A DNA stretch of 64,000 nucleotides, taken from positions 25,606,001-25,670,000 of the forward strand of contig OZ281495.1 of the NCBI GenBank assembly GCA_965637545.1, written 5' to 3'. This document shows positions 1 through 64,000 of the stretch, in pieces. Source of the stretch: Phallusia mammillata (lineage: Eukaryota). Position numbers and translations under genes: made by a program. Below the pieces are notes generated by a model. That model was given only the letters and a program-made list of their open reading frames with translations. It was not told where the DNA came from and ran no database searches. Within the stretch, counting starts at the first letter, position 1. Every line of letters begins with the position of its first letter.

Positions 1-86
1 TTTTCTGGCCAAAATCGAATTAATATTTAAAAGAATAAAGCTTTTGTTTGTTTCAAGATGTAAAGTTTATTTTATTATTTTATTAC

Positions 87-1087
87 CGCCATGTCCTGGT
101 AAAATCGAGCTGTTCCATTCAATTCTACTTCGTTTTCCAACCCCTCGTCAACGTAAGGGACGATGACACCAAGGAACACTTGTGTCTTTTTTTCAGTGAA
201 ACGGCCGGCATAGTTATTGAAGCAAATGGCATAATCGCCTGGTTTAATGATAAAATCGTATGAATGCAGTTTTGTGTTGAAATAAACAAGTAAAACTCCA
301 CATTATGACCCGTATTATATTTTGACAATCAAAAAGCCAGATCAACCGAAAACGTTGCTTTGTGAATCGTGGTAATTTGTCATTACCAATTAGCAACGAA
401 TATAGGCTAATTACCAAATTGGAAATGTATATATAAACAGGTCATTGTTAGTAGATTTGACATGGATTTATCTGTATAATTTCGAGTTTTAAATTTTTCA
501 AACAAATGCTTTTACCTTCATCGGTAACTTCGCTAAACGGACTTTCGAAGGACTCAGTCAAATACGATGATATGAGATAGTTGTGTGAAGGGCCACGTAC
601 ATCCATAGAAATAGTGTTGTCGGCCATTGCTGTTTTGGGAGTAAGAACCTAAACCAAAATCGATTGGCATCTTTAATCAACAAATTTACCAGAACCAAAA
701 TTACTAAAAAATCAAACAAGTTTTTAACGTAAAACATATTCTGCCTGCTAGGCTATTTTTTCAGAGCAGACAAATGGCCACCAGAGCAGGCAATAAAACA
801 TGCTCTTAAAGTTTGGTAAGCATTGTCGCAGATCTTTTTACCATTTTGTAGCAAAAAAGCGGTAACTTGTGACAAACCCTGTAAGACAATTTGAATTTTG
901 CTCCTTGTTGCAAGTACTGATAAAAGCATTCCCTCTGTCTCGCGGCCAGAATAAATATGAACTCTAGTCCATTTTCTTGCTTGTCCAGACCGATCTTTGT
1001 GAAAGTTGCCTGCGAATCGACGGATTGCGACAGATACAGCACAAAAATAAACAAAACCGACAAAACAAAACTAAGTTGCGCTGACAT
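87..1087 (-). CDS. p24/TMED (emp24/gp25L, GOLD-domain) cargo receptor, 5' part; gene runs off the window start
   Basis: Exons 1087-878, 648-516 and 238-87 have GT-AG ends and consistent phases (0, 1, 0). They encode a signal peptide, ...LAARQRECFYQYL...VLTPKTAMADNTISMDVRGP...GDYAICFNNYAGRFTEKKTQVFLGV, matching p24 GOLD motifs (ECFY, G-x-Y-x-x-CF-x-N). Subfamily not resolved. Confidence 0.88.
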
Positions 1088-2464
1088 TTTGGGTTTAATA
1101 CATCAGAAGACTTGTAATCTGTTGTGAGTCCTAGCGCCTTCATAACACGTAAAAAAGCATATGCCATGTTCCATGAGAAAATACAGTGAAGCGCAGATGT
1201 TGTCGGCGCAACGTCACTGCGACAACAAACGCTGTGTGGCTCTTGAGTAGGGACGTCTTGTTTTGAAAAAAATCCCCCAAAATTCACTCTAATGCTATTT
1301 TTTAGATTATGTCGCCTTTTAAAAAGTAAATCCTTAAACGATCTCTACATTATACACGATGATGCAAACATCAATATCATTGCCATCAATATCACTTTTT
1401 TTTATCCACCTATAGTTAGATCCACACCTATAGTTAGTTTTTTATAGCCAGCGTTATACGCTAGCATTTTTTGAAGGTTTTTGGTTCAAAACTATCCGAA
1501 ATTTAAATTATACATGTTAACGTTCTTTATGGGCGCCGGTACGTAACTTGCTACCCTCTTCAATGTATTTCAATGTAGGTGTACCTAATGCAAATATAAC
1601 TTGTTTTGTCGACAAACTTGATGAATGTATCATGCTCAAAGAAGTGATGGAGAGAAACTCCCTGAATGTCTAAACAAAGAAGCGTGATGATATCTGCCTT
1701 GCTTAAATATCTAATGTTGTTTCCATTATATCTGCCGTTTTACTGTATTTGGAACAAACAAAATGGTATATACAAGACATATATGGTGTTTTTTCACGTA
1801 GAGTGAGTAGAGTGAAGCAGGTATAAGGCGACGCAATTGTGCTGTATACAATTTATGCCTACGTAAGTGTCGAAACTTGCCCCCTCTTGCAAATTTTTCT
1901 GCCGCCTTCCATGACCGTCTTTTGTGTCTGCATTGTTTCCAGGTCACGTTGTTTTAACGTCACTCGCGTATCGTCGGGGAAATCCCAGCGAAATAGAAAA
2001 TTTAACCGAATCGTCGGGAGGCAAAACGCCATGCTTGAGCAACAGTGCATACAGCGAACTGGTTGGCATTTTCGTTGCAACACAGCGGAACTGTTTGACA
2101 GTGTACATTGCCTGTTTTAGGTGCTACACAGTTGGACTGACAATTGTAGAAAGACACAATTGTAATGATTTTTAAAGCTTGCAAGATTTCAATATTTTGA
2201 AGTAAGGTTGTTCATGTAGTGCTTTCTGCAGTAGTTTTATAGTAGTCTAAATGGAATTAGGTTATTACAAGTTGCAGATAGGTTGAAAGCCCATAAAAGA
2301 TATGTTTGCTTGTAGTTTAAAATGATTTGTAAATACAAAAGCTATTAACAGAATGACTTCATGCCCCCTGAAACCTAAGAAAAGTTTGTGTATGATATTA
2401 ATCTTTATGCCTTTGGTTTAAGACAAATTTGGTTGGCTAAAATGTGTTTTAAATTAACGTTAAA

Positions 2465-4351
2465 ATGAATTACGCAAACGTTCCTTACTACCACGGTTCG
2501 ATATCAAGACAGGAGGCCCTTGACGCGCTGGCAAACAAGAAAAACGGATCATTTCTCCTGCGTAAGAGCCTTACCACAAACGACGCCTACGCCATTTCGG
2601 TAATATGTGATGGCCGGGTACTTCACTACAGCATACAATACTGCGAAGGAAGCGACTACTATTCGCTGGACCAGCAATCTACATTTCCCTCGCCTTCTGA
2701 AGTATGCGAGTACTACATGAAAGAACAGGGCTCCTTGAAAACCAAACTTCTCCACCCAATTCCTTTTGATGAAAGTGGATCAGGCAGCAGCGGCAGTGGA
2801 CAGGAATTTCCTCAGGCAAATTATTTGATTAGCCAAAGCCGTTCCCATGAGCAGCAGGAGTGGTTTCATGGCAATATAACAAGAGAAGAAGATGCCGCTA
2901 GACTCGCTGCAGCTTACAATGAATGTCGACAGGATGGAATCTATTTAGTGAGGCAAAAAGATGCCAGCACTTTTGTTCTTTGCGTGGTGTTTGAAGGCCA
3001 GCCACGGCGCCATAAGATTACATATGATAGAGACAAGCAAAGATATTTCATAGTCGGTCGGAGCAAGAACTTCGAAAGTATCGAAAAACTCGTTAACTAC
3101 TACAGGAATCCGAATCCGGACGGTCTAGTGTGCAGATTGGTGACTCCTTGCGATCGCAAGGGTGCAACGAAACCTTTGCCTCGTATGGGCTCATCCCCGA
3201 CCGTTAACCAACAGCAGGAGAAAAGTCCAATTCAGAAAACGGTGCGATCGCTTTCAATAGGTTTTAGCAATTTTTGTGTATCTCTTGCAACACCATTGAA
3301 GACGCTTATGCCCAAGAATATCCTGGACATGACGTGGTCGGATTGTCAGGATGACGCAGCAAAACCGACATCCATAAACGTCTTGGCATCATCGAAGTAC
3401 CAGGATTCTGAGCCGATCATACGTTCTGTTTTATCACGCTACCGTCCAACGTCCCTTGCTAAAGAGTGTATCGGATACCTAAGTCCATACAGAAACATAA
3501 CAGTAAGCAACAATGACGGTATTGCCCCGGACATGTATGTTAAGCGCAAGGAAATAAAGATAGGCCGGCAAATCGGACACGGGCATTTCGGTACCGTAAA
3601 TCTCGGCGTGTGTAAGATTCTTGGCTCAGCAACCCCTTGCGCCATTAAGACATTGACGGGTTCCGACGTCTTGAAAAACAAAGGCGAGATCCTGCATGAG
3701 GCAGCGGTGATGCAAAAGCTTGATCATCCCTACATTGTAAGACTGCTGGGTGTTTGCGACAATTCTGTGGTTTCCAATGACTTAATGATCGTGCTCGAGT
3801 TTGCCCCTCTCGGGGATATGCTCAGCTTTGTGCGCACCCACGATCTAAACTCATTTCCTTGCGATCGACTCATTACTCTCATGACCCAAATCTGTGACGG
3901 CATGGCTTACCTCGCAAGCAAGAACGTCGTTCACCGGGACCTTGCTGCAAGAAACATTCTCCTGGTAAGCGAAAACTTTGCGAAGATATCAGATTTTGGA
4001 ATGTCGCGTATTCTTCACGAATCTAAGAACTATTACCAAGCAGCTCACCCTGGTTTGTGGCCTATACGCTGGTACCCACCTGAGGTCTTCAGTGACTACA
4101 AGTTCTCCAGCAAAGGGGACGTGTGGGGCTTTGGGGTGTCCATGTGGGAAGTGTTTTCCTACGGCAAGAAACCATACGACAACATGCGAGGCTGCGATGT
4201 GCTTATGATGATACATACTGGAAAGAGACTTGCGTCCCCTATCGGTTGCCGAAAAGACGTTTACCAAGTGATGATGAAGTGTTGGTCGGAAAAACCAGAG
4301 AGCCGACCAGGATTTGCTGAGTTACTTCCAATGATGCAAAAATTATCTTGA
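2465..4351 (+). CDS. SYK: SYK/ZAP70-like tyrosine kinase, paralog 1 (SH2-SH2-kinase), intronless CDS, 628 aa
   Basis: Single ORF. N-SH2 (PYYHG...FLLRKS), C-SH2 (EWFHG...YLVRQK), linker YLSPY. Kinase motifs GHGHFG, CAIK, HRDLAARN, KISDFG. Activation loop NYYQA..G.WPIRWY resembles SYK NYYKA..GKWPVKWY. No ankyrin repeats, so not SHARK-type. Confidence 0.93.
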   Translation: MNYANVPYYHGSISRQEALDALANKKNGSFLLRKSLTTNDAYAISVICDGRVLHYSIQYCEGSDYYSLDQQSTFPSPSEVCEYYMKEQGSLKTKLLHPIPFDESGSGSSGSGQEFPQANYLISQSRSHEQQEWFHGNITREEDAARLAAAYNECRQDGIYLVRQKDASTFVLCVVFEGQPRRHKITYDRDKQRYFIVGRSKNFESIEKLVNYYRNPNPDGLVCRLVTPCDRKGATKPLPRMGSSPTVNQQQEKSPIQKTVRSLSIGFSNFCVSLATPLKTLMPKNILDMTWSDCQDDAAKPTSINVLASSKYQDSEPIIRSVLSRYRPTSLAKECIGYLSPYRNITVSNNDGIAPDMYVKRKEIKIGRQIGHGHFGTVNLGVCKILGSATPCAIKTLTGSDVLKNKGEILHEAAVMQKLDHPYIVRLLGVCDNSVVSNDLMIVLEFAPLGDMLSFVRTHDLNSFPCDRLITLMTQICDGMAYLASKNVVHRDLAARNILLVSENFAKISDFGMSRILHESKNYYQAAHPGLWPIRWYPPEVFSDYKFSSKGDVWGFGVSMWEVFSYGKKPYDNMRGCDVLMMIHTGKRLASPIGCRKDVYQVMMKCWSEKPESRPGFAELLPMMQKLS

Positions 4352-4835
4352 AATTGTTTTTTGTTTGTTTTGTTTTTGCACAGTAACCTTTGACTGTAAA
4401 ACAGATTGAAGAAAACGTAAATCAAAATCTGCAATGCACAGAGACCATTGTAAACTGCTGTTAAAGATAAAAAACCTTTTTTGTGTTTAAATTTAATTTT
4501 TTTCAAAAGATATTGCTTTTTTACTTTATTATTTCATAATTTTGTTGTTTTTGTGACTCCATTTATTCCAGCCAATTGTGGTTCCTGCTGCACCCTTTTT
4601 GTTTCCACCCTTATTTGACACGTTTACCTACATGTCATCTGACCTATGATTATGCTTGGGCGCTGAAACAAATAAACAATTGATTCCATTTATTCCAATT
4701 ATCCATTTATGTGTAAAAACATGTGTTTGTGATTCCGCTTGTTTTTAATTGCCTAAATATCGAATTGCCTGCTTCCAAATATTGTATTTGCCGTTATGCT
4801 GTTGTTATAGCCTATACGACATTATTAGTGTAAAT

Positions 4836-6109
4836 CAGGGGCGGGCAACTTCTCCAGTCGGCGGGCCTGATATGGAAAAATGAGGTACTTGGCGGGCCGG
4901 ATCCCACAATCGATGCATTAATCGCGTATTTATCCAGTGATTTAAAACGGATTTTTGACCACCTAAACCAAATACAATCAAGAACGTCACAATTACAAAA
5001 CAGTCCAAACAATCTAACTGATATAACATAAAATTATTTACGACAGCAAATTTAATGCATACACCACAGACTTAGATACTGCTGAAACACTAACTAGGCC
5101 AGGGCTTCCCAAACTGGGGGTCGCGACCCCGGAAGGGGTCGCTTAACAAACTTGAGGGGTCGCAAAGAGCTGTACCAATTTTGAAGAAAGTACTCCATAC
5201 ACTGACGTAAAGTACGGGGATGCCGCATACCCCCGGCCTTGACCTTTGTATAACGTCACAATGTCATTTTTGTTCAAGTTACGTCAGTTTTAAAACGTTT
5301 TCAGCTAACAGCAAACGCGGTTGTAGTGACGCCATTGATCGAACAAACGTCGGTTGAAACGCAACACTTGCAATTGGTTTGAAATACACAGGCATTTTAA
5401 TGCAACATAAAGATGACATATAGAGTTGTAGACTAACGTTTAAGTATTGTGTGGCGCAATAACGTTCTCTAATAAAAATAGGTAATAAATTTACGATTTC
5501 TAAGCAGTGTTTAATGTCCGTTTGCAAAGCACTGCAACGGCCTAAACTTGGTGCAAGGTTATAAGTAGTGCCTATTTGCAAAACAATGTGACAGAAACTA
5601 AAGGCTAAAGCACGTACAAAGTATCGGTGTTTGGACGTGTAAAGTAGTAGACTCTGAGTACCGTTTGGTTGTTTTTCGTTTTCGCTCGAATTAGTCGTTT
5701 CAATAAAAACAACAAATGTATTTTTTGCATTGTTTATCATGTTATCCGTGCAGGGTCGCGGGAAATTTAAAGAGATTAAGAGGGGTCGCGATCAAAAAAG
5801 TTTGGGAAGCCCTGAACTAGGCTACACGTGTGGAAACAAAGGAAACCGAGAAAGCAGGCCACACGCAAAGTTGGCGGTTATGTCGTAACAATAGATGTAT
5901 GGTGCAATGGTAACAACGGCGGGAAAGTTTTTTGCTATTGGGGAGCGTTCCTGTCCGTTACAACTATAATTTGACGTAGTAAGCAAGTAGTGGGGGATTG
6001 CGGCAGACTGTGGCCGCGGGCCACATTATCATGTAAGACCAGAAACTGTCTGCGGGCCGCTCAAAATCTCGTCGCGGGCCGGATCCGGGCCGTATGTTGC
6101 CCGCCCCTG
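4836..6109. mobile_element. Non-autonomous hAT element (outer member of a nested pair)
   Basis: TIRs CAGGGGCGGGCAAC / GTTGCCCGCCCCTG; perfect 8-bp TSD GTGTAAAT (4828-4835, 6110-6117); GCGGGCC subterminal repeats. Confidence 0.9.
5100..5814. mobile_element. Non-autonomous hAT MITE (Buster/Charlie-like), nested in 4836-6109; same family as 55715-56581
   Basis: TIRs CAGGGCTTCCCAAACT / AGTTTGGGAAGCCCTG; 8-bp TSD AACTAGGC (5092-5099, 5815-5822); GGGGTCGC subterminal repeats. Confidence 0.93.
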
Positions 6110-6458
6110 GTGTAAATGCTTGGCAAAAATAAAAACTACTTAATAAGAGATACATTTCAAAGGACAGGCCAAAGAACCTATCAACGGGTGACCTTTATTG
6201 TAAATTCTGTTCAGCGCGTACCTTTGTTGAACAGATTCCTCTATTCAAACCCTATACCTCCTGAGTTGCATGGTTCGCCGCCGAATTTGCCGCAGCCGAA
6301 ACCATTTTTGGTTCATTGAACACGAGACTTGGGGTATTACCGCAAGTTTTAGCATCGCTTTGCTATTTAAATCTCTTTTTCAAAATTCGATTTCCTGGTT
6401 GTGTGTTTTTTTCACAAGCGCGTGCTTGTTGCAATAAAGATTTTTTCGTTTCCAGTTC

Positions 6459-6570
6459 AGCCCTTGACACAAAAACGCCACTTATATCTTGCATTCTACT
6501 TGAGAGAAAGGTGATTAAGCCCTTAACACAAAAACGCCACCTATATCTTGCATTCTACTTGAGGGTAAGG
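6459..6570. repeat. Tandem direct repeat, ~2 copies of a 59-bp unit
   Basis: agcccttgacacaaaaacgccacttatatcttgcattctacttgag starts at 6459 and recurs nearly identically at 6518. Confidence 0.85.
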
Positions 6571-7627
6571 TTCTCAGTTGCCTGGCCCCATTTCAAAACC
6601 TATGCAAACAGATAACGTTTTATTCATTCTTTTTCGAGCATTTCAAGGCATTTAATGCAGAATCAGCAGCTCGGAACTGTACAGGGTTCAACTATTAATG
6701 TATGTTAAATACCAACAGATTGAAAATTTTGACATTGATGTCACGGTATGTGAGACAACTTCTTTTTATGTTACAATTGTCTTGTTTTTAAGTGACGGTT
6801 ACGCCACATAACTGTTTGTTGGCTTTTATTGCATCATTGTGAAGTGCGCGGTAATCTTACACGAGTGGTGCACAACCTGCGCCCGTACATACTTATCACG
6901 CCACATATAAAAATAAAGCGGCCTTTATGCGGTACATGTGCATTAAACATGTGCACACGTGACTTGGATGAAACTCTTTGCTAAACATTTGTCTTAAAAG
7001 ACAGCCCTAAATAGATTTTGTAAGGTGGAAAGATGCATCCATTTCCACTCCAGCAGCCATACGCGTCCGACGTTTTGCACAAGTATTGTGTGTAAACAAT
7101 ACGAAAAAAACTCGAGTTTTATATATTCTTTGAAATTGCTAACCTTGCTGGAAAATATACTAGCTTGTTTCTTAGGTTTAGGCTTTACGTGGTACGCAGC
7201 GATAGAAAAGTCAGGTGTAAAGCGATCCATGTGTGGTTGAGAACCACGGATTAAAACCATTATGTCATGTCATAGGAATGCGATTACTAGTGTGACGAAA
7301 CGAAAGATGATTTCATTCTTCACTGCAAAAGCGTCATACGTAGTGTTGTATATTTCCACAAAGCTTTCTGATTCCCCTTGGTCGTATTATTAAATAAAAC
7401 AGCAACCACATAAAAATAGGACACGATTCTTTTTATTCTCTTACGCAATTTACGCTGCCGTTTCAACCAGTGTTTCTGCCATTGTTTTGTTTTTTTTTCA
7501 CTATACCGTTTGATGCAACCAGTTGTACCCCGTCCGATTAGTTATGCGGTCAGTTGCGATTTACAGTTACACCACATGTAGCGCTGATTACTATGGTGGC
7601 AATGACAATTTGTTGCAAAAAGCATAG

Positions 7628-7737
7628 CCGAATGGTCCGGCGCGCCTGACCCACATATACAGACATAAAAAAAAAACTTGATCGGGATTCGGCCGCGGGA
7701 GTGTCCTGGGTTCGAACCCCGTGAAAAAAAAAAAAAA
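7628..7737 (+). mobile_element. Short tRNA-derived SINE-like element (family 1) with poly-A tail
   Basis: A-box-like (TAG)CCGAATGG, B-box GGTTCGAACCC (7709-7719), poly-A tail, flanking direct repeat AAAAAGCATAG. Near-identical copy at 17937-18030. Confidence 0.75.
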
Positions 7738-8387
7738 AAAAAGCATAGTCTGTGCGACACCTCTGTTTGTAGCGGTCCTTGTTGACGTAACTGTACCTCT
7801 GTTGCTGGGTTATGGCCACGCCATGTGTAAAGTTGAGTCGTCGCTTGTATGGTATTGTTATCCTATCCAATCATTTCTATATTTAGGGGGTTGACGGAGC
7901 AGTCCTTTCTCAGAAAGCTGACGTAACTTCACAGGCAAGTAACTTTTTGTTTGCTCTTGGCCATTTTATCCAAATTCGTTTACAATAACTGCACATTACG
8001 TCCAATCTATGCGTAAATTTGCACAGCTCTTCCTTTTTTTGGACTAAACTATAAGAGAGCTTATGGGATCCCAAACTTTTTCTATAGCGGCCCTGTTTCA
8101 ATTTTCTCTCGTCGTTTTGAGAAGAACAACTTTTTGACGTTAATTATGAAATAGTCCATTTTGTTTGTTCTTATCGCTTTGTTTTACGGGACTAAGTAAC
8201 TACAACAACAAGAAACTATATGTTAAAATCATAACACACATTGCGCGATGTTGAAAAGGCCAGTCGGTTTGATATATCATATTGTAGATTGCGTACAGGT
8301 TTCACAGAATTACAACTAGGTGTTATACCTAAGCTAATTTCCAAGAAGCATCCGGGGAAACACTAGGCATCCCAGGAACACAGAGGG

Positions 8388-8395
8388 TATATAAA
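8388..8395 (+). promoter_or_regulatory. TATA box candidate for the CUB-like gene
   Basis: TATATAAA about 70 nt upstream of the ATG at 8465, preceded by two imperfect repeats, GCATCCGGGGAAACAC and GCATCCCAGGAACAC. Confidence 0.4.
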
Positions 8396-8464
8396 CGACC
8401 AGGTAGCCGTTTTTTTTATACTCTCCGTCTTGGGCGTTATTTTGTAAACCAATAGAAGTACGAA

Positions 8465-9475
8465 ATGAAATTTCTCTTTATTTTGTTTGGTCTACTCGTC
8501 GTTGCCTATGCAAACCAACAAAAATGTAGGTGTTTTAAAACTTGTCACAACCTATTTGTTTTAACTTTTTGTTGTGTGCTTTAGGTAGTGAACGTTTGAA
8601 ACTTGATGGTTCTGAGGGAAAATACAGATTTCACACAATGAAAACAAAAATGGAACTGTAAAAGACTGCATAGAACTGCTCATTCAACCTTCGCCAGGAA
8701 AGGTACAATCACGTATAATGAAACGAGTTTTCGACATTAGGCATGCTGCTTGAAACTGCTTTGAATTGTTAAAGCGGTTTTTGTGTTGATAAATTCTGTG
8801 TATTTGAAAATAAGCCATTTTGTCATTTGCAATGATATTAGGAACCGACAAATCTCATCATCAAAACTGAAGGCGGAACAATTCGCTGCCAGCAAACAGA
8901 CGGGGAAATACAAGAATGCATTCTCGACGTAAGACTTCGTTACAATATCCAAAGTCATCTCATAACTTCGGTGTTCCTTAAATGTAGTTACAATACAAAT
9001 TAAGACAATAAATGCTGATTTTGTAATTGAATTTGTTTAAAGATCGACAATGACGAAAGACAAAGTAAAAAAAAACAGAAATCAAGTTTTTGTGCGCTTT
9101 ATTGCAGACTGACAGTGACAGTGAGGAAAAGATCGTCTTGGAAACTGTGGTTGGTGTGGTAACGGTTATATCTTTGATTATTACTGGCTTCAGAGAGGGA
9201 ACGGTCATTGTGGAATGGTTTACAGGTAAATGTGATGAAATGTATCACACAAATTCATATGCACTGGCTGGTTGCCCTCAGTGATTAATCATAATAAAAC
9301 CCGTCGAGTATCTCTGGTTGAGACTATTACACGATGGTCGACAGTTTTTGCCTTAAAACTTATTTTACTGACAGATTTGTTCTCCGACGCCGGAAGTCTC
9401 CATTCTACTCCATTCTTGCCTGTGTATATTATGCTGGCACTTTTGACAATGTTCATCATAAAGAAGCTCGGATAA
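8465..9475 (+). CDS. Small secreted, probably GPI-anchored, single CUB-like domain protein (~165 aa); 1-nt frameshift in exon 2 (pseudogene allele or assembly error)
   Basis: Exons 8465-8525, 8585-8702, 8842-8928, 9108-9225, 9375-9475, all GT-AG. Signal peptide MKFLFILFGLLVVAYA; CUB-like CSERLKLDGSEG/KIQISH...DCIELLIQPSPGK; two further Cys; hydrophobic tail FLPVYIMLALLTMFIIKKLG. Exon 2 is one base short of phase; adding one A to the AAAA run at 8619-8622 restores the frame. Confidence 0.72.
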
Positions 9476-10330
9476 AAATGTCCTGAGCTGACCTTGTTAA
9501 ATGTAAATGTAAATTTCGTCCTGCCATGTCAGCATTGATACTCAAGTGTGTGTTTTTTTTGTGTGTTCATCAATTGTTTACTTGCACTTGCCAGCACAAA
9601 CTTATTATTCTGTTTTGGCTTTTTCTTTTTAACTTTATTTAGTTGTTTACACGTCAAAACCATTGAGCTTCGCACGATTTGGTTAAGACAAAAATATATT
9701 TGTATTATGATGTAAAACAGTAGTGCTTTATTTTCTGTAACAGTTGTACTTTATTTTCTTTTTTGCCCACCAGCATTATATTTTCTGTACATATCGTCAC
9801 AGACGCCACAGTCGAATCAATAAAATGGGCTATCTCTACAGGGACTATTTACAGCCATTGATAGGACCAAAAAAAAAAAAAAAACTTAACAAGCATTGTG
9901 CCCCTGTGTAAAACTTTTTTCTCTTTTGTTATTATTTTGTCGTCATGTACAAGCAGTTTTCAATGTTGTATACAAGCTTTTATCCCAGATTCTTGGTAAC
10001 ATACATCGCCAGTAAAGACAAGAGCACATAGAAAGGAATAAATTTGCCTTCATGAAGGCTTCCTGCTCCTGAATCCGAATCTAAAACAATGTAACTTACG
10101 TTAGTTGCATTATTGCATATCCAGTACCATTTAGGGATCACTCAAACAACACGCGTTACGCGATAACTAATGTTCTTTTTGTTGTTCTTGCTGTTTTAGT
10201 AAACCAATGGTTCTCAATTTCTTTTTGTTATAACGGTCTCTTTGCGATTTCTTTGAGCACCTATAGTTCCTGTCCAAGCTAGATATATTTATGAAACTAA
10301 ATAGACCCAAAACCAAGTGTTAAATTTATC

Positions 10331-10502
10331 TTATGTCCCAGAAAGACTCCTCCTGTCTTGGGTTCGAATTTCTATGTCCCGGAAAGACTCCTGACTTGGG
10401 TTCGAATCTCACTGCAAGCTAGATTTTTCTAGCCTGTGCCTCGCCATATATATGAATGCTTGAGTGACCGGCTGATTCGGTATACGCCTTTAATGGGCCT
10501 GC
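10331..10502 (+). mobile_element. tRNA-related SINE-like repeat (family 2) with an internal tandem duplication of its B-box segment
   Basis: GGAAAGACTC...GGGTTCGAAT occurs twice, followed by ..GCTAGATTTTTCTAGCCT...GACCGGCTGATTCGGTA..CGCCTTTAATGGGC, which is shared with 47585-47718. Confidence 0.65.
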
Positions 10503-12620
10503 TGGCGTACTCTGAATTTCTCTTAATTAGGCTTATGGTGTTAAAAACGTTAGTTACCAGCAAACCAGTCAATGATGGCAAGTCCTTCGCTTATTCCAGT
10601 AATTACCATCGTAACAAACTTGACTGCACCCACAATCGCAGCTGGTATGGCTCTTCCCTTTTTATCGGTCTGTAACAACGAAAACACAAAAACAATAATA
10701 GAACCTTGTTAACTATCTAAGTATAAGTAACTATCAAACAAAAGCACTAAAATAAATAAATAAATAAATAAATATTTTTAATGCCTCAGCCTGTGTACAA
10801 TATGTAATTGATCTCCTAGAACTAAATTTTCCCACTCAAAAACTGATCATTGTGAACAATTGCAGCATGACGAACGAAAAAAGACACGTTTTTAATTTTT
10901 TTAATGAAGACTTTTACTAAAAGTGTAGCTCAACTCACATCAATAGAACATTCAGCGTTTTTTCCTCCCGTACTACTACAGCGCACGACTCCTCTGCTGG
11001 TTTTTATGGTGAAATGCTTTAGTTCCTAAAATCATGGGTTGAATTATTGTTATGCCACAAGGTAAAGGCAAACATAATTAGTGCGTTTGTTTAGATGTTT
11101 TTTTCGTATTCGTTGACGGTATACTGTCGACCAGACCTAAGTCTAAAATTGCTGTTTTGCGCCTTTTAACTATTCGATGTAACCAGCTCGTGGTCATAGC
11201 TTTTTTACCAAGAAAAAATGTCAAAATTGCGCACTAAAAATAAAAACGCTAAAATTTGTCGACATGCCACTTTCACCTCAAATATTCGCTATAGCGTTGT
11301 CATTTTTAGTTATTGGATAATAGTACACAAAATTTTAAATCAACCACAACGTTACCAGTCCGGGTGGAGTTTTAAAGTTAATCTTCATGCAGCCTGGTTT
11401 ACTATCTCTTCCCATTTGTCCTTTGTACCCGATTGTTCTTTCCCCTGTCCCGTTGTGAAGTTCGATGTCGATGGTTTTGCCTTAAAATGAGACAAAAATG
11501 TTGCAAAATCAACTGAATTCAGTGTTAGATAAAAAAACTCACATTTTTGCATCGATGCGCACTTAACGAATGGTAAAAACAAAACAAACAAAAGAAAATA
11601 TCTCATTTCGGACTCTCTACTTCGCTAAACTGTTTCACAAAGTAGTTTTTCTTTCTGACTTTTGCTTACCTAAAACGCCACTGGTAATAAGTTTTGCATG
11701 AAGCGAAACCTTTTTTCCGTGCATGCTTCTGTCATTTCTAGCAAAGACCTGGGCTAATTAATATTATTCTTACCAGAAACACTGAAATCATGGCACGATT
11801 GATCATGTGTTGCACGAAGAAACAGCAGTTAATTGCAAACACCAAGTCGCGGAAAACAATGCTCTTCCTAGGATCGGGGCTACATGTGAGCCAATACTCA
11901 GGTTTTCTTCACGGTGGTTTCCCATCGTCACCAATAATAATTTGACCCAACGTCTGGCCACGTTTATCCATCGAAAGTGCAGGGATCAACGAAAGTGAAT
12001 TTTAATTTAGTTCGATAATTTTTGTTTTTTCGTTGTCATATATTTTACAACTTTTTCGTCGAAGAAACTTTAAATGACCAAGTAACGTTTTTCCTGCAGG
12101 TTTGCAATTAACTAGCCTACATGGCTTAAAGTTAATATAGCCTATACGTGCCAGTGTAAGGTCAATCAAATTCAGTTGCTTTCTGATGGACGTAGCGTAC
12201 TTTCAAACGCTATCAAGCGAAAATCGCCAAATACAACATTACCCACCTTCCATTTTCGGTTCAACTGTTTTGTTAATGCAAAGAGTATTTTTAACAAAAT
12301 CTTAATTTAACGTGTTTTTTAACCGTGAGGCTTTTGCAGCCATTTCCTGATTCGGTGGCACTTCTGTAGTTTTTTTGTGCTATTTTGTTACGTTTTTATG
12401 TCCAGTATCGAAACTCCTACAATACCTGCACCGACATGGATGCAAACAGTTGTCGATAAACTGTGTGTCACGAATGGTTGCCGAAACTGCTGCTGCGCGC
12501 AAGCAAGCAAGGGACTCTTTTTTGCGATGTTTGTTTTGTGGCTGAACCGCTGAATAGAGTTCATTTGCAGCTGTTTTACTTTCCTTTTAATTTTCAATGC
12601 CATTCATGCGCCCACACCTG

Positions 12621-13029
12621 GTAAGTTGTTGTCTTTTTAAATTTAAAACCGTAGTTAAAGCGTAGTCTTTACATACCCTGTACGATTATGATTATTTATC
12701 TATTTTAAGATTTGACATGTTACGTTTGTAAAGAATAATTTTTGACAACACGTTTTTAATTCATTTAAAAAAACAAAAATACCGAAAATTTTGCAATTGC
12801 AATAAAAAAATGATGAAACTTATATTAGCGCGTTACTTACAGCACAAAGTCATAATACTGATAGTTTTACTCATAATCATCAGCAAAGTGTTAACATGTT
12901 TTTGTTAAATCAAGTGGTGTATCAAACCGACATTCTAAGGCACTTGGTTTTGCCTAAAAACCTTTTTAAAGCTGGATTTGTATTTGTTCAATACTAGTTA
13001 TTGAAGTATAGTTTTTTTATTCATTGCAG
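12621..13029 (+). other. Probable 5'-UTR intron of SYK paralog 2
   Basis: Donor CTG/GTAAGT at 12621 and pyrimidine-rich acceptor TCATTGCAG/G at 13029, 33 nt before the ATG at 13063. Confidence 0.55.
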
Positions 13030-13062
13030 GTTTGTCAATGACTGGATGTGATAATCACCAAA

Positions 13063-14892
13063 ATGGCTAGGAATGATTCAATTGAAATGGATTTTTCCAA
13101 TGCTCCATATTATCATGGGGAGATAACAAGATTTAAAGCAAAAGACATCTTAACTGGTAAAGCAAATGGTTCATTTCTTCTTCGAAAAAGCCTCAACAAA
13201 CCAAATGCCTTTGCGTTATCAGTAGCACATGAAGGTAATGTACTTAACTACAGTATTCAGTTATCTCCAGATGCAAACTTGTATAGGATTGATCAGGGTG
13301 CTGGATTTAAGACACCTGTTGAGCTCTGTGAGCATTATAGTCAGGATAAAGGTGGCCTTCGGGTCAAACTAATGTATCCAATTGGCCTAATTAGAACTTC
13401 TTCCATCGCTCATTCAGTCAGGTCACTAACTTTGTCCAATCCTGATTCGAGTTATGAATCAAATGAATGGTTTCATGGAAATATCACACGGGAAGAAGAT
13501 GCATATCGTTTATCTTGTGACTACCGGAGGCTAAGACGGGATGGAATTTTTCTTGTTCGTGAAAAAGAGAACAACTTTTTTGCTTTAAGTCTTGTACATT
13601 GTGCAAAGGTTCACAGATACAAAATTTGCTTTGATACAACTGCAAGAGTGTACAAAATTGTTGGCAAACAAAAGTGCTTTGATTCTTTAGCTTCTCTTGT
13701 GGATTTTTATAGACAGTACCGGCCAGATGGTTTATTATGTGCTCTTGAGGTTGCATGTACCCGGAACTCGAATCGCCCTGCATGTCCGTTTCCAAATCAG
13801 CCAAAAGTAAAAACAAACATAGTTGCTGCCCTAGCAAAACGTTTGGAAAAAATAATGCCAAAAAACAGCCTGGAAGTCAGCTGGGATGACTCCAAGGAAG
13901 AAAATCAGCAGTCATCCCCTCGTCCTAAATCTCAAGACATGGATATGAGTAAGCAGAATGTGTTGTCACGATTTAACAGAAAATCCATGCCTAGAGATTC
14001 AATTGGATTTCAGAGTCCATACAGGAATCTTGCTAACAGTGAACAAGGTGAAATAGTGGCCCCTGATCTTTACATTACAAATGATAAAGTTACAGTTGGA
14101 CGAGAAATTGGTCGTGGTCACTTTGGAAGTGTTAATCTTGGGGAGTGTGAGATTCATGGGCAATTCACACCATGTGCTGTTAAGTCCATGAGTGGAAATG
14201 ATGTTCAGGCAAACAAAAACGAGCTTCTTCGTGAAGTATCAATAATGCAGAAGCTTGACCATCCATATATTGTTAGAGTGTTGGCTGTGTGTGATAGCTC
14301 AAGGTGTGGAAATGAGTTAAAGATTGTCCTTGAGCTTGCACCTTTGGGGGATCTAAAATCATTTTTAAAGCGTCATATTCGAACATCCCTCCCAGAAGAG
14401 CAGTTGCTTACTTTCGTGATACAAGTATGTGATGGCATGGCATACTTATCAAGTCAAAATGTTGTCCATCGAGATTTAGCTGCCCGTAATGTTTTAATGG
14501 TCAGTGAGCATTTTGTCAAGATTTCAGATTTCGGAATGTCCAGGATTTTGCATGATTCAGAAAACTACTACAAGGCTGCCAAACCTGGTGCTTGGCCAGT
14601 CCGATGGTATGCCCCGGAATCTTTGTTGTATTATAAGTTTACAACAAAGGGAGATGTATGGAGTTTTGGTGTCACACTCTGGGAGGTGTTTTCTTATGGC
14701 AACAAACCTTACCAAAATATGAAAGGCCAAGAAATTCTCAACATGCTGGAAGCTGGTCATCGACTAGAGTGTCCATGTGGTTGTTCACCAGGTGCTTATA
14801 CCTTAATGTTGCAATGTTGGGCCCATGAGGGTGACCAACGACCTACTTTCACTGAACTTTTGCCTCAACTGCAACATTTGTTAAATAAATAG
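13063..14892 (+). CDS. SYK: SYK/ZAP70-like tyrosine kinase, paralog 2 (SH2-SH2-kinase), intronless CDS, ~609 aa
   Basis: Single ORF; first ATG at 13063 (the ORF track starts at an upstream GTG, 13048). PYYHG/FLLRKS, EWFHG/FLVREK, FQSPY, GRGHFG, CAVK, HRDLAARN, KISDFG, NYYKAAKPGAWPVRWYAPE. Collinear with paralog 1. Confidence 0.93.
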   Translation: MARNDSIEMDFSNAPYYHGEITRFKAKDILTGKANGSFLLRKSLNKPNAFALSVAHEGNVLNYSIQLSPDANLYRIDQGAGFKTPVELCEHYSQDKGGLRVKLMYPIGLIRTSSIAHSVRSLTLSNPDSSYESNEWFHGNITREEDAYRLSCDYRRLRRDGIFLVREKENNFFALSLVHCAKVHRYKICFDTTARVYKIVGKQKCFDSLASLVDFYRQYRPDGLLCALEVACTRNSNRPACPFPNQPKVKTNIVAALAKRLEKIMPKNSLEVSWDDSKEENQQSSPRPKSQDMDMSKQNVLSRFNRKSMPRDSIGFQSPYRNLANSEQGEIVAPDLYITNDKVTVGREIGRGHFGSVNLGECEIHGQFTPCAVKSMSGNDVQANKNELLREVSIMQKLDHPYIVRVLAVCDSSRCGNELKIVLELAPLGDLKSFLKRHIRTSLPEEQLLTFVIQVCDGMAYLSSQNVVHRDLAARNVLMVSEHFVKISDFGMSRILHDSENYYKAAKPGAWPVRWYAPESLLYYKFTTKGDVWSFGVTLWEVFSYGNKPYQNMKGQEILNMLEAGHRLECPCGCSPGAYTLMLQCWAHEGDQRPTFTELLPQLQHLLNK

Positions 14893-16623
14893 TTTAGTGA
14901 TTAGGCTATAATTTAACTGATGTTGTGTGTACTGTAGTTGGTCTTTTATCATTTTTTGGACATTTCAGTGCCTTTTGTACATGTTTCCTAAAGTTGCAAT
15001 TTGTTCAATTTTCCTGCAGTTCATATAACATAGGTTTGTAGCACTTATTTTATTGTATGCAAAATAGTATGTTTTAGTATTGCTTGCAATCTTCTTCAGT
15101 TACCTGTATGCAATGGTTTTGTGGCAAGTTAATGTGCATTCTTTCAATAAGTTTCTTCAATCTTTATAAGGTGCTAAAGTTTTTAAAGATGCTTGTTGTG
15201 TAATTGAGATTAAAACCACTGTCTGAAGTTACTATTTTACTACATGGCATCTATTTACTGTACAGAAAGCATATTGATTTCACTCTGTAGTTTTTATTTT
15301 CTGTATTTTTTTTTCTCCATTGAAGTTTGTCCATGCACTTTTGGCGTGAAATCTTTGATGCATTTGGATGAAACTTTCACAGATGGTAGATATGGTCAAT
15401 GTAGATGTGCCATTTGTTTTGTTTGATTCATTAGCCCCACTATTTACCCTGTTAGCCCCCTAAAATGGGTGAATTTTTAAACAACATCCAAATTTAATGA
15501 AATTTGGATAACTCGAAGAGTTTGCCATTTGTTGGTGTCAATTGTTGTGATTCACCCTGTAACTGTCTTTTTACGCAAACTTATTACAATGTCAAAATCC
15601 ATATTAATAAACCCTGAAATGCATTATTATTTACAACTATAGTGTATGTGCAATGGCAAAATGTACTAAGCCACCCTACTAGTTTCTGTTTAGTTATTGA
15701 TCTACACTTAACACTTTTATGAAATATAAAGTTTACTTCTATGTTCCATGATTTATGTGTGAATAGCAATCATAGTGGATATGTGCTGTAAAGCCTCTGT
15801 GCCATATAAAATGATTTCATGTGGATTCTCTTGAAATGATTATTATGTTACGTTGTTAAATAAAAGCCACCTGTATGCTTTTAACTTTGTATATCCAACC
15901 TTTTTACTATATTACTAAAAAACAAACCAACGAAAATGACAGTCTCTTGCTGACCTTGGATTCATGGCTACACTGGTCTATATTGCGGAGAAACCGAAAT
16001 GTTACAAATTGCTAGGTTACCATTTCGCCGATGCTTTTTACCGCAGAGACGCAGGTGGTTTATGGCCCCTACGGTGAAACTACCCATGTAAAATTGGTTT
16101 TCTTTTCTATTTTTTAAACAATTATTAAATTCTACTGAAAAGTGCACTTAAATCGTTAAATTTTTTGGTGTAAGCGCTTGGTATTATCTTTTCATAAGCA
16201 TGTGACGATACGCATGACTGCTGCTACTTAAGCAATTGCGTCAGTCAATCAGGGATTCACGACGCACGTATTTGCTGGGACGAATGTATTCAGTTAAAAA
16301 ACACAGGTATACAAACAAATAAAAAGCAGAATACAAATTATAAGTGCAACACGAATCCAATCTACACTCCAATGATGAAAAGAGGCTGTGCATTGTAAAA
16401 GTTTCACGAATGACATTCACCTTGATCAATTTTGACTTTACGTTTTGCAGGAATCAAATATGGCACTTCAGTGTTCTTGTCAACAACTGTTACATCAGTT
16501 CTCACTCCTGTTGGTTGTGGGTTTGAATCCCATTGGGCCGACAGTATTTGTGTCCTATAAGTTTTTTTTCAGCGAGTGGAAAAGTGTTAACAGAGTTGGA
16601 GAATTTTGTTGTTGTTGTTGTTG

Positions 16624-19600
16624 CTATGCTGAAGGATTGTTCAGTGGCCAAAACGTTTTCAAAGGCAGGGAAACGAACTTCGGGGGACCTCGGGCGTGCT
16701 TTCGCTTCGGTGCGTGACTTCGTTCATACTCCGGCGCCACACACCGACTGACTTCGATGCTGCGGACAAAAATATGCGATGAAAAAATTTGTTTTTTGTT
16801 TTTATCCCACAGACACCAATATTACCAAACCAAAATAGCTGTTCAACGTAATTTTGTTTGTACGAAAGCGAATTCTACTTAATGTAAAAAAAAATTAGTT
16901 TTTGAATGTGATTTCTAAAAGTTGAGTTTTTACAGTTTTTCCACTTTCTGATTATAAAAAGAAATATAGGCCTACATAAATTGTACCTCGATGTTTGAAA
17001 ACTTTCACCTATTTTAGTGTACCTTACTACTATTCTAAAAAAATCATAAAAAACACTGATTGTTGTCAGTTGAGCAATCGCGCTGGGTATTATTTGATCA
17101 GTTAGCTATTACCTTTTGATGTTCGTGTACATCAGGGTCTGATCGATCCACACGGCGAAGGTTCCTTGGGTTGGTCGTTCGACTTCCATCTTAGCGGCGC
17201 TAATGTAAAGCTTGCTTCCAACTGATTCCACGCCTTCCTCTTCTGATTGACCCTGTTGAAAAAAGATTTAATTGCTATGTGAGGAAAACTGTACTTTGGT
17301 GGCAGATCGCCGCTTATGCGGGATTGGTAGCCTATTATTTGATCCTAAGAATTCAACATGTCAAGAAACGTAAAAATAAAACTTATTTTCCCTGAATCCA
17401 CAAAACCCAAGAGTTCGGTAAAACCGTTATTTTTATTCGAATGCCCCAAAAGCTGTCTAGTTGGTTATTACATTAGTCTACACAATGCATTGAAACCACA
17501 GAACTCGATAAACTTCGAACAACAACAAGCAATGTTCTGTTTGGGAGGTGGTGCCTTACACGGCTTGATATTTTAAAACCATTGCTGGTCGACATCAAAC
17601 TGTCAAGCTTTGAAACAACTCACCCTTTTCAGTTTCTTGATTGATTTCACATACTTTTCGTTCTCCACCATGGTGACGTGCATGCTATCAGCACCGGCGT
17701 ACAACATTTGCTCTGCACAAACATACACAACACAGTTACGTGATGCAACCATCGCACTTTGGTTTCTCTGTATGGTTTGTGGTGGTTGAAGCAACTAACT
17801 CATCAAGGTCAAATAATGCTTTACTGTAAATATCACAAAGGGCAATCAAAGCCACAGACATTACATAACTTTACTTAATTAACCGCTAGATGGCGCAAAC
17901 CGACTAGTTGTCGATTAAAATCAGTCAAAAAGCCCAAATGGTCCGGCGCGCCTGACCCATATACAGACATAAAAAACCTGATCGGATACGTCCTCGGGAG
18001 TGTCCTGGGTTCGAACCCCGTGAAAAAAAGCCCATGACCCACATACAGACATAAAAAACCCTGATAGGGATTCGTCCCCGGTAGTTTCCTGGGTTCGAAC
18101 CCCGTGAAATAAAACGCATTTCTGTATTTATTTGTACATTTATCTGGTATAAATTGTTTTGAAATAACTAAACTAGGTTGGGTTTACTTGCCACTTTATG
18201 GCAAATACAAGATTTTTATTAGTAAGTCGAAATTTAGGGATATTCTATAGCAAATTGGTCCAATACAATGTGTGAATTAAGTGCCTAATTAGAGCGTAAA
18301 TATTCGGGGGCCGCAATGGATAAACTCTTTTGTATCAAAGGAGCAACTTTGCAGCTTTAATCGACTTTATGTTTGAGACATAAATACTTTATCCACAAAG
18401 CACATCTGCTAGCACTTGGTTACAACTGTTTTAAAGTTCAAGGGTTTGGACCACCCTGTTCTATTGCATCATCTTACCTTTCTTATTGTCGTTAGTAAGA
18501 GCCACTGGAACAATAGACACGGATCGATAAAACTTGGCATCAATCCTTGTGCTTGATTTAAACGTTCCATTTATTCCAAACTGTCAGAAAATTTACATAA
18601 ACCCGAGGTTATTTATTGAATATTTAAATTCTTTACAATGGTTAATCCAAACTTACTTTTGCATATTCAAATGATGTAAAGGCTTCCGGGGGTCCGCTGT
18701 CGTTGGAAAGATCAACAAGCTTTCCAAACCGACCTACAATCATAATTTCCAATTAGTTAAGATTTACCACAAAACCATATCAAAACATCGATCTTTCTGT
18801 GTTATAAGCTGTTACAACAGTGGTGTTTTACAACTTTTTGCTGTGTTCGGACAATTTTTGCTTCGACATACTCATTAACAGCCCGAGTAAAGTGTGAAAT
18901 ACCGTAGTGAAAAAATATGAGGTTAAAAATATTTTTTGTGTCGTAACCGCAAAATCAACGAAATGATTTTTCAGTTATGCACCATATACTTGGCGAAAAA
19001 GCACCGTTCGATAACCGAAACCAACATTAGATTAAAATAATTGTGAAATATGTTTGTGAATAGGCTAAATAAAAATTTGCAAAATTAGACGCAGTACCTT
19101 GCTTGATAGCCTGTTTGTAAGCAACACTTCCAATCTCCACACCAGTGCAGAAAACAACTGTTATCGATTCGTTCGTGCTGCTACGCATGTTGGCCTGCAT
19201 GGAATTGTTGTATGTGAGATTTTGGTCCTATGCGTATGATTTAGTCAACTTACCTTGAACAAAGGAACGTTGTACGTTGTGACGGCAAATCGGGAATATT
19301 CTGCCAAGCTGTTGGCAATTATCTGAAAAATCGTAAAGTGTTTATCTGGTTGCTACATTGACTGTTATCAAAATATTGGGCCTTTGATATATTTATGTTG
19401 TAGTCACAAAACGCATTAGATTTAGACCTATAAAATATTTTTTGTATATATAGTGTTGTAGCCTTACTTTTTCGGGTGTAACAATAGATCTGGACTTGGG
19501 ATCCTCTTTGGCTTTTCCATCGTGTTCGACGTCACCATCGATGTTCTGCGCAAAAAAGGAAATCTATGACGTCAGCGTCTGAGCAGACATTTGATTTCGA

Positions 19601-22600
19601 CTTGATAATAATTTCAAAATCTGCTGACTGACGCGGGTGCAAGGTTCGAAACGCGAAACAGGTTTTGAAAGGCTGTGGTACACTGACCTTTGGACAGACG
19701 CGCAACAGGTTATTGAAGGTCATCGTTACGGACGACTGGTACCAAGGGTCAACGGACCCGAGCATCTCGCCGATCTGAAGGTCAAAGCTGGTTGGTTCGG
19801 CTAAAAACACGGGAAATTTGAGTTGGAATTTCGCTTTGGGTTGAATAATTGAATTCGCGTATAGTGTCATAGTTACCAGGGTAATCGATTCTTTCGTCTT
19901 CGAACGGCGTTTCCCCAACTGGGACGTAAAACATTCTCAGATCCACGTGATTAAGCAGAGGGGCTCTGGTCATTTGACGACGTCTATGATGTAAAACAGG
20001 CATGTATTAGCGTGAGAAGTAAAACAAACTATGAGTGCAAAATTCCATACACTATGCAAATATAAATTGGACGTTACTCGTTTTCAACTGATTCGTGCCT
20101 TTTACGATATTCAACATTATGCTTTTAAATACAACACTAACTGTATGTATTTGCATTTCAGACCAGTCATCTTACAAGTCTTCATCAATCGATAAAACCA
20201 CTATAACAATGACAAAATGTTAGTAAGTACCGAAGTTCGTAGTAAGCTCTTGCCAGGTTGCTGACAGTTTTGTCGTTGCCCACGAACATGATCTTGAGAA
20301 CTTTCCTGCGAATTGACCTCTCGGGAAGGTAACTCATTGAACTTCTGCTCTTCCTGTTTTTCCTGCAAGTCAATAGAACACAGTTGACCTTGCTGATTTG
20401 CCTATGAGTTTGACTGACAACTGTTGTCAACATGTTTTCGAGTTTGTTTTTCGTATCAAAACCTAAAAGTTGTGTTGAAATGAATTTCGTTTTTGCATTA
20501 GTATTATAATCACGTTTTTGATTGCATGTTTAAGACTTAATAGCGAATTGTTGTTGCTAACTATGGGGAGAAATCCCAATCCCATAATCCCTTTATATCC
20601 GGGAATTTACTCAATTGAAATCCCAAGAAATAAATTGCGTTTTTTTCTCGCTTGATATCTAACACTGATGGAAAAACCGTTGAAAAATGGTGAAACAATG
20701 TGAACCACAAGAGCGTACTAAGTTACAGTTCCATTACGAAACTCGCACGAGTAATTAAACTCACCTCACTGCGAGTTTTCGAGATATTTTAACTCCGGCC
20801 ACTCCGCTCCCTTCCCAATCTGTGCCCTGAGGAACAGAAGGTACTCGACGATATCGAGGTCGCTCGGATGGTTTGTCGAGTACAACGCCTGAATCCATTC
20901 TGCGAATACGGCAGTGTTTTAGTCAAAATACTCTTAACTTACAATAGATAAACTGTACAACCAAAGTTTTTACAAGTTGAAAGTGATTGTAAAGTTTATT
21001 AAGTTCAATTTTCCAGTCTTAATGGTGTTGGTATGGGACTTGCATTAAAAATGATTTTTTTAACTTTTTTTTTATCCTTACCTAATTCTTGCTTCTTCGT
21101 CTGTAATCGATTTTGAATCTACAAAATTCAAAGATAAGTAGAAGAACAAAAGTTATCACAAGAAAATGACAACAATAGCATTCATTTTTGGGCAAAATGC
21201 GTTTACTCTGCTCATAAACGAAAAATTACGTGCATTTATTTCTACGAAGTAAAAATTGTGAGTATACGATTTTACTTGACAATTTTACTATAAAACATTG
21301 CCGTCCGTTACCATAAAGTAAGATATTGTTTGACCCTTTAATTAACACGGATGTACATAAACACGATTTAACATTAAAAACGTCTAATACCTTCAGCCAA
21401 ACTCGCCAACTGGCCTTTGTGGTTCGGTGATGACTCGGACAAAGCGTCGTTCGAATTCGACAAAGATCCGGCGCCGAAAACAAAGTGTTTTGGAACAGTG
21501 ACGTTCATACTTCCGTCACTAGCGGCGCTGTCGTGCTCTGGATGATGATTGACTGAGGAGAGGTTGGATTGAGATACGCTACGGTCTACAGTGCCCGTGC
21601 TATGAAAGAGACTGCTCAAGTGGATGTACTTCGAGCTACGGCGACTTTTCTTGCGGTCGCGCAGGGGATCGGAAACCGTTCGCCAGCGCGGCAGGGAAAC
21701 GGCGTCGAAAAAGGCCGCGGCGGCGTTGGGCGGAGTCGATGAAGAACTGCTCGACGCTGAAGGGTAGAATGAAATAGGAAAAGATTGAGAATGTGTAATT
21801 GGTTTTGAAGCTCTTTTATGTTTTTTGTGCCACTACAACGGGCAGTAATTGTTTTAAACTTTATGATTCACAAGTTTTCTTCGGTAAATCGTATTTTTTA
21901 TTGGGATTATGGGACTATTATTAGCTTTAAAGAACATGGTTTATCGGAAATATGTTATCATAAGTTTTTACAGACCAAGACTGACTTTCAACTTTTTCAA
22001 ACCAAGGTTTTTTGCTTGCTGTATACAGGTCGACCCAAATGACGTAAACTCAAATACTGTTTTTTTTTTTATCTATCTTTGTGCTAAAACTAACAGTTTC
22101 AACTAAAATGAAATGATTTGTCATGCTGAAAAATGGAAACAACACCACATGCTTACAAAACTAATTAGTGAGTATATGTTGATGGCCTTAAAGCGAATGG
22201 AGCATTTTGTAACAAAACAAGAAAAGAAGAAACTTAAAGTGAAAAGCAAAAGAGTTTCGAGAAATGTTTTCGTTCCACTCAACAAAACAGCCTCATCACG
22301 ACGCCAACGCAAGCCATGAAGTACATGCCACCGGAACAGTCTTTTTCATGCATAAGACACTTTCAGTTGTTTGACCAACTTTCTGACTATCAACCCCCAC
22401 TTCTGGCAAAAACTTAAACGAGGACAGTCATTACAGTTATATAGTAACACTGCAATCGGCGTTCTAAAAGTTGCACCTATCATGTTTAGCCTGAACGGGT
22501 CATGGTTAACATAGGTTTACGTTATGTTTTATCTACTATCTATCATCACAGTACGCCAGGCCTATTACAGGCGTTGTACCGGATTAGCTGGTTTTCCAAG

Positions 22601-25600
22601 CATTCCCATGTCTATCATGGTATTCTACAAAACGAGTTTTACGGATTCTACCAAAATCAACATTTCACATCACAAATCAAACCATGCAAAAACCACTCCA
22701 CTTTCAAAAATTCACTTACTCATCGACAGCTGTTCACTCTTGGCATCTGGATCCGGACTCTTCGAGTCAGAAACATCCAAAGCGTTGGAACCGTTCAGCG
22801 ATTCTCTCTCGGCAGCCTCTTCGGATCCTGGCAGCACTCGTGTTGATGAAGACCTCTTAACTGCTCCTCGCATTATCTTCTTCCCTTTTATGCGCATCGT
22901 CTTGAATCGACTCTTTGACTTTTTGTGACCGTCGCGTTTTCTTCGTTTCGGCGAACTCTCCCTAGGTGGCGCCTCATGCTCGTTTGTTGTGCTAATGGTG
23001 TCGAGGTCCTCTAAACTTATGTCCAATGTCTCTAGAGCCTCAGTTACGTCGTTGTCCAGGGCCGGTTTTCCGGGTGGGGGTTCTGTTACCGAGGGAAGGA
23101 ACTCGAGAGGGGGTTTCTCCTGCGTGGGAATGTCCAGGCTGGTCATATCGTTGATGAGATTGTCGATGTCGCTTTCGAATCCACGCTCAAGGAATTCCTT
23201 CCAGAATGTTTCGCTCTCGACGTGCGAATCCGAGCCCCCGTCGTTCTGTAATTCACACAAACATTTTATACAATTACCCTGGCTTCGCTATAGTGAAACA
23301 CACATTTGTAAATTCTTGTCAAGGCTAGAGTTTTTGTGCCATTATGAAATACAGATCCCAACTATAGATAAAAAGTGTTGACCGCCGTGTGTTACTCCTA
23401 AATATTATGTGCCTTAATTCTAATGTTGAGCATGTCGTACCTTCAAGGAGCTTTAAAAATGACTGCGAATTAAGAAAGTACTTTGAACCAAAATCTTGTC
23501 CAATTGTCTTAGTCGAAATGTGTTCCCGAAATTTTTGAAACTTATTGCTCCATGTGGGCTTTGTAGGGGAACGGTAAAGGTTTACACCAACTTACATAAC
23601 TTAAATATGACCACTGAAACAAACTATTCTTCGTAGCTGTTGTTTATCCCTAATTAAACTGTTTGTTGCTAAAAGCACTGAGTGAACAGACTTACACTTG
23701 TGTTTCCCTGCGTCTCGCTCAGAGAAGCTTCGTGATTGGCTAGAATCTGTGACGTGCGCTGACTTTTGCTCACGTGATTATCGGTCGGCTCCGAGTAGTC
23801 TTCGATCAGCCCGCTGTCACGTGGATCGCTCACTCTGTGTTTCTGACGCTGCAAATCTGCCCGAAGAAAAATATTCGTTTAGTTCACAAATCGGTACAAA
23901 AAGTAAAACATGTTTGCGAACCACAGAATTTTGCATCATAAGGTGAAATTGGTTAGCGAAATATGATATTTGGACACAAAAATAAAGTTTTTTTGGCATT
24001 AAGAAAAAAAAAGTATTATCGCAAGCTTCGTTTACTGTGGGATCTGCATTTATAGCCTTAGAAGTAAAAAAAGATTTGTATCCACTATTGAAATACCACA
24101 GAGAATTCTTGACAAGGTAGGCCGACTATTAATATTGATTAAACATAGATGTTGGTCCTCGATAAGGCAATGCTAAAAATAGCTTGTTGCTTAGGTTTTG
24201 TAAAGACTCATGGACCGAAACTACGGACTGAATTCGCCTAAATATAGTTGTAAATTTCCGCGAACTTACAATTCTTTCTGGCCGATGTGAAACTACCGCT
24301 TCTTCTTTTCTCGACTAGGAAGTCTTTGGCAGTGGTTCGGACAATTTGGTACAAAAATTCCGGCAATTGTTTGTTCTCATACGCCTTTACAGTGGTCTGT
24401 AGAAACAAAAGGGTTCTGTTGCAAAATTGTCCTTGTATTGTTTTGCTAGAAGGCGAGTTTCGATGGATTTAAACCGAAAATTTGCTATTAAAACTAAGTA
24501 CAGTAAATATAATTGCCGAAATTTCTCATTAAAGCTCGGAATCTTTTTTTCTTAAAGTGTTATGTTAGTATTTTTTGGTACACATAATTTTGCTTTAAAG
24601 GTAAACTAACGCATATCAAATTTAGTTTGGTGTCGAAAACCGTTTCTTGAAATGTCATTGAAAACAAATTGACTGCAAGGAAAAAATGTTTTTGGTTGCA
24701 ACGTCTTACTGGAGCGTGTCGCATTTCGCTCGCCGCGTGTCGCTCATAGCTTGGCGCGACAGACTCGCAGCGGGCCACGGCGCTTCTTATGGACGTACAA
24801 GAAGTGGTCCGGCTCAGATAGGACCGGTTACGGGGAGGGTTGACTACAGCACCTCCCTGGTAACCTTGCAGTGAGCCAGTGGATTGGGATGAACGAATCG
24901 TCTGATCAAGAACTATACTCGAAGGTCGGCTGTCATCTTCACCTTGTTGTGTGTTGTTTGTTTCAAACGTTTTTGGGTCTTAAAACAATTCGAATCTAAT
25001 TAAGTGTTGTCTTGCTTGTAAATATTATCAAAGCCTACATAAAACACAAGTCGGCCAACTCATTGTTGCGCGATAAAGCCAAATAACACTACCGGTATAT
25101 TGAGATTTAACGCAAATTTGCTCGGCCAAATTGAAAAAACTTTTGGGTTCTAACAAATTGGCCAAATTAATTCTCGTTCTCTCCTGTTTGTTAACGTCGG
25201 ACAACATATGCGTTTTTCCCTATGTTTTACTAAAAAAATAAATTGAATTTTGCATTGTTAACGGTTTCACTAAAAGTCAATGCAAAATCGGCTTTCAAAA
25301 CTTTATCTCGGGTGTAAGGCTTTGAGACTCACCTGCTTCTTCCACGAGTTTGTTGGACAAAGCTTCCAGCTGCTGACGTAGGAACTCCTGTGCCGAGATG
25401 TGCGTTTCCATGGTGATCGACTGCTCCATGACATTCAGCGCTTCGGTACACACTGTGCTAAGATTGGCTGCTGGGCACGCCTGAAACATCAATCAGTGTC
25501 ATGGTACAATGTTCAATTATCTGGCCCGTTTACGCATTGGCCCAGAGACGTGGTTCACGCCAAGAAACGAAATTCGCCTTTACTCCAATTTACAGATTTT

Positions 25601-28600
25601 CGCAGTAAAGCGCCTTTTGTCGATAAACAACATGAATTGGCATTTTCACTCGCACGCCATGTGAACGCAAAAAACAGCGACTGCTGCCGTTTCCTCGTAT
25701 TGCAAAATGCCCAACCGACCGGGACAGACAACATGCGCACTGTGACGCACCGGTCACGTGGCCAAAAGGAAACGCCGGATTTGAGGGGGAGACTAGCGGC
25801 ACCGCAAATTGTTACGTTAAGGAGCGCTAAAAGTTATTTAAATGTTTTTCTAGTAAACTATACCACAGGGCAATAATAACAAACAAAGATGCTACATCAT
25901 ATAGGCATTTGCACAGCAAAAAGCAAACAAACATATCTACAGAGTAAGAGATAAAAACAGACGCACAGAACGTTAAACAACAGAAGCGCATACCTTAACC
26001 ACAATGCAATACAATATTGTTCATCCACATTCCTTATTTATTTTTTGTTGCAGCACGTTAACTGTGTTTTTCTGCCACGATAGGACTTCCATATTATTAA
26101 TGTTGCCGTATTCAAATCGTATCACGTGCTTTTATACAGTATTGGACACACATACCTTTAAGGCAGCCTGCAGAGCTTTGAGATCGCAACTTTCGGGCCC
26201 AAACACAGAGTGGAACATGTGCTCAATTAACACGCGGTGATATTTCGAACTCCGCTTTCTCGAATGCCTCTGATAGTGAGACGAGATTCGTTCAAATACA
26301 GAAGTCAGTTGGTCAGTCTGCTCCAATTCAGGGTCAATAAGGATATTCACAGCACTGCTTCTGGAGAAAAAATATACTGTTAACAAAGTGGTAGATCATA
26401 TCCCACCACAGGTTTAACTTATTGAGCCCATTTTTCGGTCTAGGGTATACGTTTTGGTTCTTCAACTAAATATCAGAAAATGCCTAAACTAAATTTGTTT
26501 ACAGCCTGTTTAGCAATTTTTTGTATTTTTTAAACTAGGATTTTTTTCCGGTTTTACATTTTTACAAATGTCAGTTTTTACCAATAAACTTACGGAGTGT
26601 AGACGTCTGAGTCACGTGACACATCGTGGATATCTTGCTCCTGGCAATAGATCATGCGACTGAAGTAACCTGCGAATGTACACATAATAAAAGTTGAAAA
26701 ACTGGAAACGCGATCACGTAGCACCTCTGTATTCATAATACAACTATTAAGATCCACTGCTGCAATGTGTACAAACATGAAAAATGATTCACGTATTGTT
26801 ACATTTTAAGTAAGTTTAAAATAGACAGTCATGTGTGTAAAGTAATGTCAACTCACACCCAAAAAAACACCTTACGTGTGCTAAAGCGGTGGTAACTGAA
26901 TTCAAGCACGGTCGGTGTGTAATGTATCAGGCCTAATTTGGTGCTGCAGCACGTTCGCTTACGGATTTTGCCAAGCCGTTGAGCCAGCAAAACAATTCGT
27001 GTTACTTACTCTCACCCGGAAGGACAGGCCTTATGAACGTCGGGTGCATGCATTTAGGCTTGGTGTAACAGACAACCGTTTAACAGTGTTGTTGAACGAT
27101 GTTTTGGCCGTTATTCCAGCGAGGCGGTTTAATGAGCAGGATAATCGCGTTAGGAAGAAATTGGCTGCCAAACAGTTTTGTCATTTGCGACTAATTTGTT
27201 AGATTGGGACGACCTTTTCCCCATTAGCCTGGCCATTAAACACTGTCGTTGATTCAGCATCAAATTAAAGTGCAAGTTATTTAAGGGCAAATTGTTTTAG
27301 CCAAAATAGTGTAAGTTCTTTCTGTGCGATAACAGTGGTGTTAGTTGTATAATGCAAAAGTGTAAATGTAATGCCATACATGGGGTAGAAAATATAGCTT
27401 GACAACCACTTGGGCTTATAAACATATAAACAAACCTACACATTTCGTACGTTCTAACATTTTATTATTTTGCACTGATGACCACAAAGACATTTTTTAC
27501 CAATATGAGCTGTTAGCTGTGATCAAACTTATGTAGTGGTGAACGCTTAGGTATGGGCAAAAATGGCAAGTCTTTACCTGGCGATTTCATTTCTGTTTGT
27601 ATTAAGTCGAGAACTTCTTTCACAGCTGATGAAACCGGTTTGGCCCAAAGATAAAACATCTGCAGTGATGCGTAAACTTTCTCGAGGCACTCAAGCGGAA
27701 CGAATGGAACCTGCGAAAGAATAAAAGACAGTTCATTTCAAAACCAACTAAAACAGGAAAAAATCAAAACTGTTTGTCTCTGTAGTTCTGATTTATACTT
27801 AAATGAAGTCAAGTGAGGGCACAGCTGACAAACTGCAATTGAATGGGTCAAATCCGGTTGAATTAATGTTGTTTGTTTTCGACAAACTGATATGACCTGC
27901 CTTTTCAACTTTTTGGCAAACGTTTTAATTGGCATTGTAAGGATCAGACGTTTAATTGCAGATTGCTGGCCGTAGCAGGTCGTTGATAGTTGTTTTTACA
28001 AGATGTGCTGATTTGGATACAGGAAAAAAAATTGTGTAGTTTGAACACAAACTAGTTGTAAGTTAGCTTGAAAAGACCCCGGCCGAACCCGTTTAAATAA
28101 ACAAAGCTTGACCCATAAGTTGATGAAATTGCGAAATAAGCAAGGCCAAGTGTAAAGTCATGACCGAATTAAACCGTTACATTAAAACCCAACCCCGAAC
28201 TTGCCAGAAACGCCCGGTCCAAACAACTGTGGTTTTAAGAGATAAGGAAAATATATATAGCTGCCTGAAGTCTCACCGTTATGATTGTGTCGCAAATGAT
28301 GTGAAGTAGAGGCAAAACCTTCTGTTCCTCAGCAAGTTCATACACCTGGAAAACGCACAATTAGCGGTGTTTAATTGCAAAGCTATACAAATTAGATAAA
28401 TAAATAGTCTGAAAGGTACAACTACCTATAGTTTTGGTTCAACGCATTGAATTGACACATGTAAATAGATAGGCCAGCCTTTAAACCGAATTTAAATAAT
28501 GACATAATTGCATCTCGTTATGTGTGTACATTGAAGGCTATAGCTTCCGTTTTTGCGTTGCGTGTAGCAATGTGGCTCAGAGTTGCAAGCGGGCCCAAAA

Positions 28601-31600
28601 TCTGAGCCCGAACCCGGCCCGAACCCGAAAGTATAAGCCCGAAGCCCGGCCCGAACCCGAAACGTTTTTGAGAAGCCCGTTTAGGCCCGAAATTTTGATT
28701 AACAGGCCTATCCACGAAAGCCTCGCAACAAAGTATGAGAAAGAAAAAAGAGAAAGACAAACACAATGAACAATAGTAGACAATGGCGTAAACAATATTT
28801 TTTAGAGTAGGGTGGGCATTAGGTCAAAGCCAGAGACTTGTTACTTAGCTGAGTGATTTTATTTAAAAAAATGGCGGACACGGAACGTAAAGTCAGGCCC
28901 GTTTTAAGCCCGTTTTCTCACAAATACCTAAGCCCGAACCCGGCCCGAACCCGGCCCGAACCCGAACCCGGCCCGAAAAGCCCGGCCCGACTTGCAACTC
29001 TGATGTGGCTTGTTGTGAGTAAAAAAATGAACGGAACTAATTCTAGGTCGTCCTGATCGTGTTGCCTGTCAACATAACGGCGGCGACAGACAGTGATTCA
29101 CAAAAAGGATATACAACCAGTAAAGAAACTCTGTTTTGTTTGACGGGAAGTTACTTCACACGATCTAGTGTTGCCACACGAACTGTGGTTTTATGCGAAA
29201 ACGCAAAATACCAATACATGCGTTCTTGCACAACAATACACAAAGAAACCAAAAAATTAAACCAACGTTTTGGAATTTGCATATCTGTACAATTCCTACC
29301 TTTTAGCCCGAACTGAAGCAAAAAAAATATATATATATGTCTTATGTTCACTTTGCAGACAGTTTACGTTACAATGACGCTTTGCAAAGAAACATATTTT
29401 AGTGCTATACGGGAGGTGACTTAAACGATCTGTTGTTTACTACAGAAGTAGCGAAACTATATGAAACCATGCCAGAAGTTTCCTTCCCGTAGAGGTGATT
29501 AGAAATCGATTAATCAAATCGTATTGGAAGTTTTTTAATCCTAATTAAGCGGCTGCACAGACACGGCGAGCGGGACAGACAAATAAGTTATACTTGCGCC
29601 AATGCGCTGTTGCGTCCTAAAATTTGATTATGAGAGGCTCATTAATTACACTTTTTTACGTTTTTCATGTTTTTTTCGAGCTATCGCCGTATTCTTGTCT
29701 AAAACGTCAGATCTTTTCCACCTGCCGTCATATTGAATTTACTATAGAATCTATGGATGCTTACAAAAAACTTATGAATAAACTGATAAAGTTTTGTGTC
29801 AAATTAATTAAATCGTGAATTGGCCACGTACCTTGTCAGCAGCTTCGCTCAACGCGTCCATGATAAGTTCCACGTTCCTATGGTTGTGGTCAATTTCGTG
29901 ATACAGCGCCCAATATTTCGTGCTGTCGCCCACTGCAAATGCACAAAAATGTTGGTTATTAAATGATGCCTTCTTGCCATCCAACAAAAGGTATTTCATA
30001 TAGTTTCAAGAACGTTGCCAACATGCGATAAGGAAAGATTTATTTACATGACTGTCAGAAAGAACATGGAAAAAATAACTGTTGGTTAACGGTATCAGTA
30101 TGTGTGTACAAGTCTAATGTAAAGGTCTAAGATGTGAAAAAGTCCCTTTTTAAAAAGCGTTCCAGAAGTTTCACCTTGCGTAAGAACCAAGTGCCGTGTG
30201 CAGATATTACATCACACTCGGTTTTCGGGAAAAAGTTTAGATTTTAACCACGCCCCGCAACCTGGTTAAACGCGCAAGGAAACACGCGATTGCGTAAGCA
30301 GCAAAACAACTGCACACGACCTGCACGACTAAAGGCCCTACATCCGTCGTATATTGGCTCGTAGCCCTTGTAAAGCCGATTGTGACGTCATAGGACGTGA
30401 GTTGTTGTGAGATTGAGACGCCATGACAGGTTTTGTTGCTGTAAAGAGGTTGCGCGTAATACGGCGACGTAAGTTACTAGGGGAGTTTGAAAAGTAAAGG
30501 ATGATGGGTATTTATAAGCGAGTGGACTCTGACCCCAATATATTAATTAAAACAAGAGTATCGCTGTACTACATGCAAGAACGAGATTTCTGGATTTACT
30601 TATCTCATTAGAATAATACTTTAATTTTGACGATCCTTTTTTAAAAACTTTTTGTGGGAAAAAAGTCGTACAAAATGTTTTTTTTGTCATTTTAATGTTA
30701 TTTCGTTGCAATGGAATACAGTCAGAACTACATAAAAATCAAATTGGCATGTTTTTTTAAAAATCACATTTCAAAAAGATAAAGTGTCCACAAAATCAAA
30801 TTGTGTTGTGTGGAAATACATCGAACTGGAATAAATCGATAAAAAGTAAGTTTTTGTACCTTTCTTATCATCGAGTGTTTTGCCGTTTGTTTGCTGACCA
30901 GTTGAGTTGAGGTAAATCGAAAGAATATCGGAAAACGTTCGTTTCCACTTTTCTTTGTCAGTTGATTCGTCCGGAGGTTTCGACAAACGTTTCATGACCT
31001 AGTTTTAATAATTTGCAAACGTTGCTTAAAAATGTGTGTCTAAAAATTATAACTTGAGTGATCAAAATATCATATTTTTTTGCTACTGAACAGAAATAAC
31101 GGTTTAACGTTTGTTTGTTTGATGTTTAATTTTCAGTTTAATTACCATAAATGATAAGATTGCCACGATAAGTAAAAAAATAGACTTCAAATTTCTTATG
31201 CTATAGCCAAGATGTCGAACATAGTCTATTGTTTTGTTTTTTTTAAAAAAAAGGTGGGGTCAGTACGTTGTGTTTGTTGGACAAAACTAGCAATCAAGCA
31301 ACATGTCCTTGTTATTTTACATCAACAATTATTCTAACACTCTTTCAGGGAAAAAACTAATGTAAACGTGCAGCAATATAAGAAAAAGTAAACTTCGGAT
31401 ATAACGACTCACCGTCGATTCAAAACTGGTGGGATTTTGTTCCCAACCGCGTGCTGCAAAATAAAAACGCCCAGCGCGTTAAATTTAATGTGAGTCACCT
31501 CACTAGGCATGAAACTTTCGAAACAGAATGCAAATTTTCACTTCTATTTTAAGTAACTGGGGGTGGAACACAACCCTGGTCATGTGCACTGTAATTTGTA

Positions 31601-34600
31601 GTTTCAAGAAATTTTTCTTTTTGTATTTTTAATTCACGACCCACATTTTTTGACTTTAGACATTTGATTACAGCTAGAACAGGGCATTTTTGTTACAAGC
31701 TGATATGATTTATCACTGCCAAATAGTATTACATGCATTTCACGCAAAAAATAAAATTAAAATGATGAAATTCCAAGTTTAGTTGAAATGCGACACGCGT
31801 GAATTCTTTAATTTACAACTGTTAGTAAGTAGGATTTTTATTTCAGTACAATTACAATGCAAAGGGGACGTAGTATACTTTAGAACATAATATTTGCTTC
31901 AAAAATTCACCTTTGTTCCAAATGAGAAAGACTTCTCGAAGGTTGCTAAAATCCCATGAGCGCACGTCAGTAGTCTCCAGCACGAAAGACAGGGTATACA
32001 TAATATCCCTCAACTTCTTTATCACTACACGATCCTCGTCTGCAAATGGTTGCAAGAGACAATCAAAGCACAAAAATAAATTCGGTATTTTGGGGCAGTT
32101 TTGTTCACTGAAAAGAATAATTTATCTACAAAACATTTTCGGTGAAAATTCTGGAAGTTTTATTTTAAACTAAGATTCGTTACATGATTTCTGCTCTTCG
32201 TCATCCTTAAATTTTATCTGCACCTAAAAGTGTGCTACACAGTGCACGTTTATATGCAGAAAGCAAGTAATATATAAAATTTTAGTTTTAACAAACGTTA
32301 CAGTTTGTTCACTAAGTGAAATTCGCTTTAGTTGATTAATTAACGCCGTCTTCAAAATAACTTACCTGATTCTAGCAAAGATCTTGACATGCTGTCCACA
32401 ACGTCGCTAGGTTTGCGTTTAATTCGTTCGTGGGATCCGTGGTCAGCAGAAGACCGGCCAGCAGCCGCGGACGCCTTGGACTCAATACTGGGCCTCCGGT
32501 TCGGCACCGTATTCGACCTGGAGCGCTTGGGCGGTGAAACTCCCAGCATGAGAGAAGCATGGCGTGGCACTGTGGCCTTCCCGGGACTTGAACCCTGCGC
32601 CGTAATATCAACTGACTGGCGAGTTGCGTTTTGACCAGGGAAGGTGGAGACGTTCTTGATCATACGAATTGCCTCGCGCAGCGGCTTGTGACCTGTTGAA
32701 AACGCAATGCATCAAACAACACTAACAAAGTTGAAAAATAGGAAGCATTTGTGTTTCTATTTCGGGTATTTTGAAAAGTAGATTCTACCCTCTTAAAAAG
32801 AAGACCGAATGCGCAGGTGCTTCTAAAGGTAAAACTCAGCCTTAGAGTATACTATCTATTAATAGGATTTTAGAGTTCCAAAAAACGGTTACTGAAAAGA
32901 ATACCAGCAAAGGCGTTGAATGTTCAACAAAATATAGAATATCATTTCCAAAATTAGTTTTACGGAGAAACATATTTTTAATAACGTAGCACATTTTAAG
33001 CGAATTGCATTGAAAAAAGAAAAAAAAGAATAGTTGGCCAACAGGTCAAGTGATTGAGGCTTTAAACCAGGGTTATTCAACGGGGGCGATTTCGTCTACC
33101 GAGGGGGCGATGGTGACAATTTTGGAAGTTGGGGGGCGATTTTACTTCAAAGGGGGGCGATTTCAACATTACTGATTGTTTTAATATGTACAAGAACTGT
33201 GAGACTCAGCTAACTTTATCTTACAAGCAGATATATTTCGTGTTGCTAACAAACACCAGGGATAAGGGACGCATCAGCTTAAACATGTTGCTATTTGAAT
33301 ACATTGTGTTTACTGGTGAATTTTTGTACTTTTTGTGATCTCGTGAGCAAGGTTGGGCATTTAATTTGCCACAGGGGACACTTTATTGCGGCTATGTATG
33401 GTGACGGGCCATACTTTTTTGATACAACGGTAATGAGCTTTACCTCAAACTTGTTACGCTTTCACACTTCCCAAACTGCGAAGTATTTGTATCATTTGGA
33501 CTTCTGCTCCACAGAGTACTACCCCATTGTTTTCAACAAAAGAAGGCGATTATTGGCGCATAATCGTAATATTGTTTTGTCTATGATGTAATAAATTTTA
33601 ACAAATCTTAGATGCGTTACTTAAAAGAAGTGCGTGAAATGGACCTTGCGTGTTGTAGTAGCAATTAAATTAGGTGTTAGCTGTTAACTGAAGCTTTCGT
33701 GTTGCTGGCTGAATCTAACCGCCCACGTCTGCTCAAAAAGCAGAACTTTTATACAAATAACAATCTCATAGGGGGGTGATTTGGAGACAGTGCCTTAATA
33801 AGGGGGCGATTAAGCCAAAAAGGTTGAAGACCCCTGCTTTAAACCAAGCTGAGCCCAAAGGAATCGTCCCAATAGGTGTTTCTAAACGAATCCTTTGTTG
33901 CAAATGCAAATAAACTTATTAATGAAACTCCAAAATGCTGTAATTATATATTTAACTTATATTTGAATATAATACCAAAATATCACCAAAAGAGCATATT
34001 CGGTCTTAATGTTTTGGCCTAACAGAAGCGTAAGTATATACATGTACATATTACTATTTACGGCAATCGTATACTAAAAGTGACTTAGAGTCACCTGTTC
34101 AACTCAAGTAAATGCGATGAAAACCGATTCATAAAACACGAATCACGACTGTCACACGACATGAATGACAAACTATCACTACTGCTCGTGACGACTAGGC
34201 GGAGATTCTGTGTCGCAAAACACAGCAATCAATCAAACATCGGGGATTGTACATTCATTCGGACTTTGAGCGTAAATGTAAATCCATATTTTTGGCCCTT
34301 AGCCGATAACGGCCACATGCGTTGTATGAATGATCTGGGAACATTTCACGAACGTTTAAACTTAAATTGAGTGCAAATTGCAAACCGGCTGTGCAAAGCG
34401 CTTCTACAGCAGCAAACTCGCGGCAGAGGTCAATTCAAGGTGACAGTTTATCACGTTATACAGTAACGGTAAATGTTATTAGACATGGCAGGGTATTTAC
34501 TCTATTGTACCACAAGGTTATGTGCTTTAATAAAAACAAAAAACGTATCTCTTATGCAAAAATTGCTGGCATCAAGCAACACCTTGGCCAACTAGTACAC

Positions 34601-35643
34601 AATTTAATGCCCACATCCTCTATATTTGTCTTGCTTCATTGATTTTGTTTTAAAAGCTTTAAAACCAGCGGGAAACTGATTAGTAAAATGAATATAGGGT
34701 ATAAAATGTAAATTTAAGTCTGATTCTTATGACTTACCAAACCCAAGGGTGTAGGAGATGTATTTGAATACCAGGCATTGCACGTATCTGTAATGTAAAC
34801 GCAAGCATTAGTTGAAAATAGTAGCAACTTCCGCAAACAAATATATTTTGGTTCAAAACGTTACTTTTTGAGGCATCATTGAGACCATGCATAAATAAAC
34901 CGCGCCGAGTAGTTTGTAATCGCAAGAAAATGTTTCGCAACGACTAACGATACTCATACCACGAAAATTGATTTAGAACCTAAATCGAGACTAGATGGTT
35001 AGTTATTGCATAATCCAGTGATGGGATTGGTTATAAAATTATCGGACCATCATCAGACACTTCCCCAAGCCTAATCACTTTCGTTATTGAGTATGATTCA
35101 CGCTTTCGTTTATCTTAGGTCACAACAACAATGAAAAACAACAACAGGAACAGAGTGAGCAACAGCAGCTAAAAGCACAATAACAGACAACACATGAGCC
35201 GTTTTTCTCCTTCCTAGCATGACATGCCATAATATTTAAGGAAGACAAATTAGCAAAACAATAAAGGAAGACGTCTTTGCGTTTGGGAACTCAAAGGCTG
35301 ATGTTTACAGGGCGCATTGCCAGGCAAAGCATGCAAAACGAATTCAGGTTTAAACAAATGATTTTCAGGTTGAAACAACTATTTTTAAACGACTAAAACT
35401 CTTTACACATTGAACGTTACCAGGTCGGATATGTCACTTCAACGCAACTTTTTGTTGGACAGAAACAAAAAACAGAATGCAATAAGAAATAGTTGTAAAT
35501 TGCAAAACGTTAACTTACATTTGCTGTGCTTCGCTGTGTGCGTGAACTTGCTTCCAAAACTGACTCGGTGCGGAGGCTTGGTCATCGGACACAAAGTTGT
35601 CGACGATATCACAAACGTAATCCCAGTCGCAGAGGACCGACAT
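16624..35643 (-). CDS. PIK3R5: PI3K class IB regulatory subunit (p101/PIK3R5-, p84/PIK3R6-like), 28 exons, ~1340 aa
   Basis: Phase-consistent exons: 35643-35519, 34787-34738, 32692-32366, 32039-31911, 31453-31413, 30998-30860, 29932-29832, 27710-27578, 26669-26594, 26360-26156, 25480-25333, 24942-24710, 23848-23696, 23245-22720, 21756-21391, 20888-20765, 20362-20231, 19983-19877, 19800-19688, 19545-19468, 19322-19254, 19194-19098, 18733-18657, 18580-18478, 17712-17655, 17331-17295, 17252-17113, 16759-16624. Motifs recalled from p101: LW.KP...EVLDLIQTEMKSPG (TWPVPY...AELKAPG); FVGNDKTVSNLARAYYELR (FGSDRISGKVARAYSNLR); MFYVPV (FFYVPV); LGSVDPWY (LGMLDPWY); EVSRC...LPLKTF (EVSPC...LPIMTF). p101 versus p84 orthology is not resolved. 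Confidence 0.88.
17937..18110 (+). mobile_element. Family 1 SINE-like copy followed by a 5'-truncated second unit (intronic)
   Basis: AATGGTCCGGCGCGCCTGACC...GGGTTCGAACCCCGTGAAAA is flanked by the direct repeat AAAAAGCCCA; a second unit TGACCCACATACAGACAT...GGGTTCGAACCCCGTGAAA follows at 18035-18110. Confidence 0.75.
28578..29002. mobile_element. Non-autonomous hAT element with CCCGAA subterminal repeats (intronic); family shared with 54456-54789
   Basis: TIRs CAGAGTTGCAAG / CTTGCAACTCTG; 8-bp TSD ATGTGGCT; many CCCGAACCCGG repeats. Confidence 0.9.
33068..33836. mobile_element. Non-autonomous hAT element (intronic)
   Basis: Imperfect TIRs CAGGGTTATTCAAC / GTTGAAGACCCCTG; 8-bp TSD CTTTAAAC; GGGGGCGAT subterminal repeats. 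Confidence 0.87.
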
Positions 35644-36069
35644 GCCGAAATACAACACTCCTTTCTCTCGTAGGTGACAGCGTTAGAACGAGACAGCAGT
35701 TCAAGCTAACTTTCCTAGCAAGCAAAACTGAAAAAAAGTTATAAGTGAATAGAACGCCTTCCGCTTTTGCTGCTAGGACCACTATACATAGGCCTTCGTG
35801 AGTAAGGAAAAGCATGGCAAGGACTTTAAAGTTGTCTTTCTTTCCTTTTCTCTCTGTTTTCCCTTTTTCAACTAGCCGCTACGTCATTTCCGGCGCATGA
35901 CAGCGGGTGCTGGTTACGTAGTGTGTTGTTCCGCATCTCGAAAACACCGCACGCCATAGTAAACAGACCAAACCGGCGGCACAAAGCCACAAAACACCTG
36001 AATGGTGCTACCCAAAATAATTCTTTAACGTTGATTTTACATTTCGAAATGCAAAACCAGTATATATAC

Positions 36070-36305
36070 CAGGGGTGGGCAACCTTTGTTAGAGTGGGGT
36101 CAAATACAACTGTCAAAATTAGATCGAGGGTCGCACCCGCACCTGTGCATAACACAAGGTGTTTCTTTGTTGCTTACCAAATATGCTTAACTACAAGTAA
36201 AATTTGCATTAGATTCTAGCCACAAATTTGCCAGGTCTCTGCGGGCAGCACCATCTTCAATCAAGGGCCGCATTAGGCCGATGGGACGCAGGTTGTCAAC
36301 CCCTG
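36070..36305. mobile_element. Short hAT MITE
   Basis: TIRs CAGGGGTGGGCAACC / GGTTGTCAACCCCTG; TSD ATATATAC / ATATAAAC (1 mismatch). Confidence 0.8.
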
Positions 36306-37454
36306 ATATAAACCAACACAGTACCACGAGATTTCAACAACAAAAATATAATTTGCGTACTCGAGTTTTATGTGAATACTGTAAGGTTCATTTGGTTAGT
36401 AAAACTGGCGAAATTAGCATGATATAAAATTCTCTAAACTGTACATTAATTCATCATTCACATATTGACTGTTTAGCTATTGGTCGATGATTATTTGTTA
36501 AGTTATGTTTCACTGGCCGTTCGCAAGCATTTGTTTTGGCGTCCTGTTGAGACTCGTGCACATGGTGTGGTGCGAAGTATATATGTGGCGTGGATATGTT
36601 TGAATTCAGTTTGTAAGCAACACCTTGATTCAAACCTAGTGGCACTGCGCTTTTCCCTGTTTGTAGTTGATAAATACTACAGCGGATTCGGTGGCTATTT
36701 TCATCCTGTTTATGTCTACACACCCCAACGATTGAAGAAGAAGACAGGAAATTGACAGATTTTGAGCTTTAACTGCACTGAGTACACGAAACATAAAAAA
36801 GAGTAACCTTACAAACTCAACAATAAAATTGCGATTTTTTTGTCAGACCAGGATTAAAAACTAACATAAAAATAGACAAGTTGTAGTCTAAGGACTCTCA
36901 ACAAGCAAGTTCAACATTTGCATATTATTGGTTGGAAAATTTACAGTTATATAAAACGGCTACAATTTCTGTGGTCTAATTTTTCCTCAGATTGTTCTAG
37001 CGTCTAATTTCACATTAACACAACAAAAACCTACTGAAGACAGTGTGCTAAAAGAAGACCCTATATCATATCACTTAAACTGACAATACTCGTAATAAGC
37101 AAGATATTAGATCAGGCCTTGACTTTTAGCGACGACTACAGTTACGCGTTGCTGCTTGACTACCGTCATAATACTATATCACAACTCACGAGCTAACGAA
37201 TTTGTCCCCGCTCTGAACAACGTTAGCGGCGTCATTTTCTTGTTGACGCCGCTACGTCACATCCTATTTTTGCGTTACATGCTTTGTGCAACTCGACGCC
37301 ATGTCATGACTCTAATGCTTTCTGCAGCGCTGATCGCCCGAAAGACGGTAAACAACTTTTTGACGTCGTGTTTTCGAAGCACATAAATAGTGTCGGATTT
37401 TTTGTCATCAAAATTGCGAGATCCGCTACAAAAAAAACCATGTCACACTGAAAA

Positions 37455-37921
37455 GGAGTCAAACCGCTTGGTTCGGTTCAGGTTTAAAAAATGTCTATTG
37501 TCTGGTTCGGGTTTGTTTCGGTTCGGGCAAATTATCCGGTTCGATCCGGTTTGCGGTTTTTAAACCAGTTTAAATCCACTTTCGTTTAGTTTAAATTTTG
37601 TATTTTCTCATCTAAACGGCCTTATCAAACTCCGAAATAATTTTAAGTGTACAATGCGCGGCACCTTACAGTTTGCTATTTGGACATGCCTCATAGCTAT
37701 TATCTCACGCATTGTTCAGTATGTCGAAAAACAAGTCACAAAAAGTAATACAGGCTGCATTTTACTGGTTCGGTTCCGGTTCGGGTTCAAAACCAAACAA
37801 GATATAAGGTTCAACGCCTATTCGGGTCTTAAGGAAATGATAGTTTACGGTTCGGGTTTTATGAATTTAACCGCTTCAACCGATTGGCGGGCTCGAGTTC
37901 AGTTCCGGTTCGACTCGCTCC
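37455..37921. mobile_element. Degenerate MITE-like element with GGTTC/AACCG subterminal repeats
   Basis: Clusters of GGTTCGG/CCGGTT at both ends; loose inverted ends GGAGTCAAACCG / CGGTTCGACTCGCTCC; no clean TSD found. Confidence 0.45.
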
Positions 37922-40900
37922 TTTTTACCCACCCCCCACTTGCTGAATAAACGTCTATACCTGAACGTCTTATCTGACGGAAAACATATTGCTTGTCCCA
38001 AGAAATACGGATTTGGAATGGTGCTCGTACTCGTAACCAGGGCATTAGACGTGCACGTTTTTGCCTAATCCAAGTCCGACATCGTTGCACAAGAGCAAGG
38101 ACAAGTTTAACAAACAAAATCATTTTCAAACATACCCTGATTGTAACATCAACCTTAAAAGTGGACTAAAAGTAGTTCTTTGACTGCGAAAACAGTAAAA
38201 AGGAAATTGATCATACACACAACACAACACATCGGGACTTCATGAGTTATCGAATACCGTCATATCAGACACAGAAACCGAAAAAGTACTATCAACGGTT
38301 GCCTTACCATAACCCCTCGTGAAGCTGACGATTACGTAAACGTTTAGTCGTGTATACTGTGTGTAGTATTTTTTATGTAATCACCAGTCACCAGAGACTC
38401 AGTGCGTTTAGTCGTGATTATAAATAAAGTAGCACTTCAACTTCTACAATCTTTAAATAGAGTGGCCAAATTAAATGTGATCCAGTTTATAACTCCCAAA
38501 CGTCTAAACTAGACCTAAGCGTCATAAATATACTTCGTGCTTGAACCACTTCTTCAAATCAGTCTGTATGAAAACTTCTATACTATTGCAAGTCAATGGG
38601 TGAGCTGAAGTTAAAAGACTTTTAAACCACACGACGTCATTCTCTGTATCCTGTCTGGCGTTTGAATGAATAGGAGCGAACGCTTTGCAAGGTGCAGTCT
38701 GAATTAAATCTTCAGGTTTGTTTCGGTTCCAAATAAGGACATAATGGCTCGTGCATCACTTCTGCATTTATCAATGCGGATCGAGTCAACTTTGTATGTG
38801 AATTCAGTTCCAAAAGAGCGAAACACTAAGTAAATGAAATTACAGCAAACGTCTCTTTGCTGTTTTTTTGTTTTGTTTCATTTTTTACTGTTTACAGTTT
38901 GGCCTTAAACTATCGGGGACTTGAAAACTATCGATATGGATTAAATATGGGGGACACGAGAAGCCTTACAACAGATTTAAATCCGAGTATAATAAAGAGT
39001 TTACCGTTTGACTTCGGAATTTGCCAATACTGTTACAAGGTCCCGGTACAAAGACTAATTATGCCACTAAAAACGCATTTTAAAGGAGTGAAACTATGTT
39101 TATTTTTCAGTTTAACAGTTGTAAAACAGTTACACCACCCACACAGTTTTATAGTGTGAGACTAAAAAAGAATTGGATTGCAAACTACAAAAACAACTTG
39201 GAAAAAATGTTGTAGATAATTTAATCACTAAACCGTAACAACAAACATTAGAAACTAGGGGCCGTACTTAAGTTACATGACCAAAACGTTTAGTAGTTGA
39301 CGCATAAAAATGTCAAAATCATTAAGATTTGAAGAATTGATGAATTTTTAACGAAGCATAAAGCAACGGCGCCACCGTGTGGAAAGACTGGGCGGTCCTT
39401 TAAGAAGTTATGTAAAAACCAGTTTTAAACAACGCAGCTTAGCAAAGGCATTGATACCGATGAAACATAAAAGATTTGTTAAACCTATTTTTCGTGTAGG
39501 TAAATTCTAACAAAACTGTGTCAAATAATAATTGTGTAGAAAAGTCGAGAGTCACAAGAATTACTTAAAACGGAGCACTCCAATTACGTACAGTTGTATA
39601 AGTTTTGTAAGAATAAGTGATCGAAATTATGACACATACATCTAATATGGTTGTACGCACTGACTCCATAGGTTTTGGTCTACTTTTACAAAAGTAACAA
39701 TCCGACGTCACTCGGCCAGACTTTTGCCCAGGGCGATTGTCTGCTATCACTTCTTCATATTACCGTCGCCATAATCGCTCAATCTAAATCGTGGAAGCAA
39801 CGTTTTTGATCAAAATACGTTGATGAGCAGTTTTGGTATCTTAAATATAATTCAGTATTTGATTTCGAGACGAAAGTATTTGATTTTGGTATTTGAAGTT
39901 TGCCATTTTTGTCGATAAGTATTCTGCCACAGTCAGCGGTTAATAAGGACATGCATCAGATTGTAGAGCTTTTTGAGCTTCTCAAGTTGCTCACCTATTT
40001 GGTCATTATTGTATTCGAATTGAATTTATCTTGCAAATGTAAACTATAATAGATTCACGTTTAAAATGTAAAAGAAGCAGTTTTAGGCAATTTCACCGAC
40101 CAAAGGAATAAAGGTCAGCTGTGGCCACAAACGTGCCTAACATGTTGGAATGGTTTTAGTTTGTTTAGCGTCTAATGCGCCAAATGAAAAGCTTTTCGGA
40201 TTTCGAAAAAGTAGAAAAAGTCAATACAAAGCGTTTGCAGTAATCCACTGTTTTGTGCCACAAGTTATTCGCCGTACAGCTGTATACAACCAGACAGCAT
40301 TGCATACACATTGTTTATGGTAAAAGCAAGCGGCTGTGTTTTCAACCAGAATGTTGCGAAACAGATTTGTACGTTACGGCGGCAAAACACCAGTTTAAAT
40401 ACTTTTGTAGATAAATAACTGACAGTAATATGTCAATGAAATTCGATACACCACAACGGAAACTTGAGTATGCGAAACTTGATGGTTCGACTAAAGAGGA
40501 AATTATTAACAGGAAATTTGCGAAAGATAGTAGACGATGCAAATATGGAAAGCTACGAACTTTGACGGCTTTTAGGGCACAATTCGTTTTGTGTGTCGAC
40601 ATAAAAATATCTGGAGTTTTAAAGATCATGGCTATATTCCTAAATCTGTTATCACGGAAACGATAAAAACTCAATCCTTTCTCACGAAGAAACATTTGCC
40701 ATGCATGCAAATTATTTTTAAAATCTTCGAAACTTAATCTATTAATGATGACAGTCGTCACTTAATTTTTTACATCCATATTTCGACCTGATTTCACCAC
40801 TTCGACGCAGAGAGTTTTTCGAAATACTTCGAAAATTAGGCTTTGGAAATTAACTGCGTCACGACCTCCACAGATATAAGCCCAGAAAGCGCGACATAAT

Positions 40901-41303
40901 TCTAGATATCGACGCTGGTGCAAGGCCTGTAATTATCTTAATGGCTATTGACATGTAAACGTCGGATAAACGTAAAATCCTATTACGTGCTGCACACGTG
41001 CGAACAACTTGTAGCGCGTAAAACTACACGCGAGTGTCAATCATTCGGCCTGAAGGCTTAAAGGTGTTTTTCACTGTAAATAATTTGGGATTATTGGCAT
41101 TTAAGAGGTTAGTTAGCGTAGTGCTGCAGGTAGATTACCTTTATTTCGCAGGTGTTTCGTACTTCATTAGTTTTAAGCCGAGTTTTTAGTCTTATGATTG
41201 AATCAAGAAGCTCTTGTTTTGGCACATTTACAACTATGTCTGTATTAAGGAAAAACGATTAGATGAGCACTGAATACGATTTTTTTATATTCTAGGTTTT
41301 AAA

Positions 41304-44300
41304 ATGTATTGCAAAAGCGTTTTACTGTTGCTGTTGTTTACCCATCAAGTGCATATTGTACGTTCTCTCATACCAGTTGAAACTGCAGCAACCAACTGCG
41401 AACCACTTCGAGATCTACTCACAAAGACAATCGTCAAAATATCAGCCTCCTACTTTGCAGACAACCCACGGGCAAATCAAAGTGCAATAAATCCAAATCA
41501 AATCTCACCTTTGACTCCAGACCAGCTTTTCAGAACCTTCTACGGTGAACAGGCTACTGCTGAACAATTCAAGCAAGCTATTCTGGACATATACTACTCA
41601 GAACCTGACCTATTTGCATTAAACAAGTATGACTTAAATCGTATTTACCTGCGAGAGTCAATATACAAGTACGCTAAGGCTTCAAGCTACAAACTAGCAA
41701 GGGAAAAGTTAGGGAACCTACTGTACTTGGGCATTGCAGACCGAACACGTTATTCCCGCCCTTGGAGAGAATCACGCTGTGTGAGGTATTTTTACGTCAC
41801 AATCACCGAGACGATCGTGTTTTCGGAGTTTGAAAGGTTCGTTTTACGTACGATTTTTGACTTAAAATTTGGTTGAATTTAAAAGATATATTTATGTTAA
41901 ATACTCTTTGTTAAGAACATTTAAAAGCATGATTGTAATGGTATTTATGTAAAACAACAATATATGAAAGATTTGCTTGTATAAAAACAAAAATTATTGT
42001 TCGTTTAGGAAAGTTTTCAAATTGTCTAATTAATTGTAAATCGGTTTTGCAGGGTTCGAAATGAGATCGGCGATTTCAGGTTTGGTCGCTTATTGGAGTT
42101 GGGAGTTGGCACAACCTTAGCATTCGTAATTGACGACACTGGCAGCATGACTGAGGAAATTGAGGCAGCTAAAAAAAGAGCAAAGGTAATTAAATCGTGC
42201 ATTGCTTTTCCATGATGACTGAAATAATAAAAAAAACTCAACAAATTGTCTATCTTCAACTAATTAGATTTTGACTATTTTCTGAATTTTATCTTTGTAT
42301 TGGATACTTGAATTTATTTAAACAATGAACTTATTTAACTTAAATATCACTGGAAAATGTAAGCGATAGTATTTTGTTATATGTTATTAACGTAGTTTTC
42401 ATATTATCCGTTATTGACGTCGGCCATTTATTGCATTTAAGACTAGACAAATATGGTCAGCAATTATTACTATGTTGAGTCACCAAAAATGAGTCAAAAA
42501 GCAAATGACCAAAAACCCCAGCCTTTCCTTTGGTTTCGTTACATAGAAAACCCTGCTTGCGTCGTGCTTTTACATCAGCGTTAAACCTCTATTTGGTGAA
42601 ATGTAAAGGCTGAAATTCCTTGTACTTTTCTCAAAAAACTATCAACAAATTCATGTGCAGTTTTTTGAACTCGCCCTTGTTTTGTTTTCAACAATAACCA
42701 ACGAACTATTTAGCCTAAAGATGCCTTTAACACAAGGCTTGGTGTTTGTAAAACTCATTTTAAAAGGCTAGTCCTGAAACAGAATTAATTCCATTTCGTA
42801 GTCATATTGAAAAAAAAACCTATTGAAAAGAATGGCAAAAATATAATCCATGTCCCACAGTATGATGATCTTGCTAATTATGTGCATGAGTTCCCAAAAT
42901 AACAGTTAAAGGGCTAAAAGTAGATTTGTGTCAAGTCGGTGGCACAATTTCGGAGTCCGCTTTATTGTTAATTGCTATGTTGACAAGTGTTTCACCTGAT
43001 AACCACCCGCAGACGACCTGCGGTTGATTTTGTGCGTTTGTTTGAGGCCTTGTGCCGATATGGCGTCACAATGCTCACAGAGGCAGTTGTTTGTTCGTTC
43101 TAAGAAGTGGCGTGTGCATACTTTGTATGTAACTGCGGTTAGGAACTTGCCCAAAACGGCAGAATAGCTTAGTTAAAATAGCAACTGACTTCAGTTTCGC
43201 GGTACGGAAAGCTTTTCTCAAATTGTAAATTATTTCAGAAGTCTGGTTTCTTGTTTGTGGTCTTATTCTATATTTATTGATCACTTATTTTTGACTTTTA
43301 GCGGATTCTGCAACAAAGACAAGGCTCGCTTGATCAGCCGCAAGATTTCGTTTTGGTGCCTTTTAATGACCCCGTAGTGGGTCCGCTCACTGCAACTAAC
43401 GATGCTGACCGATTTATCCAAGCCATTGACAGGTGAGATATCTTCCCATCACATCATTGTTATGAAGCTCCTTGAAAACCAAAGGTTTCGTCCAAGGCCG
43501 GTCGCATGCGCAGACAAACTTAAACATTGTGTTAATTTGGTGGGGGCAAAATAAAATATTCATTTAAAAATTTAAAATACTGCAAACAACTTGTAAACGG
43601 CAAAGTACATTTCTTTACAAACGTTACGAATACCTAGTAATGGTTGAAACAAAATAAACATGTGGTAAATCATATATGTAGTGTTTTCAATAGCAGTTGC
43701 TGTTAAGTAGCTGGTAATTTTTCAGGTTAGCAAGACATGTGAATCAAAATTTGTGTCGAAGAATCAGATTTTATATGCTATCTTTGTTGACAGTTTGACT
43801 GCCAATGGCGGCGGTGACGACCCGGAGTTGGCGCTCAAAGGGATTCTTCTTGCCATAGAAAACTGTAGAGTTGGTTCCACTGTGTTTGTTATCACTGACG
43901 TTGACGCTAAAGATGTTGAACTACAGGTTATTATTGTGTTTAAAAAACTGTTAGTCATTATATGTTTCGTCACATGAAAATTACGACACAGTATAAAACC
44001 ACATTTTTTTAATATACATCAATAAGTAAAAAACAAATAAATTTGACAAATTAAATTGTACATTTTATCGCAGTTAAAATGGGTGTTATAAAAGAGGGCA
44101 AAATCAGAAATAAATATATTTTGCTTTAGGATAATTTGGGTTGAAATCGAATGTAGTAAGTTTATAATAAAAGTTTCTTAAAAGTAAATTAAGAACGAAA
44201 ACGTTTGATTATATGGACTTTCTGAAACCCTGCCAAAGACCCATTGAAGAGTCCTTGCCCCCAGGTTGTAAACCACTGCCTTAATTGCATATGCTTGCGA

Positions 44301-47300
44301 TTTAATTTGTGAAAATTAACTTGTTTTGTTTGCATTTCAGGATCTTGTGGTGGCTCAGGCTAAACAGAAAAGCATCAAGGTTACTTTTCTGCTCACCAAT
44401 ACGATCGTTAACAATGTTTGCAAAACTCAGCCAAGGTATGCTACAGTTAAACTCGGCCAAAATGTCAAAACAAGTTTGAAATACTGACGAAGTGTTGCAT
44501 TTTATCTACAAAACGTGTCGACTGTACTCAAACAATTATTATGTTTTGAAACAGCAAAGATAGCTCCGACTTGCTAAAGCGACGGTGCCTTACTGCTTCG
44601 TTTAAGCACGGCTTAGAACTGTACAAATACATCGCTGATAGCACGAGTGGAAAAACTTTGGTGGTAAAGGAAGGTGACATCCTAAAAGCGACTGAAATTG
44701 TCGATACATCGGTGAAACAGGGAATCGCGGTTATATCCCGAAAGTATATCACAGGTTAGACTTTAATTAGGGTGACCCAGCTTCTTGCCCGTATGGCACA
44801 GTGTTAGTGAATTTTGCACACAGATTTATTTTGTTTCGGGTTAATGTTTGCGTCATAAGGTCACATTCCTTTGCATATTTGGTTTAAAGAGCACTTTTTT
44901 TTATTTACTGCGTCATAAAATGCGGTGTTTTAATTGCCAAAAATTGCACTTTGAAAGTTTACTTTTCTTTTAAAAAAGTCGCAAGAACGCGCATTTTCTG
45001 AAATCTAAAACAAAACATATTTTCGAGCCTCACAAAGATACTTTTTTTCCGAGCCACGCACTATTTTATGATATCTAAGTGTTCTTACACGAGGTATTCG
45101 ATATTGAAGGAAATTTGTTTTGTGCATTAGATAGTTTCAAAATGTTTACGATTGACCTGCTACAGAGATTAGTGTCTCCCAATCCTGCTTTCTACAAACT
45201 GGAAACATCCCAACCAGTGGAACCACTTCTGTATTCCCAATGCAATTTGCTATAAGCGTTGTTTTAACACACTCATATATGAGAAATACATTTATTTGCG
45301 GCAAAAACATTTTAATTAAGTTTTAACCAGAGCATTCTGACGCAGGTGGAAGAACTTCTTACCCTCTTAATATCGACAGTTCTATAACTGAAATATTTGT
45401 TGAGTTTGAAGGAGATTGTCGCGACATCACTATCTCTTTTCAACGTAGGATCTTTTTAATTGAGGTGAGTCATAAGTGTGCTTGTTTTTGAAAAACAATA
45501 CACTTAAGCACATTTGTGACTTTGTTTTCCTTTTAACGATGTATGATTCAAACTTACTTAGTTGTAACATTATAAGTTAAATGTTTAGTATTAGAATTTG
45601 GAAAAAAACGTTTTTTTGTTGTAACCCACTTTTTTAAAGACCACCTGTCGCTTGTGACAACGTAACAACTTATACATCTTCTACCAACATCGAATAAAAT
45701 TCGAACTGCTTTTAAATCAAGTTTGTTTTCAGGATCTTGTGACAATAGGAACTTTTATGGAAGGTCGAATCCCGGTAAAGCAAAACTTTGGTGTCTGGAA
45801 TGTAAAGGTCACGGGCTGGCTAGGATGTTCAATAAAGGTAAAAGCTTATATGTTACAAGGATAATAGTCGTTTTTTCGGAACGTATTTTACGATTTCGTG
45901 TATGCGAGACGTTATTGATTTATATTTTTTCTGGGTAAAGCGTTTTAACTGTATTTTTTTTAAAAAGTTTCTTGATAAATATTTTTATGGTGATTGTATT
46001 GTTTTATTGAGATTTTTTACAAATCTCAGTATGTGCAGGTAAATGTACGTTAAACTTTTTCTGTATACCAGATCGAAGCTCGCACCACAAAAGGTTTCAT
46101 ACAAACCCTTGGCAGAAAGTCCCTCAATAACGCTGGCTTGAACGTTACTGAAAAATTCGAAGGTAGGAATTGGATTTCAAACGAGAAGTGCATCTAGATT
46201 TTAAAATTGTGATTTGTATTTTAGGTCAGCCTTTAATAACGGATAACATCGTGGTCCTGTTGGACACCTACCGTAAAGAGTCTGGTGACAAAGTTGGATC
46301 TGTCAAATTTATCTCCAAGGCAAGATCAGCAGTGCTCGATACGTTTAGGTATGAACGAATAAAAAACCACATTTGTCATTTTATATACCACTTGGTGTGA
46401 ATGCATTACTTTTGCTTTAAGGATGGCAAATAATGGGAGTAACCATTTCAAGATCGAACCTTTGAATCGACATAATCAAGCATTCTTGGTGTCTATTGAG
46501 GGTGTTGATTCCAATGGTTTTCCGTTTACAAGAATAATGAGGACGGCGATTGAATACGTTCATGTGCAGATAGAGTGCGTTGCAATCCACAACGTAACGT
46601 TTAGGTAAAACAAAATAGCCTACTTTATGGAATAACAACTTAGTTCTATCATATTTATAGTGTACTGGTGGATTTAGTTTCATGCTTTTGTTCCTATTAC
46701 TTTGACAGTTTAAATCAAGAACATTGGCGTAATGTTTTTGTTAATTTAATTTTAGACAAACTACGATACATTAGGCCTACCATACGTCCTCTTTTTGGAG
46801 GACATGTCCTCCTTTTTAACAAAAACCAAGTTGTCCTCCGAGGACAAGAAAAAGTGCCCAAATGTCCTCCTTTTTCAAGAATTTCTGACTTACCAAATAC
46901 ATATGTGACAATTATCCCCTTGAAAACAACCAAATATGCATATTCAGCTAATTTTCGCAGAATGCACGTAAATATTACATATTTTGAACACAATCTTATT
47001 TTATTGTTGTGATGTGATAAATGTTAAACTTTATCCAAACTATTCTATACCGTCTAATTTCTGAGGCTTTTATTTTTTGAGGGCCCTTAAAGTATTTTTC
47101 AATGTTTTTTTTCAACAATGTGTCCTCCTTTTTGGGGATGCAATTATGGTAGGCCTACGATACACTTAATTTTACTTAACATTCTTTACAACTTTAATTA
47201 CTACATTTTATGTGAACTGTTTAGTCCTATGTGTATACACATAAGGCTATACCCATATGGCTTACCAGTTTTCGTGTTAAAAACAAAACAAAAAAAACAT

Positions 47301-47860
47301 TTTTTTATAGACCGGGCGATACTGCAAATGTCAGTGTAAGGATTCAAAACTTTGGGACAAGGCAGCAGTCGTTCCAACTGGACGCAACAGACAATCAGCA
47401 GTTTGTGGACGGTGTAAAACCGGGTCGCGTTACATTGGCAGCGAGACCAGGTGTTGCTACCGTAACTGTCTCTCTTACTGCATCGAAAACCGCAACAGTT
47501 GGAACTTCGACAACAATAACAATAACAGGTCGGTGTACAAATTTTAAATATTTAAGCAAAAAGTTAAGATGAACAAAAATTTATGCGTGAGTTCCGGAAA
47601 GACTCTTGTCAGGGGTTCGAATCCCACCGCAAACAACATTTTTCTAGCCTATGCTTTACCACATAAGAATGCTTGATGACCGGCTGATTCGGTACAAAAC
47701 GCCTTTAATGGGCTTGAATTGTTTTTTTATCGATACCAACTTATATGCTATGTTTAATTAATGGTGATTACTGTTGTAATACTGGTGTCATTTTAATTAT
47801 TTTAGCAAAAAGTTCTTCATCCGACACACTACTGTACAAAACCTGCTACCTAACCGTCGG
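41304..47860 (+). CDS. VWA7: VWA7/hemicentin-type half of the fusion gene
   Basis: Signal peptide; AREKLGNLL; LAFVIDDTGSM.EEI.AAK; FVLVPFNDP.VGP; GGGDDPE; VFVITD..AKD; SG; then beta-rich Ig-like exons (G.WNVKV; PGDTANVSVRIQNFG). The motif order is that of VWA7/hemicentin VWA proteins. Confidence 0.78.
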
Positions 47861-50800
47861 TCAAAGAGCTCGCCCTCGTGTGGAGGAATTCTACGTCACA
47901 ACCAAAATTAACTCACGCATCGCAGAAACACTTTTTACAAGTGTTGTGCATAACGAGTAAGTGTTAGGTATATCAACTTGAAACAACATAAAAAATGTCA
48001 TATTTTAATATTTGGACCTTTTGGGGTTAAAGAGTATAAAACTACGTGTGCTATGAAACGTGAAACTGACATTGAATTTTTTTACCAGTGCAGCTGTGGC
48101 CAGAGAGGCAGAATTTTTTGTCCTCTTGCCAAGTGAAGCCTTTGTAACAGACTTTCGGATAAAAATTGGAAACGAAACGTACCGTGGAAGGATCGAGGAA
48201 AAGGGAAAGGCAGCGAAAGTGTATGAACTTGCAAAGGTAATATAAACCAATCACATAGTTAAAATTAAAAAACACTTTGAGTAGCATAAACATTGATATG
48301 ACCGCAATTCTCCCCCTAACCTATAACCTCAATTGCCTAAAGCATGGTGCATTTGCATTACTGACAATAGTGTTCGGATTCGGCCCTCGTAAATTTTTTT
48401 CATTTGTATCTGGACCTTTGACAAAACTATTTGAGTAGCCTTGACAGAGTTATTCAAATATCTTGTTTAGTCCAGTGCTCAAAATGTTAAGTAGACTCAA
48501 GGTTTTCTGGATCATTTCATAACTAGGAATATATTTCGCAAATTCACAGCAAAGGCAACTCACCGCCGGTCACGTGACATCAAGGGACAGGTCAACGTCA
48601 ATATTTCGAACTTCGGTCAACTTGGAACCCGGGATGCGAGGAACCTTTGAACTCACTTACCAGGAACTCCTACGGAGAAAAAGCGGAAAGTAAAAAAACT
48701 TTTACAATTTTAAGTTTGGCTAAAAATATTTTTCTCGTTTTATTTTGTTTAACAAACAAATATCGAGTAATATATTGGTTGAAAAACATCCTTAATATAA
48801 ATGTATGTTCTTATTTGGGATTTGTCTGTGTGGCCATAAGGCATTTAAAAGCAAAACAAACGGGTTTCTTATAAAACTGCATTGAATTTCGTGTAACATC
48901 CAGCAATTTTCAGATATACGTATGAGGTTGCAGTAAGGATGTTACAGCCCGTTGCCAAATTTTCACTTTTTGTGTCGGTTTGCGAGACGAACAACGTCGA
49001 GAATGTTAAGGTGCTCGGATATGACACGGAACAGACCACTCTTATTGGTCCACAGCCAATAGAAGGCGCCATTGTGTTCAATAGAGGGTAAATACAAAAT
49101 AAAACAATGTTTTATCACCATTCAACTGCACCGGCCTCTTTGCAGCTAGATTCTTTATCGCCCATCCCTGTAAATAAAACTAAAAGGATATTTTTAATGA
49201 CGATGTGATTGCTAAAGCTGATATAATGGCTGTACTTTATTAACATCCAATTTTTTAGCGAAAAATGGCTGATTATTTAAAAACGTTTAACTATGTTTGA
49301 TTGTTTGAGGAGATATCGTATTTACTCGTTTGTAAAGCGCCCTCGATTATCACAAGCAGCATTTTTTGACATTGTCAAGCAATGTAAGAAATGTAAACAT
49401 GCAAAAAATGTTTAACGCACCTGTTAAGACGTTAAAGTTTTCAGTTAAACTCTGTAAATAACTCTTTCACTTTATGCTGTGTATGATGGCGCGTATTTTT
49501 TTTCATTTTATAACTGTGTAATAAATGCGCATAAAAAAATTCAACAATTCTTTATCACAGGCGTACCGCGAACGTTATTTACCAACCAACGCTTTCCCAG
49601 CAAGCTACCATCTCTCCGTTTGGAATTCACGGCAAATTTGCGATACAATACGAATTGTCAAGAGTGGTGGGAAAAGGCGATTTCATGATTTCCGGAAGGT
49701 AGGAGTCAATTTGAACGCAACTTTACACGCAGGAAGTTTATGGCCATCTGGGTTGTTTGATAAGGTTCAGGTATCATTGAACTTGTTCGACAAAGTTTAA
49801 TCTTGTGTAACCTCAACTACTTTAAAAAACAAGCCGATTTTTATCCTTAAGAAAAATGTTAGTAGTTTCTGTTGGGTAAATAAACTTTATCCGACGCATC
49901 TGCTTTTTAACACAAAATCTTGTTATTTTGGTTAGGTACTTCTATAACAACTTGACTGTTTTTGTAGTTACTTCGTTAACTTTCTTGCTCCTGCCGGTGC
50001 ACCAATGCCGAAACGTGTTGTGTTTGCTCTCGACGTGTCAGCATCGATGTACGGCCAAAAGATGTCACAAGTGAGAAGCGCGATGTCGACCATCTTGGAC
50101 AGTTTAGCTCCAGATGTAAGTCTAATTACCTCCATGAATAACATTTCGACATCAAACGGTTTCGAATCGCATACACTGTATCGCAACCGTTTACTGAAAA
50201 ACATATTACATGTGGTCATTGAATCCATGTGCGATATCAAACTTTACTCATTTTGAGAATCAGTTAAAATAAACACACATTTACAACTTGCATCAGCCCT
50301 GCAGCGTACATTGCAGAGCAGCAATCACGCCATAGCCCTATAGAAATCATATTACGCCAGGGCTATTGAAGGCATTATGCGTAGTCAGTCGGTCACCAAG
50401 TATTTCCACTTAAGCGCGAGTCACAGGAAAAGCTTCTTTGGTGGGTTCGAATCCCACCGCAGGCTAGATTTTTCTCTTGACACAGATGCGTGGTTTGTGG
50501 TGGCACGTTAGGTTAAGTTTTGTTTTTTTGCAACAGAGATCACATTAAATAGAAACAAACTTACTTACAATGCATTTACTAGGATGAGTTCGCTATTACA
50601 ACCTTTAACGGCACAGTCGATAAATGGACACCGGTGGGATACAACTTGTCTCTGGTGCCGGCATCAGCAGAAAACAAACGCGCAGCAAAGGCGTTCCTAA
50701 ACGGTGTTGAGCCCCAGGGTGGCACCAACTTGCTGAAAGTCATATTTGAATCCGTCAAGCAGCTTCGCGATGCTGCAGAAGCGGGATCCGAAGGTAAGCA

Positions 50801-53800
50801 ATAATTTTCTGTTGATTTTCTACACGAATTCATTTGTCAGTTTGGCAGAAAATTATTATTAAGAAGTAGGATTTCAACGTTCTCATTGTTCAAGGCTCCA
50901 AGTTGTCCTTTTTTGTAAATATGTTTCAGATTTGTGGTAACAAAAATTCTTCTGCACAACGTACGCAGCAATGGAAATAAATTTTAAAATTGGCATTTTA
51001 TCATCTTTTCCAGCATGTCAAATGTAAAACGTTTGTTTCTTTTCTTGTTTTAAGATTCGCCACTAGGTGGAGCGTCACAAGTTTTGCCCACAACTGACTT
51101 TGTCGTCTTGCTTACTGATGGACAACCGACTATAGGCATCACTGACTGGGAAACTATTCAGTTCAGTGTTCACCGCTACAACAAGTAAGTTTAAACTTTA
51201 AACAATTTAAAAGTCAAATGAGGTTTTTTGTCAATGAATGAAATCGCTGTATTATCGGTTCCCCTAAAGTTGGTATGTTTGAAATATACATAAAAAAGTT
51301 TGACCGTGGGGCTGCCGTATCTGTATTACATAATTTGTAAAAAGATTTACAAAACTTATTCTAACTACCAGTGACCTGTCCATATTGGACTAGCTGTTAT
51401 CTTAGAACTAAGACCCCCCTCATATCAATTTGTTATTATATAGCAAAACATTCGCAATTCACACAATCGGACTTGGAACCCTGGTCGATATGACGTCATT
51501 ACGAAAGATTGCGTCACAGAACCGGGGTACTTCGACTCAAGTGTTTGCAGATATCGACGCTCACGTGCAGGTAAATGTGATTGGTTTTGTTGCCATGTCA
51601 ACGTAATTCAGATTTGTGAAAGGTTAGGATTTTGTAGGGAAAAATTGATAGCCACTGAATCTGAATACTCGCTTACTAGAACCATGTATATAGCGTTCCA
51701 ACAAATACCTGTTGCCAGTTAAGACATAAATGAATAGCTGGGATCAGCATGTTGCATTTTGTTTAAACTGGAAAATCGGGACATTTTCATGATAAATGTT
51801 GCCGATTTAAAGTAAGTACTTCAAAATCAACTCCCAAAATTGTCATAAACTTGATGTGCTAACTAATTAAGGCTTTATTGTTTAAATCGCAAAAGCGCGG
51901 TAATTTAGGAACAAGTAATTTTTGCTTTTATGCATTTAACTTGGGAAAAAGTGATGACAAACCAAACACTGAAATTTGTAGATTGCAAGTTTCTTTGATG
52001 CGATTTCGCGCCCTGTGATGGACCAGGTAATGGTGGACTACCCCCAAAAGCGAGTGGCATCTGTAAACAACGCGGAATACCCATCTTTCCACGCGGGCGA
52101 TGAACTTGTAATTACAGGGCAACTACAGTCACGACCAACTGCACTAAATGACCCTGCAAGAGTTTTCAGGCGACGGAAACGGGCTACCCAGTTCCCAGTC
52201 ACAATCACCGGTAAATATACAACTTTTAACTTATTGCTTACTTGTGATGATGTATTAACGTTGAAGTAAATACACGAAGTGACTCTGAATGAGAAAGTTT
52301 GGGAGGCTGTTCTACCTTACAAAGTGGCATTATCACTCCGATAGGAACATGTCTGTACTTCATTTCAATCATGCATTCCTACCTTTTTGTTGTACAATAG
52401 TTTGGAACACCTAACAGTACTTTCAATTAGAATTAAACTCACGTCACAAGAGATACACATTTAAGAATGTATTTCCGTTCCCACACAAAAAGTTTTATTT
52501 TCAATAATGTGATTTTAGTAAATCAAAGGTAATCAATTTTAGGTAATATATTATCTGTTTAAATTTTGTTGAAGAACAAAAGATCCAATACAGGAAAAAA
52601 CATACAACACTTATTGTGTTATCAAATGCAAACTAAGACTTCTCTAAAAGCCCATCTGTGGTTTCCGACCTCTGCTCTATTTTTATGTATGTTTGATAAT
52701 AATCACATTAATTTACGTTGTAATAATAACAACACGTTCATTATGTTAACAAAATGAAACGTCCGAACTAATGGGAAAATTACGGATGACTTTTATTCTA
52801 TAGGATTGACGAGAACTGGGCAAGTAACGCTAACGGAAGAAGTGACTCCCCGGGCATTCGGTAGTTGTCAGACAGACAACGTGAAGGTATGACTCGAATT
52901 TTATTTACTTAGTGAAGTATTGTACGAGACAAGTTAGGGCTGTTCGTTTTCAGATCCAAAGCTTTTCTGAACGACTACAAGTCTTCATGAAGTTAAAGAG
53001 TTTGTTACGTGAAATCGCTGCAGCGGAAAACAAGACAAAGGAAGAAATTTTGAGGAGTTCAGCCCTAAAACATTCATTAAGGTAAGACAGTATTGTTATA
53101 GATGCATGAATTTTTAAAAAAAAATTACTTCCCCTCAAATTTTCTTTAAAACTAACGGCAAAATTTTCAACAGGTATGGCTTCGTTACTCCCGGCATAAC
53201 ATCTATGATCGTCGTGAAACCCGGAGATCTGCGCCAAATTGAGAAAGTTATCACCGCGGAAGAAGCGAATCGAGCTCGAACCACCGAGGTTGAGCCAGAA
53301 GCTTTATCAGCCGCACCAGGGGATACGCGAGTTTTCAAGTTTGCAAAACTACCTGGCATTGACCCGTCATTATTTGGAAAACCTGCGAACAATGTCAGGA
53401 TGGAAGTTATAGGCGATCCTCACGTTGTGATCGATATAAACCAAAACACAAGAGTCTGTTTTAATTGGCTGGGACAAGACAATAAGGTAGAGTTATGTTG
53501 AAACCAATAAACAAAAGTTTCTGCCACTAAAGTTTTAGATTTAGGGTTCTTAACCAGGGGTGTATGTACACTCTTAAGGCTAAGGGTACCAACTATAAAA
53601 GCTGGAGGTACAAAAAGCTGCAAAACATAAAAGCTATGTATGGATATTTGTAGAAAGTACATGTTAGTTTGACTTTTTTTTTTAAAAATAACTTTTTCTT
53701 ATTTCTTTTTTTCTCTGCTTTTTGCAACATCCACACAAAATCTAACCAAATCCTAGAATTTACTTTTGCGCTAAATGTAAATTACACTTCTCATTTTTTC

Positions 53801-55403
53801 GTGGTGAGACGTTATCACAAGTTTTGCAAACTTCAAAGGACTCAGGTATGTTGACAAAGTTTACAACTTTAAAGCCTGGTTTCCAACAGACACAAAATCA
53901 AGAGTTCGAGAAATTGTGGTTACAAATCTGTGTCTATTTTTCAGTATTATAATATTCTTCGCAACAACGAAAGTGGAGTAAACGTTAATGCAAAGCTAAT
54001 TGGAGTTCCAGGCAATTTTATCTACCAACGTCCATGCTTTGTCGGTGAAATAGGAATAGTGCTCCGAAAACTCAATATTTCAATAAAAGTAAGTGAAAGT
54101 CTAAATTGATTAGTTCAGCTACTAATAGGTTTTTCTGATCAAGCTTTTATTTAATTCCCCCAAACAAATAAAATCTACATTGATCATTATTTGGTTTAGA
54201 TTGAGCCTTTGTTAGTGTCGGTGAAATTGCCCGCAGGAAACCTTAACTTGTCCACGGAAGTATCTACAAGGCAAACGTTTTCTGGGATTTCTATAAACAT
54301 TGTCAACCTATCTGAAATTTCATCAAGGATTTCTGTCTCGTTGGAGGACAATTTGGAATTTATGGTAACACTAGATTTTTAAAATATACACAAGCGCTTA
54401 TTCTACTGTGTCATATCCTTGCAACATATTCTTTTTTTAAAAAAGCACATCAGATCAGAGTTGTAAACGGGCCTGAAATTGGAGCCCGAACCCGGCCCGA
54501 ACCCGATTCGTTTTTGAGAAGCCCATTTAAGCCCGAAAGTTTGATTGACAGACGTATACATTGAAGCACCAGTAAAGACGAAGACAACAAACACAATAGA
54601 CAATAATAGACAAATTGGTCCTGAACAAGGCGTTTTAGCGCTGTTTGACATTAGGTCAGATCCAGCAACTAGCTACTCAGCAAGTTAAATTTATTCAAAA
54701 AAATACTGACACAGAGTGTAAAGTCAGGCCCGTTTTTTTTAAGAAACCTAAGCCTGAACCCTGCCCGAAAAGCCCAACTTTCAACTCTACATCAGATATG
54801 CTTGGTATTTAATGACTTGTTTGTCAGGTAAAAGCGCATTTTGACTTTACCGACCTCGCCAAGACGAAGCACCTTGATCTTTCGGTTGCAAAAACTTTCG
54901 GTTTTACGGGTTCGACTGATGGTTTGCTTGGACAGTTTGTGAGTCCAAATGCAACCAAGTCGGCGGAAGTTATCACCACATTCAATTCCGAAGTCGCTAC
55001 CTTGCGTTTCCGGTAAGCGGATAAATCAAAAAGGTTATGTAATCTCAAAAGCCTTGACTGATACCTTGTTCCTTTGCCACAATTGATTATTTTGCATTTC
55101 TATCTGCAATTTTACAGTTTTGTTATAATTACATTTAAAAAATGGAACTATTTACATCTACCAAGCGCTATGATAAGTATTTTTTATTTGATTTCCCTAA
55201 TAACATTTTTACATTTTACATTTCATTTATGTTGTACCTTTTTATCCAGTCAACAGTCGGTGAAAGTTAAGGAGTTTGGTGTTTACGACACGTACGCGAA
55301 ACGACGGGTCAAATGTTGGCTTCTGAACAACTTTCTCAATTTGTTAAATGAAAAACAGGAAGATTACGAAATCCCGGACATCTTTACTTCTTCAGCAAGA
55401 TGA
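41304..55403 (+). CDS. Secreted VWA7-like / inter-alpha-trypsin inhibitor heavy chain fusion protein, 29 exons, ~1598 aa (SP - degenerate VWA7 N-domain - VWA - Ig-like region - VIT - VWA - ITI_HC_C)
   Basis: Phase-consistent GT-AG exons: 41304-41785, 42053-42185, 43302-43432, 43794-43926, 44341-44435, 44555-44754, 45331-45464, 45733-45837, 46072-46162, 46225-46348, 46422-46604, 47311-47528, 47806-47956, 48089-48236, 48550-48689, 48914-49087, 49561-49698, 49968-50115, 50583-50793, 51055-51184, 51444-51570, 51982-52210, 52804-52886, 52954-53081, 53174-53486, 53945-54088, 54200-54364, 54828-55012, 55250-55403. Total 4797 nt with no internal stop. Confidence 0.87.
46772..47157. mobile_element. 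hAT-like MITE in intron 11 of the fusion gene
   Basis: TIRs TAGGCCTACCATA / TATGGTAGGCCTA; TSD CGATACAT / CGATACAC; GTCCTC(C)TTTTT subterminal repeats. Confidence 0.8.
47585..47718 (+). mobile_element. Family 2 tRNA-related SINE-like copy (intronic)
   Basis: B-box GGTTCGAATCCC followed by the same 3' block (GACCGGCTGATTCGGTA..CGCCTTTAATGGGC) as 10331-10502. Confidence 0.65.
47861..55403 (+). CDS. ITIH: ITIH-type half of the fusion gene (VIT, VWA, ITI heavy-chain C-terminal domain)
   Basis: VIT: INSRIAET.FTSVV.N, LP.EAFVT.F, FELTYQELLRR. YFVNFLAP. MIDAS FALDVSASM.G.K, GGTN, VLLTDGQPT.G. Then GDELVITG, ERL, SLRYGFVTP.TSMIVVKP, GDPHV...CFN, NVNAKLIG, GLLGQF, CW..NN...DY.IPDIF, all recalled from ITIH1-6. 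Confidence 0.9.
50365..50478. mobile_element. Rearranged family 2 copy: inverted 3' block joined to a forward B-box block
   Basis: 50365-50405 resembles the reverse complement of the family's 3' block; 50415-50478 has GGTTCGAATCCCACCGCAGGCTAGATTTTTCT in forward orientation. Confidence 0.5.
54456..54789. mobile_element. hAT element with CCCGAA repeats in intron 27; family shared with 28578-29002
   Basis: Ends CAGAGTTG / CAACTCTA; perfect 8-bp TSD CATCAGAT; internal sequence aligns by eye with 28578-29002. Confidence 0.85.
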
Positions 55404-55714
55404 TCGATATTGTGTTTTTTGTAATGTTTATGTTTTTGCTTGACCGATCCAAATGTTTTGGATGCCTATAAATTTTATTTACGTACAATTGTAACGGAGT
55501 GTAACAATTTTAATATATTGTAAGATATCAAACTGTGATAAAAAATAAGCTCACTTGAAATCAGTTGACACGCAAGTCGTAAAAACAAGGTATGTATTTC
55601 ACCTAAAAGGCACTGGGTGATCGTTGACACTAACATCCTAATATTAGAGGGACAGATCCTAAAAAAGAATTATATTTAAAAACTCTACGTTCCGTTTGTG
55701 GCAATCACCTAAAC

Positions 55715-56581
55715 CAGGGCTTCCCAAACTGGGGGTCGCGACCCCGGAAGGGGTCGCTTAACAAACTTGAGGGGTCGCAGAGAGCTGTACCAATTTGTGC
55801 AAAAAGTACTCAATACACTGGCGCAGAGTACGGGGATGTGATGGTGCCGCACACCCCCGGCCTTTATCTTTGTATAACGTCAAAATCGCATCTTTGTTCA
55901 AGTTACGTCGGTTTTAAAACGCCATTGATCGAACGGACGTCGGTTGAAACGCAACAATTGCAATTGTTTTGAAATACACAGGCATTTTAATGCAGCATAA
56001 ACATGATATATAGAGTTACAAACGTTTAAGCATTCTTTGGCGCAATAACTTTCTCTAATAAAAAATAGGCAATAAATTTACGAGTTCTAAGCAGTGTTTA
56101 ATATCCGTTTGCAAAGCACTGCAACGGCCTAAACTTGGTCCAAGGTGAGCTCAGTTTATGCGTCAACAATACATGATTTGAAACTTGAATTGCTATTACT
56201 TTATTTTCCGCCCTAACAAATTACTTAAAACCTAAATCGTTGTGAAACTTGCCGACTCGGTAAATCGTCCTTTACGAACGTGCGTATGTTCTCGACGCAC
56301 AGCAAACGTTCAAACCACACGAAGAAATTGTGACAAGTGCCCATTTGCAAAACAATCTTTCAGAAACTAAGGCTAAAGCACGTAAAAGTTATCGGTGTTT
56401 GAACGTGTAAAGTAGTCGACTCCGAGTACCGGTAGGTTGTTTTTAGTTTTCGCTCCAATTAGGCGTTTCAATAAATACAACAAACGTTTTTTCGCACTGT
56501 TTATCATATTATCCTTGAAGGGTCGCGAAAAATTTAAAGAGATTAAAAGGGGTCGCGATCAAAAAAGTTTGGGAAGCCCTG
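55715..56581. mobile_element. hAT MITE, longer copy of the 5100-5814 family
   Basis: Same 16-bp TIRs; TSD ACCTAAAC (55707-55714, 56582-56589); carries an internal segment (~56145-56335) absent from the other copy. Confidence 0.92.
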
Positions 56582-56589
56582 ACCTAAAC

Positions 56590-57100
56590 TACTGGTTCCC
56601 AACCGGTGGTAGCGGGACGCGACGACATTTCTGGTGGTATGCGAACACCTTTCGGTATTTTATTTATTCTGTATTTTTGTGTCACATAAAGTTTCGCCTT
56701 GTATTAATAGCCTAATGGAAAGCAAGCACAGGCCCTATGCAGGTTGCGCATCAGTGTATACTGAGCTTTTCTTTGTAGCCTACTACATTGTTTTGTTCTG
56801 TGTGTAACAGTTATCTGATTGAAAATACTTTTAAGCATGGTTGGTACGCGGCATGGGCGTCCGCAGGAAAAAATACAGGGGAGGGCAAAACTATCGTCAC
56901 ATCGCCGTTCGATAAACGGTATTTCAGAACAAAAATCATCTGACTGTGCTACTCATTCTTGCCAATCCCAAAGTAGCAAAATAATACAATAAACACAATT
57001 TTGTGCCCCCTCTTGCCCCCCGCTGCGGACGCCCATGGTACGCGGTGACGCTGCGTTACCTCACAGAGGTACGCGACCACGGATAGGTTGGGAATCACGG
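56590..57100. mobile_element. Older hAT element abutting the previous MITE at the same target site
   Basis: Ends TACTGGTTCCCAACC / GGTTGGGAATCACGG; flanked by ACCTAAAC on the left and ACCCAAAA on the right (2 mismatches). Confidence 0.65.
56852..57037. mobile_element. Short hAT MITE nested in 56590-57100
   Basis: TIRs CATGGGCGTCCGCAG / CTGCGGACGCCCATG; perfect 8-bp TSD GTACGCGG. Confidence 0.9.
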
Positions 57101-58005
57101 ACCCAAAATCACAATTTATTGTTCCTAGGTCCTTGACAGGTTGCGAACTGTTGCGCTGATTGCCCTCAAAAGTACGTTTGTCTGTTTTTACTCCGCAGGC
57201 TTGCGTTAGTTTCATCACAGCTCTGAGTCCGAATGGTTAAATCGTATTCGGACAAGTCACACTTACATTAGAAATAATACCATAAATTAATACGTATTTA
57301 AATCAACTACACAAAGCTTGATATTAAACCCTTACCCGGTGTAAATCAAATACAAGCTAAACTGCATTTAAACGTTTGGCAAACAATACAGTGTAAACAC
57401 AATGGATACAACCAATATTGAATGCAGTGTGGCAGTGATTACTGTCACCAGCATGTAACTCCAACGGCGAAAAATACATACTTTTACATTAGACTGTTTA
57501 AATGACAGCCAAGTCCAGACAACCCCAGGGACTCAAAATCGGAGTTCTATGGAGATTAATCAAACGCTACTGCTGACTGGGTTCGTCTAGAGCAGAACGA
57601 AGTGACAGCAGCGACAGTTTTGTAACGACAAATTATTAGGCGTCACCATCCACCGCGGTTGTGCCTTTAATAATGATCGTCAGCGTAGCAGACCGTCGAA
57701 AGTTAACTGGTATAAAAGTTACAATGTATTTAGGCAATTTAGACAAGCAAAAGTTAGAAACATGTATTAAAGGTGGTTGAAATGTAAACTCAGGAATGAT
57801 AGACGGCTTTCAGCACAGTCTAGTTTAAACGTAAAGGCTAAAGAAACCAGCAGACCTCATTCGTGTCTAGACGTGTTTTCCCTGCTCATAGTAAACCATT
57901 AACTTCGCTTTAAAGTAAACGGCAAATACCATGGACCTATGTTATCGGTTTTGGCCTGCTATTCAATACAGTGTGTAGTGCCAGTTAGCAGTAGCAGCGG
58001 CCCAA

Positions 58006-61000
58006 ATGGGTGAGTCAAATAGTTCAAAACAGGTAAGACCTTACAGTAATTAAGTAGTCTCTAAACATGTTTGGTGCTGACACTGACCACTGCACGCGGT
58101 GCCTCTGGTCCTTACGCCATGCAGTTATGCCAGGCCCGTTTGTTTAAAACAGTGTTTTTGTAGCGATAACAGTCCTAAACCGACAGATGTGACTTTATAG
58201 ATGTCTGTTTCGAACCTTGTCAAGCGTTTTCGCGTTTTACTGTACTATAGGCTATAATATAATGCCTAGGCCTACCAAAAGAAACTATTTTTGATACACT
58301 GCTTCTCAATTTGCATTCCATCTTAGAACATGTTATAATACTTATCTACAGGATACCAAATACAAATTCTCCTCCCTGGTTTCCGAGTACGACATTGCTA
58401 AGTTTTGGACGAAAAATGGTGTAAAGGATTATTTGGGCTGTGGCTCGTTCGGAGCTGTTCGTCGTTGTTGTTATGGTGATTTTGGGACGTTGGTGGTAAA
58501 ATGCTTTCATTTGACGGGAACAAATGAGAATCACGAAAAAGTATTAAAAGGGTTAGTAAGCATGGTTTGATGTTAAAGCTAAGAACCACATCAATAGTGA
58601 TTGTGTCTTTTGTTTTGTTTTACCTTAGACTAGGGTAACCATGTCTGTATTTTTAAGTATCTTAGGCGACACCAAATATGCGGTATAATGCTTAAAATAC
58701 CGTGTCGTTACATGTTACTGTAGCGCTTTTGTTTCCGCGCCTAAGGTTGCTCTAGCGGCTAGCCGGTGAAACCAGTAAATGGACCACACGCTACTCTTAA
58801 TGCTTTCGCAAACACAAATGCGCATAAGCAAATCTGTCTTTTGCACTTGTCATAAAAGCGAGCTGAAATACGCAGGTCAACTTACAACAAACTTGGGCTA
58901 AAGTCGCACTTAATAAAATAATAAAAACGAGACCAATCGGCACCGAAAGTATACACAAGAAATGAACGTATCTAATCACCGACCAGACAAGTCTGCCGGA
59001 TCACAATTGCTTCGCCCTCACGTTAGGGAGCCACTATAGGGGAGAAACACGAGTTACTTGAAGGGTTAATTGACAAATGTCCCGAAGGTGTGTATAATTA
59101 GAGCAACGCGCTGGAATTCTAAAAATGAAAAACAATAAAACAAAAGACTCACAAGTTTGGGAAATCTTTATATCCAGGTTGAAATCAGTTGACAACAAAA
59201 GACTGTTATAAGAAACTAATAAACAGAAAGTAGCTTAGGTTGGGAACCTAAGTAAAACAAAACTAAAGGTGAAACAAAAACAAAAGAGATGAATAACATG
59301 CAGTGACTGGCCGTTAGGAGTCTTTTTGAACATTAATCTCAGACACGGTTTTACGCCAAAATTCCAGACATGTCCGGGTAATTCCGGTCGTCTGGTAACC
59401 CTATCGTAGGCTTTAAGTGCTCAATTTAAGGGATACATACCATTTTTTATTTATTGATGTATTTTCTGTTTGTACAAATGCAATTAATACCTTCTACAGT
59501 GTCTCAAGAGAAGCGAACATCTTATCCACTTTGCACCACGACAACATTGTCCAATTGCTCGGTATCACAAGATGGGCTAACTGTATTGGTATAGTAATGG
59601 AGTACATTGACGGCGGAACTCTAAGCGACTTCGTCTTTAACGAGAAAATTAATCATATCGACTGGGCGGTTCGACTTCGTATCGTCCAGCAAATTACTTG
59701 CGTGTTGGAGCTTTTGCACAACTATGATCCGCGAAAGTTTATCTGCCATGGCGATTTGAAAACAGACAACGTCTTGCTGACCTCTGACCTCTCAGTCAAA
59801 GTCGCTGATTTTGGTTCTGCCAACATCGTCAAGGCAACAGGGGCCACGGCGGCTTCTTTTGAGCTGGCACCAACTACACAACACACACAGTGGTACGCGG
59901 CACCTGAGCTACTGATAGATGTGACTCGTAAAAGAACTCCAGCTATGGATATGTACAGGTTTGTTTCCCAAGTATTTCAGAGCATTTTTAAACCTTCTTT
60001 TCAGACAAAAATACGTTTTGTTTCGTATTAGGTTATTGACAATCCGCGGAAAATACGGACCGTTATTAGTCTAGGCATCCATCCGAATCAGAGTTTTGTT
60101 TTCAAAAATACGAGCGTAATTCAGGCCTGTCTTTACATTCCGTGTTCGTAATTAAAAAAATACCTAGCTAAGTAGTTAGTTGCTGGGCTTAACCTAATGT
60201 CCAACAACCCTCAAACATCTTGTTTAAGCCATTGTGCAATTTTGTCCGTTGTATATGTCTTCTTTATAATAGTCTGTACTATATTATTGGTTTTATGTAC
60301 AGAATGTCAATTAAACTTTCGGGCCTAAACGGACTTCTCAAAAACGATTCGAGCCCGCTTACAAATTTGATCCAATTATTGTTTGCAGTTTGGCAATGAT
60401 CATGTATGAGGTTGCGGCAAGACAACGCGTGTACAAAGGAGCCAAAGCACCTGTCAACATCATCATTACCCTCATCCAATGCGGACACGCGCGTCCTGAC
60501 CTTATGCAATTGGACGTCGAGAAACCCACAACTTCGGTCGACACTGAGATTTTCGAGTTTTTTCGAAACAGTATGATAAAGAGTTGGGACAAGGACCCGA
60601 AAAAACGAGCAACAAGTGGAGAAGGTAAGATAAATTCACTATTGACGATTGACAACTTAATAAACGCCCCGCAGGATAACTCACTCATTGCGATTTGTAC
60701 AAAATCCGCAGTATTGTATGAGATGCGCCAGATCGTTACAAAATGCGACGAATCCAAAATGCATCTGGAAAGAAATAAGTTGTCGAAGGAGATGCAACGT
60801 CTGAGGGATCTTACAATCACTGGCAAAGAAGAAGAAAGTCAGGTGGATGTTTGTTTGCAGGATTTTTCCTATCCCTTTCGATCCGTAGGAACAGCCAGTA
60901 CAAGTAAGCAAACTTAATCCTGCTTTGCTATCTCTTTAGTTAGCTACCTTAAATACAATGGCATTACACGCTTTCGAGCAGACTGCCATTTTGTTCGAAT

Positions 61001-62141
61001 GTTTCTTCTATAGAAGTTTTTTCACCTTTTCTTCTACGAAATCTTTTACTTCACACAGACACACTGGTGTCAACCAAAAACATCTCCAAAGAGATGAAGA
61101 AAAAAACAACAACAATTTCCGTGGCTAAGAATTCGAAGGAGGAAGATAAATATGCAGGTACACATGTGGAAAGCAACACAATCATTATATGTGAACAAAA
61201 ACTGCCTTACAAATTTACCTAAATATACATAGGGTGTTTTTAGGGTATTCAAATGCAGATGTAGTCCTAAAATAGGATTACTGCCGTTAAAGTTTTTTTG
61301 TGTGTTTGCGAATGCTAAAAATAAGAAATACGTTGCAGAAACCATCAGCGTTTGTCTTGATGAATTCAAATACGACGAAGACTCGGGCAGTCTTCTGAAG
61401 CAGAGTGAAGATGTGCTCTTGCGTCTGAAAAATCACATCCCTGTAAAGTCGCGCGACACTATTGCGATGAAATGTTTAGAAGTCGCTGGGTTGCTCGCTG
61501 TCAAGCTCCACTACGAGCAAGCTTGCAAATTTATTAAATACGCATTGGAAATGTTCGATGGTGTTCCGCAAAACGGCGAAGCAAGAATGGAGTTTTACAT
61601 GTTGGCCTTCCAGGTGTGCTACTTAATGGCCAAATCGGACACGAAGTATCTCAAAGAAGAGTACACGCGGGAACGGGTTTTGCCGCTCACTCACGAGGTC
61701 TGCTCTCACTTAGAAAACATCAGGTATGCCGATCTCGACGACATAATGTCGGCCAAAGTGCATTGCTGGGTTCGATGCATGGCAATGGGACTCAAATTCG
61801 GAAACACTACCATCGCCGTTACCGCAGCCAACCAAACGTTCGAAGCATTGGTGGAAGCCTACATGGAAGGGGGGAGCCTGGAAGACCAGACGTTGCTTAA
61901 TGATCTGGTCAGTGATCTTAAAAAAAAGCTTACTAAATTTGATGCACGTCAGTTTTTTCTCGACGCCATGACAAGTTACGAAATCGCTGCTAAATCGACG
62001 AGGAACGTTGTTTACATTCGAGCAATGCTTGAGAATTTGTTTGAAGACAAATCAAATGCAACTGTCGAAGTGGCGGATCCTGAAGTTGACCAGGACGCTC
62101 AGATTCTACAAGGAGGTTGGAATGTAGACTTTTTTATTTAA
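58006..62141 (+). CDS. RIPK-like (TKL) protein kinase with a C-terminal helical/TPR-like domain, 7 exons, ~671 aa
   Basis: Exons 58006-58032, 58352-58551, 59500-59958, 60389-60624, 60712-60903, 61059-61157, 61339-62141, phase-consistent. Motifs: LGCGSFGAV, LVVKC, REANIL..LHHDNIVQLLG, IVMEY..GG.L, HGDLKTDNVLL, VADFG, T.WY.APE, DMYS. Exon 1 (MGESNSSKQ) is less certain than the rest. Confidence 0.85.
58631..59403. mobile_element. Older hAT-like element in intron 2 of the kinase gene
   Basis: Ends TAGGGTAACCA / TGGTAACCCTA; flanks CCTTAGAC / TCGTAGGC match at only 5 of 8 positions. Confidence 0.55.
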
Positions 62142-64000
62142 CTTGTATTTAGAAAGTGATTTAGCCGCTGTGCTCGTAAGTTGGGGTAGTGTTGAGACGT
62201 TTACGTTGACGTGTTTGTTAAACTAAAGCACTGACTCAATATAACCGTAATATAACCTTTAACCGTTAAGTAAATAATACTAACATATGATCTAGAATTT
62301 GTTTTGTTTTTTTGTTGTTTTTTGACAGAGCACGGTGCCAAAAACATAAAGGCTTCGGCGCCAAAACAAAATACGGTAACCAATAAAATATATAACCACT
62401 ATCTGTAAAAAGCATTGGATACGGTTCTTTATTAATATTGGTCAATTTTCCGTAAAACTTAAAAGATGCCTATTTTAAAAAGCTTGCCGAACCATTTTAG
62501 TTGCTTATGTGTGGTTGTCCATGCAATCGTTTCCAATATTATGACTGTAGGCTGCAATTTCTGACTACATGTGGGGTTATGTTTTTCAGTACACGGTTCC
62601 CAACTTAGGTGAAGACATGCAGATGGCGGCGGCGGTGCAGGCTTCACTACTACATTACAATGCTCACAAAACCGAACAGCTTTACCGAGACCCTGGAGAA
62701 AAAAGAAAAACGCCTACTGAGCAGCGTATACTTAAGTGTACGTTTTTTCGGCAAACGACCGATTATTCCGTTTTATGTTTCGAGGGACTTGAAATACCTG
62801 AGTATGCAATTAACATTCCAACTCAGTTTGTCAAGTTGTGGGACTGTCACTGCTAACATTCGCTTTGTCTAATTATGGGTACCCATATTGTTTTTGTCCG
62901 TATTTTTTTTCTTTTTTTCTTTTTTTTTGTCTAGCACTGATTTGTTACACGTGTTTGGTCAAGAAAGAGTGATTCTAATTTCTTCAAATTTGGACAGATG
63001 TTGGTTAATAATCCAAATTTAATCTTTCTGAAGTTTGACTTGAAATAACCCAGCGGTTCACCCACAGGCCCCCAAAACGTAAATTTTATAAAATGACTAC
63101 ACTGACTAAAGTACATAATCTGGGAGTTTCATGCTTTGTTGGTTGGTGCAATGTCAGGTATTCTAAAAAAATTCTAACTTTTAATAGAATTCACCCATTT
63201 TTCACCCCTTAAATCGCGACATGACCACGGGGCTCTGTAGGTCAACTTGTAGGTATACAAACACAGTTGAGAACGATTTTTCGTCATAACATAGCTTCTT
63301 TATTTTCAATTCAAAAATCAATACTCAAGTCTTGTATAAATCAGGCAAAACGGTGTCAAAAGGTAATTAAACGGTCGTTTGGTGTCTTTACCGTGAGAGG
63401 TTACTGCAGGTCAATGGTATTCGTTTTGCGAAACAAAGTTAAGTGAAAAGCAATTTGTTATGTATACTGTTTTAATATAGTGACCGGTTGAATTTAAAAA
63501 AAAATGAGATCACATGTCACCTTATATCAAAGTTTGTTGGAATTTTATAAATAAGACCACTTGTTGCGTTATATGAAAGTTGTGCGGTGAGATAGTATCA
63601 ATTTCAATAATAGTTTCAATAACTTATATATTACAGGTATGACTCGGGAATAATTTTCCGCCTGGGATAAAACGGGCCAACAACTAGCAACGGGAATATT
63701 AATGACAAACGCTCGTCCAATATAATAGGGTGCTAAAGAAAAGGTTTCTGTCTGTGGAATTAAAACGTATTTAGCGACCTTTAAGATGAGTTTGATTATA
63801 CACTGCCGGTAGCAAAAATATATTTGAGTGGTATTTCAGGATTCCGACGAAACCAGGCTTGATGTGGTGAAGGAGGTGATTGACGATTTACTCAATCGAA
63901 TCGTGGCGCCACCTGACGGCCTGACAATTCCTGAACCAACCGATCGACGTTCCCTCCATCCCAGTGGAGCTTTCACATCTTCTTGAAAGCGTTGCAACTG

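What the first reader, a model, noticed from the sequence alone, without database searches (positions are those of the whole stretch)
41304..55403. VWA7-ITIH chimera: one secreted ~1600-aa protein with two different VWA domains and a full ITI heavy chain
In vertebrates VWA7 and the ITIH chains are separate genes. Here a VWA7-type module (hemicentin-like VWA with DDTGS, plus Ig-like region) runs in frame into a complete VIT-VWA-ITI_HC_C chain. The junction lies inside exon 13 (47806-47956: ...YKTCYLTVGQRARPRVEEFYVTTKINSRIAET...), with no stop, intron or second signal peptide, so it is not an artefact of merging neighbouring genes. Both MIDAS motifs look intact (DxTxS and DVSAS, each with downstream T/D residues). 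I do not know this architecture from any described protein. It suggests a bivalent, metal-dependent matrix or plasma cross-linker for tunic assembly, clotting or pathogen trapping (function is inference).
Basis: partly seen in the sequence, partly recalled or inferred. Interest (0 to 1): 0.86.

Follow-up and report, generated by a model that had tools for sequence, protein, structure and literature searches.

The report
Ascidian VWA7–ITIH fused matrix protein

Summary
Observation confirmed. A 29-exon, all GT-AG gene (41304-55403, +) encodes 1610 aa. Exon 12 (47311-47528) joins exon 13 (47806-47956) in frame.

Sequence alone did not exclude two genes. Exon 12's frame reaches a stop 14 codons past the donor. 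Exon 13's frame is open upstream to an ATG at 47745, followed by a hydrophobic stretch.

Three results settle it:
- **Domain span:** the Ig_VWA7 domain crosses the junction and VIT starts 8 residues later, so exon 13 carries the end of one module and the start of the other. An AlphaFold model agrees.
- **Conservation:** the same phase-1 intron, linker and architecture occur in Ciona, Clavelina and Styela.
- **Public record:** CAB3257366.1 (Phallusia mammillata, "ITIH3") equals residues 210-1610, junction included.

Probable RNA runs hold the word share expected if both halves are spliced mRNA. A Ciona tunic proteome has peptides from both halves of the ortholog.

The architecture is therefore real and old in ascidians, and already deposited. 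I found no paper describing it. The cross-linker function remains inference. Interest is moderate.

The parts
41304..55403 (+). Whole gene: 29 exons, 1610 aa, VWA7-type module fused to an ITIH-type heavy chain
   Evidence: Gene model. Residues 210-1610 are identical to public protein P0001 = CAB3257366.1.
41304..41836 (+). Exon 1: signal peptide (aa 1-22) and a shortened VWA7_N-like region
   Evidence: Aligns with the N-termini of the Ciona, Clavelina and Styela orthologs. hhalign against vertebrate VWA7 N-termini gives probability 91.5%, E 8.6e-07, covering only the first part of VWA7_N.
42117..44669 (+). VWA_4 (hemicentin/VWA7-type VWA) domain, exons 2-6; DDTGS at 42132-42146
   Evidence: Pfam PF25106, E 9.5e-45 on P0001. 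Motifs are conserved in the orthologs.
46594..47858 (+). Ig_VWA7 domain (aa 613-706), spanning exons 11-13 and so crossing the junction
   Evidence: Pfam PF23619 on P0001 404-497, profile positions 10-102 of 104. Exon 12 alone reaches only profile position 83. In the AlphaFold model the beta-sandwich covers residues 7-116, with the junction at 95|96.
47311..47528 (+). Exon 12: most of Ig_VWA7; ends in phase 1
47529..47805 (+). Intron 12 (277 bp, phase 1). It holds the read-through stop TGA 47570-72 and an in-frame ATG at 47745 followed by a hydrophobic stretch
   Evidence: The phase-1 intron lies at the same place in Ciona (359 bp), Clavelina (280 bp) and Styela (402 bp). The ATG-plus-hydrophobic extension is not conserved there.
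47806..47956 (+). Exon 13, the junction exon: last strand of Ig_VWA7 (LLYKTCYLTV, 47829-47858), then the start of VIT (from 47883)
47883..48660 (+). VIT domain (aa 715-825)
   Evidence: Pfam PF08487, E 3.3e-25. Model residues 116-256 superpose on human ITIH1 (6FPY) at Z 10.1, rmsd 1.7 A, 31% identity.
50014..51558 (+). ITIH-type VWA domain with a canonical MIDAS (DVSAS 50032-46, GGTN 50718-29, LTDGQ 51111-25)
   Evidence: Pfam PF00092 and PF13768. Motif conservation.
52168..52182 (+). Polybasic RRRKR (aa 1207-1211), a candidate furin-type site
   Evidence: An RRR[KR]R-type run is present in 8 of 9 ascidian homologs. Cleavage was not tested.
53412..53423 (+). GDPH (aa 1371-1374), the counterpart of the ITIH DPHFII processing and transfer motif
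   Evidence: GDPH[VFI] is invariant in 9 of 9 homologs. Cleavage was not tested.
53972..55331 (+). ITI_HC_C domain (aa 1405-1587)
   Evidence: Pfam PF06668, E 2.6e-19.

Best explanation
The locus is a single gene of Phallusia mammillata. It encodes one secreted precursor of 1610 aa.

Shown:
- Domain order: signal peptide, shortened VWA7_N-like region, VWA_4, a beta-rich middle region, Ig_VWA7, then directly VIT, a VWA with a canonical MIDAS, a polybasic site, GDPH and ITI_HC_C.
- The two modules abut without a linker inside exon 13.
- The fusion is old: the same junction intron, linker and architecture occur in ascidians of four genera. By my own knowledge of ascidian taxonomy these fall in three orders.

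Inferred:
- The protein is an extracellular matrix or tunic component that works like a vertebrate ITI heavy chain.
- After secretion it would be cut at the conserved Asp-Pro of GDPH. Its new C-terminal Asp could then be ester-linked to a glycosaminoglycan chain.
- The ITIH VWA/MIDAS and the added VWA7 module would each give a protein-binding surface. One chain could then tie a glycan matrix to a second ligand.
- The conserved RRRKR may allow a further furin-type cut.
For: Gene model and junction.

Domains above Pfam cut-offs on the public protein.

Ig_VWA7 runs across the junction. On P0001 it covers 404-497 and the junction is at 479|480. VIT starts at 506.

AlphaFold model of P0001:385-640 (mean pLDDT 75). 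One strand spans the junction and the next strand (LLYKTCYLTV) comes from exon 13. The beta-sandwich matches cover model residues 7-116 (Z 11.5). The ITIH1 VIT match covers 116-256 (Z 10.1, rmsd 1.7 A).

Nine ascidian proteins from four genera have the same Pfam set. Their linker LLYKxCxLxVGQ+xRPxVExF is conserved.

All four genomic loci have 29 exons and a phase-1 intron at ...IT.T|A....

Public record CAB3257366.1 contains the junction. It is probably from the genome-independent Velvet/Oases transcriptome of PMC7237864; that attribution is my inference.

Eight probable RNA runs from two studies hold 0.22-0.24 of the 31-letter words of 44700-50600. Expected shares are 0.239 if all exons of both halves are present as spliced RNA and 0.12 for either half alone.

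The Ciona tunic proteome identified the 1586-aa ortholog. Peptides map at 41-51, 153-164 and 438-454 (VWA7 half) and at 1287-1296 (ITIH half).

GDPH, RRR[KR]R and the MIDAS residues are conserved.
Against: The RNA origin of CAB3257366.1 is inferred, not verified. That record starts inside exon 2, so it does not show exon 1 joined to the rest.

No short RNA-derived protein fragment spanning the junction was found.

In the Ciona proteome tables, the N-half peptide is also assigned to F6QVU4 and the C-half peptide to F6QW56. Older Ciona models may therefore be split or fragmentary; I did not check this.

The C-half peptide is weak (PEP 0.086) and shared with other accessions.

Runs X10-X12 hold only 0.11-0.13 of the words. 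This could mean one half is expressed alone, or simply low coverage.

The whole functional part (cleavage, glycan attachment, ligands) rests on analogy with vertebrate ITIH.
Confidence: 0.9

Rival explanations
1. There are two adjacent genes, or an operon, wrongly merged. A VWA7-like gene would end at the stop at 47570-72. An ITIH-like gene would start at ATG 47745 with its own signal peptide.
For: Both features exist in the window. There is a stop 14 codons past the exon 12 donor. There is also an in-frame ATG followed by a hydrophobic stretch of signal-peptide strength, 61 nt upstream of exon 13.
Against: The VWA7-like protein would lose the last strand of its Ig_VWA7 domain, and the ITIH-like protein would begin with that strand. 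The upstream ATG-plus-hydrophobic extension is absent in Clavelina and Styela and is only 13 codons in Ciona. The exon 12-13 join is in the public Phallusia record and in all orthologs. Only 172 bases separate the stop from the ATG.
Confidence: 0.03
2. The fused mRNA is the main product, but the locus also makes separate minor isoforms. One would be a VWA7-only form, by read-through or polyadenylation in intron 12. The other would be an ITIH-only form starting at ATG 47745.
For: The read-through stop and the in-frame ATG with a hydrophobic stretch. Three runs hold only 0.11-0.13 of the words, close to the 0.12 expected for one half alone.
Against: These features are not conserved in the other three genera. 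Both isoforms would carry a broken Ig-like domain. Low coverage explains the low shares equally well.
Confidence: 0.08
3. The fusion exists only in the precursor. The two modules are cut apart after translation and act as separate VWA7-like and ITIH-like proteins, as in vertebrates.
For: ITIH-family proteins are known to be processed. This protein has a conserved polybasic site and GDPH.
Against: Neither site lies at the junction; they are at aa 1207 and 1371, against the junction at 688|689. The junction has no conserved dibasic motif. The model places the Ig-like and VIT domains back to back without a linker.
Confidence: 0.04

Closest known systems
Vertebrate inter-alpha-trypsin inhibitor heavy chains (ITIH1-6; solved structure of human ITIH1, 6FPY)
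   Same: VIT, then a VWA with DxSxS...T...D MIDAS, then ITI_HC_C, in the same order. A GDPH motif sits at the position of the DPHFII processing site. Identity to ITIH4 over the ITIH part is 30-32%. The VIT model superposes on 6FPY at rmsd 1.7 A.
   Different: Vertebrate chains of about 830-1300 aa start with VIT near the N-terminus, at residue 35 in ITIH4. Here about 690 residues of VWA7-type module precede VIT in the same chain. Attachment to bikunin or hyaluronan is unknown in ascidians.
Vertebrate VWA7 (about 920 aa; for example P0042 of Oncorhynchus kisutch)
   Same: Collinear VWA_4, then a beta-rich middle region (GBD_Hemicentin detected in the Styela homolog), then Ig_VWA7. These are the best non-tunicate hits to the N-half: E 1e-28 to 1e-31, most of the best covering 97-100% of the query. 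The N-terminal region is related to the first part of VWA7_N.
   Different: The ascidian module lacks the second half of VWA7_N, the part with the conserved DFYSHSNW and CSHGG motifs. The VWA7_4 domain was not detected. The roughly 160-residue C-terminal tail of VWA7 is replaced by a whole ITIH chain.
Deposited ascidian homologs: CAB3257366.1 (Phallusia), XP_009859948.1 / A0A1W3JK15 (Ciona), and Clavelina and Styela 'ITIH3-like', 'ITIH5-like' and uncharacterized proteins
   Same: Same architecture, same junction intron and 29 exons. The Phallusia record is the product of this locus.
   Different: None in kind. The Phallusia record lacks the first 209 residues. The names mention only ITIH, so the VWA7 half goes unremarked.
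Hemicentin-1
   Same: Shares the VWA_4-type VWA domain, and the GBD_Hemicentin domain in the Styela homolog.
   Different: Hemicentin continues with long Ig, EGF and fibulin-type arrays (my knowledge, not tested). It has no VIT or ITI_HC_C.

Membership tests
[quoted passage not shown] | VIT domain | tested here: met
   PF08487, E 3.3e-25, above the cut-off. Structural match to ITIH1 at Z 10.1.
[quoted passage not shown] | VWA domain with a MIDAS (DxSxS, T, D) | tested here: met
   PF00092 and PF13768. DVSAS, GGTN and LTDG are conserved in the homologs.
[quoted passage not shown] | ITI_HC_C C-terminal domain | tested here: met
   PF06668, E 2.6e-19, covering profile positions 2-189 of 189.
[quoted passage not shown] | Conserved Asp-Pro processing motif (DPHFII type) upstream of the C-terminal domain | tested here: met
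   GDPHVVI at aa 1371. GDPH[VFI] is invariant in 9 of 9 homologs. This shows the motif only.
[quoted passage not shown] | Cleavage at that motif and ester linkage to chondroitin sulfate or hyaluronan | not testable with these tools
   Needs biochemistry.
[quoted passage not shown] | VIT at the N-terminus of the chain, directly after the signal peptide and propeptide | tested here: not met
   VIT starts at aa 715, after a VWA7-type module.
VWA7 | VWA_4 (hemicentin-type VWA) domain | tested here: met
   PF25106, E 9.5e-45.
VWA7 | Ig_VWA7 domain | tested here: met
   PF23619, E 4.4e-12, 46.6 bits against a cut-off of 27.
VWA7 | VWA7_N domain (PF25107) | tested here: inconclusive
   No Pfam hit. 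A profile-profile match (probability 91.5%) covers only the first part; the DFYSHSNW/CSHGG part is missing.
VWA7 | GBD_Hemicentin and VWA7_4 beta-sandwich domains between the VWA and the Ig | tested here: inconclusive
   GBD_Hemicentin is found in Styela P0034 (30.9 bits) but not in the Phallusia protein. VWA7_4 is not detected in any ascidian homolog scanned. The region is present and aligns among ascidians.

The most novel reading that the evidence does not exclude
In ascidians, every VWA7-type and every ITIH-type protein my two searches returned was fused to the other module. A stable fusion of this kind would mark the two families as partners in one pathway (the 'Rosetta stone' argument). 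It would predict that the functionally obscure vertebrate VWA7 acts together with ITI heavy chains in glycosaminoglycan-matrix assembly. It would also predict that the ascidian protein is a self-contained version of that two-component system, used in the tunic.
Probability: 0.2. Interest if true: 0.6.

Novelty: new variant of a known kind. Interest (0 to 1): 0.4.

Why it matters
VWA7 has no established function, as far as I know. A conserved, lineage-wide fusion to a well-studied matrix protein gives a concrete, testable hint about what VWA7 does.

It also shows that the ascidian proteins deposited as 'ITIH3' are not simple orthologs of vertebrate ITIH3. This matters for anyone who reads tunicate proteomes or single-cell atlases by gene name.

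Beyond that it is an ordinary case of domain shuffling in an extracellular protein.

Tried and rejected
**Read evidence.** No letters of 47273-47308 were sent to any search tool afterwards. Only closed local scripts read the whole window file, including one local tblastn with the window as subject.

**Rfam and tRNA scans** of 40000-57000 found nothing.

**Representative search with exon 12 plus read-through.** The only eukaryotic relative was P0001. All six of the other hits that I scanned were Ig-like repeat proteins without VIT or ITI_HC_C, so exon 12 is too divergent to trace orthologs.

**The look-up of encoding contigs for P0001:** no record.

**Search for short fragments spanning the junction (P0001:385-585):** none.

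**ITIH-half search.** It returned only 9 hits because of the candidate limit. It even missed the Styela homologs, so it says little about stand-alone ascidian ITIH genes.

**ESM Atlas search.** Only ordinary ITIH and bacterial VIT-VWA clusters appeared. There was no large cluster with the fused architecture.

**Earlier-findings search by words:** nothing.

**Paralog in the window:** none.

**Cleavage site at the junction.** The basic residues after VGQ are not a conserved furin motif.
Full report
**What is in the window**

The + strand from 41304 to 55403 holds a multi-exon gene. A splice-aware model, forced only to begin at the ATG at 41304, gave 29 exons with GT-AG borders. After adopting the exon 7 acceptor used by the public protein it encodes 1610 aa.

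Exon 12 ends with one base of a codon (G) and exon 13 supplies two (CA). The join is in frame and reads ...TITIT|AKSSSS....

Pfam scans of single exons found these families, in this order:
- VWA_4
- Ig_VWA7
- VIT
- VWA
- ITI_HC_C

There is no Rfam family or tRNA in the region.

**What the sequence alone leaves open**

- The frame of exon 12 continues past its donor for 14 codons to TGA at 47570-72.
- The frame of exon 13 is open upstream to an ATG at 47745. A hydrophobic stretch follows it that is as strong as the true signal peptide.

A VWA7-like gene followed after 172 bases by an ITIH-like gene was therefore a fair rival and had to be tested.

**Read evidence failed**

I worked beside those places and sent none of their letters to any search tool.

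The shares are still informative. My exon map predicts these shares:

| Case | Expected share |
|---|---|
| All exons of both halves present as spliced RNA, no intron | 0.239 |
| VWA7 half alone | 0.117 |
| ITIH half alone | 0.122 |

Both halves are therefore expressed together in those libraries. This does not prove the joint.

**A public protein from the same locus**

A search of 1.84 billion representatives with exon 12 plus its read-through found P0001 (1401 aa). It matched at 94% identity over query residues 1-77. The mismatches are consistent with its sequence continuing as AKSSS where the read-through reads GRCTN.

[quoted passage not shown] It is identical to residues 210-1610 of my model. 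So the window is from Phallusia mammillata and the fused reading is already deposited.

The paper PMC7237864 describes a genome-independent Velvet/Oases transcriptome of this species. Its transcripts were named by the best Ciona hit and were 'being deposited at ENA'. That it is the source of this record is my inference. If so, the joint has been seen in RNA.

**The decisive argument**

On P0001 the junction lies at 479|480. Pfam places Ig_VWA7 at 404-497 (profile positions 10-102 of 104) and VIT at 506-616. Exon 12 alone reaches only profile position 83. So exon 13 encodes the last strand of the VWA7 Ig-like domain and, eight residues later, the start of VIT.

An AlphaFold model of P0001:385-640, built on nine ascidian sequences, has a mean pLDDT of 75. 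It shows a strand running through the junction and a next strand made of LLYKTCYLTV.

Structural comparison splits the model cleanly into two domains:
- A beta-sandwich at residues 7-116 (for example 4ZIU: Z 11.5, rmsd 2.6 A over 107 residues).
- The VIT domain of human ITIH1 at residues 116-256 (6FPY: Z 10.1, rmsd 1.7 A, 31% identity).

A two-gene reading would break the Ig-like domain in both products.

**Conservation**

A search with the VWA7 half of P0001 returned eight further ascidian proteins with the same Pfam set:

| Genus | Proteins (length in aa) |
|---|---|
| Clavelina | 1618, 1602 |
| Ciona | 1586, 1602 |
| Styela | 1794, 1725, 1408, 1731 |

- **Linker:** it is conserved throughout (LLYKxCxLxVGQ+xRPxVExF).
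- **Gene structure:** in the genomic loci of Ciona, Clavelina and Styela the gene again has 29 exons. A phase-1 intron sits at exactly ...IT.T|A....
- **Alternative start:** the ATG-plus-hydrophobic extension seen in the Phallusia intron is absent or trivial in the others, so it is a chance feature.
- **Outside ascidians:** vertebrate VWA7 proteins (about 920 aa) and ITIH proteins carry only their own half.
- **Within ascidians:** all proteins that either search returned were fused. The searches are word-limited and length-limited, so stand-alone genes are not excluded.

**How complete is each half**

The ITIH half is complete.
- It has VIT, a VWA with a canonical conserved MIDAS, and ITI_HC_C.
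- GDPH is invariant at the place of the vertebrate DPHFII processing motif.
- A polybasic RRR[KR]R is present in 8 of 9 homologs.

The VWA7 half is collinear with vertebrate VWA7 (VWA7_N, VWA_4, GBD_Hemicentin, VWA7_4, Ig_VWA7), with differences.
- Its N-terminal region matches only the first part of VWA7_N (hhalign probability 91.5%).
- GBD_Hemicentin reaches threshold only in Styela.
- The VWA_4 metal-site motif (DDTGSM) is the family's own and lacks a conserved threonine.

**Function**

The architecture and its conservation are shown. The localisation comes from one paper. The Ciona tunic shotgun proteome (PMC7401272) lists A0A1W3JK15, 1586 aa. I matched its peptides to P0031 at 41-51, 153-164, 438-454 and 1287-1296, so both halves are represented. 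The last peptide is weak and shared with other accessions.

The rest is inferred by analogy with vertebrate heavy chains, from my own knowledge of that family:
- Cleavage at the Asp-Pro of GDPH.
- Ester linkage of the new C-terminal Asp to a glycosaminoglycan.
- Matrix stabilisation through the MIDAS.
- The VWA7 module adding a second binding unit.

**Novelty**

I found no paper that mentions VWA7 together with ITIH in this sense, or with tunicates. The proteins are deposited but named only after their ITIH half. I rate this a new variant of a known kind: a lineage-wide domain fusion, real but of moderate interest. Its best use is as a functional lead for VWA7.

**Surroundings**

There is no second copy in the window. 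Upstream lie two intronless SH2-SH2-tyrosine-kinase reading frames. Downstream lies a protein kinase gene. The Ciona neighbours differ.

Noticed in passing
window 2453-4348 (+) and 13042-14889 (+): Two long stop-free reading frames (632 and 616 codons, no intron needed). Each has two SH2 domains followed by a tyrosine kinase domain, a SYK/ZAP-70-like layout. They lie about 10 kb apart on the same strand. They could be tandem retrogene-like copies.
   Followed up: partly
window 58295-62138 (+): A multi-exon gene downstream with a protein kinase domain (Pkinase, E 1.4e-26 on 59417-60028), followed by a 302-codon open frame without a clear family.
   Followed up: partly
window 47745-47805: Intron 12 of Phallusia alone holds an in-frame ATG followed by a hydrophobic stretch of signal-peptide strength, directly upstream of exon 13. 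It is not conserved in Ciona, Clavelina or Styela. It is probably chance, but it is the one place where an ITIH-only isoform could start.
   Followed up: yes
L002 6001-18830 and 21300-24830: In Clavelina lepadiformis two fused VWA7-ITIH paralogs (1618 and 1602 aa) lie tail to tail, 2.5 kb apart. Styela clava has at least three distinct homologs. The family has therefore duplicated as a fused unit.
   Followed up: partly
   Followed up: partly
proteins P0054 and P0060: Outside chordates the VWA7-type module is joined to other C-terminal domains. A shrimp protein of 1524 aa adds fn3, and a protein from a sequencing-run assembly adds a HYR domain. The module seems prone to fusion.
   Followed up: no
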